Of a stretch of 64,000 bases of DNA, positions 1-64,000 are shown piece by piece. Under the pieces are notes generated by a model. The model worked only from the letters and a program-made list of their open reading frames with translations, was not told where the DNA came from and did not search any database. Where the stretch lies: positions 103,548,631-103,612,630 of the forward strand of contig NC_057717.1 in NCBI RefSeq assembly GCF_004010195.1, in the 5' to 3' direction. Both the position numbers and the translations under genes were made by a program. The stretch is from Chiloscyllium plagiosum. Its lineage: Eukaryota. Every line of letters begins with the position of its first letter. The first letter of the stretch is position 1.

Positions 1-170
1 GGGCGGGGCATTGCGGACAATGGGCCCGAGGGGCGGGGCGATGCGGACAGAGAGCGCGGGGGCGGGGCGATGCGGACAATGGGCGCGGGACGATGCGGAC
101 AATGGACGCGGGGGGGCGGGGCATTGCGGACAATGTGCCCGAGGGGCGGGGCGATGCGATGCGGACAGGA
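1..170. repeat. GC-rich degenerate tandem repeat (GGGCGGGGCGATGCGGACAATGG-like) in PIN1 intron 1
   Basis: About six recurrences of TGCGGACA(A) with GGGCGGGGC runs; truncated by the window start. Confidence 0.85.
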
Positions 171-550
171 GGCGTGGTTCCTCGCGGAGAGGAGTGTGTC
201 ATGGAGCCCGGGGGCGGCTCAGATGGTGGAGGCCATTCTGCCCTTCGGTTTCGCCCCGCTCCCAGGGCGCCAAATGGGGGAAATTCGATCTTTTGAACAC
301 ATCCCTCTCCCCAAAACCATTCCTCCAGCCTGCCACATACAAAAACATATATAGGTGTAGATATATGTTTAAAACCCGCGAACACCCTCCAGGATGCGGA
401 GAGGCCCGGGCGGGAGGTTGGTCTCGAGCTAGGCCCCACTATCACTCAGTCACTAACAATGGATCCCCTTGTTTAAACATGTGAGAGAGGACAATGTTAT
501 TTCGGACGGCTGCCATGATTCGTATTTAATGCTGCCATTTCCACAGCTAC

Positions 551-608
551 CTGACTTGCGGCTCATCCGCTTCTCCCAGCCGGGCGGTAGCGGCTCCTCC
601 TCGGCCAT
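551..608 (-). CDS. PIN1: Peptidyl-prolyl isomerase PIN1, coding exon 1 (start of WW domain); the gene continues beyond the window start
   Basis: Reverse strand reads [19 protein letters not shown](G), matching the vertebrate PIN1 N-terminus [27 protein letters not shown] Kozak context; 58-nt exon followed by a G|GTAGCT donor; lies in a CpG island. Confidence 0.95.
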
Positions 609-1065
609 GGTCCCTGCTTCGACTGAGACGGGAGGCCCTCACCGGGACAACCGAACATGATTGTGGAGAGGATGTCCCGCCCTTCCATGCAAGTCCCGGA
701 CGCCATTGGGAGGCATGGACGTCACTCGGTTTCAAGCCGAGCTGAGGTCGGTCTGCCATTGGTTCATAGCGACGTCGGTCACTCTCGGGTTCCACCCCTT
801 TCATTGTTTCCTAACCTCTATTGGTTCATTCCGCCGTCAACCGGGGCGCTTCATGTCGGCGCGCGTTATCAGCCGCTTACAGGTATGTCAATCAAGGTGA
901 CACCCCGCCTCCTGCGTGCCACGCAACCGAACTTGCCGCCCGCCTCTGGTTCCGCCCTCTCGGACGTTCTGAGAACCCATTGCGCAAAATACATGTCCGT
1001 CAGAATCCCAGTACGCCGATTGGTCCGTGTAGGAGGGCAGGGAATGGAGGAGAGGACCGCCTAAT
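609..1065 (-). promoter_or_regulatory. PIN1: PIN1 5'UTR and CpG-island promoter
   Basis: CpG-dense; CCAAT boxes (ATTGG on + near 705, 758, 820, 1019); TGTCAATCA TALE-type site at 886; CCGGAA ETS-like core near 926. Confidence 0.7.
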
Positions 1066-1289
1066 CCGACACAAGTATTTGCAGAATTATATTTGCAAGA
1101 TGCATTCTATTTTGCTCTAAAATCCACAATCTGAAGGCAGTGAAAACATATAATATTTTGGAAATTCCACTTTGGAAATAAAACCAATCTGACTCAAGAT
1201 TGTTATACAGATTCTGACCTCACATCTTTAATGCATTGTCTGAGCTGAGATGTCACCTTTTGTTAAAAAACCTTAAGTTATCTCGATTT

Positions 1290-2155
1290 GGAGACAACAC
1301 CAGGTTATAGTCCAACAGGTTTATTTGGAAGCAATAGCTTTCAGAGCTCTGCTCCTTCATCAGGTGGTTGTGGAGTCCAAGATCGGAGGACACAGAATTT
1401 ATAGCAAAAGTTTACAGTGTGATGTAACTGAAATTATATATTGAAAAAGACTTGGATTGTTTGTTAAGTCGCTCATCTTTTAGAATGGGCATGTTGGTTT
1501 CAGTTCTTTCATTTGTAAATCCCAGAACTGAAAGTTACATTCTCGAGTGAACTTTAACAATAGGTGCCATGTTGGCTCAGATAATGTACTGAAGGTGTGA
1601 GGTGCCTTGTGTGAGGCTGCGTGTGTAGCCTGATTCTAATCTAAAAAAGGGATTTACAGAATCTTACACACACATACAGGCACAAACACACACACAGACT
1701 GCTGCAGACCCATACACTCTCACAGACCTCTCTCATATGCTCAGATATACACCCTGTCATACATGTATACCCCTTTACGCTCACACTCACACACATACAA
1801 ATACACACACTCATACCTACCCCCTTCCCCAGCGCGCGCGCACACACACACATATAAGTTTGTGGGGTGAATTTGTATTTGCAGGATTACATTTTATTTT
1901 GCTCAAAAACTGCATGAATCCATGTAAGATTCTGTAAATGCCCATTCTAAAAGATGAAGACTTAACAAACAATCCAGTTCTTCTTCAATATATAATCTCA
2001 GTTACACTGAAAGTTTTCATCACAGTGAAAAGTTTTGCAATACATTCTGTGTCCTATGATCTTATATTCCACAACCACCTGATGAAGGAGCAGTGCTCTG
2101 AAAGTTAGTGTTTCCAAATAAACCTGTGGACTACAACCTGGTGTTGTGTGATTTG
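1290..2155. mobile_element. Non-autonomous Penelope-like element with long inverted terminal arms carrying hammerhead-like cores (family A)
   Basis: ACAACACCAGGTTATAGTCCAACAGG...CTCCTTCATCAGGTGGTTGTGG at the left is mirrored at 2069-2155; the inversion extends internally; central CA-rich tract 1660-1855. Confidence 0.75.
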
Positions 2156-2239
2156 AGAAGGTGACAGAAAAGAAATTCTAGGATTTACATATTAATAAAC
2201 TGAAACCTGCAACCCATTCTAGAAGAAGAAAGACTTAAC

Positions 2240-2950
2240 TTTACTACACCTCCTCCCACCCTGCCTCTTGTAAAAATGCTGTTTCTTATTCCCAATTCCT
2301 CCGCCTCCGCCGCAAAAGCTCCCAGGAGGACCAAATGCACAATAGAACATTTCAGGCCCCCTTCTTCAAAGACTACAATTTCCCCTCCCATGTGGTCAAC
2401 GATGCCCTCCAGCGTATCTCCTCCACTTCCTGTACCTCCTCCCTTGATCCCATCCCTCCAATCGCAATAGGGATAGAACGCCCCCCGGTCCTCACCTTCC
2501 AACCCACCAATCTCCGGATACATCACATCATCCTCCACCATTTCTGCCACCTACAAATAGACCCCACCACCAGGGATACATTTCCCTCCCCACCACTATC
2601 TGCATCCTGGAGAGACATTCCCCCATGACTCCTTTGTTAGGTCCAAACACCCGACCAACCCACCCTCCACTCCCGGCACCTTCCCTAGCCACCGCGAGAA
2701 GTGCAAAACCTGCACACGCACCTCCCCCCTCAACTCTGTCCAAGGTCCCACATCCAAAAGAGATTTATCCGTACTTCCATACAAATCATCTAATATATCC
2801 GTTGCTGTTGATGTGGTCTCCTCTACATTGAGGAGACAGGACTCCAACATTTCAGAGAACATCTCTAGGACACACGAACAACCCCAACACTCTGTGACCG
2901 AACACTTCAACTCCCCCTCACACTCCGCCCAGCACATGCAATTCCTGGGC
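2240..2950 (+). mobile_element. Decayed Penelope-like retroelement ORF 3' part (RT C-terminus / GIY-YIG region)
   Basis: Frameshifted ...CGLLYI(E)ET...FREHL...SVTEHFNSPSHSAQHMQFLG, similar to the clearer copy at 42860-43170. Confidence 0.8.
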
Positions 2951-3109
2951 TTCTATAAACTAGTGAGGATGCTGCCTGACCTGCTGCGCTTTTCCAGCAA
3001 CACATTTTCAGTTCTATAAACTAGTGTTGTGTGATTTTAAACTTTGACACAAGAAAAAATTGACATTAACTTTCTCTGTTCCACCGATTTGCCACCTTCC
3101 CAAACCACA

Positions 3110-3285
3110 CCAGTTGAAAAAGCACAGCAGGTCAGGCAGCATCTGAGGAGCAGGAAAACAGATGTTTCGGGCAAAAGTGAAAGGTCTTCAGGTCCTGATG
3201 GAGGCCTTTTGCCCGAAACGTCGATTTTCCTGCTCCTCAAATGCTACCTGACCTGCTGTGCTTTTCCAGCACCACTCTAATCTTG
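3110..3285. mobile_element. Short palindromic Penelope-derived insertion (family B)
   Basis: GAAAAAGCACAGCAGGTCAGGCAGCAT mirrored by ATGCTACCTGACCTGCTGTGCTTTTCC; degenerate CTGATGG...GCCCGAAACGTCG core. Confidence 0.75.
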
Positions 3286-3959
3286 AGCTTTATTTGGAAG
3301 CACTAGATTTCGAAGCACTGCTTCTTCATCAGGTGGTTGTGAAGCAGGATCATAAGACAGAATTTACAGCAAAGACTTACAGTGATACAATGATGCATAG
3401 AACAAATCTAGATTGTTTAGTCTTTCATCTTTTAGAATTGATTTGCTGGTTTCGGTTCTTTAATATGTAAATCCCAGAACTTCTTTTAAGTCACATTCTC
3501 AAGATAATTTAAAGGTGCCGGTGTTGGACTGGGGTGGACAAAGTTAAAATTCACACAACACCAGGTTATATTCCAACAGATTTATTTGTTTATTTCTGCT
3601 CCTTCATCAGATGGTTGTGGAGCAGAGTCGTAAGACACGGAATTTATAGCAACAGGAGTGCAATGTCATGGAATGTAATATTAAATAAATTTAGCTTAGT
3701 CTTTCATCTTTTAGGATGATCATGTTAGTTTTGGTTCCTTCATATGTAAACCCCAGAACTTTTTTAAAGTCACATTCTCAAGATAGCTTTTAACAATAGG
3801 TGTCATCTCAGCTCAGATAATGCATTGAAGGTGTGAAGTTAGAGTCTGTCTGTGTCCCAATGTTAGGTCAGACTGATTCTGTTTCTAAAGTGGGAGTTAC
3901 AGAATATTGCATGGATTTGCAGTTTTTCAGCTAAAATAAAATTGGAGCCCAGAGCGAGT

Positions 3960-4720
3960 CTGCGCTGTCTATCAGGGCCAATACAGGCTGTTGATTGGTG
4001 AAGAGGGCGGGACGACTGCTGTCCATCAGAACAAGACCGTCTGTTGATTGGTGTGTAATGCGAGACGAGCGCTGTCCATCAGCGCGGCCTCGAATGTCGA
4101 TTGGTGGAGAGGGCGCGACCACCACCGTTCGTCAGAACTAGGCTGTTGATTGGTGGGGAGGGTGGGACCACCGGTGTCCAACAGAACAACACCGTATGTT
4201 GATTGGTGAATAGGGCGGGACGAGCGCTGTCCATCAGAGCGGCCTCGAATGCCGATTGGTGGAGAGAGTGGGTCGGACAGGTTCCATCTGGGAGACCGTT
4301 CTGACAAAGTCGACTTGTCCAACCTCCTGACGCTGCCTGGCTTGCTATGTTCTTCCAGGCTCCTGCCTGTCCATCAGGGCGTCCGACGCTGTCGCTTGGC
4401 GGACAGGGCGGGACGACCCCCTGTCCATCAGGGCGATCCAGGCTGTCCATTGGCGAAGAACGCGGGACGACCGCTGTCCATCAGGGCATCTGAGGCTGTC
4501 GATTGGCGCAACTACCGCGGTTCTCAGACCCAGGCCGTCGATTGGTGGAGAGCGCGTGACAACCGCTGTCCATCAGGGCGTCGTCGAAAGCCGATTGGTG
4601 GGGAGGGCGGGACCGCCAGCTTCCATCCGGGAGACGGGGTCGCTGATTGGTGCAGTTGGCCGTCCGTCAGCCCCCACCCCAAGGCGGGGCGTGGCAGTTG
4701 TTAAGGGGCGGAGCTGCGGC
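3960..4720 (+). promoter_or_regulatory. UBL5: UBL5 CpG-island promoter built from about 13 degenerate ~53-bp modules (CTGTCCATCA, inverted CCAAT, GC box)
   Basis: GATTGG at 3993, 4046, 4099, 4148, 4201, 4254, 4501, 4540, 4593, 4645; CTGTCCATCA at 4019, 4072, 4227, 4367, 4421, 4474, 4566; several GGGCGG boxes; ends just before a GTAAGT donor at 4777. Confidence 0.8.
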
Positions 4721-4776
4721 CTAGTCGCCGTTGCTGAGTGAGAGCGATCCTGTGTCGTCGTGACGGGGGTAAGGCG
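4720..4776 (+). other. UBL5: UBL5 non-coding exon 1 (start approximate)
   Basis: Consensus donor CG|GTAAGT at 4777 at the edge of the CpG island; matching acceptor tttcctaag| at 8864, 11 nt before the ATG. Confidence 0.65.
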
Positions 4777-5109
4777 GTAAGTATCGATCTTCGTTGTGGT
4801 AAACACATCCCCCTCTCATCGTTGGTGTGACTATTCGTGTTTGTGAATAAACAGAGATTGAGTAACCCTCCCCCCTTCTGGAACCTTCTCCGCCCGTCGT
4901 TATTAACTCTTAAGTGTTTGTCTACTTTGGGGGCAGGCTGCTGTCGGTTGTAGGCCCTCGCTCCCCTTCCCCCCGTTGGGTTGGCGCTGAGTCAGTTGTA
5001 ATTGATCGATAATTTGCCGCTCAATAGTGAAGGGCTACTTTGTGGCCTGGTGGTAGTGTCCCTGTCTCTGGGCCAGGAGACCTGGGCTCCAAGTTGCAGC
5101 TTGCTCCTG

Positions 5110-5560
5110 GAGTATTGAGATGTACAGCACAGAAACAGGCCCTTCAGCCCAACTTGTCCGTGCCGACCAGATGTCCTAAATTAATATAGTCCCATTTGGC
5201 CCATATTCCTATTCATATACCCATCCAGATGCCTCTTAAATGTTGCAATTGTACCAGCCTCCACCACTTCCTCTGGCAGCTCATTCCATACACGTCCCAC
5301 CCTCTGTGTGAAAAGGTTGCCCCTTAGGTCTCTTATATCTTTCCCCTCTCACCCTAAGCCTATGCCCCCTAGTTCTGGACTCCCCGACCCCACCTTGTGT
5401 GTCTATCCTATCCATGTCCCTCATGATTTTATAAATCTCTGTAAGGTCACCCCTCAGCCTCCGACGCTACAGGGAAAACAGCCCCCAGCCTGTTCAGCCT
5501 CTCCCTGCAGCGACATCCTTGTCAATCTTTTCTGCACCCTCTCAAGTTTAACAACATCCT
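5110..5560 (-). mobile_element. CR1-type LINE 3' fragment
   Basis: Reverse complement of the recurrent ...WNELPEEVVEAG...FKRHLD... CR1 ORF2 C-terminus and 3'UTR. Confidence 0.8.
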
Positions 5561-5869
5561 ATAGCACAGAAGCATTGTCTGAACTGGTTCATTGGAAAAT
5601 ATCCCATCTTTTTTGAGAGTTTTGTGAAAAGATGTCTGAGCAGGTTGATTAAAATTATATCCAGTGCTCAAATACAAATGATGATGAATTTATGGTGGTA
5701 GTGTCCCTATCTCTGGGCTAGAATGTCTGTGTTCAAGCCCCACCTGTACATATCATCATTAAAAACTAGAGGGTCTCTGCAAGATTTGGGCAGTATCTGT
5801 GGGGAGAGAGAGAAACAGAAGTAATGTTTCCAGCCCTGTGAGATTCATCTTCAGGATACAAAGTCTTAT

Positions 5870-7370
5870 AAAGTCATAGAGCATGGAAGCAGACTGTTCA
5901 GTCCAACCAGTCCATGCCAGTCATAAGTCCAAACTAAACTAGCCCCATCTTCCTGTGCTTGGCCCACAAGCCTCCAAACATTCGTATCTAAATGTTTTTT
6001 AAATGTTTAACTGTACCTTTATTCTGCACTTCTGAAAGTTCATTATACTTATGAACCACTGTGTAAAACGGTTGCCCCTTGTCATCTATAAATCTTTCTC
6101 CTCTCAGCTTAAAGACTGGCCCCTAGTCTTGAAATCCCCATCCCAGCAAAAAGATCCTAGTCACTCACCTTTTCTATGCCCGCATAATTTTGTAAAGCTC
6201 TGCAAGGTCACCGCTCAATCCCCCTCTCCTATTCATATACTGTCCAAATGCCTTTTAAATAGTGTAACTGCACCTGTATCTACCACTTCCTTTGGCAGTT
6301 CATTCCACACACAAGCCACCCTCTGTGTGGAAAAAGTTGCCCCTCATGTCCCTTTTGAATCTTTCTCCTCGCACCCTAAAAATGTGCCCCCTAGTTTTGA
6401 ACTCCTTTACCCAAGGCCAAAAACCTTTGTTATTCACCTTACCTATGCCCTTCATGATTTTATCAGTCTCTATAAAGTCATTTGTCAACCACCTAAACTT
6501 TAGTAAAAAAGTCCCAACCTATCCAGCCTCTCGATGTAACTCAAACCCTCTGTTCCTGACAACATCCTGGTAAATCTTTTCTGAACCCTCTCTAGTTTAA
6601 TAATATCTTCCTACAGCAGAATGACCAGAACTGGACACAATACTCCAGAAGAGGCCTCCCCAACATCCTGTAGAACCTCAACATGACATCACAACTCCTA
6701 GACTCCAAGGTCTGAGCAATGAAGACAAGCATGCTTAACACCTTCTGAACCCACCCTATCTACATGCGATGCAAACTACAAAGAATTAGGTACTTCAGCC
6801 CTCTAGGTCTCTGTTCTACTGCTTTATTCAAGGCCCTACTTTTAATTGTTTAAGTTCTCCCCCTTGTTTGTTTTACCAAAATGCAAAACTTTGCATTTAT
6901 CTAAAGTAAACTCCATCTGCCACTCCTCTGCCTTTTGACCCAGTTGATCAAGATCTGTTTGTAATCTTGGATATCCTTCTTCACTGTCTACTATACCACC
7001 AATTTTGGTGTCATCCACAAACTTACTAAACATGGCTGCTATATTCACAACTAAATCATCTATATAAATGACAAACAAAAGAGACCCTGTTGAACACCAC
7101 TGGTAACAGATTGCCAGTGTGGAAAAACCATTCCCCTCCGCCACACTGTCTTCTGCCATCTACTCAATTTTGTATCCAATTGGCAAGTTTGCCCTGAATC
7201 CAATTTGATTTAACCTTTTTTCTAATTAGTTGACCATGAAACTTTGTCAAAGTAAATAACATCCACCACTCTGCCCTCCTCGATCTTCTTGGTTACTTCC
7301 TCAAAACACTCAATCAAGTTTGTGAAAATAATTTCCCTCCCACAAAGCCATGCTGGCTATCCCTAACAGT
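5870..7370 (-). mobile_element. CR1-type LINE RT and 3' fragments
   Basis: ORF track shows LLFVIYIDDL..FSKFVDDTKIGGIVDSEEG..LQTDLDQLG..WQMEF..KCKVLHFG (CR1 RT domain). Confidence 0.9.
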
Positions 7371-8875
7371 GTCAGGGACCCAGGTGACTGTATGTGTTGA
7401 GTTTGAACATTTTCCACGTGCCCATGTGGGTTCCCTCCTGCAGTCCAATGATGAGCAGGTTAGGTGGATTGACCATGCTCAATTGCCCATAGTGTCTAGG
7501 GATGTGTAGGTTAGGTGGATTAGCCATGGGAAATGTAGGCTTATGGGGATAGAGTATGGAGGTGAGTCTGTGGGGGATGGTATTGGGAGAATCGGTGTGA
7601 ACTTGCTGGGCTGAGTGGTCTGTTTCCATTCTAGGGATTCTATGATTCAGTGAAGGCAAGCATGTTAAATGTCGTCTTTACCATCCTGTCTACGTGTGAT
7701 GCCAATTTCAAAAAATTATCTGGCGGAACCTGTAGATCTGTCTTCTATAACATTACCCAGAGCCCTACCATTAATTGTGTAGGGCAAGCCCTTGTTTGTT
7801 TTACCAAAATACAATACCTTGTGTTTATCCACGGTAGCTCAGTGGTTAGCACTACTGCCTCAGTGCCAGGAATTCTGGTTTGATTCCAGCTCTGTGTATC
7901 GTTTCCATGTTCTCGCAGTGTCTGCTTGGGTTTCCTCCCACAGTCCTAAGATGTGCAGGTTAGATGGATTGACTGTTTTAAAATGCCCATCGTATTGAAG
8001 GAAGTGCAGGGTTACAGGGATGGGTTTAGGTAGGATGCTCTTCAGAGGGTTGGACTTGATGGCCTGCTTTCACACAGTAGAGACTCCACTCTATCTGCTG
8101 CCACTCAGCCCATTTAAAAAGGCTGTAAATGAAGGTGTGGAAAGGAGAAATAGTAGGTAATGCTCTAAAGAGCAAAGTCAACAAGACAAACATACTCCAA
8201 CTGTAAGGAAAGGAGTTTGGATAAGAGTTTGGATAAGAGAAGAGGGAAGGTGAGAGTGTTGAGGGAAGGAGGAGGGATGGAGAAAGTGAATGAGGAGGCC
8301 AGGAGGGGGCAATGTGTAGGAGGTGGAGTGGGCTAAGGGAAGAAAGAAGGGGATGAGGGAGTAGGAGGGGGAAGGTATGAGGGTGAAAGGAGGTGCACTC
8401 TGGGGTTCATGACAGTGGCTGAAATTAGTGGTTCTCAATTATTTGTTTAAATTTGTTTGTTTTGAGACTTTACTGAGTAAAGCAAATTATAGCATATAGA
8501 AAAATGATTATTCATTCCTGTATTCCAAATTGGACTTTACTTCAAAATGTGGATGTCCTTCAATTCTGAGAGCATTCTTGAATGATCCTGAAACAGGAGA
8601 TGACCGTTTGGGCTATTGTATATATGCTGGTTCTTTTTAAGTACAATTTACTTTCCCTCCAAATTTACCCAATTCTCTTTCAAATGTCATTTTGAATCTG
8701 CTTCATCCAAGGTTTCAGGCAGCATACACGGTCACATTTTTGTTTTCTTAACCACTTTTTAAAATGTATATGTTTTATAGTAATTCTGTGGAATACAGGT
8801 TAGAGCAAGCTTGACTATTGAGTTTTCTTTTAAATGCATCTTTTGTTTTTCTTTCTTTCCTAAGAATACCTCAAA

Positions 8876-8931
8876 ATGATTGAGATAGTTTGCAATGATC
8901 GTTTAGGGAAAAAAGTTCGAGTGAAGTGCAA
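8876..8931 (+). CDS. UBL5: Ubiquitin-like protein 5 (Hub1), coding exon 1
   Basis: [18 protein letters not shown](N); followed by the U12 donor GTATCCTTT. Confidence 0.97.
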
Positions 8932-10660
8932 GTATCCTTTTAAAATTGGTAATAAAAATTTATGCTGACTTTTTTAAAACCGGAATGTTACCTCTTATCA
9001 CTATATTGGTTGTGAACTCATTGAGCACTCTTCTGTTGGTCTTGCTGTTGCTAACACACCGAAGACGGAAAATAATTTGAGGTGGCTGAACAATAGCTTA
9101 TGGCAGTGTCATCTGTATCATTGTCTTCGGGTTGAGATGGCAGTACAGCAGCTCAGTGGTTAGCACTGCTGCCTCACAGCACTAGAGACCGGGTTTGATT
9201 CCACCGCCAGGCAACTGTCTGTGTGGAGTTTGCAAGTTCTCCCCAAGACTCTGTGGGTTTCCTCGGTGTGGTCCACTTTCTCCCCACGATCCAAAGGTGT
9301 GCAGGTTAGGTGGATTGGACATGCTAAATCACCCATGAAATCCAAGGAAGTGCAAGCTAGGTGAATTAGCCATGGGTAATGTGGGGTTAAAGGGATAGGG
9401 TAAGGATGTGGGTTGCTCTTCAGAGGTTTGGTGTGGGTTTGATTGGTTGAATGACCTGCTTCTACACTGTAGGATTCTTTGATTCTGTGTTCGAGCCTTT
9501 TGTAGCATTTTGAGGCTCCACTGTGCAGCCAAACAAAAAGTAGAATGCTTTTGCCTTGTGTTAAGAAAGGCCTAAATTGGAATGTGAATCTGTTTTTGCT
9601 CTTGCTGATTGGAGGATTTGTTAAAAATTACCCAAGATACAGTTATATGATGAGTCTTCAGTAAAAATAGGTAGCCTTGTGTTTATTGTTTTGGAAAACA
9701 AAGTTGTGAATGTTGGAAATCCAAAGTTTCACTGTAGTTTATTTTCCCTTAGGTTTCAGTAACATTTTTAAAGGCAATTAGCAGTGCAACAGTGATTATT
9801 TTGTGTTCTGATTGAATGGGAGTAATGTATTAACATTCACAAACTTGTATGCTTCGTTGTAACCTGTTTGCCACAAGGTGCTGAGTTACTGATCATAGGT
9901 GAGATCTAAAGGGAAGTCTTTCAACAGTCTATGAAGATGGGGCAGAGGAGTTTAAGAGGAATCCCAAGTATAGGTTGAAGGCACTGCTTTTTAATGGTGG
10001 GGCAGAGAATGAAGGGTATGTAGAGTTGTGGCAAGTTGTATCTCTTAAGTTGAAGAGGATACAAGGCTGTGACGATATTTAAATAAGAATTCTGATGTTG
10101 GGGTGTTGGAGAATCTGAATTGAATTTGGTTAACAAGGGTGAATGATTTGAGAAAAATGGTCCACTATATTAAAAGCTGTCCGGGAAGGCAATGCACCAT
10201 ATTAACAGAATTTGGTTAGGGCTGGTCTACTGAGGTAGGAATGGAAATCTGATTTGTAGAGATTTACACTTAGAGTTGTAGGCAAGATTGACACTGTTTG
10301 AGTACTTTGTCTTCTTCCTTAAAGTAGATTTGACTGCAGAATGGGTAATGAGGGTTGCTTTGCAATATTAAAGGCAGCAGGTAAGGTATTGGTATATATG
10401 TTAACTCACATCACAAATTATAACTGAAGAATGTATGTATTAACCATTTTTCTTTAATAAATAGCCCATGTGGCTTATGTAAGCTAAAATAGGAAGGCTT
10501 TGGCAACTACTCTTGTATAGAACTGTATTGACCACCACCCTTTGTTTCTAAGTAAAATAGCAAACACAGGCTACATAAGCTGTAAAAACAGGTGGGAAGG
10601 TCTTGCAAGTTTGTGGTTTTTTTTTTGTTCTGTGTTCTCCTTAACATTTCTCCCTTCTAG
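8932..10660 (+). other. UBL5: U12-type (minor spliceosome) GT-AG intron
   Basis: 5' site GTATCCTTT; branch point TCCTTAAC at 10638-10645 close to the terminal AG. Confidence 0.93.
9135..9490 (+). mobile_element. tRNA-derived SINE
   Basis: GCTCAGTGGTTAGCACTGCTGCCTCACAGC A-box head, GGTTTGATTCC B-box, CR1-like tail. Confidence 0.85.
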
Positions 10661-10744
10661 TCCTGATGATACCATAAAAGATCTGAAGAAACTGATAGCT
10701 GCACAGACAGGAACAAAATGGAACAAGCTCGTCTTAAAAAAATG
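10661..10744 (+). CDS. UBL5: UBL5 coding exon 2
   Basis: (N)[27 protein letters not shown](W); 84 nt, phase-compatible with its neighbours. Confidence 0.97.
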
Positions 10745-11547
10745 GTTTGTTTTCTCATGTGACTGTGAAATACTGATTTCTTGAATTGCATGGCATTTGC
10801 AATACGTGAACATAGATCTATTCTCTGGATTAGCCTCCTCTCATTGCTTCAATTAACCATATTAACATTATTCTGTTGGATGTGCATGTTGATGGTATTT
10901 GTTGCCCATCTGTTTGCTTCTGCCAATTCTGAGGACATCTTGAGTTGACCATATTTCTGCGGGTCTGGAGTCCCATGTAGGACAGACTAGACAAGGACAA
11001 GATGTCCTTCCCTATAGGCCATTGATGAGCGAGATAAATCTTCACGACATTTGGCAGTGGCTTGATTTTCTTTTTAATTCTAGTTTTTTATTGAATTCAG
11101 ATTTTACCCTCCATCGCCTCCCCAGAACATTAGCATGTCCAGTGATGTTAGAATAATACAAATGCCTCCTCATATCCTCCCATTCCTTGCTAGAATGGGA
11201 GCTTTTCTAGAATGCTAACTTTTTTTGAGTCAGTGTTTTTATTAAATGAGGCAAAAGTGAGGACTGCAGATTCTGGAAACCAGTGTTTAGATCAGAGTGG
11301 TGCTGGAAAAGTACAGCAGGTCAGGCAGCATCCGAGGAGCAGGAAAATCGACATTTCGGGCAAAAGCCCTTCATCAGGAATATTTTTATTAAATGTGTCT
11401 TGCTAGAAAAAGCTCGTGCACTGATTTGGAACCATTTGCAGCATTTTATCCCTTGTGTTGAAATTCAGATCGTTGTCTTGTTATGGTCCAAAGAGGCTTC
11501 ATTTCAGTTGTTGCTTCTAATTTTAACTTTTTATTTTTCCATTCCAG

Positions 11548-11585
11548 GTATACAATTTTCAAGAATCATGTTCAGTTACAAGATT
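11548..11585 (+). CDS. UBL5: UBL5 coding exon 3
   Basis: (W)YTIFKNHVQLQD(Y); pyrimidine tract and CAG acceptor; 38 nt. Confidence 0.95.
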
Positions 11586-13878
11586 GTATCTTTTTGTTGT
11601 CATAACTCTGATAATGGCTTTTTGACATGATTGGAGACAGAAGGGTATGAGAGAAACATTGTAAAGTATTCACACACTCATGATAACACCCTGTTCTAAC
11701 TTCTATAAGCTTGTTCTCAACGCAAAGGAAAATGTCAAAAATGGATGTTTTTTCAACTGGAGGCCAAGGAGCCCTGTCTAAAGACTGATCTACGCACAGA
11801 TGTAGGAGAGATAAGTACTGTTGAAGACTTTAGTGGTCATGCATGCATGATCACTGATCAGAAGAGGCTTTCCCATGCCTGGTGCCCACTCGACTATTCA
11901 ATGGCTGGTCAGGTTGGGCTCCCAGCACCACTTTGCTGTTTATTACCTATAACTCCTGTGAAGCAAGAATCTGCAAAACTCAGACTTGGAAATATTTGGC
12001 AACCCTGCCTCCACTACAGTCTGAAAAGAAGTCCATACATTGCATTGGCAAATTATTCTCCCATCCGCTGCAGGGTGATCATTGAGTTTAAGGAAGAATG
12101 TCCCACCCCCAAAATTTTGTATGAGGACAAAATGTATCATCCAAACAAACTGCTGCTTGATGTAACTGCAGACTCAAAATTTACTGATTAACTTTTTGAG
12201 TAGTAGCTTTTTTTATTCGTTCACAGGCGAGGACATCGCTGGCCAGGCCATCTGTAATTTGCCCAGAGGGCAATTGAGAGTCAACCACGTTGCTGTGGGT
12301 CTGGAGTCCTATGTAGGCCAGACCAGATAAGGATGGCAATTTCCTTCCTTAAGGACATTACTGAACCAGATGGATTTTTCCAGGTGTCAGCAAGAGATTC
12401 ATCGTCATCGTTAGACTTGCAATTCCAGATTTAAATTGAATTCAAATTTTGCCATCTGTCATGCCAGGATTCAAACCCACATCCCCAGAACATTGTCTGA
12501 ATTAACAGTCCAGAGATAATACCCCAAGACCATCACATCCCCTAGTGCTCCAGAGCACAAATGTTTTACTTTGTTCTCCACTGTATTTTATGGATATATT
12601 TTGCCTCAGACTTCACTTGTTTACATGAATAATGCAACTTTTTCAAAATTATTTGCTAATCATTGAGCCAATTCCCCACATCTTGAGATGGTTGTAATAA
12701 TTCAGAATCTTCTCCAGCCCTAACAATGTGCATGTAGTTTGTATACAGTCAGTTCTGCTATAATGTGTGTTTCTTCAACGCAATTTGGCTATAATGCGAT
12801 TGACCGTTATTTGTAGAGCATAAACTTTCCTTGCGTGTTTGGCTCTAACATGATTCCGGCCCAGTTAGTTTAAATGGTGCTACTATTATATGATTTTCTT
12901 ATAACGCTGGATCAAGTGGGAATGGAATTGTCGTCTTATATCAGAACAGGCTGTAATCTGAAAATCTGCAGATTATCTCTCTAACTCTTTTTAAACTGGT
13001 TATTAATACCAGTAAGAGGTAATACGTTCCTAATGTCGATCCTTGTGGAACACTGGTTGGGTAGCCACTTTCAAAGTATATTGAGACCAGTTTACAACTT
13101 AAATTCTGTTTTCCATTTAAAGGCTAAAATTATAACTAATGCAATCCTCTGAGGAAGCTTCTTGATCTTTATGAAGAATGTTTTGGAACTCCAAGCTGAT
13201 TCTGCCTACCAGGTTAGCAGCATTCACTGAATTCTCAAAAGTTATCAACTTCTTTCTATGTCAGATTTGGATTTTTTTTTTTCTTGCTTTGATTTTTAGA
13301 AACTGATCCAATTTCTTGGTTATGGAGTCATAGAGATGTACAGCACGGAAACAGACCCTTCGGTCCAACCCATCCATGCCAACCAGATATCCCAACCCAA
13401 TCTAGTCCCACCTGCCAGCACCCGGCCCATATCCCTCCAAACCCTTCCTATTCATATAGCCATCCAAATGCCTCTTAAATGTTGTATTTGTACTAGCCTC
13501 CACCACATCCTCTGGCAGCTCATTCCATACATGTACCACCCTCTGTATGAAAAGGTTGCCCCTTAGGTCTCTCTTATATCTTTCCCCTCTCACCCTAAAC
13601 CTATGCCCTCTAGTTCTGGACTCCCTACTAGAGGGCATAGGTTTAGGGTGAGAGGGGACTGTTTGAAATAACAATCCAGTTCAGTGATTCTTGATATTGG
13701 TGTTGAAATAGGGGGTCAATAGCACAACATGTTGCAGTCTGTGAGGATCTTGTGGCGCAGTAGTACTGTCTGGGTTCAACTCACTCCAGTGCCAGATGTG
13801 TCCAAACAGGTGGTTGAAAAATGTTTATTGTAGACTGGGCATTCTCAGTATTTATGCCCTTAACCAGACTGCTTTCAG
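11586..13878 (+). other. UBL5: Second U12-type intron with variant donor
   Basis: Donor GTATCTTTT; branch point CCTTAAC at 13858-13864, 14 nt before the exon; little polypyrimidine tract. Confidence 0.85.
13325..13660 (-). mobile_element. 5'-truncated CR1 LINE fragment with fold-back inversion
   Basis: ORF track RTRGHRFRVRGERYKRDLRGN..WNELPEDVVEA; perfect 32-bp inverted repeat at the truncation point. Confidence 0.85.
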
Positions 13879-13922
13879 ATGAGATCCACGATGGAATGAA
13901 CTTGGAGCTGTACTACCAGTAA
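13879..13922 (+). CDS. UBL5: UBL5 last coding exon
   Basis: (Y)EIHDGMNLELYYQ* with the hallmark di-tyrosine C-terminus; the four exons total 222 nt (73 aa plus stop). Confidence 0.97.
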
Positions 13923-14600
13923 ACAATGATGCACTCTGAAGTGGACAAGCTTATCATCGGCCATCAGCACCATTCGTTGAGGGGAAAGGACTTGCGACTT
14001 CATAATGATTTGCTTTTCTGAACAAAACCAGTGATTTGTATGTTTTACTGACCAATGTCACCTTTTTTTTTTCTTGCTCTTTTTTTTTGTTTCAGAGCAG
14101 TTTTAATTTCTGGTTTCTTGTCCATGTCCAAACTGGGATTTTTAATGTGTAAAATTATAGTTGGCTAAAGTTGAGTATATGCTTCAATGATGTATTTCTC
14201 TTCAACCCTTGCCAGATTAGCATAGCAGTGTTTGTACTTCCCCACCAGCAGACCTGTAACCTTTCCAATCTGCAGCCTGTTCAACCACTGTACTTCCAAA
14301 TCCCTGCCAATTTGTAACTGTATGGAGAAAGACCAGATGTGCAAGGTATTGAAAGTGCTAACTGTGTTAGTGAGGTGATGGACCTTGGTAAACTATCAAA
14401 GTGCTGTCTTTTAGGGTTAACCTCTGGGAGAAATTCGAAGGCAAGTATTTTGAATTTTCCTTTCTGATATGTTTTTGTGGAAAAAGTTTCACTGAGCTTG
14501 CTGGTGGCAGGCATGATATTAACAATCTTCAAAAGTTCTTGGTTTTATGAACCAGGCTGTTGAAGTGAACCATGTTGTTATATGCACTCAAATTGGTTTA

Positions 14601-14606
14601 AATAAA
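14601..14606 (+). terminator. UBL5: Probable UBL5 polyadenylation signal
   Basis: AATAAA about 680 nt after the stop, followed by a T/GT-rich downstream element at 14637-14660. Confidence 0.65.
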
Positions 14607-15739
14607 ACTAAAATCTGGAGACTTGCTTCAATATATCTTGTTTTCTTTTTCATCTGTCTTTGGCTGGAATTAATGAGCACAAGACCCAGCTGATATTGGG
14701 TATATCAGGAAACTCTGAAAACCGCTAATGCTAATTTTATTTTAGTCATGTGATGTCAATGACACTGGTCAGGCCAGCATTTATTCCATCTTCCTAGCTG
14801 CCCTTGAGAAGTTGAAGCTGAGATGCCGCCTTGAACTGCTGCAATCCATCTGATTAACTAGAAATAAAGTAATATTAATCAACTCATCTGTTTTTTTTAC
14901 ATGGTTGAAAGTTATTCTACTGATTTTGGAGAACTTTTTTATTTCCTCTACTGTCTTTCAGTTTGTGAGTGTCCTCCCTCCCTCCATCACCATCACTGTA
15001 GCACCTCAACAAGGTTTCTTTGATAATACTTTCCAAATCTTCACACTCCACCATCAAGAAGGCCAGGGTGATTCTTGTACACCTGTAACTTCATCTTGAG
15101 CTATGCTTCATCCTGGACTGAACTGGTGTGAACTCCCCAGTGCTTAAAGCCACTTCCCTGAGTTGAACATACTCTATTGACCTTTATCCCAGATGACACT
15201 TGGCATCAGAAGGGGAATTCCAGATTATGGAACATTCCTGCTGCTCGTTTAGTAGTCAGACATCAATTCCTTTTGCATAGATTTCGGGGAAGACCTTGGA
15301 GAGGTGTAAGGAGGACAGTGGTATATGGTGTGGAGTGTGGATTCATCTTTTCTGTCCTCTTTGCCCCTTGGTGCTTCTGTTTAAGAAATTGCACTATTTC
15401 AACTGCAAATGCTAGTGCAAGGAGCAATTCAGTTAAGCAGCTGGGTGGTCAGTTAACTGATTTCAACATCTCAACCTTTTGAGTGAAAGGCTGAAAAGCA
15501 TTCCAAGTTGCAGGGACTAGCTGAGTTGCTCTTGCTGGTCGCTAATGTAAGGTCCTCTGTGCTGTAGCAACTATGATTTGAGAGCAGGACTGTGTTTTTC
15601 CTAGTCAGGCATTTCTCCATCTCTGTCCAAAGGCAAATGTCGAACCTACATTCTCCATATAGTGGTCAGAACTGGATGGTAGGCTTGGAATTCCTATTCT
15701 CAACAGTGCAGTTCTCTTTGTAGAAAAGAAAAAGTTGTC

Positions 15740-16360
15740 CCTTTTCCAAGTACAGGAGTTGGGAGGTCATGTTGCGCCTGTACAGGACATTGGTTAGGCC
15801 ACTGTTGGAATATTGCATGCAATTCTGGTCTCCTTCCTATCAGAAAGATGTTGTGAAACTTGAAAGGGTTCAGAAAAGATTTACAAGGATATTGGCAGGG
15901 TTGGAGGATTTGAGCTATAGGGAGAGGTCGAACAGGCTGGGGCTGTTTTCCCTGGAGCATTGGAGGCTGAGGGGTTACCTTATAGAGGTTTACAAAATTA
16001 ATGAGGGGTGTGGATAGAATAAATAGACTGAGTCTTTTTCCTGGGGTCGGGGAGTCCAGAACTAGGAAGGCATAGGTTTAGAGTGAGAGGGAAAAGATAT
16101 GAGACCGAAGGGGCAACATTTTCATGCAGAGGGTGGTACGTGTATGGAATGAGCTGCCAGAGAAAGTGGTGGAGGCTGGTACAATTGCAACATTCAAAAA
16201 GCACTTGGATGGGTAAAGAATAGGAAGGGTTGAGGGGTATGGGCCAGGTGCTGGCAGGTGCGACTAGATTGGGTTGGAATATCTGGTTAGCATGGGGTTG
16301 GAATATCTGGTTAGCATAGACAAGTTGGACTGAAGGGTCTGTTTCCGTGCTGTACGTCTG
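15740..16360 (+). mobile_element. CR1-type LINE 3' fragment
   Basis: LYRTLVRPLLEYCMQFWSP..LERVQKRFTR..LSYRER..LGLFSLE..RLRG.LIEVYKI. Confidence 0.92.
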
Positions 16361-17642
16361 ACTTTTTTAAAAAAGGTTTCTGTAAAATTGGGTGTAGGGA
16401 GAATTGAGTGTAGTTGGGAGGGTACGGTGCTGAGACGGTTGGATAATGCGCTTGATACGTGTCAAATGATGGTATTAGAATCTAAGTACTGGCGGCTCAT
16501 CCTGGATAAGGCTCTGGTACTAATAGGCTGACTTTGAAAAAAGTTGAGCTTTCTAACAACTAGGATAAAGTGCTCCAAACTCTAGCATAGGTTTGCTGTG
16601 AAATCATAACTTGCTTAAATCCTTTAATTATTCTGTAAGTTAATTGTCAAACTGTACAAATGTCTGACAAAACCTGTGTAAAGCTTCAGTAAATAAGATT
16701 GTACAGTATGAGTCCATTGTGCTCTTCAAAGAGGTATCCAGTTCATTTCACCCCTCTTCTTTCCTCATGTAATTCAGATTATGCATCCTCCATCATAACT
16801 TGTATGTATTTTTTTCACTGTGTGGTGAAAATGAAATGGCAATATTCCTTTCCTGCTATTTTTAGGCAGATGTATTTTGTGATGATCTAGATAAATCATT
16901 GCAGCCTTCTCTTTTCTAGACCAAGGGTGAAATTAACATTCCGTACAATGTTTGAAAGTTTTATTAAAAGTTAAGTCTTACATGGCTACCAGAATGAGAA
17001 TACAAAAGGATGCCTTTTTGCAGGGTGTACAACCATTGCAATCTGGTTAGTTCAGCTCTCCCACCTCATAGTATAATGGTCCTTTTTGTGATTGTGACTA
17101 AAAGACCATGCATCATATCTACCAAGATCTCCACTCTTGATTTTACGTCAGACATTATCTAACTCAGCAAGCCAGGACTTTGTTTTTTAAAAAAATGCTC
17201 AAGTTGTGCATGTCTCTTCTGAAGGCAGTGATGGAGCTACCATCTTAATGTAGAAGAGTGGACTGCTAGAACAATAGTTGATGGTACAGACGTGATAGGC
17301 TGAAGGGCCTTTTCTGTTTGATTTTGAGGTCACTTGAGTGAACTGAGTCACTGAGAGTCTAGAGTTACATCCTGGTCTTTCTCAACATCAGTAACGAATT
17401 AGCTGGGGTTTAATGGCATCTGATTTGTTTTATGCTCACCAGCACGGAGAGTCGTTTTTCAATCCACGTTTAAATATTGAATTTAATTCTCCAGTTGTTA
17501 TGGTGGGATTTCAACTCTTGGGAACATAATTCCATGCCTTAAGATTCCTAATCCCATAACGTGACCACTATACTGTCGTTCCCCCCTCTACAGGTTGCAA
17601 CACAGATTACAGCACAAGCTTGTGACATAACAAAATATCGAT

Positions 17643-17648
17643 TTTAAT
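17643..17648 (-). terminator. Candidate poly(A) signal (ATTAAA) of the acidic-protein gene
   Basis: ATTAAA on - at the end of an AT-rich repeat-free tract with GT-rich sequence downstream; alternative AATAAA at 16960-16965. Confidence 0.4.
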
Positions 17649-18815
17649 TATAGAAAAGATTAAACATGGATGTATCCATCAGAAGGCTAAGACTATTTAT
17701 ATAATCAATTACAGTCTAAAGCTCTATTTGCAGGTAGGTATCTGCAGTACTTTGCAGGATTTACTGAATTTGCAGGTTTTGTTAATTCCAAGTTTTAAGC
17801 ACATAATAGAATTTGAAATGCATAGGTTATTTTGTGCAGTGTAAATGTATTAATCGTTAATCTCTAATATTGTTCACCCATACACTACCTCATAGCTGAG
17901 CGAGGAGGCAATGTGTGCACAATGGGACCTCACCATTTGCTCTCCCCTACCTTGTAGCTCATCTTAGGAATTGAATATGAAGACTAGGGAGACTACAAAA
18001 TTATTTTAATGATGACTGTGTGAGTCCATGTTTACGCTTAGAAAGCCTGACCTCTCAAACCAACCGACCAGAGATATTTCTTAAATGCAGTATATCTGAA
18101 ATATTGTGTAATGTTAAAAGAAGAAACACTTTTGATGCAGGTGAGGAGTTGGCTATCACAATGCGTTCTGTAGTTGAGTGTCCATCACTGCTAAGCGGAA
18201 CAAATTGGCCTAGATTTTGTAGTCAATAACAAAGGAACAGTGCTTGTCCTCAGAGTGCTTTGGCCGTTGAGCGGCAATTTAAAGTATTTTGGGACCCCTT
18301 TCAACATGATCTCCTTCCCAAGGAATTTGCATTGTGCGACAGCGGAGCAAGCAACAGAATGATTCTTCCACCGATCAGCTTGAAGAACACTCCGAGGAAT
18401 GCAGCCCCTAAAGCAGGAAATATAAATTGAAATGTTGGGGGGGTTTTTTGGTGGCTGGCAGCCTCACCAGTACTTCTGTTGCAAACTCCAGGTCATTGTG
18501 TCAGTGATATAGCGTCTCTCCTAGGTACAGGAGCTACAAGGAAGGTTTACTTCCTTTTATAATTGGTCTTCACCCCAAGTGAAAACCTATCATTTATGTA
18601 CTGAGCTATAACTGAGAATCAGCTTTAACTTGCTGCATTATCAGAAGCATTTGACAATGTTACCATTTAAGTTCACTTCTGGCATGCAAATGCATTCTAT
18701 CAACAAACCAGTTTAACTATGCTTCTTGAGTAAATACTGCAAAGGATCAAGAGAAATATCAGGTTACCTATTGTTCACTTGCTACTATCATCTGATTGTC
18801 CCCTAGTTCTGTTAG

Positions 18816-20297
18816 CTAAGGTATGTCTTGATCCTCAGATTCTGATATTCCTGTCTTGCATTGTTGTTCCAGACCAGTATTGCTGACTCCTGCATTCTCC
18901 CTGGGGCTTCTCGATGGTGATTCCGTGGCTTGGCTGGCCTTGATCAAATTGCCTGGATGGGGCACATGTTCTTCCACCTTTTCCACTATTTCAGTTGCCT
19001 GAGAGCGTGCAGAGGTGTTTGAGATTGCTTGTTCTTCTTCAGCATCTTCTGCCATTTTTCCAGATAATTTATCTGCTGTGCTGACTGGAATTTCACCTGT
19101 CCCTTCTGCTAATGGATCTAAGTGTGTGCCCTGATTCTCAGCTGAGTTTTCGAGACATTCTGGAAGATTTCTCAAGCACGTTGGAGCGTGCGCTTGGCAA
19201 GTATCTCGACTTTCTTCCGAACCCATGGCAGAAGTTTGTCGCCCTTTTCCGACACCTTTATTTTGGGTTTCTAAATCTGCGTCGATGTTTTCCAATATTT
19301 TCAAGTCAATCTCTGCTGGGGCTTTCAGTCCAGTTTTGATTTCTGTTGGCAGCTCTTCATCATAACACACACATGTATCAGCAGCTCCTCCTTGTGTTTC
19401 CTTAACCAATATGTCACCTTCGCTTGACTTACCATCATCTTGGCTAGCTACCATTGAGCCATTATCCGTATCTGAGTAGACTGGCAACTCTGTCTGCCCT
19501 GCAATATGTTTGGCATCTTTGCAACATTCTTCTTGCATGTCACTATTGTTCACACCTGTAGGAGTCTCATTTGTACTATCCGATACTTCTTGACAATCAG
19601 GCTCAACTCCTGCTTTAACCAGAATATCCGTTGCACCCCCTGAACCAGTTGGAATGGCTTCTGCTTTTCCAGTGGTCTTGGATCTTCCTACCTCAGCTAT
19701 ACATTGTACCTGGGAGTCTTCACATCCTTGAATGTTTTCTCTCATTGAACCATCCACAGAAGTGGAGAGTCCAATGTTCTCCATTGCCGTTAATGCTTCA
19801 ATCTCCTCTCTGTACCCCTGGCTTTCTGATTCTTGGAGATTAATTTGACCATCTTGTATAGATCGACCATCAATAGACAGTTCTTCTCTACAAGGGTCTT
19901 GGTCTGATTGTTCTGTCTTAAGTTCAACATCAGCCTGTAAGGAGGTTTCTTCAGGTTCCATTGCAGTCTGCACTGAGATATTCTCTTCAGATTCATTGTT
20001 TTCATTTCTTGCCTTGAGACCTGGATCTCCTTTACCTCCAAGAACTTCATTTCTTTCAGTCACTTGTTCTTCTTCAACAGTAATCTCTGCACCAGTTGCT
20101 TTTGCCAGTTGCACCTCCATAGCCATTGTTTCTTCAATTGCTTTGCTAATCTCAAATGGTTCTTCATTTATTGTGAGATCTCCAGATTCCTCTTTATTTG
20201 GCACGTCTTGATTTTCACACACACTAGGGGATATCATGACTGGATGTTCTTCTAGTCCCTGTTTGGTAATTTCCTGGGCACCTTCTACCTCTGCCAT
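18816..20297 (-). CDS. Uncharacterised 493-aa Glu/Asp/Gln/Ser/Thr-rich, probably intrinsically disordered protein encoded in one exon
   Basis: 1482-nt repeat-free ORF; AACATGG Kozak with an in-frame upstream TGA; acceptor (T)n-gcatttaagcag| at 20561; no domain recognised. Confidence 0.8.
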   Translation of the reverse strand: MAEVEGAQEITKQGLEEHPVMISPSVCENQDVPNKEESGDLTINEEPFEISKAIEETMAMEVQLAKATGAEITVEEEQVTERNEVLGGKGDPGLKARNENNESEENISVQTAMEPEETSLQADVELKTEQSDQDPCREELSIDGRSIQDGQINLQESESQGYREEIEALTAMENIGLSTSVDGSMRENIQGCEDSQVQCIAEVGRSKTTGKAEAIPTGSGGATDILVKAGVEPDCQEVSDSTNETPTGVNNSDMQEECCKDAKHIAGQTELPVYSDTDNGSMVASQDDGKSSEGDILVKETQGGAADTCVCYDEELPTEIKTGLKAPAEIDLKILENIDADLETQNKGVGKGRQTSAMGSEESRDTCQAHAPTCLRNLPECLENSAENQGTHLDPLAEGTGEIPVSTADKLSGKMAEDAEEEQAISNTSARSQATEIVEKVEEHVPHPGNLIKASQATESPSRSPRENAGVSNTGLEQQCKTGISESEDQDIP

Positions 20298-21375
20298 GTT
20301 TCTCTTGGATCCCAACAAGCCAAGATTTCAATTGTCGACGCACTGTTGCGGTCAGTTTAATAAATCTTCACAAATTTAATCTTCACTCTTTCCCAAACTT
20401 CTCAACCTGTCGTCCCTTTGTTCTTTTTCGGAGCAGAAAGTGGTTGTGTTAAAGCTGCTGCCTGGTGACAAATTTTGTTGACAGCACACCTGTGAAGAGC
20501 TTTGGAAGGTTTTGGTGCTATGGAAATGTAAATCGTTGCTGGGTTCTTTTGGAGAACTTCCTGCTTAAATGCAAAAAAAAGATTAATATGATTATGTTTA
20601 AAGACCAAATAAAGTTACTTGTTCAGGAATGCAAATACAACGTGGAATCCAGATGGCCCAAGTACACAGAATTTCTGTTTAACAAAGCACACCTTTTTGA
20701 ATATATGATTTTTCAATCTTCTCCTCTGTCTTTCCTGTTAGAATTTGCACAGCATGCACTTGGCAGGGGCCAATCAATTCTGCATGACCTTTTCTGAATC
20801 TCAAGGAGCTAATATCCGGATGTGTCTCGCCCTGATACGATGCATTAGTTTTGGATTCAGACTACATTTACATCACTGGCGTAGTATCTCAACAGCTTCA
20901 ATGTAAGTGTAATTGCAACACAAAGCTTTTCATTTCAGAATGGGCTGCTAACTTGCAAAGCATTGAGTTTTTGTGAGAGGATGTCAGAGATGGACACCGT
21001 TTAATAAAATGCTGGAAAATCCAGCGAAAGGAATTTGACAAAACCCACATTGATTCATGAGTTCTGTTCAACTGCACTTAGATTCTGAAATATCCCTGCG
21101 ACTGAACTCTGCTTACATTTCCATTTCTATATTAATGTAAGGTGTTCAATCTACAAAAAGTGTTAACAGAAATTTTTTTTTCTTCATTCAGGTATTAGTA
21201 GTTTATAACCTGGACTGAAATCGACCCCTAATGAAAACTGAATCTTCCATTTTCGTGCATGTACGGACACATCACTGCAGTTATTCTGAGGCTAGCATTT
21301 GCAATGTTGTGATTATTAACAGCTTGGCCACCATGGGGAGGAAGCATTTTGTTGCACAGTGTTTTTTCAAAGGTT

Positions 21376-21570
21376 AAAAATCACACAACACCAGGTTGTC
21401 CAACAGGTTTAATTGGAAACACATTAGCTTTCGGAGCGACGACAACCACCTGATGAAGGAGCAGCGCTCCGAAAGCTAGTGCTTCCAATTAAACCTGTTG
21501 GACTATAACCTGGTGTTGTGTGATTTTTACCTTTTATACACCCCAGTCCAACACTGACATCTCCAAATCG
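21376..21570. mobile_element. Short palindromic Penelope-derived element (family A)
   Basis: AAAAATCACACAACACCAGGTT... at 21376 mirrors ...AACCTGGTGTTGTGTGATTTTT ending 21528. Confidence 0.8.
21450..21480 (+). ncRNA. Minimal hammerhead-ribozyme-like core (family A)
   Basis: CTGATGA-A-GGAGC-AGC-GCTCC-GAAA-GCTA: both catalytic boxes flank a perfect 5-bp stem II. Confidence 0.6.
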
Positions 21571-21914
21571 TTCTTCAAAAGAACTAACTTGTGTCAAATG
21601 TTTTTAAGGTACCATAGGAGCTATGCAGCACAGAAAGAGGCAATTCCAGCCCACTGTGCCTCTTTGAGAAAGTTTGAAATTAGTGCCACTCACCTATGCT
21701 TTTCCCTATAGCCATGTGAACTTTGCAAGCATCTATTTAATTATTCCCCTTTAAACCCCCTGTTGAATCTGCTTCCGTTAGTCTCTTGGTGCTGCATATA
21801 AGCTTTTTGAAAATCACAATTCCACACTGGTAAAATACTTGTGTCATTTTAATTAGCACAGTTATTCAATCTCTGATGCAAACTGTAACCATTTAAAAAA
21901 AAGTCACTGCTTAC

Positions 21915-22095
21915 CTGTTACAAGTACTTTCAGAAAGTTCCAAGGAGATTCACCACACACTCCACTCCAGCCAGAACAGAATCATCCTCCAACTTTCAGA
22001 CCGACCCAGTACTGAGAGACGTTGAGAGAGCGCTGTATCATAGATTACTGTGTGTTGCTGCATGCAATGGGGAGCTATTGGAGTGACGTCCAATA
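21915..22095 (-). promoter_or_regulatory. Putative non-coding first exon and promoter of the acidic-protein gene
   Basis: CAG|GTAAGC donor at 21914; TGACGTC CRE-like site nested in TATTGGA..TCCAATA at 22076-22095. Confidence 0.45.
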
Positions 22096-23187
22096 ATATG
22101 TTAATTATTGCAGCGTAGCTGAGATCCCACTAAAGGAGGGATGTGGACTGTGTTGACAGTGCAACACATGAAACAGTGTAGAAATAGTTCAAAATAACAC
22201 AGTAGGGTCTAAGGAGGCTGTTGTGAGACTGGCAATGCTCTCTGGCAGAGGGGTCCACTTGAGACAACGACAAGCTTTCACAGTATGTCAATAAATAAAA
22301 ATGAAAAGATTCTTTCATAACAAGGAGCCTCTAGTCATTGCTCAGCTAGTTTAGGATAACTAAAGGTACAATAACATAGTTAAAGAGGCAGTGTTATTAA
22401 TGCTAAATCTCAAAATAAACAGTTCAAAAAAATTGCATTTGGTGTAGTTGTATTCTGTTGACTCATGCGATTTGGAATAGATGACCAGGTACAGTTGGAT
22501 GAGTTCTTGTGATTGGATAATATCTCAGGTTATATCTGAGCACAGTTCCCTTTCCATGGCTTGAGGACAATGGATAATGCTATTCCCACTGAAGGGCAAT
22601 TGCTTCTCTCTTCAGGCCAACTGCCCAATTTTTAGCAGCTTTTCATGAGGAACCCTTCAGCCGTCAAAGTTCTCCTTTGAACGTTTGCTACTGCTGCCCA
22701 AGTCCTGCACTTGGTGGGGGGGTGGGGGCTCCAGTCAAGTCCACCCCTGAGGTTCTGCGCTCACTGCAGCGTCATCGTGGTCTGATACCCAGAGGCGCTC
22801 CATTACCTGGGCTCATGGGATGACCCTCAGCACATCACAATGAAATTTGTAACAGCTCGCTTCATCTGAAACCCTGACAAAGAATTGGGTCATCTATGAA
22901 TGGTTCCTGATGGCTGTGCTGCGCGTGAAGTGGAGAGAAGCAATGTTCACCCTAGCCCTGAAGTGAGCAGAACTATGCACCGAGTGAGCTTGCCCTCCCA
23001 GACCAGCAACATGTTCATCCGTAGGACCACTCCACATTTGGCTACTGTCCAGTACTGGTTGCCATACTTACAGATGGATGTTGATGCATTAGAAGCGGTT
23101 GAGAGAAGGTTTACTTGAATAATACCTGGAACGAGCAGATTGCCTTATGAGGAAAGGCTAGTAACCTGTATCCTCCAGTGTTTAGCA

Positions 23188-23490
23188 TAGGGTGGCATGA
23201 TGGCTCAGTGCTTAGCAGTGCTGTCTCACAGCACCAGGGACCTGGGTTCGATTCCACCTTCAGGTGACTGTCTGTGTGGAGTTTGCATATTCTCTGCATG
23301 GGTTCCCTCTGGATGCTCCGGTTTCCTCCCACAGTCTGATAATGTCCAGGTTAGGTGGACTGGCATGTTAAATCAGGGATGGATGGTTTAGCCATGGGAA
23401 ATGTGGGGTTGCTGCGGTGGGATGCTCTTTGGAGACTTGGTATGGACTTGTTGGGTTGAATGGCCTGTTTCCACACTGTAGGGATTCCTT
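23188..23490 (+). mobile_element. tRNA-derived SINE
   Basis: TGGCTCAGTG A-box, GGTTCGATTCC B-box, conserved body and tail. Confidence 0.85.
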
Positions 23491-24544
23491 GATTTAGAAG
23501 AGTCAGAAATGACTGAATTGATACATATAAGATGGGAGATTTGACCAGATGGATGTGGGAAGGATGTTTCCTCTTAATAGAGAATCTACAACTAGGGATC
23601 ACTGTTTCAAAATAAGGGGGTTAAAATAGAAATGAGTAAATACTTTTCTCAGATGGTTATCAGTCTTTGGAATTCACTTCCTCTAAAAGCAGAATCTTGA
23701 AATAATTTTAAGGCACAGTTGGAAAGATTCTTGATGACCAAGGGAATGAAATCAGAGGATATGGAGAAATATAGAGTTAAAATTAAAGTCACATCAAGCA
23801 CGACCTTATTGAATAGTGGAGCAGGTTGAAAGGGCTTAGTTCCTGCTCCTTGTTTGTATGTTCATGTCTCACACTAACCTGGTTAACAACAATGCCGTAG
23901 CAGTGCTGTCGGTGGGCTAGCAATCCAAACATCCAAACTCATCCTCTCTGTGTTCAAGTCCCTCCAAGGCAGCTGATGGAATTTCAATTCAACTAGTTAA
24001 TCAAAGAACTGTTACGTTAATCAAAGAACTGTTACAACACAGAAAGAGACCATTCTGTCCATTGTGTGTGCACTGACCCCCTCCAGGTCACCTAGTGCCA
24101 TTCATTTTAAAGCTAGCCTCACTATTGAAAGAAAAGCTCATTCTTGGAGGCGATGGCCCACTGGACTTATTGCTAATCCAGAGACCCAGGTAGTGTCCTG
24201 GAGAGCTGGGTTCAAATCCCGCCATGGCAAATGATGGAATTTGAATTCAATAAAAATCTAGAATTAAGAGTCTAATTGTCGATTGTTGAAAAAACCCCAT
24301 CTGGTTCACTAATATCCTTCAGGGAAGGAAACTGCCATCCTTAGCTGGTCTGGCCTATATGTGACTCCAGACCTGCAGCAATGTGGTTGACTCTTAACCT
24401 CCCTCTGGGATGAACAATAAATTCTGTCCGAGCCAGCAATGTCCTCATGAATGTGAAGGAATGAATTGATTTCCTTTAAGAAAGGAGAATGTTCCATCCT
24501 TAGCCAGACTCACCTCCTTGTGACTCATGACCCACAGCAATTCA

Positions 24545-24860
24545 TTGAATCCCTACAGTGTGAGAACAGGCCATTTGGCCCAACAAGTCCACACCGACCC
24601 TCCAAAAAGTAATCCATCCCTGCAGCTTATCCACCTAACTTAGGGATCCCTGGACACAGCAGGGCAATTTAGCATAGCCAATCCACCCTAACCTGCTACA
24701 TCTTTGGACTGTGGGAGGAAACTGGAGCACCTGGAGGAAACCCACGCAGAAACAGGGAGAAGGTGCAAACCCCACACAGACATTCTCCTGAGGCTGGAAT
24801 TGAACCTGGGTCCCTGGTGCTGTGAGGCAGCAGTGCTAACTGCTGAGCCACCATGCAACC
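24545..24860 (-). mobile_element. tRNA-derived SINE
   Basis: Reverse complement of the same family. Confidence 0.85.
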
Positions 24861-25134
24861 TGCTACCTTGGCCCAGCGATTCACCAGTTAATAGGTAATT
24901 AGGATTAGGCAACAAATGCTGGCCTTGCCTATGATGCCCACATCCCATGGGAGAATAAAGAACAAAACGAAAAGAGCCATGGTACATATTCTCACCCTCC
25001 TGAAAATGTCCTGTCCTAACTTGTAAAAGTTTAGTTGTGACTCGAAAGGAGAATGTTGCAGAACAAAAGGTTTATTTTGAGTATGCAAATTTAGTTAGTC
25101 ACAAAACATGGTAACTGTTGGCTTCAGAAAAGTG

Positions 25135-25215
25135 AGCAAGAGTGAGAGAAAGAAAGAAAGAATGAAAGAGAGAAAGAAAGAGAGAGAAAGAGCGGAGAAA
25201 AGAAAGAAAATTGTA
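25135..25215. repeat. (GAAA/GA)n purine microsatellite
   Basis: agagaaagaaagaaagaatgaaagagagaaagaaagagagag. Confidence 0.85.
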
Positions 25216-28200
25216 AGAAAGTTTGATGAGGAATGTGGGTATAAGGAAGGGGGTGATTGATGTGAGGTCTTGAGGTTTCCCAGCGCTCACTTGATTTTCC
25301 CTTTGCAAACTTGGTTTTAAAATTGTCACCATTTCACTTGAACACAGTGCCTGTGGGTATCACATTCAGCATGGCTTACTCACTCCACCTTGGCACGAAA
25401 ACAGTGATCTCATCTGACACATCTCCTATCTAGGTCAGCAACATTTTACTGACCACAAACACCCCAGATGGCCCAATGTCATCAGTGTTCGGCACTTGTA
25501 CAAACACACTCAAACTAGATTGATGGGATGAGCACCAATATTAGAGCTAACTATGGCACGTTTTTGACTGTGACATTTCTTAATTGAGCAATGTATTCCC
25601 TGGACCCTGGGTTGGTAGTGGGGAACACTATACTCTGAACCTGGGATGAAGATGATTAGCTGCCTTTTCCCTTAGAATTTGTGATTCTCATCCTAGTTTG
25701 ATCATCCACGCAAGTTTGAAGACACTTTGACAGAGAGAGTAAGATAGAGTCAGAGATGTCTACAGCACAGATAAAAGCCCTTTCGCCCATCGAGTCTGCA
25801 GCAGTCAGATGTAACCATCTAGGTATTATAATCCCATTTTCCAGCACTTGGCCCACACCCTTATATTCCATGTGTAGATCTAAACACTCATTAAATGTTT
25901 CTGCCTCTACATCCCTTACAGACAGTGAGTTCCAAATGCCCACCAACCTCCGGTATAAAGCTCCTGCCCCTTACCTTCAGTTTATGCACCCCTGCAATCT
26001 GCCTACTCCCCAGGTCACTGATCCATCAATCAAAGGATAAAGTTTCTTCCTGTCTACTCCATCTATCCCCCTCACAATTTTATACACCTCAATCATGTCC
26101 TCCCTCAATCTCCTCTCCTCCAAAGCTTTGGGTTACTCATCGTGAGGGTTCTCCTACAGCTTGACTGAAGATCCCTAGGGAGAAAGCATCAGCCGAGGAC
26201 AGCAGGCTGGAAATCCACCCCGCACGCCCTCCCTCGAACAATATCCTGAATGGTCCACCACAGTGTCACCCGATCAGTCTACAACCTTTTTGTTTCACAT
26301 CCCTGATACTGACTCAAACTGAAATCTTCCCCACAGGCCACCAGTAACGCCAACTCCTTCAGCCTTCAGTCTTCAAAACCTAAACTCACTCTGTTTAATC
26401 ACTTTATGAATTATGCCATAATCTCTCGACATTTTTCACTGGTAACTATGACCATTGCTACTCAACACTTTTTTTTTAATGCAAAAGGTAAAAGTGTTTA
26501 TCCTCACCAGTTTCTGTTGGTGTTATGGTGGCAAGCGTATTTATGTACTGGTTATTTTGGGGAGTGGGGGGATGAGAAAGCTGGATTCTTCATTTTTAAC
26601 ATTGTAAATAAACATGTTGTGCTTTTTAAAATTGTCAATAGCGTTTCCAAGGTTTGAAATCATGCCTGCCAGCTATTTTCTCTGCAGCGCCAGCATTTCT
26701 GAATGATTGTTCTGTAATCATCTCGAGCTTCTCACATGTTCCTGCTATAACAAGTCATGGATGTCAAAGTGGAGCTTTGTAGCTCTTTTTTTAAACACGG
26801 ATTAATTCCAAAGGTTTCAGCAGGTCAATGGTCTTTAGCTGAGATGACTGAGCCAGTGTTTTCACGGTGTATGATGTCTGTGTAGTAAACAAGCCAGACT
26901 TGGCTCAGAGGCAGAAATCTGTAAAATATTCTCGGGAGGGAAAAAATATAACATGCTAATCTGCAAATTAAAAAAACAAATATAAGGTATTTCTGAATTA
27001 ATATTAATGTAAGAATGTAGTTGTATAGAAGCACAATCTTGAAAAAAAAACAGATGTGACTGAGCAATTTTAACATTTCATTCCCAAATGCAAGGCTAAG
27101 CTCTCTCCTGCAGAGAAGCCACAATTGGATTATTATGAGGAGATTTGGCCAAATTCCTTCCAAGTGACACTAGTGCTTCAGAGGAAGGAAAGAAGATTCT
27201 GGAATTTAAGCTTGATGGATCATCAGAAAAAGGCATTTTGGGCAAGAAAAGATTGAGAAAGGGCAGTACACAAGTCTACATTTTTCGATTCATGTGGGTG
27301 TTGTTGGCTGAGTCAGCATTTATTGTCCATCCCTAATTCCCAGGAGGGTAGTTATGAAACCGCACGAAGTTGTGTGCACAGCCCAGTCCACCACAGAAGC
27401 CAACCTCCCATCCATGGACTCCATTTATACTTCTTGTTGCTGTGGAAAGGCTGCCAACAGCATCAAGGACCCCTCCCAGCCAGGTAATGCTCTCTTCCAA
27501 CCTCTCTCGTCAGGCAGAAGATACAGAAGCTTGAACAGGTTCAGGAACAGCTTCTTCCCTGCTGTTATCAGACTGCTGAATGGACCTCTCTAATTTCAAA
27601 TAATGTCGATCTTGCTAATGTTAATCGTGCTTTGTACATCTCCTGTGTAGCCATAACCTTGTATGCCTTGCTTTGTCCAAGCACCCTATGTCCTCGTATG
27701 TTGCGATCTGCCTGTACTTCTCGCAAAACAAAATGTTTCACTGTACTGAGGTACATGTGACAACAATCAATCAAATAAACCAAATAAGAATCAATCACAT
27801 TGCCTTGGGTCTGGAGGTGCGTGTAGACCCTCCAGAACAGCATTTCTCTCTCCTTCATAACATTAATCAATCAGAAAGGTTTTCACACAATCAACAATGG
27901 TTATATGGCCATCATTAAACTCTTAATTCCATAATTTGTTTTCACTGAATTCAAATGCCACTATAAAGGTGCAGGGGTAAATGTAGGGAAATGGGTCTGG
28001 TGGGTTGCTCTTCGGAGGGTCAGTGTGGACTTGGTGGGCTGAAGGGCTTGTTTCCACACTGTAGGGAATCTAATCTAAAGATGGTGGGATTCGAACACAG
28101 ATCCCCAGAATATTCTCTGAGTCTCTGGATTAATAGGGAACAAAGAAAACCATGGGTGCTGGAAATCTGAAACAGAAACAGAAAGTGTGAGATAAGCTCA

Positions 28201-28860
28201 GCAAGTCTGGCAGTGTCTGTGGACAGAGAAAGCAGTCAATGTTTTGGGTCCAGAGACCCTTCTTCAGAACTTCTGAAGAAGAGTTATTGGTCTTGAAATG
28301 CAAGGTTACAGGGATTGGGGGGGGGGGGGTAGCAATGCTCTTTGGTGCAGGCTCAATGGGCCTAATGACCTCTATTTGCACTGTGAGGATTCTAAGTCAC
28401 TGACCAGACTGCATCTATAACCCAGTAAGAATCACCTATGTTGAAGTGGTTTGAAGTCACATATAGGCCAGACCTTCCACAAAGATCTTAACCATAACCA
28501 CTTCCCCTATTGTTTTTAGATTTTCTTTTTGAACTGATTTTCAAAGTTTCATGATGACGGTTTGAACTTTTCTGAATTTTTAGCCGAAGAATCAATACTG
28601 TCCTGTGCTTTCCCTCAGAGTTTTGTGTGACTTTGGAACTCTCTACCACAGAACCCGGAGGAGCCAGGGTCAGTGAATATTTCTGCGATGGAGGTGAATA
28701 GATTCCTGCTGGGGCCAGGGAATCAGAAGTTGTCTGGAGGATGGAAGAGAACATGAAATTCAAAACACCTACAGGCCTGCCATGATCTAACGGCAGAGCA
28801 GGATTGACAGGCTGAATGGCCTACTGCTACTTCCCATTTGTTTGTCTGTATTCCCAGCCT

Positions 28861-29090
28861 GGGAGAAAGTGAGGGCTGCAGATACTGGAAAGTCAGGGTC
28901 AAAAAGTGTGACACTGGAAAAGCACAGCAGGTCAGGCAGCATTCGAGGAGCAGGAGGAGCGACGTTTCGGGCATAAGCCCTTTATCAGGAACACCTGATG
29001 AGGGGCTTATACTCGAAATGTTGACTCTTCTGCTCCTCGGATGCTGCCTGACCTGCTGTGCTTTTCCAGTGCCACACTATTCGACTCTGC
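28861..29090. mobile_element. Palindromic family-B Penelope-derived insertion with two opposed hammerhead-like cores
   Basis: Inverted arms CACTGGAAAAGCACAGCAGGTCAGGCAGCAT / ATGCTGCCTGACCTGCTGTGCTTTTCCAGTG; cores near 28960-28988 (-) and 28995-29020 (+). Confidence 0.75.
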
Positions 29091-29429
29091 ATAACCAGTC
29101 CATAGATATTGTGTCATCGTAAAGTGCAGAATCCCATGCTTTACCACATTGTGCTCTATCTTTGCCCACTCCCCCAGCCTCTCCAAATCCTTTTGCAGCC
29201 TCCCAGCTTCCTCAACACTACCTGTGCCTCTGCCTATCTGCAAACTTAGCCACAATGCCCTCAGTTCCTTCATTATTAATGTATAATGTGAATGGTTGTG
29301 ATCTCAACACTGACCACTGTGGAACTCCATCAGTCACCAGCTGCCAACTTAAAAAAAGACCCCTTTATCCCCACTCTCTGCCTTCTGCCAGTCAGCAAAT
29401 CCTCAATTTGTTAAGTGTGTACCAGAAAA

Positions 29430-30700
29430 CTTTCTGATTCAGTATGTGGATGTACCCACTAGAAAAGGTGCAAAACTTGACCTACTCTTGGGAGATAAGG
29501 CAGGGCAGGTGACTGAGGTGTCAGTGGGGGAGCACTTCGGGGCCAGCGACCATAGTTCTATTAGATTTAAAATAGTGATGGAACAGGATAGACCCCAGAT
29601 CTAAAAGTTCAAGTTCTAAATTGGACGAAGGCCAATTTTGACAGTATTAGGCAAGAACTTTCAAAAGCTGATTGGGGGCAGATGTTTGCAGGTAAAGGGA
29701 TGGCTGGAAAATGCGAAGCCTTAGAAATGAGATAACGAGAGCCCAGAGAAAGTATATTCCTGTCAGGGTGAAAGGGAAGGCTGGTAGGCATAGGGAATGC
29801 CAGTTGACTAAAGAAATTGAGGGTTTGGTTAAGAAAAAGAAGGAAGCATATGTCAGGTATAGACAGGATAGATCGAGTGAATCCTTAGAAGAGTATAAAG
29901 GAAGTAGGAGTATACTTAAGAGGGAAATCAGGAGGGCAAAATGGGGACATGAGATAGCTTTGGCAAATAGANNNNNNNNNNNNNNNNNNNNNNNNNNNNN
30001 NNNNNNNNNNNNNNNNNNNNNNNNNNNNNNNNNNNNNNNNNNNNNNNNNNNNNNNNNNNNNNNNNNNNNNNNNNNNNNNNNNNNNNNNNNNNNNNNNNNN
30101 NNNNNNNNNNNNNNNNNNNNNNNNNNNNNNNNNNNNNNNNNNNNNNNNNNNNNNNNNNNNNNNNNNNNNNNNNNNNNNNNNNNNNNNNNNNNNNNNNNNN
30201 NNNNNNNNNNNNNNNNNNNNNNNNNNNNNNNNNNNNNNNNNNNNNNNNNNNNNNNNNNNNNNNNNNNNNNNNNNNNNNNNNNNNNNNNNNNNNNNNNNNN
30301 NNNNNNNNNNNTGTTTTCCCTGGAGCATCAAAGGTTGAGGGGTGACCTTATAGAGGTTTACAAAATTTTGAGGGGGCACGGATAGGATAAAGTCTTTTCC
30401 CTGGGGTCGGGGAGTCCAGAACTAGAGGGCATAGGTTTAGGGTGAGAGGAGAAAGATATAAAAGAGATCTAGCGGGCAATTTTTCATGCAGAGGGTGGTA
30501 CGTGTATGGAATGAGGAAGTGGTGGAGGCTGGTACAATTGCAACATTTAAGAGGCATCTGGATGGGTATATGAATAGCAAGGGTTTGGAGGGATATGGGC
30601 CGGGTGCTGGCAGGTGGGACTAGATTGAGTTGGGATATCTGGTTGGCATGGATGGGTTGAACCAAAGGGTTTGTTTCTGTGCTGTACATCTCTATAACTC
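29430..30700 (+). mobile_element. CR1-type LINE spanning an assembly gap
   Basis: End of endonuclease region (LDLLLGDKAGQVTEV..SDH) before the gap and ORF2 C-terminus plus 3'UTR after it. Confidence 0.85.
29972..30311. other. Assembly gap (340 N)
   Basis: Run of N. Confidence 1.
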
Positions 30701-32784
30701 TATGCTGGAATCTGTTCTGAAAACAACAAATGCTGGAGATCACAATGGGTCAGACAGCATCCATGGAAAGAGAGCAAGCTAATGTTTCGATGACTCTTCA
30801 TCAGCGCTGCCCTCCCTTTGATGAAGCCATTGCTGATTCAGCCCTATTTTACCATGTACCTCCGAGTATTCTTTAATAATACACTCTAAAGTCTTACCAA
30901 TGGCCAAGGTCAGGCTAACTGGCCTATAGATTCCTGTCTTCTGCCTCCCACTCAATTTAAACAGGGGTGGTTGCGCTAACACTTGGTCCCTGATCGCCCA
31001 CTGCCTGCCTCTGTCCTGCAGTTATGCTCAGTATTGGGTGCCCTTGAATAGGAATGGAACCATATGCTGTGTTAATAGTGTGCATAGTCACGGAGCTCAG
31101 CAATTACCTTGCCAATGGCTTGATGGGGTTCTTCAAGCCCAGTTTTAAGTTCAGTCAGTGGACGCTCCTTGACTCTGTCAATGTTTGGGCTGCGTCATTG
31201 GGTGGTTTTGGCAACCCCGTTGGCATTAGGTGTCTGCACTGTGTCCAGAATCATTGGAAAGAGGTTACCGTCAAGATGGCAGACCAAACCCAGATGGACG
31301 TGTTGTAGAGTCCACGGTAGAGAGAGTGTTTCCAGGCGATGGTTTCTCCTGCCAGTCTATAGGTCCTCAGCTGTTCCCCCTCAGAGCGGTGGGTTTAACC
31401 ACTCGGAGGAAGGATGTGAAGGAAGGTGTATGACGAGTGTGTTGAGGACGCCATTCAATAAAGGTAGGCTTGGGTTGGAGTAGACTTTCTCCAGTCCCTT
31501 GCCCATTATAATTACCCAGCATCAAAGGAGCAGGAGAATCGACTTTTCGGGCATAAGCTCTTCTTCAGGAATGAGGAGGGTGTGCCAAGCAGGCTAAGAT
31601 AAAAGGTAGGGAGGAGAGACTTGGGAGAGGGGCGTTGGGAATACGATAGGTTATAGGGAATACGGGGAGGTGAGTTGATCAAAGAGAACCTGTCCTAATG
31701 GGTATTATTGATTTGCATTGCCCTTTGACAGGCTAGGGGTGGGTGGATTGGAAACCCATTGTAGCCCATCTGTCACATAATACAAAGCAATATAGCAGTC
31801 AAGGGATATAATGTCACATAAGATGTCAATCCACAGGCTATAATCCATGTCTTTCTTAGTTCACCCCAACAGGCATGGCTAATGAACATCTCAACTGGGT
31901 CTGTGAATTGCTGCTCTTTTGAATATTTCATAAACAATAGAAACTGACAGGGAGGGGAAAGATGGAAACACTACAGCCACACCCTTAGTCCTTCAAGCAA
32001 TACCCACCCTCACAACTGTGTAATCTCTCAGGAAAGGGAAAATTAAACCAGGCCAATCCAGGTATCCATCCCCTGGACAATTGCTGAAAGCCAATGGAAA
32101 CCAGACCAGGGAATCTCACTGAATGCTGTCCACCGGGAAAACACAGCCTTGGTTTGAACCTCATGAATTGTTTTAATCACCGAATTGAAAAAGCAGTAGA
32201 CTAATTTGGAAGAGTGAGATGGATTTCACTGTGTTTACTCAGTTTGTGGTACACCCCAGTAAATACATTGGAGACTATAACTCATCAGTGATCCTTGCTT
32301 TGAGCTAACTCTTGTTGGGATTAGCTGCAATAATAAAATTGTACAAACAACAAAGGTTTATTTTTTGCAAGGAGCTTGCAAACATCGGTGGTCATATGGT
32401 TTGCAGTTCATATGATCCGACCGGCAAGATGTTTATTGTAAAGTACAAAGGGCCAACTGACTTTTGTCTGGTCAGCTACTGAAATACTTTCCCAATGAAG
32501 CAATTGTTGCTGTTATCACAGGATCCTCTTGCAATATTTGTCCACACAGCGATGACTTGCTACAACTTTCTACATACACAAAACTCACGTGAAATTTCCA
32601 ACTCCCTGGGCTCTAACCCAACCAAGATTCAACATTGCTCCATCCCTCACATTCTGTCCTGTCAGAATGTCAACATGGTGCAAATCATTGTGACTGTACA
32701 GGCACAGCTTTGGCTGGGATGGGGATTCCATTAAAAATATACTTCAATCGGCTTGAGGTGGTTTTGGAGACGGTGTTCAAGAAT

Positions 32785-33082
32785 TAGCATTAGATTACTT
32801 ACAGTGTGGAAACAGGCCCTTCGGCCCAACATGTCCACACTGACCCGCCAAAACGCAACCCACCAAGACCCATTCCCCTACAACTAACACTACTGGCAAT
32901 TTAGCATGGCCAATTCACCTAAACGGCACATCTTTGGACTGTGGGAGGAAACCGGAGGAAACCCACGCAGACAGGGGGAGAATGTGCAAACTCCACGCAG
33001 CCAGTCGCCTGAGGCGGGAATTGAACCCGGGTCTCAGGCGCTGTGAGGCAGCACTGCTAACCACTGTGCCACCGTGCCGCTC
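32785..33082 (-). mobile_element. tRNA-derived SINE, near full length
   Basis: Reverse of GCGGCACGGTGGCACAGTGGTTAGCAGTGCTGCCTCACAGCGCC..GGGTTCAATTCC, with (TAATC)-like tail. Confidence 0.9.
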
Positions 33083-33193
33083 ACCCATTCGGTGTCACAG
33101 AGCTAGAATGTATGTTTGATCTGTCCTTGTGGCTGGAGCTACCACAAGATTCAGGACTTAATGTTTCTCCCTTAGCTCTCAATGTCTCACTGT

Positions 33194-33412
33194 GACCCTA
33201 ATGGTCTGTGCTGTCTGATTCTGTATGACCCTAATGGTCTGTGCTGTCTGATTCTGTACGACCCTAATGGTCTGTACTGTCTGATTCTGTAAGACCCTAA
33301 TGGTCTGTGCTGTCTGATTTTGTAAGTCCTTAATGGCCTGTGCTGTCTGATTCTGTCAATCCTTAATGGTCTGTGCTGTCTGATTCTGTAAGGCCCTTGT
33401 GCTGTCTGATTC
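33194..33412. repeat. 33-bp minisatellite, about 6.5 copies
   Basis: Unit GACCCTAATGGTCTGTGCTGTCTGATTCTGTAN, head-to-tail without spacers. Confidence 0.95.
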
Positions 33413-35159
33413 CGAGCTGCTACAGGATCCTCCACATCCGACCTCTTGAGCAGATGGGGCTTTGGGTTGAACATTTCAGCCAAAAGGCCATCATTTGGGG
33501 TTAAAGGGAATGACAGATAAGTGGGAACAGGACATTGGGGTTGGATGCTGAGAATGGCTGAGCAGTCTTGAATGTTCTTCTGCACCGTTTGTCCACGTTT
33601 CTGTGCTGGCATTTCTGACAGTGCTGCACTCCCTCAATACTGCTCAGCAGTCTAAGCCAAGTAGTGTGCATGCGATAAGAAGCTTCTTACACAACCTCCC
33701 TCTGCACTAGGAGAAAGTGAGGACTGCAGATGCTGGAGATCAGAGCTGAAAAATGTGTTGCTGGTAAAGCGCAGCCGGTCAGGCAGCATCCAAGGAGCAG
33801 GAGAATCGACGTTTCAGGCATGAGCCCTTCTTCAGGAATCAGGAGGGTGTGCCAAGCAGGCTAAGATAAAAGGTAGAGAGGAGGACTTGGGGGAGGGGCA
33901 TTGGGAATGCGCTAAGTGGAAGGAGAGGGTGATAGGGTGAGGGTGATAGGTCGGAGAGTGGGTGGGGCCGGAGAGGTCGGGAAGAAGATTACAGATCAAT
34001 AAGGCAGTGTTGAGTCCGAGGGTTGGGTCTGAGAAAAGGTGGGGGTAGGGGAAATGAGGAAGGTGGAGAAATCTGCATTTATCCCCTTGTGGCTGGAGGG
34101 TTGATACTTGTGCTGGAGAACAATTCGTACCCTGAGGTACTGTCCTCAAAGCTGGACCAGGCACCTTCAGCAAGCGGAACAGAGGGAGGGAAACTGTTCT
34201 TTTGATAATGATTCTGTGCTTTCAGCTCAATGTTTGGCTTTCTCCAGTTCAGAAGAACATTCTGACCTGATACATCACAATGATTTATGGGACCTTCCAA
34301 CAGGGAGTCATCGAGTGGACGCTACGAGAGATTTAAACCGTATGGCTTTGTCCGAATGCATCCACTGCTCGACGACATGGCCAGCTGCCACTCTGGAATG
34401 AGTTTTGACCCTGCACACCTCAACAGAGTCCTGCAGACCGCCCCACCCACAGTCAGGGAGGCCCCTCTACCATGTCCTCCCACTCTGAGAGCTACCAAGT
34501 GGAAGGGGCTCACAACTTGCCACTCATTGCTCCATGGTAATGTATTGCGAGGTAACAACCAATCCATACAGAGCAAGATCCCACTAATCACACTGATGAC
34601 AGCATCAGACAGTTTGTGATCATGCCTGGGGAAGCAGGCCATTGGACCCATTTAGTCCACACTGACCATCCAAAGGGCATCCCAGACCCCCTGCCCTACC
34701 CTCTCCCTGTAACCATGCATTTCCCATGGCTTACCCACCTCGTCTGCACATCCCTGGACACTGTCAGGCAATTTTGCTCGGCCAATCCACCAAACCGATT
34801 TGGTTTGGTTTATTGTTGTCATTTGTACCTAAGTACAGTGCAAAGTTCTGTTTTGCAAACAGGACATCCAGATGATAGAGTGGACCTGGAGGGTACCCTT
34901 TGTTAGACATTCAATGCAAGTTAGTCCTTTGAACTATGTAAATAAAAGGCTCAGTAGCCAACTTGAAGTACAGCTTCACATATGCTGCATCTGCGACAGA
35001 ACCATCACTCAAACATTTATTTTTATGTGTGTGTGTGTGTGTACATCACATGAGGCAGTGTCAACATGCTGTTCCACAAAGCAGGGCGTCACAGTTGAGC
35101 TTAACATCATCTGCACCCAAAGTCCACACATAATAGAGCACACATAATGAAGGTGTGAG

Positions 35160-35855
35160 CTGTGAGCTATAGGGAGAGGCTGAATAGGCTGGATATAGTT
35201 TCCCTGGATTGTCGGAGGCTGAGGGGAGACCTTATAGAGGTTTATAAAATCATGAGGGGCGTAGATAGGGTGAATGGCAGTTGTCGTTTCCCTGGGGTGG
35301 GGGAGTTCAAAGTGAGGGGGCATATTTTTAAGGTGAGAGGAGAAAGATTTAAAAAGGACACGAGAGGCAACTTTGTTACATACAGAGAGTGGTTCATACA
35401 TGGAATGAACTGCCAGAAGAAGTGGAGGATGCAAGAACAGTTGCAACATTTAAAAGATATCTGGATAAGTTCATGTGTTTGGAGGGATATGGGCCAAGCG
35501 CAGGCAGGTGGGACTAGTTTAGTTAGGGAACATGGTCAGCGTGGACTGGTTAGACCGAAGGGTCTGTTTCCGTGCTGTGTGACTCTATGGCTCTAACTCA
35601 TATAGGGCTGGGGAGGGTTAGATTTGTAGTCACATCATTTAAAAGGGACCTAAGGGTGGTACGTGTATGGAATGAGCTGCCAGAGGAAGTGGTGGAGGCT
35701 GGTACAACGACAACATTTAAAAGGCATCTGGATGGGTATATGAACAGGAAGGGTTTGGAGGGATATGGGCCAAATGCTGGTAAATGGGACTTGATTAATT
35801 TAGGATATCTGGTCAGCATGGAGGGTCTGTCTTAGTGCTGTACATCTCTATGACT
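35160..35855 (+). mobile_element. Two adjacent CR1 LINE 3' fragments
   Basis: SYRERLNRL..RRLRGDLIEVYKIMRG and WNELPEEVVEAG..FKRHLDGYM. Confidence 0.88.
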
Positions 35856-36122
35856 CAAAGTACAGTGAAATGTGTACAATGTCACCACATATAGTGCCAC
35901 CTTCATAGATGTTCATAAAACCCCTACAGTATGGGGAGGCCATTCGACCCATCTAGACCACAACAACCCCCTGGGGTGGCTTCGTGGGTCACTCGCTGTT
36001 TTCAGTGACCCCACCTAGTGGCACCCCAATGGGAACGCTCTCATCCCTCCAACTGAGAGCCGGGAATGTGTCACCCTCTCCAGAATCAAAGGCAGTGCAC
36101 ACCTTGGCTCCCACTCCCTGGA

Positions 36123-36298
36123 GGAGAAAGTGAGGACTGCAGATGCTGGAGATCAGAGCTGGAAATGTGTTGCTGGAAAAGCGCAGCAGGTCAGGCAGCA
36201 TCCAGGATTCCTGAAGAAGGGCTTATGCCCGAAACGTCGATTCTCCTGTTCCCTGGATGCTGCCTGACCTGCTGCGCTTTTCCAGCAACACATTTCCA
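36123..36298. mobile_element. Palindromic family-B insertion with a 16-bp target-site duplication
   Basis: GCTCCCACTCCCTGGA at 36107-36122 and 36299-36314; near-perfect inverted arms. Confidence 0.85.
36211..36238 (+). ncRNA. Minimal hammerhead-ribozyme-like core (family B)
   Basis: CTGAAGA-A-GGGC-TTAT-GCCC-GAAA-CGTC: catalytic boxes, stem II, palindromic ACGT in place of stem III, GUC triplet. Confidence 0.65.
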
Positions 36299-37199
36299 GC
36301 TCCCACTCCCTGGATAGACTGTGGAGCTGCGGCACTGCTGCCTATACCTTGGTTTGAGCCAGACGCATAACTGAGGCTCCTTTCTGTTCTCTCCTGGTGA
36401 GTGTAAATGATTGTATTGATATCACAGTGTCAGAGGAGAGCAGCAGAGTTGTAGTGCCTGGGGCCCTAGCCAATATTTATCCTTAAGGAGAAAGTGAGGG
36501 CTGCAGATGCTGGAGAAGGGCTTATGCCTGAAACGTCGATTCTCCTGTTTCTTGGATGCTGCCCGACCTGCTGCGCTTTTCCAGCAACACATTTTCAGCA
36601 ATAATTATCCTTAAATCAACATCACGAGAACAAGTGATGTGGTCTGTAGCACATTGCCGTTCATGGGAGCTTGCTGTGCTAGGTTTCGCATATTCATTAC
36701 ACTAATTAGTGTTGGCCAATAAATGATATCTTAGTCAGCCACGCCCATGTCCCAGGACCAATTATTAAAACAACCTACAACTGTGATCACAGTTCAAAAA
36801 TGCCTCATTGGCTGAAAAGTGCTTTGGGCCATCCTGAAGTCATGAGCGGCGCTACATAAATACAACTCTCTCTCTCTTTCTTCTCAATATGGAATGTGTT
36901 CAACTCTTCAACTAATCCAGTTTGCAAAGAAAGGCAGAGACAAAAAGTGTTCTTGAGAATATTTTTAAACTGTATTAATAAATACAGACAAATCAATTCT
37001 TGATTATATTGGAAAGAATCTTGTTTATATAAAAGAATACAATGTTGCCAGAGTTGAACTCAGAAAGTTAATACTTTGAGATTATTAGGGCACCCCTCCA
37101 GTGAGGTTCTGGACGCAGAAAGCCACAGAGAAGTGACCTTTATCTTGAGAGAGAGTCTCCTTTGTATCATCGGTGGAGTACCCACAGAAGGCTGAAGCT

Positions 37200-37256
37200 T
37201 CAGTAACAGTAATCGGAATAATCTTCTTCCACGTAGTTGGCTGGGAAAAAACCGAC
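37200..37256 (-). CDS. VAV1: VAV1 last coding exon (end of C-terminal SH3)
   Basis: VGFFPANYVEEDYSDYCY*, matching the VAV1-type tail VGWFPANYVEEDYSEYC; good acceptor. Confidence 0.95.
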   Translation of the reverse strand, partial: VGFFPANYVEEDYSDYCY

Positions 37257-38752
37257 CTGGAAACAGAGAACGGGCAACGTTACACACCGGTCAAATACAA
37301 CTGTTTGTACAAGCGTAGATCTTCAGAGTTAGGGCAGGGCCCCTCCAGTCTGCTCCACCTTTCAGTAAGACTGGGGTTGATCTGCCTGATCTCCACTTCC
37401 CAATTTCTCCTGTATCACAAATGTCTGTGCGACACAGCTTTGAATTAACTCAAAGGCACAGCCTCCACTACTATCTGCTTTTGTGATAGCAGTAGGGACA
37501 GCAGAGGGTCAAATAGACATCCTGCCTTGTATAGGCTATTAACTGGGTCATTCACAAAATGCTGCAGATCTGAAACATGAGCTGGAAAAACTCAGCAGAT
37601 GAGGATGCATCTGTGAAGAGGAACAGAGTTAACTTGAGATCAGATGAAAGGTTATCAACAGGAAACGTTCGCTCTGTTTCTCGCTACAGTCCTGTGTGGA
37701 CAGCAGAGATTTCCAACATTTTTTGATCATTTTTTAAAATCTCATTCTTGGTGAGAGATTACTGCACAGATGTTTTTCACATCACAACAGTGACTACATT
37801 ACAAAACAGCGATGTGGCTCTCTGGAACAAACTGTGAATGCTGCTTTGCAAGTCCAACTCCCCTCCCCTGGGAGGCTAGCAACCAGAGAGCAGTAGTGGT
37901 ACTGTGGTAACGTCAGAAGGCTTGTAATCTGAAGTCAAGATTAATTTTCTGGGGATGTGGGTTCAAATCCCACCACAACCAACAGCAAGTAAGGTGGAAG
38001 TATGAAAAACAACCTCTCTTCTTGATTAAATGAGAGCTTAGGGTGTAGAAAGTACTGCCTGGAAATGTGGTGGAGGCAGGTTCAATTGAGGCATTCAAGA
38101 GTGGGTACTTGGCTAGAAATCCTTCCTGAAGAAGGGCTTATGCCCGAAACGTCGATTCTCCTGCTCCTTGGATGCTGCCTGACCTGCTGCGCTTTTCCAG
38201 CAACACATTTTCAGCTCTGATCTCCAGCATCTGCAGTCCTCACTTTCTCCTGGAAAGAGTGTGCAGGGATTTGGGGAAGAGGCAGGGGATTAGCATTGGG
38301 TCACGTCGTTCGTTTGAAGAGCTGATGCAGACACCTCGGTGCTGTCAGTTAAACATCACACAACATCAGGTTATCACCCAACAGGTTTAATTGGAGCTTT
38401 CAGAGCGCTGCTCCTTCATCAGGTGCTGTAACATATTTGTGCTTCTATGATATTTAAATCCCGGTACATAAACTATAAAGCTTGCCTAATGTCGATCACC
38501 CCATCTGGTTCACTGAAGGAAACTGCCATCCTTACCTGGTCTGGCCTACAGGTGACTCCAGACCCACAGCAACGTGGGTGACTCTTAACCACCATTGGGA
38601 ATGGGGAACAAATAATTACTGGATTAGTCTCAACTGGGTTCTAAAGGAAAGGGCTGTTTTAAGCTGTATGTACACATTTGCCAGTGAGACGCAGAGTGAC
38701 AAGTGGAAACTGGGTTGGGAACAAAGATTGGAAACACGAGATTACCACACAC

Positions 38753-38904
38753 CCTGCCGTATACTTCTCCTTTCCACCATCCAGGTGATCCTTTCTTATT
38801 GATGATCTTAACCACATCTCCTTCTTTCAAGCTCAGTTCCGATCGATCCCGGGCTGAGAAATCGTAACGGGCCTTTGCTGTCCCAAAGCACTTCAAACTT
38901 GCCC
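38753..38904 (-). CDS. VAV1: VAV1 C-terminal SH3 exon
   Basis: [50 protein letters not shown]; AG/GT bounded, 152 nt. Confidence 0.96.
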
Positions 38905-41900
38905 CTGCAAGGCATCAAAATCAGAGGAGATCCTCAACGCCAGTATAGTAAATTCCCGATTAAAGTTGGAATTAGATTAATAGTCACATCATTTAAAAGG
39001 GACTAAAGGGCAACTTTTTCACACAGAGGGTGGTGCGTGTATGGTACAAGCTGCCAGAGGAAGTGGTGGAGGCTGGTACAATTACAATGTTTAAAAGGCT
39101 TCTGGATTGGTATATGAATAGGAAGGGTTTAGAGGGACATGGGCCAAGTGCTGGCAGGTGGGACTCAATTAACTTAGGATATCAGGTCAGCATGAGAGTC
39201 TGTTTCAGTGCTGTACATCTCTATGACACAAAGTACAGTGAAATGTGTACAATGTCACCGCATAAAATATAGTGCCACTTTCATAGATGCTCATAAAATC
39301 CCTACAGTATGGAGAGGCCATTTGACCCATCTAGACCATACCAACCCCCTGAAGGGCATCCCACTCAGTCACTGTAACCCTGCATCTCTCACAGCTGATC
39401 CATATAACCTACATCCCTGTAGTCAATGGGCAATTTAGCATGGACAATCCACCAAACCTGCATATCTTGGACAGTGGGAGGAAACCCACGCAGACACAGG
39501 GAGAATGTGCAAAACTCCTCACAGACAGTGACCCCAGGGTGGAATTGAACCCACATCTCTTGCGCTGAGAGGTAGTAGTGCTAACCACTGAGGCTCCGTA
39601 CCACCTCTTATGTACTATTGGTACAAAAATAGTGAAATAAAGAGAAAAGCTAAAAGTTCTACATTACAGTTCTTCACATTATAAATTAGGATGACAAAGA
39701 CATAAAGTTAACTGATAACTCCTTTGAAGATGGTTTGGAGATGCCAGTGTTGGACTGGGGTGTACAAAGTTAAAAATCATACACCAGGTTATAGTCCAAC
39801 AGGTTTAATTGGAAGCACTAGCTTTCAGAGCGCTGCTCCTTCATCAGGTGATCATTAGATTAGATTACTTACAGTGTGGAAACAGGCCCTTCGGCCCAAC
39901 AAGACCACACCAACCCTCCGAAGAGCAACCCATCCAAACTCATTCCCCTACATTTACCCCTTCACCTGACACAACAGGCAATTTAGCATGGCCAATTCAC
40001 GTATAAAGGAGCGGCACTCCGAAAGCTAGTGTGCTTCCTTTGAACATGGTTTTGTATTAAGAGAATAGTTACATTAATTTGTTTTAACATTGTGAGTGTT
40101 AATTTTTCCTCATGCTTCCTCTCCTATATGCCAACCTCCTTCCAGCTCCTATCCCTATCCTCAGACAATCTTCCTCCCATCTCCAAATCCCTATCCCACT
40201 CCTCTCTGTTTGTCCCGGTCTCCTCTCCTGGCTCCTGTTCTGAACTTGCATTGCTGCCTTGGGCAGTTTCCTGATGAAGGGCTTTTGCCCGAAATGCTCT
40301 CCTGCTCCTGCTCCTCGGATGCTGCCTGACCTGCTGTGCCTTTCCAGCACCACTCTGATCTTGACTCTAATCTCCAGCAACTGCAGTACCCACTTTTGCC
40401 ACGTTTGCCTTGGGCACTACCTAGAGCCAGATATTGGTTAGTGCAACCAACTACTGCCACCAGATGGAGCCTTGTTAATTAAAACTGCAGGGAATTGGTA
40501 TTTATTTAATCTTTCTTGTCAACTTTTAATTTTTATGATATTGTAAAGGTTTTATAACATGGAATGTACACCATTTCAACTCAGTAATATTTTAAAGTAT
40601 TGGGAAAGGTCCTGAGTATTCTAATAGTTGCTGAATGATGTATTTATACTATTTAAGATGGATTACACAGTACTACAGATATGCTCCTGTATTCGAACCA
40701 GCACATTGTGTACCCAGAGCAAAAAAAATAACTGAAGGAACCTAACTCCAGTCCTACCATTGACTTCTAGGGGAAGCTGTGATTCACTTAATTTTTCCAT
40801 TTAAAGTCATGGTTTTCAGGAATATAATCACTGGGATCGGGCCTATGTGATTCACCTCTCTCTCTGCAAGAACCTGCAGCTACAACTTGAGGGGTGGCAT
40901 GGTGGCTCAGTGGTTAGCATCACTGCCTCACAGCACCAGGGATCTGGGTTCAAGTCCAGCCTCAGGTGACTGTCTGTGTAGCATTTGCACATTGCCCCCA
41001 TTGTCTGCGTGGGTTTCCTCCCACAGACCAAAGATGCGCAGGTTAGGGTGGATTGGCCAGGCTGAGTTGCCCACCGTGTGCAGGTTCGGTGAATTAGCCA
41101 TGGGAAATGCAGGGATGTGAGTGGGTATGGGCTGAATGGCCTGTTTCAATACCGTAGAGACTCTATATGAATTGAAAACTTTTGCTAACTTCTCACTGCA
41201 TTTGGCAACCCCTGCTTGATTAATGACACCACACTCCCAGTATTGGACACTCGATGCCCTCGCCACAGCCAATCAGAACGTAGATCAACACTTCATTAGA
41301 TGATTCTGATCAATCAACTCCCCTACAATTTGGCTGACAAAGTGACAAATTTAAGATAAAATGACAAGTTTAAGGCAAATCTTTCAACACTGCACTTTCT
41401 TTTGATGTCCCAATGATATTTCTCCAAAGCTTGCTTGTGTCAATATTCTAGAGATAAAAATGTGAAAACTAGGAACAACAATAGGTCATTCAGTCCCGAA
41501 AGACTGCTCTGCCGTTCGATATGATCGGAGCTGATTTTATTATTCCACGTCCTTGCCTGCCTGCTCCATCTAACCCTTACTTGTTGAGAATCTCTCTACC
41601 TCTGACCTAAGAACGTTCAGGACTCTGCATTCACCACCTTTTCAGGAAGACAGTTCCCAAAGACGTACCTCCTTCTGAGAGAGAAGATTTCTCATCTCTG
41701 CCGTAAATGATGTCTGTTTTTGAACCCCCCTCTGAGAAGAGGAAACGTCCTCAGGGACAACTTGCAAACTCCACACAGACAGTCGCCCGAGACTGGAATC
41801 GAACCCGGGTCCCTGGCGCCGTGAGGCTAACCACCGAGCCACCATGACTTTACTGCGGTCGGACTACCCACTAACAATCTCTCAGAAGAGAGATGATCTG

Positions 41901-42055
41901 AGTCACTATCACACATTGGTTTGTGGGAGTTTACTGTGCACAAACCTTTGTCTGGAAGTGCTCTCAGACATCCTGTGAATATGAGAGGCAGTACGGGAAA
42001 CATTCCGGGGCTTTGTTTATTCCCCATCTGTTCATCCACCTCTTTGTGCACTCAC

Positions 42056-42170
42056 CTGAAAACTTAGGAATGGTTCTTTTTTCTGGTTCTTGGAAAGAAT
42101 TTTGCAAAGCTGTATCCATCGTCTTAAAACATTCCTTTAGGGAATTGTGCTGGTAAAATTCCACCAATTC
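42056..42170 (-). CDS. VAV1: VAV1 SH2 C-terminal exon
   Basis: ELVEFYQHNSLKECFKTMDTALQNSFQEPEKRTIPKFS(G); 115 nt; GTGAGT donor. Confidence 0.96.
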
Positions 42171-42354
42171 CTGCAGGAAAACAAGGATCTGTTTGTCTGT
42201 TGAAGGTGATCTTTTTGGGATGAGGCTTTGGGATGAGAGAACACATAACACATGCAAAACTATTCAGAAATCCAAATTAACGAAACCACAGGGGTCCAGC
42301 AGATACAGCATTAATGCAAATTCAACTCCCATGGATTGCAGACATGAGATGTTC

Positions 42355-42668
42355 GATTAGATTAGATTAGATTCCCTACAGTGTGGAAACAGGCCATTTG
42401 GCCCAACCAGTCCACACTGACCCTTCAAAGAGTAACCCACCCAGACCCATTTTCCTCTGACTAATGCACCTAACACTACGGGCAATTTAGCATGGCCAAT
42501 TCACTTGACCTACACAGCTTTGGATTGTGGGAGGAAACCGGAGCACCTGGAGGAAACCCACGCAGAGAGAATGTGCAAATTCCACACAGACAGTCACCCG
42601 AGGGTGGAATCAAAAGCAGGTCCCTGGCACAGCGAGACTGCAGTACTAAATACTGAGCCACCATTACG
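42355..42668 (-). mobile_element. tRNA-derived SINE
   Basis: Same family with (ATTAG)n tail; further copies near 7830, 39300, 40890, 45060, 45965, 47405, 59928, 61278. Confidence 0.85.
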
Positions 42669-42859
42669 TCCATGAAAGTGACTCATAAACAGAACATAAT
42701 CAGAGAAGGATAAATGCAGAAAGTGCTGGAGAAATGTGGACTGCAGTCACACTGGACTCTAAATTTTAACTCTCTCTCTCTCTTTCTCCACAGATGCTGC
42801 CTGACCTGCTGAGTTTCTCCAGCACTTTTTGCTTCAGATCTCCAGCATCCACGGTACCT

Positions 42860-43365
42860 TTAAAGTACCGCCACAAACTCACCTGCACCTCCACACACAT
42901 CATTTACTGCATCCGCTGCACCCGATGTTGCCTCCCCTATATTGGGGAGACAGGCCGCCTACTTGCGGAACGTTTCAGAGAACACCTCTGGGACACCCGG
43001 ACCAACCAACCCAACCACCCTGTAGCTCAACATTTCAATTCCCCCTCCCACTCCACCAAGGACATGCAGGTCCTTGGACTCCTCCATCGCCAGACCATAG
43101 CAACACGACGGCTGGAGGAAGAGCGCCTCATCTTCCGCCTAGGAACCCTCCAACCACAAGGGATGAACACTATCGCATTTCCAACACCCCTCCTCCCTAC
43201 CTTTTATCTTAGCCTGCTGGACACACTCTCCTCATTCCTGAAGAAGGGCTCATGCCCGAAACGTCGATTCTCCTGCTCCTTGGATGCTGCCTGACCTGCT
43301 GCGCTTTTCCAGCAACACATTTTCAGCTCTGATTTCCAGCATCTGCAGTCCTCACTTTCTCCTAC
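42860..43365 (+). mobile_element. Penelope-like element 3' end: GIY-YIG endonuclease fragment plus terminal repeat with hammerhead-like core
   Basis: LTCTSTHIIYCIRCTRCCLPYIGETGRLLAERFREHL..VAQHFN..RRLEEERLIFRLGTLQPQGMN; core CTGAAGA..GAAACGTC at 43238-43265. Confidence 0.9.
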
Positions 43366-43670
43366 CTTTAAAGTCTGAATGGAACTGGGTGCGCTGAAGT
43401 AGTAGGAGGCCAGTCTGCCCATCATAACTTTGCAATCCCTTTGAAAGAGCTCTCCAAGTATAAAAACTAGGAACAGGAGTAGGAAACTCAGCCAGTCGAG
43501 CCTGCTCCACCATTTAATACGATCATGGCTGACTCCTCTTGGCCTGAACTCCACTTGCCTGTCCACCCCTTGTAGGCCATGGCTAATTGATTATCTGCCT
43601 GTCTCCCCCTTGTGTTTATTCAGTGCCCTGGCATCCATCAAACTCTGGGGTCATGAATTCTATAGATAGT

Positions 43671-44227
43671 TGGCACGGGGTTGCCATTAGGCTAGCTTTA
43701 TATGATATGGACTAGGGCAGACCCCCTCAAAATACTCTAAGAAAGTAGCCTAGACCCTAACGTTTTCTTATGTTAAGGGCAAATGCAAAGTGAGTGTTCC
43801 AGGTGCGATGTAGCTGGTCAAACCACTTGGCTTTACGCAAAACAGAATTTATTTAAATACTATAATTGAAACACAGACAAAAGAATACTTTAACTAATGG
43901 AAGACCTAACCAACCCAACAACAGTATTTGTTACTAATGAATTGTTCCAATATAGTACCACCCCATGAACACACCCCCTAGCTGAAAGGTAAATCCAAAC
44001 ACAGATTCCTACAGGCAGGAGGGAACAACATCTACAGAGGAATCCTTTACTGAAGCTTGCAACTCCCCTGGACTCATGCAGAGTGACTCTTACAGCTAAA
44101 AACACTAGAGAAAACTTGAACTGAGAGAACTGGCCACTCCCCTTGTCTTGTTAAACTGGACCCTTCAGCACCTCTGCTTTATGACCCAGGAACAAAGTAA
44201 CTTCTTTAAAGTGACAGCATCGCCACA
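43671..44227 (-). mobile_element. Putative solo LTR
   Basis: Minus strand begins TGTGGCG and ends CA, with an internal AATAAA; no clear TSD seen. Confidence 0.45.
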
Positions 44228-45455
44228 ATATATCAGATTTTTTTTAAAAAATTGGTTCAAATGTCACCATTTGCCATCGCAGGATTTGAACTCAGAAAAC
44301 TGGCCTGCCATTTTGTATAACTAGAGTGAAGAGAGTGGTGCTGGAAAAGCACAGCAGGTCAGGCAGCATCCAAGGAGTAGGAGAATCAATGTTTCGAGCA
44401 AAAGCCCTTCATCAAGCCCTTTCCTGTAGTATTCACTTTCACCTGTTCGTATAACGAGCCCAGTGACATTATCATGACGCCATCACTTTCCACACGGAAA
44501 GTGAATTCAAATTTCTCCATCTGCCATGGCAGGATTTGAACCCAGGGCCTCGGGACCTGTAGATAAATAGCCTCCCAGGAACGTCGCTGGGCCACTGCTC
44601 CTTCCAATTAGTTAAATCTTCCCTGAACACTTTTTCCCCACATTATGCTCCTTTTTCCAGGTCTTTTCCAATCACCGAACAATAGTTTTTTTGTTGCCTT
44701 TGGATTATAAACAAGAAACCTCTTCATTTCATCCCCAGTCAATTCTTTTGCCAGTCACCTCCCGTCCTGGCAGTGAAAACAGCTTCTCTCTGCCTACTTT
44801 TTCAATTCTGCTGAAAGTGTGTGTCTGTTTTGCAATCTTCTCTGTCCTACGGAGAACCAGCTTTTTAAGTACCACAGCAACAACAGAAGTTCTGTGCCCC
44901 CAGGTGATATTCGCCTTCTGTGCCCCATTCAAAGACCTGACACCCTCCTGCAAGTCTTTTTTCCTGAAGTTGGTAGCTGCCAGAGCACATCAGGTAAGAA
45001 ACCATTACACACAGAATGTTGCGAAACTCAGAAACCTTGTCATACATGTTGATCAGAATCACAGAATCCCTGCAGCATGAAAACAGGCCATTTGGCCCAT
45101 TGAGTCTACACCTAGACCCAATGTATCCCTGCATTTCCCATGGCTAATCCAGCTAACCTACACATCCCTCGACACTATGGGCAATTTCCCATGGCTAATC
45201 CACCCTAACCTGGACATCTTTGGACTGTGGGAGGAAACCCACGCAGACACGGAGGGGATGTGCAAATTCCACGCAGACAGTCATCCTGAGGCTGGAATCA
45301 AACCCGGGTCCAAGGCACTGTGGAGTAGCAGTGCTAACCACTGAGACACCGTGCTGTATCCCTTGACAGGATATTTATCAACAGGGAGACCTCTCTGGCC
45401 TGGGTTGAAGTGTATGCGTTTGTTGTACCACAGTTTAAATTCGGTTCATACATAC

Positions 45456-45543
45456 CAGTAATGACTTGAAGGCCTTCTTGTCTGTCACACGGAATAAACC
45501 ATCTGATGTGGTCACCTTGATGTGCTTTACTTCTGAATTGAAC
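45456..45543 (-). CDS. VAV1: VAV1 SH2 middle exon
   Basis: FNSEVKHIKVTTSDGLFRVTDKKAFKSLL; 88 nt; AG/GT bounded. Confidence 0.95.
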
Positions 45544-46392
45544 CTGTCACAAAACATCATAAAATATTAACGTCGTGGCCTGAAGCCTTTACTGAACTGT
45601 CTGAGACACTGTGCTGTGCAGTCCTGACCCATGAACGTTTGATATTTTAACAGCAGAGTTAAGACCCAATGTTCAGTCTGAATGAAGAGACCCATTGAGA
45701 CTGAACAAAAGAACACACAAACTAGCAGCAACAGCAGGCCAATCAGACCCTTCAAGAATGCTCCTCCATTCAGGTGATCTGACTCATCATCTTCAACAGG
45801 AGACCCCTTATTTATGAGCTGCATCTTCACTCATTCTGGTCTCTGGAAGAGTTTCAGCCTCAACTAATTACCTATTCGGAGTGTCTCGGTGTGGAACTGT
45901 ACCCCAAGTCTGATAAACCAAACCATCTGCTTCAATACAGAGTCAGGTCACAGACCTGCTATCATCTTAGAATCCCTACGGTGCAGAAACAGGACATTCA
46001 GCCCATCGAGTCCACACCACCCCTCCGAAGAGCATCCCACCCGGACCTGTATTTCCCATGGCCAATCCCATGGCACATCTTTGGACTGCGGGAGGAAACC
46101 AGAGCGTCCGGAGGAAACCCACGCAGACACTGTGCAAAAACAGTCGCCTGAGGGTGGAATCGAACCAGTGTCATTGGTGCTATGAGGCAGCAGTGCTAAC
46201 CACTGAGCCACCATGTTGCCCCTATGGAACGATAGAACAGGTCTGATGGGCTCAATGGCCTCCTGTTATTCCTAATAATGAATCCACTTCACAGTCACAA
46301 TAAACCAAATTTTGCTGGTTAAATAGAGACATAACAAGATGGCATAAACCTGGACCTCACTGCCTGTGCGGGTGAGAGAGGCAGAAACCCTT

Positions 46393-46892
46393 NNNNNNNN
46401 NNNNNNNNNNNNNNNNNNNNNNNNNNNNNNNNNNNNNNNNNNNNNNNNNNNNNNNNNNNNNNNNNNNNNNNNNNNNNNNNNNNNNNNNNNNNNNNNNNNN
46501 NNNNNNNNNNNNNNNNNNNNNNNNNNNNNNNNNNNNNNNNNNNNNNNNNNNNNNNNNNNNNNNNNNNNNNNNNNNNNNNNNNNNNNNNNNNNNNNNNNNN
46601 NNNNNNNNNNNNNNNNNNNNNNNNNNNNNNNNNNNNNNNNNNNNNNNNNNNNNNNNNNNNNNNNNNNNNNNNNNNNNNNNNNNNNNNNNNNNNNNNNNNN
46701 NNNNNNNNNNNNNNNNNNNNNNNNNNNNNNNNNNNNNNNNNNNNNNNNNNNNNNNNNNNNNNNNNNNNNNNNNNNNNNNNNNNNNNNNNNNNNNNNNNNN
46801 NNNNNNNNNNNNNNNNNNNNNNNNNNNNNNNNNNNNNNNNNNNNNNNNNNNNNNNNNNNNNNNNNNNNNNNNNNNNNNNNNNNNNNNNNNNN
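46393..46892. other. Assembly gap (500 N), probably hiding VAV1 exons
   Basis: Run of N between phase-incompatible VAV1 exons. Confidence 0.95.
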
Positions 46893-48169
46893 ATTAAATC
46901 ATTTTATTTAGCTTCCGGGTTAATTCATTACTGTTTGATAATATTTGTTCATATTACTCCCTGTTAATCCCTTAAACCGATTGTACAAAAGCAAAATACT
47001 GCGGGTGCTGAAATTCCGAGGAAAACTCAGGAATATCAAAGAAAAATTCATCCCAGACTCAAAATGTTAACTCTGTTTCTCTCAGCATGAATGCTGCCAG
47101 ACCTGTTGTGTTTCTCCAGCATTTTGTGTTCGCTCCAAACCAGCTATCAAATTGAAATTGAGACATTTGGATCTTTTCCCTTGTGGAGTGGGTTTATTGA
47201 CTTCCTCAGTCTTATAACTCCTGACCCACACCCAGTGTCCTAGGTGCAGCCTTTATATTTTCTTATTTATTTCCTAATCAACCTATTTAGAGATGTTACT
47301 ACACACCTTTCAAGCAGGTGGGACTTGAACCTGAGCCAGAGGTACACACACTACCACAAGGACCCTTTAAATAGGTTTGCATGCCATGATGAACAGCCAT
47401 CTTTCTTACAGTGTGGAAACAGGCCCTTCGGCCCAACAAGTCCACACTGACCCTCCAAAGAGTAACCCCCTTCCCTCTGACTAATGCACCTGACGTTATG
47501 GGCAATGTAGGATGGCCAATCCACCTGGCCTGCTGGACTTTAATTGGGAAAAATCTGGTCTGTGGAAGGAAACCGGAGCACCCTGAGGAAACCCACGCAG
47601 ACACGGGGAGAATGTGCAAACTCCACACAGACAGTCACCCGAGGCTGGAATCGAACCCAGATCCCTGGTGCCTTTACTTTATGATTATGTATGACTTCTG
47701 TCACTGACGCAGGCTCTGTGGTTAGGCAATTTATGTGACTTTTCACTGTATTTTTCATGTGAAAGTACAGGGGAACCTGTACTTAAATTGACAATAAATT
47801 TCTCTTCAATTTTGTTGTAATGTAATGAAAATGATGACCACTAGATAGCACCAAAGAGCAGAATCCCAGTGCAACAGGCAAAGATCTTCATAAAATCAAT
47901 ACTGGATGTTTATGAGCAATCTGAAATGCATTAATTTTCTATGTTAAACCCAGATTTCCCAAAGGTGTATTGCGTTGTATTTAGTCATGGAGGGTGTTTG
48001 CATTTAGTGCTTGCTCAGATATTCCCCAGGGATGTAATCATTTGGTGATCCTTTACCTTCACCTCTGATCATTGGCAGCATTGATTATGCTGAGTACTCA
48101 TTTCTCATCACTTTAACTAAAAGCTACATTTGAGTTGGATAGAGGTGGTTAGTCACAGTCATACTGCAT

Positions 48170-49265
48170 GAGAGAATTCTAGAACACTGGTGTTTAACTG
48201 GGAGAATTCTGGCCTTTAAGTAGAGAAAATACTGGTCTTTCACTGGGAGAAATCTGGTCTTTAACTGGGAGAAATACTGATCTTTAATTGGGAGAACTCT
48301 GGTGTTTAATGGGAGAACTGTGTATGTTTAATTGGGAGAAATCTGGTCTTTAACTGGGAAATTTTGTCTTAAACTGGCAACAAATCTGGTCATTCACTGG
48401 GACGTATCTGGTATTTAACTGGGATAACTGGTCTTTAAGTGGTAGACCTCTGGTCATTAACTGGGAGAATACTGGTCTTTAATGGGAGAACACTGGTCTT
48501 TAACTGGGAGAAATCTGGCCTTTGGGTGAAATCTGGTCTTTAACTGGGAGAAATCTGGTATAAAACTGGGGAAAATCTGGTATTTAACTGGGAGAATGCT
48601 GGACTTTAATTGGGAAAAATCTGGTCTTTAACTGGGTGAAATCTGATCTTTAACAGATAGAAATCTGGTCTTTAACTGGGAGAACTCTTTTTTTTCTGGG
48701 AGAATACAGGTCTTTAACAGGGAAAATACTGGTCTTTAATGGGAGATCTCTGGTCTTTAACTGGGAGAAATCTGTTCTTTAATTGAGAGAAATCTGGTCT
48801 TTAACTGGGAGTACTCTCATCTTTAATTGGGAAACTCTGTCTCTAACTGGGAGAAATCTGGGTTTTAAACTGGGAGAAATCTGGGTTTTAAACTGGGAGA
48901 AATCTGGGCCTTTAACTGGGAGAACTCTGGTCATTCATTGGGAGGTATCTGGTCTTTAACTGGGAGATATACAGATCTTGAACTGGGAGAAATCTGGTCA
49001 TTCACTGAGAGAACTCTGACCTTTAAATGATAGAAATCTGATCTTTAACTGGAGGAACTCTGGTCTTTAATTGGGAGAAGTCTGAATATTTAACTGGGAG
49101 AACTCTGTCTTTAACTGCAAGAAATCTGTTTTTTTAACAGGGAGAACATTGGTCTTTAACTAGGAGAAATCTGGTCTTTAACAGGGTGAAGTCTGGGTCT
49201 TTAACTGGGACAACTCAGGGTATTTAACTGGGAGACATCTGGTCTTTAACTGGGAGAACTCTTTC
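48170..49265. repeat. ~22-bp tandem satellite (CTGGTCTTTAACTGGGAGAAAT), roughly 50 degenerate copies, in a VAV1 intron
   Basis: Contiguous head-to-tail units over 1.1 kb. Confidence 0.95.
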
Positions 49266-49603
49266 ACTGAAATTAGTATCACATTCAGAATAGACACGAG
49301 ATACCACAACAGGCGTCAGTATTAATTTCGGGAATATTGGCTAGGGTTTCTGTTCCTTATTGCGATGCACTTCTTGTCCAAAGTGCAATAAAATCATTGT
49401 TGTTTGATGATCTTAAGGAAAGAAGGGCCCAACTGATGCAACAGTAATGCATATGCAATGTTTGCTGTACAAAAGAAGGCCATTCAGCCCATCACAGTTG
49501 TGCCAATTCTGCGTAAACCTGCAGGAATATTAAGAAGAAAATGACAACAATGTGAAAACCTACTGCGACACCGGGATGACACAAATCAGTCTGTGCAGCT
49601 CAC

Positions 49604-49740
49604 CTCCCACCACTGCTGCTCCACTTCTGCTTTGGTGAGTTCAATGATATCCCCTAGAAGCAGCTTCAGAGCAGGTCCGAACGCTACGGGTGGAGGAGGC
49701 ATCCCGAAATATTCTTGGCAGACTTCCGTTTTGGGCAAAC
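49604..49740 (-). CDS. VAV1: VAV1 N-terminal SH3 exon
   Basis: (G)LPKTEVCQEYFGMPPPPVAFGPALKLLLGDIIELTKAEVEQQWWE; 137 nt. Confidence 0.96.
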
Positions 49741-50074
49741 CTGAGGGAAGGGGAGAGGAGATGAGAGCCCTCAAACCTGTCAGTAGTTTGCCAACAGCAT
49801 GATATGTCAAATTTTATCTTCCTCTCAATCATTCTTCTCCCTCCATTACCCTTCAATGTCCTTTGATACTGATCAACTGAAACATGGCTACAATCCAGCT
49901 CAGGATTAACAGCCATATTTCAGAGGGCTGAATGATATCCTCACGCACAAGATGTGAATATTTTGTGCCAATGATCTATTCAGAAGTAATACTATTTATG
50001 AATTATTGCCACACAATGATTTTTTTTAATACATTCTGCACTCCCAGGACAATTTGCAAGATAATTCCCTACAA

Positions 50075-50500
50075 AAGAAATGTCTTCTTGTTGTGGTTCT
50101 GTTCGCCGAGCTGGGAATTTGTGTTGCAGACGTTTCATCCCCTGTCTCGGTGACATCCTTAGTGCTTGGGAGTCTCCTGTTAAGCGCTTCTGTGGTGTTT
50201 CTTCCAGCATTTATAGTGGTTTGAATCTGCCGCCTCCGGTTGTCAGTTCCAGCTGTCCGCTGCAGTGGCCGGTATATTTGCAGTCCTCACTTTCTCCCCG
50301 AAGATTTTTGTCCTATAATGGTAATGTTGTCCCAGTCGAACTCATGTTGCTTGTCATCTGCGTGTGTGGCTACTAAGGATAGCTGGTTGTGTCGTTTCGT
50401 GGCTAGTTGGTGTTCATGGATACGGATCGTTAGCTGTCTTCCTGTTTGTCCTATATAGTGTTTTGTGCAGTCCTTGCATAGGATTTTGTCTTCTTTTTCA
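50075..50500 (-). mobile_element. Second Penelope-like family: GIY-YIG fragment plus terminal repeat
   Basis: KILCKDCTKHYIGQTGRQLTIRIHEHQLATKRHNQLSLVATH; degenerate hammerhead-like core at 50129-50162. Confidence 0.85.
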
Positions 50501-51139
50501 GCAATCTCAACTTCTGAACTCCTTACTATTAACGCTGGCTTGTGCCCTGATTTAACACTGCTGTGGTTATCATTCATCTGGCTTTCTTGCCTGTTCTTTG
50601 CAAAGTGCAAGGTTCCCATCTTCCACTCAGCTGGAGTCCTAGAGGTACAGAGATCAAGGTTCATTGTTCCATTTCCTATTTTATTTATTCCTTTACAATA
50701 TCTCTAAGGAGGTTGGCACATCTGAGAGAATAGGGCTTCTCTGGAGCACATCAGATAGCCCAGAGTGAGCAAGGCTGCCTTCTCTCAGGAACATACGTAC
50801 ACTTTGCTAGAACGTTGATCGCAATGATGGGAGATTATAACCACTCTGGATCTCACTCTGTGATGTAACTTACTGCCCCCCCCATCCCCCAGGAAGCTTG
50901 ACAGTTACTGAGTATTCCATCTCGGCAACAAGAACTTCATTCAAACTCCAATTTGCTTCCCCCAACAAAGAATAACCAGATATGTTTGCACAGAAAACCC
51001 CAGTCATAGCTAACTTAGACAAACAGAAATCCAAGCTGCTTCAAGACGTGGGCTGATAAATACCAAGTAACATACACACCAGCTAATAACCATCTCCAAT
51101 ACAAGAGAATCTAACCATCAACCCTTGACATTCAATGGT

Positions 51140-52020
51140 GTCATTAGAGTCATAGAGCTGTACAGCACGAAAACAGAACCTTTGACCCAACTCATCCATG
51201 CCAACCAGACATTGTAAACTAAGCTAGTTCCATTTGCCAGCATTTAGCCAGCATGCCCTATTCATATACCCATGCAGATGCCTTTTAAATGCTGTCATTG
51301 TACCAGCCACCACCACTTCATCTGGCAGCTCATTCTACATACGCACCACCCTCTGTGTGAAAACGTTGCCCCTTAGGTCTCTTTTAAATCTTTCCCCTCT
51401 CATCGTAAACCTCTGCCCTCTAGTTCTGCACTTCCCCCACCCCAGGGAAAAGACTTTGTCTATTTACCCTATCCATGGCCCTAATGATTTTATAAACGTC
51501 TATGAGGTCACCCCTCAGCCTCCAACGCTCCAGGGAAAACAGCCCCAGCTTGTTCATCTTCACTATCCTATCTACCTGCCACTCCACTTTCAAGGAGCCA
51601 TGAACCTGCACTCCAAGGTCTCTTTGTTCAACAACACTCCCTAGGACCTTACTATTAAGTGTCTAAGTCCTGCTCTGATTTGCTTTTCCAAAATGCAGCA
51701 CCTCACCTTTTATCTAAATTAAACTCCATCCGCCACTCCTCAGCCCACTGGCCCATCTGATCAAGATCCTGTCACAATCTGAGGTAACTTTCTTCACTGT
51801 CCACTACACCTCCAATTTTGGTATCATTTGCAAACTTACTAACTATACCTCCTACGTCCACATCCAAATCATTTATATAAATGATGAACAGCAGTGGACC
51901 CAGTACCAATCCTTGTGGCACACCACTGGTCACAGGCCTCCAATCCAAAAGCAACCCCTCCACCACCATTCTCTGTCTCCACCTATGAACCAGTTTTGCA
52001 TCCAAATGGATAGTTCTTCC
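51140..52020 (-). mobile_element. CR1 LINE RT and 3' fragments
   Basis: WRPVTSGVPQGLVLGPLLFIIYINDLD..SKFANDTKIGG. Confidence 0.9.
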
Positions 52021-52690
52021 TGTATTCCACATTACTATCACCAAATCCTCACCTTCAATGTCATGGGAGTTACCATTGAAACTGAACTGGATTAACCATG
52101 TAAACACCATGGCTATAAGAGCAGGTTAGAGGCTAAGAGTAATCCACCTCCTGACTCCCCAAAGCCTGTCCACCATCTACAAGGCACAAGTCAGGAGGGT
52201 GATGGAATACTCCCCACTTGTCTGGATGGTGGCAGCTCCAACAACACTCAAGAAGCTCTTCACCATCCAGGACAAAGCAGCCCATTTGATTGGCACTTCA
52301 TTCAGAAGCAACCACTCCCTCCATCTCTGACGCTCAGTAGCAGCAGTACCTAAGATGAACTGGAGAAATTCACCAAGGCTCCTTAAGCTGAAACTTCCAA
52401 ACCAGACACTTTTACCATCCAGAAAGACAAGGGCAGCAGATACATGGGAACAACACCCCCTGCAGGTTCCCCTCCAGGCTACTCACTATCCTGACTTGAA
52501 AATATATCGCCATTCCTTCAGTGTCACTGGGTCAAAATCCTGGAACTCCCTCCCTAATGACACTGTGGGTCAACCCACAGTAGGTCAATGTTCAAGATGG
52601 CAGCTCAACCCCACCTCCTCACGGGGCAACAAGGGATGGGCAATAAATGCTGACCCAGCCAGCTACGTCCACATCCCATGAAAGGATAGG
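52020..52690 (+). mobile_element. 3' end of a second LINE family (CR1/L2-like)
   Basis: LSTIYKAQVR.VMEYSPL.W...KSWNSLP C-terminal pattern and a GGGCAATAAATGCTG tail seen elsewhere in the window. Confidence 0.7.
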
Positions 52691-52890
52691 AGAAAGCCTG
52701 ACCTCTTTCCCAGCACCATTGGCTAGTTTATCACTACTCAGATCATATCTCAGCCAGATTTCTCGTAATATGCATTATGCTTTACCCACTGCTGTCCTGT
52801 TAACATACAGAGCTTGCTGAGTTTACCAACATTTTATTCCAATCGCGAGATGCTCTAAGGCAGTTTAATCAGGATGGATAAGATATTTAC

Positions 52891-52933
52891 CTGCTTTGAC
52901 TGCACGGCTTGGAGCAATTCTGTTACTTTTACT
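52891..52933 (-). CDS. VAV1: VAV1 linker exon
   Basis: SKSNRIAPSRAVKA(G); 43 nt; phases fit both neighbours; strong splice sites. Confidence 0.8.
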
Positions 52934-53014
52934 CTGCAGAGGAGAACATTTTTGCATTTAATTTATTAAGAGTCATATCTAATATTATTAAGTCATAAGA
53001 TTAATTATAACATT

Positions 53015-53879
53015 TGTTATGATCCTAATTGATGCTAATACTGGACAATTCAGAGCCCAGACTAAAATCTGGCTTGATAGATCATTACTTTTTGTTTCAA
53101 TTTGATTAAATAAAAGCTCAAAATGTTGCAGATTTATTTCTTTCTCAGTAAAACAGAAATTTATAGCATGACAGCAATGAAGATAAAGTAGAATGAATCA
53201 AAGTATTTACATATAACACAAACCTAAAAAACACTTGAAACACAGAGTAAAAATAAAATCCCATTCATCCTAAATGCATCCCAATAGAGTACTCACACCA
53301 GAGAGAACTCTCTATCACCCCATGGGGCTTAATTTAACATTGGCTTCAACGCCCAGCTTTGAGAATATGACAGCCACGTCTTAGAGCTTCTATGCTATTA
53401 AGCTTAACCTTTCTCACTTTCGAGTAACCACTTCAGGGTTTTACGCAAACACTGTTGGTCAGGAATATTTACTAAACTCCTTACAACAAGATAACATATT
53501 TTAGCAATTGAAATAATCTTCTCCCTTTCTCTAGTTACAGCCAAAAACCCTGTAAAACGGCCCTAAACTGAAAATAACAGTTCTTTTTACCCAAACAGGT
53601 GTTACCCCCAAGCCCAAGCCCAAGAATATCTGGAATCTTCTATCTGAAAGCCAATTGCACCACTATTTATTCACTGATGAACTCTCCCATTATAACCAAA
53701 AGAAAAACTTTTCAGGAAATCTCTCTCTCTCTCATACTGTGTTTTGAGATAAATCACCATGGCTACAGAAATATTGACAAGTTAATTACTAAACCTCATC
53801 ACATGCAAAAAAAAATGCTTATGCCATTAGTTCAAATTAAACGATTCAAACTCAAATATTGGAAGATATAAACATCACA
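53015..53879. mobile_element. Putative solo LTR
   Basis: TGTTATGAT...CATCACA termini (TG..CA with short inverted ends); no TSD confirmed. Confidence 0.4.
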
Positions 53880-54536
53880 AAGCTTACATTAATAAGAACG
53901 CAGAGAAGGTTCTCGGCTCCTTTCAAAAGTATCAAACCATTTATTCCATTGTTGCTCCATCCAACCCTCATCGCACTCCATTTACTGCTGTATTACCCCC
54001 CACTACCAACCTACCCATTTGTTAGTGTTCTATGTGACATTTTCCCAGGTGAGCATTTCTTGTGGTATTAGCCACCTCTTGCTGTATGTGGGAGGTGGCT
54101 AAGAGTTTTCTGAGCTAGTTCCACTCCTTGTTTACCCTAGCTTGCCTTTGGCATATCCTGTGATCAGTGATAAATGCTACACAACCATAAAGAACCTATA
54201 GAGGGGTCTTTTCTTAGCTAGTAAGAAGGTTAGCAATAAGTACAAACATTTTTCTCAGGGGTAATGACTAGGACCTTGATGAGTTAGTCTAGACTCAATC
54301 TGCTTCCTCTGAAAGCTGGACAGTCTCCAGCCACAGACTTAGAGTGACATTGGTAGAATGGGTGGAGCCAGTGTAGCAAGAACATTAACCCTTTTAGCAC
54401 CATTATTTTAACACCACCTCCCTCGAAAATGACCAGATAATCTCTTTAATCTCACCAGCCTCTTGACAGTTCTATAGTATTTATAGTAAAATACTTAATA
54501 AAAGCAGCAAATACTGTGTTAGAAATTTACAAGTAC

Positions 54537-54562
54537 CTTGGTCAAAGTCGATGATCCACTGT
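54537..54562 (-). CDS. VAV1: VAV1 26-nt microexon
   Basis: (D)SGSSTLTK; tttacag| acceptor and |GTACTT donor; bridges phase 1 to phase 0 as required. Confidence 0.8.
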
Positions 54563-55565
54563 CTGTAAATAAAACAACATGAGTAAGATTTAAAACCAGA
54601 AGGAAAAAGCAGTATGTTTCTGACCAGTGACTATCTCACTAACTAGACAGTCTTTGTTACTATGATCACTAGAACTCTATAGATGTGCACTTGCAATGCC
54701 AAGACATACAAGGCTATGGGCCAAGTGCAGGAAAATGGGTTTAGAATAGTTAGGTGGGTAGTTTTGACCAGGTTAGACACATTGGGTCTTCCCCCTGCTC
54801 TAAGATTCTATCTAAAATTCGCCAGAGCACCAGGAAGATCTCCCCTTTCATTTTACCTGTTCCAACCACAGGGTCTAAGTGCCATGCCCCATCCAAACTC
54901 CTGCACCTCAGACAATGCAGCACTCCTTGGGTACTGCACTGGAGTATCTGCACTACAGAAGTTGTGTTCAAATCTCTGGAGGAGGACTTGAATCCACGAC
55001 AAATGATGCCGGGGGCAAGAGTGTTATTCACGGAATCAAACTAAATGAAGGTTTTAAACGTCCAGCCAATATGCAAATCTGACAATATCAGGACACTGAA
55101 AAGAACAAATGTTGGAGATCTCAGCAGGTCAGGCACTATCCATGGAGAGAGAGCAAGGTCAAGTTTCCCGTCTGGATTGATTCTTCATCAGTAAGGTTAG
55201 CTTGCTCTCTCTCCATGAATGCTGCATGACCCATTGTGATCTCCAGCATTTGTTGTTTTCAGTACAGATTCCAGCATCTGCAGTAATTCGCCCCTATAAT
55301 ATCAGGAGGCTGCTTGTTACTGCAACATCCCATTATCACAAGCCTCCTGACCAGGTTAAGGTGGTTAGATTGGCTCGACCTTCAGGCTCACTGGGCGACT
55401 GAGTTGGTGTAAGAGGACAATGCCAGCAAAGCAAAGAGCTGTGGATGCTGGAGATCTGAAACCAAAAGAGACATTGCTGGCGAGACTCATCACAAAGGGT
55501 CACTGGACTCGAAGCGTTAACTCTGTTTTCTCCCCACAGATGCTGCCAGACCAACTGAGTCTCAC

Positions 55566-55657
55566 CTTGCCTTCCACACGGAGCGACCCTCCCTAAACAT
55601 TCCTTGTGAGCTGCGGACTTGCACTTGCTGCAGCGATAACCCTGGAAGAAGGTGCCC
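55566..55657 (-). CDS. VAV1: VAV1 C1 zinc-finger exon 2
   Basis: [30 protein letters not shown]; 92 nt. Confidence 0.95.
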
Positions 55658-56989
55658 CTGTTGGGTGACAGAACAGCGAGAGGGCATTGATTTCAGACCA
55701 ATGTCACTGTTAAACTTGCAGAGAGAAGTTTTAGACCACAAAGGCTCCATATGACAAAAAAGATATACAGGCAAGTGTAGGAAAGGATTAACTGAGAGGT
55801 TATACTCACCAGGAAAGTTTGGAGCTCCCTTCTCAAGGAGGGAGGCCTGGTTGAGGTCTTTAGAAAGACTGTTTTACAATAGAAATATGGTAGAAATTCA
55901 CTTGCAGGTGAGATTGGGACTATAAATACCAGACAGCCACTAATAAATCCAATTAGGAATTCAGGAGAGGTATCTTTACCTGTTCTACGGTCTACTGTAA
56001 AGATGTGTTTCAGGTCAGGTAAAGTCTCCATAGTTTCATTATAGAGAGACAACTGAGGCTTAACCTGAGGGTCACCATGCCTCAGGTGAGGGGAGAGGTT
56101 GAGAGGGAGCGTCCTCCATGGTAACCTCAGCTGGTGCAGGAATTGAAACTGCTCTGTTGGAGTCACTGTACAGCCAACCAGGTAAAAACAATGACTGCAG
56201 ATGCTGGAAACCAGATTCTGGATTCGTGGTGCTGGAAGAGCACAGCAGTTCAGGCAGCATCCGAGGAGCTGCGAAATCGACGTTTCGGGCAAAAGCCCTT
56301 CATCAGGAATAAAGGCAGTGAGCCTGAAGCGTGGAGAGAACCAGCCAACTGAGCTAACTGACTCCTACACTTAGGGCGCTTCATAAACAGATGATGAGAG
56401 GAAAGGAATTAGATGGCTATGTTGGTAGAGTGAGATGCAGAGGGTTCAGGAGGGGAAATTAAACACCAGCACAGACCAAACAGCTAAGTAAGAATTGTAC
56501 TGGTCATGCCAACATGGCCACCTGCCCATCCCGTTAGAGCAGAGGTCAGTCTTGCCATTACATTGCCATGGGAGTTACCACCTCTCTGGCCTCGTCCCAT
56601 TGTCTACTGTCCCCTCCCCCTGCAGCCCCAACCCCCCACTTCCCACATGACTCGCTGCACCCTTTCACCAGCAGCAAGTCAGCCATAACATGCTGCCCAG
56701 TGGATTTCGCCATCCCCTGACATTTTCAGTGAGGCTGGTACTTGATGGGAAAGCTGTGTATCGGGGCAGGCGCGGTCGCTAGGCTATCCTGGCCGAGCCT
56801 TGGGGACGAACATAGATAAGTCATACACAACTTTGTAATGTTCAGAGTTACTGCAGGTGGCGATAGTGAGCAGTACAGCTCACCATTCTCCTGTTGCGTC
56901 ACCTGCAGAAATCAGGCTCATTGACAACCTCAGTAATTGCCAATCTCCAATTTTCTCCATTACATTTACATTCTATTGAGACTGTAACA

Positions 56990-57450
56990 AGCCATAGTTG
57001 TTGGTCATGCTGCCTGGTATGGAAGGTGCTAGCTATGAAGAGAGGTTGAGGAGATTGTTTTCATTAGAAAAAGGGAAATTGAGGGGAGACCTCTTTGAGG
57101 TCTACAAAATCATGAAGGGTATAGACAGGATGGATAAGCGATAAGCTTTTTCCTAGGATGAGGGATTCAATAACAAGAGGTCATGTGTTTAAGGTGAGAG
57201 GTGAAAAGTTTAAGGGGGATACACGCAGAAAGTACTTTACACAGAGGGTGGTGGGTGCCTGGAATGCGTTGCCAGCAGAGGTGGTAGAGGCAGGCCCGGT
57301 AGATTCAGTTAAGGTGCGTCTGGACAGATGCACGAGTAGGTAGGGAGCAGAGGGATACAGATCCTTAGGAATTGGGCGATGGGTTTAGACAATGGATTTG
57401 GATCGGCTCAGGCTTGGAGGGCCGAAGGGCCTGTTCCTGGGCTGTAGATT
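56990..57450 (+). mobile_element. CR1 LINE 3' fragment
   Basis: TRGHVFKVRGEKFKGD..YFTQRVVGAWNALPAEVVEA. Confidence 0.88.
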
Positions 57451-57455
57451 TTCTT

Positions 57456-59636
57456 TGTTATAATTAGGTCAGCCAGGTGGACCTCAGAGAATCTGAGTTC
57501 CCCAATTGGGGCTGTTAACCTGGTCCAATCAGGGAGCCCTGGCTGACAGATATTAACAGGAGGGGTACAGCTGTCAATGTTTTTTTGTAAACTGTTTTGT
57601 AATTTGTTCAATAAAAAAAAAAAAAAAAAAATTAACAGGAGGGTCAGACGTTCTGTTCACTCTGAGAGCTGGTTCTGAGGGAGCTGGGTCAGTGTCCAGG
57701 ATACTCCATTTTGTTTTGGGGAGGGGACTGACTCTGTGCTGGCTGGTGCTATAGTCAGTGTGTTACTGTTGGTTTCTGTTTCCCTTTTCTTTTGAAACCT
57801 GATTCCTGAACTGGCTGAATTATTTCGCCAGTTTGTTAACTGGTATTCCTTTTAGTTAGGACTGATTGTTAAACTCCTGATGCACATAATGTGTTTCAGG
57901 TGTAACTCAGTTCTCATTTGGGGGTTGTTGTTTCACTGGCTGGTTACAGCCTGGGTGTTACTCTTTTCGCTTTTTTTACCTTTTGAGGAAAGGACAATGT
58001 TAATTTTGTGGTAGGGCTTAGCCCTTGGACTGTAGTTTTCTTTAGTTTTTTGTATGTGTCCTCACTGTGTTTGGTGTTTGGACTGAGCCCTTGTGGAAGA
58101 CATACATTTTACCAGAGGAGCTGTTCCTGTGGGGAGGCCTAGCCCTGGGACTGGGCCTCTGAAGATTGAACATCTGTGTGTGTGCTGGGAGGTGAGCAGT
58201 TGCTGTATCCTGGAGTTTGGGAGAAGACCTTTCCTTTTGGAGTGGACCAAACCCCTGTGAGTTAACTGTACCTGTACAATATACTGTGTTCCTGTGAGTG
58301 GGCCTGGTTTTCCAAGACTGGGCCAGGACTCCATGGAGACTGAAAACCCGTGTGCTGTGGGGTGTGCATTTGCTGCCTTCAGGAGTGGACTCTGCCTCTG
58401 CCTCTGGTTGGGGACCCTGTTTTTTTATTGGTGGACTCTGCAATTTGGAGTGGACTCCATTTCGGACAATACATCTCGTAAACTGGAATGGGCTCTTCCT
58501 GGGAATGGACTCTATATTTTGAAGACTCTATATTTGGACTGTGTACCAGAAAGGACTCTTTTTTTGGTAATAAACTGTACCGTGTTGTTTGTTGGGTCTA
58601 TCACCTGCACTGTCTTGTGTGTCCCTGGGTCTGGCAGGCCTTACTGTGAGCTGGGAGGCTCATGGGTCATCCTGAAAGCTGTCACCCTGAGAGCCGGAGG
58701 GTGGGTAGGCCATCCTGTGAACCTGAAGGTTGGTAGGCTGTCCCGAATGCTGTAGGGTGGGTAGGCCACCCAGATGCCAGTTGCCCCGAGAGCCAGAAGG
58801 TGGGTTGGCTGTTCTGAGTGCTGTCGTCCCGAGAAGGGGTAATCGGGACGGGCTGTCCTAGAAGTGGTCAGAAAGTGTGTCAGAGCAGCCGAGAGCCAGA
58901 AGGCGCGTAGGGGCAGGCTGAGATCCAGAAGGCTTGTGGGCTACCCTGCACGCTGTCATCCCAGGAAAGGGGACAGGTTGTCCTAGAGGTGGCCGGAAGG
59001 TGTGTCAGGGTAGCCCACTGGCCAGATGGCACATCGGGGTGGGTGAGAGCCCAATGGTACGTAGGGGCAGACTGAGAGCCAGAAGGTGGGTAGCCATCCT
59101 CAGCGCTGTCACCCCGGGCAGGTACTGGGGCAGGCTGCCCCAGAGGTGGTCGAAAAGTGTGTCAGGGTGGACCGAGAACTGGAAGGGGAATGGGGTGGAC
59201 CGAGAGCCAGAGGGTGCGTCGGGGCGGGCTGCCTTAGAGTGGCCGGAAGGGAGGGACAGGAGCTTGCTGGGTCTGTATTGTCTGCACTTTCCTATGTAAC
59301 AGGATTGTCTCATGTACAAATGTCATTGTCACTGTCTTTTCATATGTGGAACTATGATTTGGGGTTTGTCCTCATTTCCCTGTAAACTGGTTGAACGGTA
59401 GGGTTTGGGGCCTGGCTTTGCTGCTCCTTGTAAAATTGCTGTTGCATACAGCTGTAAATGTTAACTGTTTTTCTGTAACCTCTTTTGTAATTGTTTAATA
59501 AAATTTAAAAAAAATTAACAGGAGAATCAGAGGTTCTGTTCACTCTGAGAGCTGGCTCTGAGGGAGCTGGGTCAGGGTCAAGACTTTTCCACATATAAAG
59601 GTTGACGGGATACCTTCCTCTGCAGAGTTATTTCCA
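57456..59636 (+). mobile_element. Solo-LTR-like element interrupted by two related poly(A)-tailed retro-insertions
   Basis: TGTTATAA start, CCAATCAG and TATTAA promoter-like motifs, TTATTTCCA end; inserts at 57565-57630 and about 57709-59513 both end AATAAA-An before ATTAACAGGAG. Confidence 0.65.
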
Positions 59637-60274
59637 AAACCATAATATTTCTCCCTTGTGATTGTGGTGTAAACATTTGCACAGTGAATTTTTAAATTTC
59701 TGAGTATTTAGAGAATCACTAGAGCTCTATGACACAAAGGCATCTTTTAAAAGGATTGCCACTGGTCTGTAGGTTTTGTATTTGCAAATGAGCTGATCAG
59801 ATTCGCACTGCAAATCCCAACAAGGATCATCTGGAAGAGAGGATTGAAAACACTGCACCCATGAGGAAGGTGAGGAGATGGTTTTGGATCAGGACAGCCC
59901 TGGGCGACCGCGTGTTGCTGCTGCTGGGGTGGCACAGTGACTCAGCAGTTAGCACTGCTGCCTCACTACAACAAGGACCCGGGTTCGATTCCTGCCTCAG
60001 GCAGACTGTCTGTGTAGATTTGCGCATTCTCTCCGTGTCTCTGTGGGTTTGTTCTGGTTTCCTCCCACAATCCAAAGGTGTGCAGGTCAGGTGAATTGGT
60101 CATGTTAAATTGCCCACAGTGTTAGGTGCATTAATCAGGGGTAAATATAGGGCAGGGGAGTGGGTCTGGGTGGGTTACTCTTCTGACGGTCAGTATGGAC
60201 TTGTTGGGCCGAAGGGTCTGTTTCCATACTGTAGGGAATCGAATCTAAAAGTCCTTTGTCCTCAGGGTCCATAC

Positions 60275-60376
60275 CTGAGTAACATCTGACACGCCTTGCA
60301 TGTTGCTGACTCTTCAAACGAGTGCATCCGAAAATCATGGTTGTTTGAGCTCCCATTCTCTGGGAAGATGTTCGAT
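60275..60376 (-). CDS. VAV1: VAV1 C1 zinc-finger exon 1
   Basis: SNIFPENGSSNNHDFRMHSFEESATCKACQMLL(R); 102 nt. Confidence 0.95.
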
Positions 60377-61613
60377 CTAAGAAACAATTCACAGTTAGAA
60401 ACATAGGAACCAGGAGGAGGTCTTTCTTCCCTTAGAACCTGCTCTGACGTTCAACATGATCATGTCTAATCCTCTATCTGAGCTCTCTATTTCCGCTTCT
60501 GCCTGACTATCCCTAATGTCTGCACTATCTAAAAGAACACTCTCTTTCCTGAGTACATTGAGTGGTTGGCCTCCATAGCTTTCTGTGGTAGGGAACTCCC
60601 ACAGGCTCATTACCCTCTGAGTGAAGAAATCTTCAATGGTCCACCCCATGTCCCACCACATGACAGGCAAAAATGAGGACTGCAGATGCTGGAAATCAGA
60701 GTCTAGATCAGAGTGGTGCTGGAAAAGCACAGCAGGTCAGGCACCATTTTCCTGCTCCTCGGATGCTGCCCCACCACATGATATCTTCATCTTGCTCACC
60801 ATGCTTATACTCCACATCCTACAACATCCATCTCCGAAAATCAATCACATTGTTCTCCAACAACTACATTCCTGACAGAGGCCTTATGTCGACTCTCCTG
60901 CTCCCCGGATGATGCCTGGCTCGCTGTGCTTTTCCAGCACCGCACTTTTTGTCTCCAGCAACCACAGTCTACTGTGGCAGACTTCCAAATTTCTACCACT
61001 CCTTTGTGTAAAGTTTAAACAGTGATCTGTAATCCTTTCATTTTGTTCCCTTGATTCCTCTGGAGAGAAAATAGCTTTAAGTATCGACCTGGTCGGATCC
61101 TGTTGTTAAGTGCAACCTGCAACCCTTTACATCTTCGCGTAAGTCACACAATGTATGATAACGGAAGTGGAACTCCAGGTCAAAGCTAATTGCTTTTGGC
61201 ATCCTTTTCTGGTTTTGGCCCCATTATGTTACATGGCTGTCAGCAATCACCCCACTGTACAACATACCAAGGCATTAGGGCGGCATGGTGGCTCAGTGGT
61301 TAGCACTGCTGCCTCACAGCACCAGGGTCGCAGGTTTGATTCCAGCCTCGGGCGACTGGAATTTGCACATCCTCCCTGTGTCTGCGTGAGTGTCCTCTGG
61401 GTGCTCTGGTTTCCTCCCACAGTCCAAAGATGTGCAGGTTAGGGTGAATTAGTGTTAGGTGCATTAGTCAGAGGGTAAATGGGTCTAGGTAGGTCACTCT
61501 TTGGAGGGTAGGTGTAGACTGGTTGGGCCGAAGGGCCTGTTTCCACACTGTAGGGGAATCTAACCTAATAATTACAGCCCCAAGCTAATCAATCTTCCCA
61601 ATGGTGCACTTAC

Positions 61614-61723
61614 AAAGCCATCTCAAACTGCTCCAGCCATTTCTTTTTCAGCTCCCTGGTCTTGAAGAAGAACTCATAGCCATGTTGCCCATGAGCCTCA
61701 ATGAGTAGGAACATATGGCTCCA
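61614..61723 (-). CDS. VAV1: VAV1 PH-domain exon
   Basis: WSHMFLLIEAHGQHGYEFFFKTRELKKKWLEQFEMA(L); 110 nt; WSHMFLLIE is VAV1-like. Confidence 0.96.
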
Positions 61724-63533
61724 CTAGAAAGATACAGAGAATGCAGTCAGATATCAGTGAGACTCAGAGTTACAGAGAAGACTTTCACATCAAATTAATT
61801 AATCACGTCACCAGTAATTGCTTCCAATTGCATTGAGTGTGGAGGGAGATGTATTCACTAGCCACACTCTCTGTCCAGAGAGTAGTCAGGTTATTAGATC
61901 TTAAGAATCCATAAGGTGTAGGGGCAGACATGGGCCACTGCTCCACCTTTCAATGAGCTCATGGCTGATCTGATAATCATCAACTCTGCTTTCCTGCCTT
62001 TTCCCCATGACATTTACTTAGCCCCTTACTAATCCCTCAACTTTGAATATACTCATGACCCAGCCTCTGCAGTAAAGAATTCGATAGATTCTCTACCATC
62101 TGAGGGAAGATATTCCTCATCATCTCTGTCTTAAATGGACAACCCCTTAGTCTGAGATTTTGCCCTCTAATCCAAGGGTCTCTCTCCACTTCTCAGCATC
62201 TACCTGTGAATCTCAAATGTTTCAAGAAGGTCACCTCCCATTTTTATAAACTCCAAGTAATACAGATCCAATCTACTCAACCTCTCCTTATAAGACAGTC
62301 CATCCATACCCAGGATCAACGTAGTGAACCCCTCCCGGTCTGCCTCCAACGCACGTATACTTTTCCTTTGATAAAGGGACCAAAACTGTTCATGGTATCT
62401 CAGGTTTGGACTGACTAATGCCTTGAGTCATTTCAGCAAGACTTCCCATTGTTACACTCCATTCCCTTTAACCAGCTCTTGTCCACTTATGGTTTGGTGA
62501 CATTTGTTAAGGAAGGAATGTTGGCCAAGTTTAACCCATAATGCCTTGTGTTTCTTCATTCAGTGCACTGCAACAGGAGTCAGCTAATGATAAACAGGGA
62601 GAGGAGGAAGTCTTTTTAAGTCTGCCACATCATTCAATGAGATCAGAGCTGATATTCACCCTCACTTCCACTTCCTGATATCGCCTGAAGTAGTTAAAAA
62701 TCTTATCGATCTCAATCTTCAATACATTCAATGACTGCACACCCACGGACTCTGAGGAAATTTCTGCGGAAATTTCTACACATTTCAGTCCGAAATGGTT
62801 CAACCTAAACTCTAGGTAGTCCACCTGGGGGAAAGCACCTCGTTTGAAAGTTTCAACTGAAGGCTGGCATCTCCAGCAATGAGCAACATTTTCACTAAAC
62901 CTCCCGCCTTTTACCTTAAAATTGCTGACTCCATTCCCCCCCCCACCCCCCGACTCATGGGAAATGATTCTCCTTGTCTGCGACTCTCAGAACGTTATAC
63001 TCCTCAGACAGGTCTCCCCTCAGCTTGGGAGAAACTAACCCCAGCCCATATCGTCTTTCTCTACAACTGAATCGCTCCAGCCCAGGGAACATGTCTGCAC
63101 CTTCCCTAGTGCGATCACAGGCTTGCTACAGAGCGGTGACCAGGGTGGCACATGGTACCTCTAGCTGGGGCCTGACTAACGTTAAATACACCTTCTCAAG
63201 GGCAACTAGGGACGGGCAATAACTGCGGGCCAGCCAGCGATGCCCACATCCCACCAAAAAAAATGAATTTTCAAAAAAACAGCTCCATCAGAACCTCCCT
63301 GCTTCTCCCTCACATCCTCCTCCTTGTATCTAAGCCCAGACCATGAGCAGGTGGAACATTTCTACAGCTATAGCACTGCCTCACCCCTTGCCCAGTGTAC
63401 ACCTACCAGTTTACCAGCCAGTGGGACAATCAATGCTAACTTAGAGATGGTTTATCACGGAGGATACCCACCATGGCCAATATATCTCTCCAGCCAACAA
63501 AGAGCACAGGGTCCCTGAGAAGCTACGCATTAC

Positions 63534-63666
63534 CTTTTTGGTTTCTCTGCTCCCTATTGGGTCATCCCGTATCTGATAATACTGTAGGTCAATAATTTCC
63601 TTCATTTCATAATTCTCTCCTTTCCGTTTGCAGATAATAACAGCTTTATCAAATAGGAATACATAT
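63534..63666 (-). CDS. VAV1: VAV1 PH-domain exon (gene continues beyond the window end)
   Basis: (R)YVFLFDKAVIICKRKGENYEMKEIIDLQYYQIRDDPIGSRETKK; 133 nt. Confidence 0.95.
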
Positions 63667-64000
63667 CTGTGCACAAAACAATAGGGCATCATTAGTCACT
63701 GCATGACATACATTGTTGAAGCATGTAATTGTCATCAACACACAACTGTTGTTAGTACAGTTCATTCAGGACAACACATAGATTACAGTTTGTAAAAATC
63801 CAAGAAAGAATGGAATGAAACAAGAGGCCATTCAGTCCATCTTCTTGAGTTCTCTGCTCAAAGCCTAATGCAAACCACAACATCCCCACCATAGGTAGGG
63901 CAAGGAGGCAGCCCCTGAATCCAGGACATTCAGAACAGGAATCCCATCTTATCTGGGGAAGGATGTTCTGGCTACAGAGGGAGTGCAATGAAGGTTTACC

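Follow-up and report, generated by a model that had tools for sequence, protein, structure and literature searches.

A tandem array of selectively retained CCAAT and DECA sites in the UBL5 promoter region of Chiloscyllium plagiosum

The CpG island directly upstream of UBL5 in Chiloscyllium plagiosum carries a tandem array of units of about 53 bp, in which a CCAAT box and, in most units, a DECA site 22 bp upstream of it have been selectively retained while the intervening sequence diverged. The array was analysed within a 64,000-nucleotide stretch of DNA (the window). The explanation that we consider probable is that a host promoter was amplified stepwise under purifying selection on its NF-Y and PBX/PREP sites, and that the product may act as a redundant upstream activator. 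The parts of the array are:

3941..4669, minus strand: tandem array of units of about 53 bp, with one CCAAT box per unit (minus strand), most with a TGATGGACAG-type DECA 22 bp upstream
3941, 3994, 4047, 4100, 4149, 4202, 4255, 4395 (broken), 4449, 4502, 4541, 4594, 4646: CCAAT-type boxes (ATTGG on the plus strand)
3965, 4019, 4072, 4227, 4367, 4421, 4474, 4566: full DECA decamers
3941..4295, minus strand: distal block of seven boxes, including a younger 155-bp duplication
4296..4364, no strand: interruption within the 140-bp gap, not alignable to array units above chance
4365..4645, minus strand: proximal block of five boxes, holding the broken 4395 box (23-bp spacing) and a short 39-bp unit
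4646..4669, minus strand: gene-proximal canonical DECA-CCAAT module (GAnnGAC-11 bp-CCAAT), an exact match

Thirteen CCAAT-type boxes lie between 3941 and 4646, all on the same strand (the plus strand of the array reads 12 ATTGG vs one CCAAT), and all except one are intact pentamers. The gaps between them are 53, 53, 53, 49, 53, 53, 140, 54, 53, 39, 53 and 52 bp. Tandem amplification, as the original prediction proposed, is borne out by TRF, with scores of 227 (period 53, 3988-4238) and 191 (period 54, 4366-4508), by nested duplications, and by an nhmmer unit profile that matches 12 units at E 1e-13 to 2.5e-5 in the 64-kb window, having been trained on 11 of those 12 units. The window holds no second array, its only other profile match with E<1 falling at 994-1024, and eight of the nine TGAnnGACAG decamers in the 64 kb are inside the array. 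The expectation that spacers had diverged while motifs persisted also held, mean pairwise identity of the units being 89% in DECA and CCAAT columns and 57% in spacer columns. At the level of single sites, the CCAAT positions were recovered as GATTGG at 3993, 4046, 4099, 4148, 4201 and 4254 (gaps 53, 53, 49, 53, 53) and in a second run at 4540, 4593 and 4645 (gaps 53, 52), with a further GATTGG at 4501, and the seven copies of CTGTCCATCA in the window are exactly the seven listed at the outset. The boxes at 4394 and 4448 had both been called variants: the first is indeed broken (CTTGG, at 4394/4395), but the second has an intact ATTGG core and differs in its flank alone. The run does not start at 3993 as had been thought, since there is a thirteenth box 53 bp ahead of 3994, at 3941, bordering a repeat block. 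The interruption at 4296-4364 gave no nhmmer match, and its alignment score was reached by 105 of 300 shuffles in a run whose gap costs were permissive; no DECA match occurs in the short unit of 39 bp, 4502-4541. A coding or RNA explanation of the array was rejected, as four open reading frames over it had no Pfam match and no Rfam family matched anywhere in the window at gathering thresholds.

To compare rates among columns, 12 units were hand-aligned over 53 columns and curated on the boxes, with parts of five units masked; box 3941 was left out of the alignment because its upstream side is repeat-derived. Motif columns were set beforehand from the literature consensus. On the 12-unit tree, parsimony changes per column amount to 0.2 for CCAAT (one change across five columns), 0.9 for DECA, 1.4 for the NF-Y flanks, 1.83 for GGGCGG and 2.15 for the spacer. 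Assuming one tree, though the units may have recombined, and for an array delimited by motif persistence, DECA and CCAAT together are slower than a uniform-rate null with P 0.001-0.003 (12 or 9 units; CpG multipliers of 1, 5 and 10), and DECA alone with P 0.002-0.042. The null consisted of 1000 uniform-rate simulations per setting, and the 9-unit set omits three gap-anchored units. The comparison of motif with spacer that had been asked for thus came out with slower CCAAT and DECA columns (P<=0.003), while uniform divergence, the pattern of a neutral minisatellite and the outcome named as contrary, was absent under every mutation model tried. The slowness of the motifs persists within column classes (A/T, p 0.0007; G/C, p 0.04; non-CpG, p 0.0001); when a 10+5-column mask is placed freely, only six of 2067 positions are equally conserved, and under circular shifts the fixed mask ranks second of 53. 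General rate heterogeneity is modest (log-likelihood -430.7 for K2P vs -427.8 for K2P+G), and the signal is specific to the motif columns rather than a product of that heterogeneity. The array is therefore non-neutral, its CCAAT and DECA sites having been selectively retained. Within DECA, uncontacted positions change at 1.0 steps per column vs 0.6 for contacted ones; being nearly as slow, they leave room for another factor that could read the DECA block.

The GC box behaves differently from these two motifs. The original prediction included an Sp component, with GGGCGG often following CCAAT, but GGGCGG is present after only 4 of the 13 boxes (4005, 4213, 4406, 4605), and its rate of change, like that of the 10-base GC box, is the same as in the spacer. 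Neither was slower than the null (P 0.72-0.87 for GGGCGG, P 0.33-0.56 for the 10-base box); a 7-base sub-block is slow, with P 0.32-0.45 after correction for its post hoc choice. An Sp box as a third selected site is ruled out by these rate tests (P 0.3-0.9).

CRS1 of CYP17 is a TGATGGACAG site. That TGATGGACAG-type decamers are bound by PREP, as had been stated, agrees with the ChIP-confirmed PREP1 site of this sequence at TMPO, according to the accessible part of that report (PMC9098460). In the accessible portions of the literature, the DECA-CCAAT composite is bound by PBX/PREP, NF-Y and Sp2 (bioRxiv 10.64898/2026.02.16.706105; PMC7793273; PMC6023610; bioRxiv 10.1101/720102), and the element is given as GAnnGAC-11 bp-CCAAT on one strand (bioRxiv 10.64898/2026.02.16.706105; PMC7793273). 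The 27-bp pairing originally described places DECA downstream of CCAAT, in non-canonical orientation; taken in canonical order, the distance is 22 bp. This spacing is found at 9 of the 12 upstream boxes (five exact, four with one DECA mismatch); it is 23 at the broken box and 21 at the edge box, and the short unit has no site. Counted over all 13 boxes, a DECA core lies upstream on the same strand exactly at eight and with one mismatch at four, with none in phase for 4502. The array units thus share with the canonical element its two motifs, strand, order (DECA upstream) and promoter location, while differing in the distance, 11 bp there vs 22 bp in the homologous tandem units. Not one of the 12 upstream boxes has an 11-bp site (3-5 mismatches of 5), and a GC-rich stretch occupies the canonical DECA position. 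Exact 11-bp modules occur only at 4646, 705 and 758, three among 175 boxes in the window vs 0.13 expected, and all three lie within two promoter islands. By their sequence, then, the units would work like TALE/NF-Y modules yet fall outside the canonical element, because the 12 upstream boxes have no 11-bp site. The distance of 22 bp is the canonical 11 bp plus one turn. In the modelling of the bioRxiv study, the Sp2 bridge is lost at 13 bp, and 22 bp is not among the distances modelled in the part of the text available (bioRxiv 10.64898/2026.02.16.706105).

The placement of the array at the UBL5 promoter was confirmed: it takes up the 5′ portion of the CpG island at 4001-5000 (o/e 0.87-0.93), directly upstream of a verified UBL5 gene, whose exon 10662-10742 matches PDB UBL5 at E 2e-10. 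The surrounding features are:

4720..4776, plus strand: presumed non-coding UBL5 exon 1, with a donor GT at 4769 or 4777 and a putative start site
8876-8931, 10661-10744, 11548-11585, 13879-13922, plus strand: UBL5 coding exons (73 aa, open frame)
4705..4714, plus strand: GC box beyond the repeat, near the presumed start site (GGGCGG at 4706), a putative Sp site
551..608, minus strand: first coding exon of PIN1, with the beginning of the WW domain; PIN1 and UBL5 are head-to-head
705..842, minus strand: PIN1 promoter, with canonical 11-bp DECA-CCAAT, exact at 705 and 758 and with one mismatch at 820
1071..3943, no strand: dispersed-repeat block between the PIN1 and UBL5 islands, abutting the first box of the array

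That head-to-head genes flank the array follows from the minus-strand exon 608-551, which aligns to the PIN1 N-terminus (residues 1-20 to residues 1-20 of PDB PIN1, E 6e-6), although multi-WW ligases outscore PIN1 overall through several partial stretches. A second CpG island (1-1070) covers the PIN1 side. The boxes of the PIN1 promoter are 53 and 62 bp apart and oriented as in the array, with an identity to the array consensus of 0.27-0.38 outside the box. Of the 2.9-kb repeat block, 64% is covered by BLAST matches elsewhere in the window, vs 0% for 600-1070 and for 4721-5050. Its segment 3883-3942 is an inverted match of 1891-1952, its ends are mutually inverted (1152-1268 vs 3908-3788, 78%), and four open reading frames in it have no Pfam match; its family may be Penelope-like. 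Two UBL5 introns start GTATCCTT and GTATCTTT, with CCTTAAC branch-point-like motifs near acceptors (8932, 10639, 11586, 13858), which fits the U12 type. Elsewhere in the window, a second GC-rich tandem array, rich in GC boxes (30-bp period, 5.5 copies), occupies 1-158 in PIN1 intron 1 and is cut by the window edge, and minisatellites lie at 48187-49262 (22 bp x 49, used as a rough control) and 33194-33397 (33 bp x 6). On the minus strand there are a 503-codon open frame at 18819-20327 (acidic, of low complexity, with no Pfam match), which is probably a large exon of a downstream gene, a C1 (diacylglycerol-binding) domain fragment at 55339-55692 (E 4e-6) and a reverse-transcriptase fragment at 51775-52125 (E 1e-5). 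Assembly gaps (runs of N) at 29972-30311 and 46393-46892 are distant from the array.

Within the array, pairwise unit identity ranges from 51 to 89%, and a 155-bp duplication (3985-4111 vs 4140-4266) is 87% identical. The units group as (4047, 4202), (4100, 4255, 4594), (4395, 4502) and (4449, 4541) in an unsupported ML tree, and these groups, together with the nested duplications, fit stepwise growth. In each unit (3966-4665), the DECA and CCAAT blocks both begin CTGT(C/T) with few differences, 22 and 31 bp apart, and the unit itself may descend from a shorter duplication (blocks compared by eye). Homology of the PIN1 promoter to the array was discarded, as under stricter scoring 20-437 of 500 shuffles scored as high as its local alignments. 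One lead remains, the other local alignments from that promoter not rising above shuffles:

979..1024, minus strand: suggestive only, a possible remnant of a unit resembling those of the array, on the side of the repeat block that faces PIN1

In this region the HMM match at 994-1024 has E 0.0014, a score reached by none of 500 shuffles, and the global alignment of 979-1024 to unit 4502-4541 (the best of 11 units) was reached by 2 of 1000. Local alignments of 979-1024 to the array were not significant, and with motifs masked the signal is gone (112 of 300 shuffles, run with lax gap costs). The similarity may come from shared motifs only.

Under the amplification of a host promoter that we consider probable, the founder would have been a host promoter segment with a single CCAAT box and a single DECA site, which successive rounds of head-to-tail copying brought to about 13 units; both sites were then maintained in most copies by purifying selection, as the rate tests show within this locus. 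Support for a host origin comes from the PIN1 promoter, where these two motifs recur, oriented alike, at box spacings of 53 and 62 bp. From known NF-Y biology, we infer that NF-Y would sit on each box and cover about half of each unit: in the accessible parts of the sources, it bends DNA by 80 degrees with ~30 bp of contacts (bioRxiv 10.64898/2026.02.16.706105), and the contacts span -7 to +17 (PMC4982600). PBX/PREP would then bind DECA in the free linker beyond the NF-Y footprint. Since a linker DECA at 22 bp lies on about the canonical helix face, one turn away, side-by-side binding is probable without a short Sp2 bridge. The start site may be set by the module closest to it, the canonical and presumably Sp2-bridged one at 4646. 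The array could activate UBL5, and possibly PIN1, from upstream in a redundant, dosage-type manner, and might keep ~700 bp open beside the repeat block as a nucleosome-free buffer.

The rate test reads the same for selection in the host and for selection in an ancestral mobile element. The main rival, which we judge unlikely, takes the array to be a solo LTR's U3 enhancer, of LTR12/ERV-9 type, exapted as the UBL5 promoter with its divergence and motif conservation inherited. The available account of LTR12 U3 describes 5-17 tandem units of ~41 nt in four subtypes, and, as in the array, diverged subunits with conserved CCAAT and partner sites upstream of a start site; it differs in its 41-nt units, GATA/MZF1 partners and retroviral LTR, vs 53-nt units, TALE sites and a housekeeping gene with no LTR feature shown here (PMC11853044). 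In MER57 LTRs, NF-Y is found with TALE factors in non-canonical geometry, as far as the accessible text goes (PMC12065363). An AATAAA at 4846, downstream of the presumed start, would be compatible with an LTR; the left end abuts the repeats and is cut by them, which leaves any LTR ends unreadable. No TATA occurs in 4601-4800. Against an LTR, neither the array nor 4721-5050 has a copy elsewhere in the 64 kb (a comparison of weak power), and no retroviral domain was found among 58 open reading frames of >=88 aa, the RT fragment at 51775-52125 and the C1 domain being the only matches. Moreover, the same motif grammar and orientation recur at the non-repeated PIN1 promoter, with its possible relic unit, and the nested duplications, which differ in age, are in keeping with growth in place.

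A bolder reading, which we hold to be improbable, is that DECA-22 bp-CCAAT would be a second functional TALE/NF-Y geometry, with another bridge or none, and that the array would be a nucleosome-free lattice under selection, its DNA curved by in-phase NF-Y bends (~80 degrees) in runs of 3-4; it would have expanded from an ancestral PIN1-UBL5 bidirectional promoter as repeats separated the genes.

The full original model, a phased TALE/NF-Y/Sp lattice on one helix face with selection on the 53-bp period, is in our judgement rather unlikely. Gaps are near-constant, about 8 of the 12 being exactly 53 bp and two more 52 or 54, and PIN1 has an independent 53-bp box pair; a constant period is, however, the default outcome of tandem copying. 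At 10.5 bp/turn, 53 bp is 5.05 turns, and neighbouring direct-repeat boxes lie at whole helical turns (about 9 of 12 gaps at 52-53 bp), although 12 of the 81 periods from 20 to 100 bp (~15%) come to within 0.5 bp of a whole number of turns. At three breaks the phase shifts by -120, +120 and -103 degrees (10.5 bp/turn), and rather than about 13 sites sharing one helix face, as had been suggested, only 8 of 13 boxes are within 60 degrees of the proximal one (10.5 bp/turn). Whole-array phasing was rejected, with coherence (R 0.40-0.51) inside the tandem-copying null (P 0.29-0.54); the GC box, moreover, is not conserved. Phasing of neighbours is plausible and already known, given the 5.05 turns and the peaks of human promoter CCAAT pairs at 31, 41, 52 and 63 bp in the accessible part of one source (PMC4982600), and the period is compatible with in-phase NF-Y neighbours in runs of 3-4 boxes, not array-wide. 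The 53-bp period of the array falls beside the 52-bp maximum in that series, whereas it is near none of the peaks listed in the accessible part of another (19, 24-27, 36 and 43 bp; PMC4889920). The in-phase multi-CCAAT promoters described there likewise have direct repeats with GC-rich sites between boxes, but these are pairs or small arrays, as opposed to 13 boxes by recognisable duplication (PMC4982600, PMC4889920). As for selection on length, 6-7 indel events were counted vs 7-14 expected, a range set by the assumed substitution:indel ratio. Repeat copies in the window show ~10 substitutions per indel (796:80, 15 non-redundant pairs), which predicts 11.5 indels (P 0.06-0.11); the deficit holds if local ratios of 8-10 apply (P 0.01-0.11) and vanishes at 13-16 (P 0.23-0.58). 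One hint of a spacing constraint is that only the broken, edge and short units depart from the 22-bp interval, the other interval varying by +1, -4 and -1.

That the array is a neutral minisatellite, GC-rich and located within a CpG island, grown from a founder unit that carried the motifs by chance, is very improbable and largely refuted: the locus does make such repeats (the 30-bp GC-box array at 1-158), and the 22-bp control array is also uneven by column (mismatch 0.02-0.49, 47 units), but the slow columns are motifs predefined from the literature, and they are slow under every mutation model tried.

The ingredients of the amplified promoter are known, namely NF-Y/TALE composites, phased CCAAT pairs, tandem CCAAT enhancers in LTRs and duplication-born sites, and it is their combination that is unusual. 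The origin of binding sites through local duplication of sequence is established, in the accessible portion of a study of fly modules (PMC3188502); there, too, neighbouring sites have a common origin, but the evidence is a statistical signal up to ~50 bp, vs a two-site module present ~13 times with both sites retained. Our literature search, whose coverage excludes most subscription journals, figures and preprint supplements, found no account of this or a comparable array in a fish housekeeping promoter and no paper joining shark, promoter, CCAAT, tandem repeat and NF-Y. A search on the PIN1/UBL5 bidirectional promoter gave nothing on this promoter among the matches listed, and one on VNTR and NF-Y gave nothing related.

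A dozen paralogous modules amount to a phylogenetic footprint inside one promoter. This footprint singles out a 22-bp DECA-CCAAT spacing on which the current 11-bp Sp2-bridge model is silent, and, with its internal controls (the canonical modules at 4646, 705 and 758), the locus can test whether TALE/NF-Y cooperation is helix-periodic or limited by linker length.

Follow-up and report, generated by a model that had tools for sequence, protein, structure and literature searches.

Short hammerhead-bearing hairpin insertions of Chiloscyllium plagiosum are very probably pseudo-LTR copies of an abundant endonuclease-bearing Penelope-like element

Several described systems come close to the short repeat considered herein, termed family B. 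Four of the sources cited below (PMC3846280, PMC8557442, PMC4209133 and bioRxiv 10.64898/2026.07.22.740005) were available in part, and statements attributed to them pertain to those parts. Endonuclease-bearing (EN+) Penelope-like elements (PLEs), including Pen2a of Adineta vaga, encode a reverse transcriptase (RT) with a C-terminal GIY-YIG domain in an open reading frame (ORF) flanked by pseudo-LTRs (pLTRs), and share with family B head-to-head inverted copies, an optional tail of 30–40 bp and heavy 5' truncation; their duplications of about 10 nt are akin to those reported here (PMC3846280; PMC8557442). The hammerheads of Cervera and de la Pena (2014; PMC4209133) likewise resemble family B in their core boxes, extra base, G-C start of helix II, palindromic 15.2/16.2 pair, lack of helix III and mostly single, scattered occurrence. 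In the green anole, Poseidon_Ac (PAc) carries a hammerhead at the pLTR/ORF junction, and two internal sites of RT initiation mark the borders of its tail, as in family B; both target strands are cut and extended, and a dimer has been predicted (PMC11167929). Non-LTR retrozymes are also pLTR-related, non-coding and equipped with a type I hammerhead (bioRxiv 10.64898/2026.07.22.740005). Inverted pLTRs, a one-sided tail and target-site duplications (TSDs) have been described for PLEs (PMC3846280; PMC8557442), and together with the minimal hammerhead all of these features are already in print for this class.

Family B nevertheless departs from each of these systems. Unlike the EN+ PLEs described in the available parts of PMC3846280 and PMC8557442, most of its insertions consist of a 90–230 nt pLTR alone, present in several hundred thousand copies. 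Unlike the hammerheads of PMC4209133, most of its subfamilies carry a U-U mismatch in helix I. PAc, of the Penelope/Poseidon clade, has an ORF that begins within the ribozyme (PMC11167929), whereas the family B PLE has an extra CX4CxxC linker, and two short upstream frames precede its long frame, which begins at about +162. Retrozymes form head-to-tail arrays with one ribozyme per unit, whereas family B occurs solo or head-to-head. The literature outside most subscription titles yielded neither an account of family B in a cartilaginous fish nor figures for tail asymmetry or a 5' boundary; no such counts occur in the available parts of PMC3846280 and PMC8557442, and no cartilaginous fish is named in those of PMC4209133.

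The window, i.e. the whole 64,000-nt stretch of C. plagiosum DNA that was analysed and to which all bare coordinates refer, was searched with the core pattern CTGAWGANGGGCNNNNGCCCGAAAC at up to 3 mismatches. This yielded 13 matches, as against 0 in 100 shuffles, and four of them were perfect (36211, 38126, 43238 and 56282). All ten core positions listed in the initial annotation were recovered within a few bases, and three further cores were found at 3195, 28995 and 36510. In the 3.56-Gb genome, the exact 28-nt core pattern matched 86,254 times, evenly split between the strands (43,103 vs 43,151), and the reversed control gave 0 matches; the very high abundance proposed from the window was thus borne out. 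For comparison, about 4,000 motifs in coelacanth and about 9,000 in Xenopus have been reported, although with different descriptors (PMC4209133). A 39-mer located 3' of the core occurs 58,732 times genome-wide. A random sample made up of 120 10-kb stretches at even spacing, amounting to 1.167 Mb once N was excluded, contained 124 cores with at most 5 mismatches, while a Markov control contained 0. The resulting density of about 106 per Mb, roughly half that of the window, extrapolates to about 3.7 x 10^5 recognisable cores in the genome. No family B array was present among 16 tandem rows in the window, and true same-strand neighbours within 1 kb were seen in about 6 of the 120 random stretches, forming no arrays. 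A host-gene check of the window showed a C1-domain frame at 55336-55692 (-), which presumably fits a VAV-type gene. The window also holds an acidic low-complexity open frame of 503 residues at 18816-20327 (-), possibly one large exon, a 22-nt minisatellite of about 49 copies at 48187-49262, and a near-perfect palindrome of about 77 nt at 13583-13660 that is unrelated to family B.

The insert at 36107..36314 and the other copies in the window are listed in Table 1, in which pLTR positions are numbered from the first C of CTGA (position 0). The stretch 36120-36302 is a head-to-head pair that folds as one long hairpin, with the hammerhead motif in its loop and helix I unformed. Since 3–4 nt of the 16-nt repeat also match the ends of the element, the true duplication is 12–16 nt. 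The arms are identical to the 3' end of an endonuclease-linked copy at 92/96 and 80/82 nt, and to the 5' end of an ORF-linked copy at 94/95 and 82/84 nt; by sequence comparison, they are the element's own pLTR, 96–99% identical to both of its ends. Four flanking repeats noted earlier proved exact (16 nt at 36107/36299, 15 nt at 2951/3012, 10 nt at 36477/36605 and 12 nt at 60652/60770). The description of these short copies as ribozyme-bearing held only in part, as the core is absent from the stumps at 2967 and 60666 and is cut by the junction at 36510. The stump at 2951-3026 lies within the decayed RT-thumb/linker/endonuclease region of an older related PLE (2185-2950, +).

Table 1. Positions of the insert at 36107..36314, its parts and other family B copies in the window.
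Feature	Position	Strand	Remarks
Left TSD copy of the insert, 16 nt	36107..36122	.	last 3 nt also match element end
Inverted pLTR arm, +41 to +127	36120..36206	-	bears 36-nt tail, without ribozyme
Direct pLTR arm, -4 to +91	36207..36302	+	tailless; begins at common 5' boundary
Minimal type I hammerhead motif	36207..36242	+	assigned from sequence, folding and the definition in the available part of PMC4209133
Hammerhead helix I strands	36207-36210 and 36239-36242	+	
Hammerhead core box	36211-36217	+	
Hammerhead helix II	36219-36230	+	
Hammerhead GAAA box	36231-36234	+	
Predicted cleavage site	between 36238 and 36239	+	
Right TSD copy of the insert	36299..36314	.	first 4 nt also match element end
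Second insertion	36477..36614	.	10-nt duplication, 23-nt inverted tail stub, tailless direct arm, junction-broken core
5'-truncated PLE copy	42855..43374	+	GIY-YIG fragment 42860-43171, then 3' UTR
Ribozyme motif of that copy	43234-43269	+	tail reaches 43363
12-nt direct repeat of that copy	42855-42866 and 43363-43374		read from sequence
49-nt stump (+44 to +92)	2951..3026	+	no ribozyme; 15-nt duplication
Decayed head-to-head pair	3115..3282	.	core at 3195
Solo pLTR copy, older subfamily	11262..11382	-	starts at -5
Head-to-head pair, tail on one arm	28862..29089	.	cores 28964-28988 (-) and 28995-29019 (+); no flanking duplication found
pLTR fragment with upstream 3' UTR	31517..31616	-	3' side cut short
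Longer 5'-truncated copy	33708..34090	-	3' UTR, core, tail; reaches at least 34090
Solo pLTR copy	38120..38252	+	perfect core and tail
Solo pLTR copy, older subfamily	40268..40396	+	
Tailless pLTR copy	44332..44415	-	decayed core
pLTR copy (-33 to +125)	56171..56349	-	perfect core; 8-nt flanking repeat
Core-less pair	60652..60781	.	in 12-nt duplication; tailed arm 60666-60747 (-), 22-nt stub (+)

The link to a Penelope element, proposed from a GIY-YIG frame at 42860-43171 followed by the core motif, was confirmed as regards sequence order, with a Pfam match that is weak in this copy (E 0.002, below the curated cut-off). This fragment has 125,390 first-look candidates in the genome. Among 20 loci chosen by an RT fragment, the motif lay 3' of the RT match on the same strand in 18. 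Two loci (L033 and L034) contain RT, GIY-YIG and the motif in a single gap-free stretch, with the motif about 160 nt past the stop of the RT + GIY-YIG frame; their RT matches PF00078 above cut-off (E 1e-8) and retains the DKG motif and YIDD, and the GIY-YIG domain matches PF01541 at E 3e-4 to 2e-3 (18.8–21.5 bits, just under the cut-off of 22.6). On the other side of the ORF, 30 loci were selected by the N-terminal peptide, and in 11 of them the motif lies about 300 nt 5' of it; in such loci, the tail continues into the 5' region and the long frame starts at about +162. ORF-bearing copies begin at the same 5' place as short copies. Because the motif stands both behind the RT + GIY-YIG frames and ahead of the ORF N-terminus, the 130-nt family B unit is the pLTR of an autonomous EN+ PLE and not an independent mini-element. 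The pLTRs on the two sides of the ORF were seen on different copies; many long copies are interrupted by N, and no full-length intact PLE in one gap-free piece was seen. Long 'open frames' from the first protein search were rejected as intact ORFs, being runs of N. In five loci (L011, L013, L014, L017 and L019), PLE copies of kilobase scale stand head-to-head, separated by N, in the same layout as the mini hairpins.

The PLE protein carries a CX4CxxC linker between RT and EN (P0001) and reads IIY-CxxC-YIG, i.e. two cysteines lie between the GIY and YIG boxes. A CX2-5CxxC zinc-finger linker and two GIY/YIG cysteines characterize the Neptune and Nematis clades (PMC8557442, in its available part), and the predicted protein accordingly shows a linker of the Neptune-or-Nematis kind. 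No sequence match to the PLE ORF was obtained in the PDB. Ahead of the long ORF, two short upstream frames of 26 and 42 codons start at pLTR +14 and +46 (L175, L189 and L192), and the second overlaps the start of the long ORF; the peptides could appear as spurious gene models.

The 3' ends of the short copies are bimodal, at +87..93 and +123..129, i.e. about 36 nt apart. In the random sample, 22 of 25 head-to-head pairs with two canonical ends had the tail on exactly one arm (p 8e-5 vs 0.5; 15 of 40 pairs were left out for a non-canonical end). The asymmetry was replicated in 31 of 33 rows, corresponding to 30 of 32 inserts because one insert was counted twice; from this replicate set, one more pair had been dropped for N. 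The duplications proposed earlier are real: at least 8 nt were duplicated in 18 of the 25 pairs and in 27 of 33 replicate rows, with a length of mostly 12–16 nt in head-to-head pairs, whereas the rate among 600 mismatched flanks was 0.5%. Tight duplications were rarer in single copies (14/87); a wider search, which had no control of its own, raised this to 22/87. As for target preference, the duplications have a weak A+T lean (65% vs 59% in the background, 23 sites).

At the other end, starts of copies pile up at -5..-1, as found in 38 of 85 copies anchored by the 39-mer behind the ribozyme (6 of 91 were dropped for N; the 91-copy set was de-duplicated by genome position) and in 22 of 65 young copies from the random set. 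Only 1 of the 85 anchored copies began at the predicted cut (+28), and a small bump at this position among the young copies (3/65) was not repeated in the 85-copy set. Ribozyme-cut templates were accordingly rejected as the source of the short copies, since no excess was present (4/204 rows at +27..29, 3/65 and 1/85). The totals of 204 and 245 rows in the clustered set are slightly high, because about 7 long copies were counted twice in clustering; short-copy counts are unaffected. That so few 5' ends lie at the predicted cut is consistent with the in vitro finding that insertion does not require cleavage (PMC11167929). Among the 91 copies, junctions and arm lengths vary; some pairs (L233, L262) have 0–2 nt between perfectly inverted arms, and pairs exist in which both arms reach -2..-5 with 0–2 nt between them.

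The family B motif has the CUGANGA and GAAA boxes and a helix II of 4 bp preceded by one extra base, and a palindromic CG stands in place of helix III. The hammerhead-like core noticed at the outset fits the minimal type I hammerhead of PLE pLTRs, with G10.1-C11.1 in helix II, a palindromic 15.2-16.2 pair and a UH site (PMC4209133, in its available part). In Rfam, no hammerhead family was present among 8 hits at E<=1, and only miRNA-like hairpins scored, below gathering. A hammerhead descriptor gave 112 hits in the random sample, as against 4 in the Markov control. The expectation that the catalytic boxes would be better conserved than their flanks failed inside family B, where the block +45..+63 is equally invariant; differences among subfamilies fall on position 7, loop 2 and +30, a result biased because copies were selected by the pattern. 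In two other families of the sample, by comparison, the sequences of helices I and II differ but the hammerhead features persist, a pattern that speaks for genuine descent under constraint; support for such constraint comes from this between-family comparison rather than from within family B. In folding, helix II was stable and helix I unstable. The weak stem I suspected initially was verified, as most copies have 3 of 4 pairs with a U-U mismatch; in one subfamily, the U-U is repaired (4/4 pairs), with A at +30 in 11/116. Helix I pair probability was at most 0.04 in the main subfamilies and about 0.25 in one. The PLE-type motif has shown no cleavage as a monomer and low cleavage as a dimer (PMC4209133, in its available part), and the anole motif requires protein for cleavage and is dispensable for insertion in vitro (PMC11167929). 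In the short copies of family B, the hammerhead is a passenger; any cleavage would take place in the RNA of the source element and would need either a dimer or assistance from the protein.

Other minimal hammerheads accompany family B in the window. Family A, at 21450-21475 (+) and also at 1338, 2079, 3307, 38397 and 39822, has a 5-bp helix II, a palindromic GC and a 3-bp helix I, i.e. the architecture of family B in a different sequence. A third family at 50132-50703 (-), with a long helix II and 6 copies in the random sample, follows a further GIY-YIG-like frame, the two being separated by a family B tail stub (50276-50297); it probably represents a different PLE family. Repeats with a GATGCTGCC block and differing sequence on both sides (42779-42849, 37559-37619, 47056-47128 and 55104-55566) are likely further PLE pLTR families.

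Altogether, family B is explained with high confidence as the pLTR of an abundant endonuclease-bearing PLE, and the short copies, whether solo or head-to-head, probably arise as dead-end by-products at each insertion. The initial annotation had treated the mobile hairpin mini-elements as a family in their own right, with Penelope as a 'partner', a view that is not upheld, as the arms are PLE pLTR by identity and the junctions vary; hairpins whose junctions differ from insert to insert are unlike copies of one master hairpin. Short copies are likely built afresh at each landing, and for this reason family B is assigned to an already described kind of element rather than to a mobile family of its own. 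An independent non-autonomous family of SINE-, MITE- or retrozyme-like type, with transcription of the unit, self-cleavage and PLE protein supplied in trans, is very improbable, even though the extreme abundance of short copies, their sharp ends and their TSDs speak for it, as do the ability of pLTRs to act in cis on other sequence (PMC3846280) and the proposed origin of animal retrozymes from pLTRs (bioRxiv 10.64898/2026.07.22.740005), both in the parts available. Against it, the arms have no sequence of their own and are 96–99% identical to the ends of the autonomous element; moreover, a fixed unit with its own junction was not encountered, head-to-tail arrays are absent, 5' ends avoid the cut site and many stumps are without a ribozyme. 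Minor sub-lineages of re-mobilised stumps may exist within family B. For the formation of by-products at insertion, it is judged probable, with modest confidence, that the PLE protein would make a staggered cut in the target, that each nicked strand would prime reverse transcription at one of the two RNA sites, that each cDNA would extend over about 90 or 130 nt until it reaches the RNA's 5' end, or drop off earlier, and that the two cDNA ends would be joined, leaving head-to-head arms within a duplication. An alternative fold-back route, in which one strand is primed, the cDNA snaps back (or an antisense RNA self-primes) and is copied, and the endonuclease then trims one end and with it the tail, is considered unlikely. 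It stays close to published proposals, which in the available parts read the palindromes as self-priming on an antisense template (PMC3846280) and the tail as a product of endonuclease resolution (PMC8557442); it also predicts a single tailed arm, the 5' edge is an imperfect palindrome, and 2–4 nt are shared at many junctions. However, arms that reach -2..-5 with 0–2 nt between them leave no room for a loop, and the anole RT starts at both borders of the tail in vitro (PMC11167929). Priming of two cDNAs is favoured over snap-back because junctions of 0–2 nt separate perfect inverted arms.

The place at which the cDNAs would run off bears on transcription. Among 14 upstream clusters, 11 have the word TTATCT at -32..-36; a second word, TCATTC at -4, resembles an initiator. 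Together, the TATA-like and initiator-like words suggest a transcription start at -4. A pLTR with TATA plus Inr has been described (PMC3846280, in its available part). Judged from sequence, there is an even chance that the RNA 5' end reached by run-off would be the transcription start; a capped transcript 5' end was not observed. Helix I does not serve as a 3' splice site in the manner of D. virilis, a reading rejected because none of the 14 upstream clusters has an AG just upstream. A cap-derived G before the 5' edge is not supported, as it was seen in only 1 of 25 solo copies. The pile-up at -5..-1 could instead reflect an RT stop at the folded ribozyme, at the edge of helix I, in a longer read-through RNA. 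This reading is rather doubtful, although the 5' strand of helix I lies exactly at the boundary, further ends form a shoulder up to about +10 and no cap G signal is present; helix I is barely formed in folding (<=0.04; ~0.25 in one subfamily), the RT would have already unwound its 3' strand on arrival, ORF-bearing copies share the same start, and the promoter-like words stand at fitting distances. Of two raw-read RNA runs, one contained 2,193 family B reads on both strands and the other none. Since 94% of these reads run on into unrelated sequence, they are passengers in host RNA. They show loose ends at the same borders as the genomic copies; no pile of molecule ends appeared in the covered run, a poly(A) single-cell library that cannot show cut ends. 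In contigs of runs X1 and X3, joints lead from inside the 5' ORF region back to the -3 boundary (L191:1322-1737), hinting at further 3' end points or tandem junctions.

Family B adds scale and numbers to a known class of elements, with 86,254 perfect and about 3.7 x 10^5 recognisable cores. Head-to-head copies in host transcripts would, as judged from their sequence, form double-stranded RNA of about 85 bp, a possible editing substrate. Slightly more tentatively than an even judgement would allow, the stumps may be regarded as a fossil record of insertion, in which a dimer would prime both strands of a 12–16 nt stagger, always one per RNA site, and the cDNAs would run off a capped RNA that starts with helix I. 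If this reading is true, the dimer's geometry and the transcription start in vivo can be read from the tail asymmetry (about 90% of pairs) and the sharp 5' edge. Both of these counted features yield predictions that can be tested in the existing anole in vitro system.
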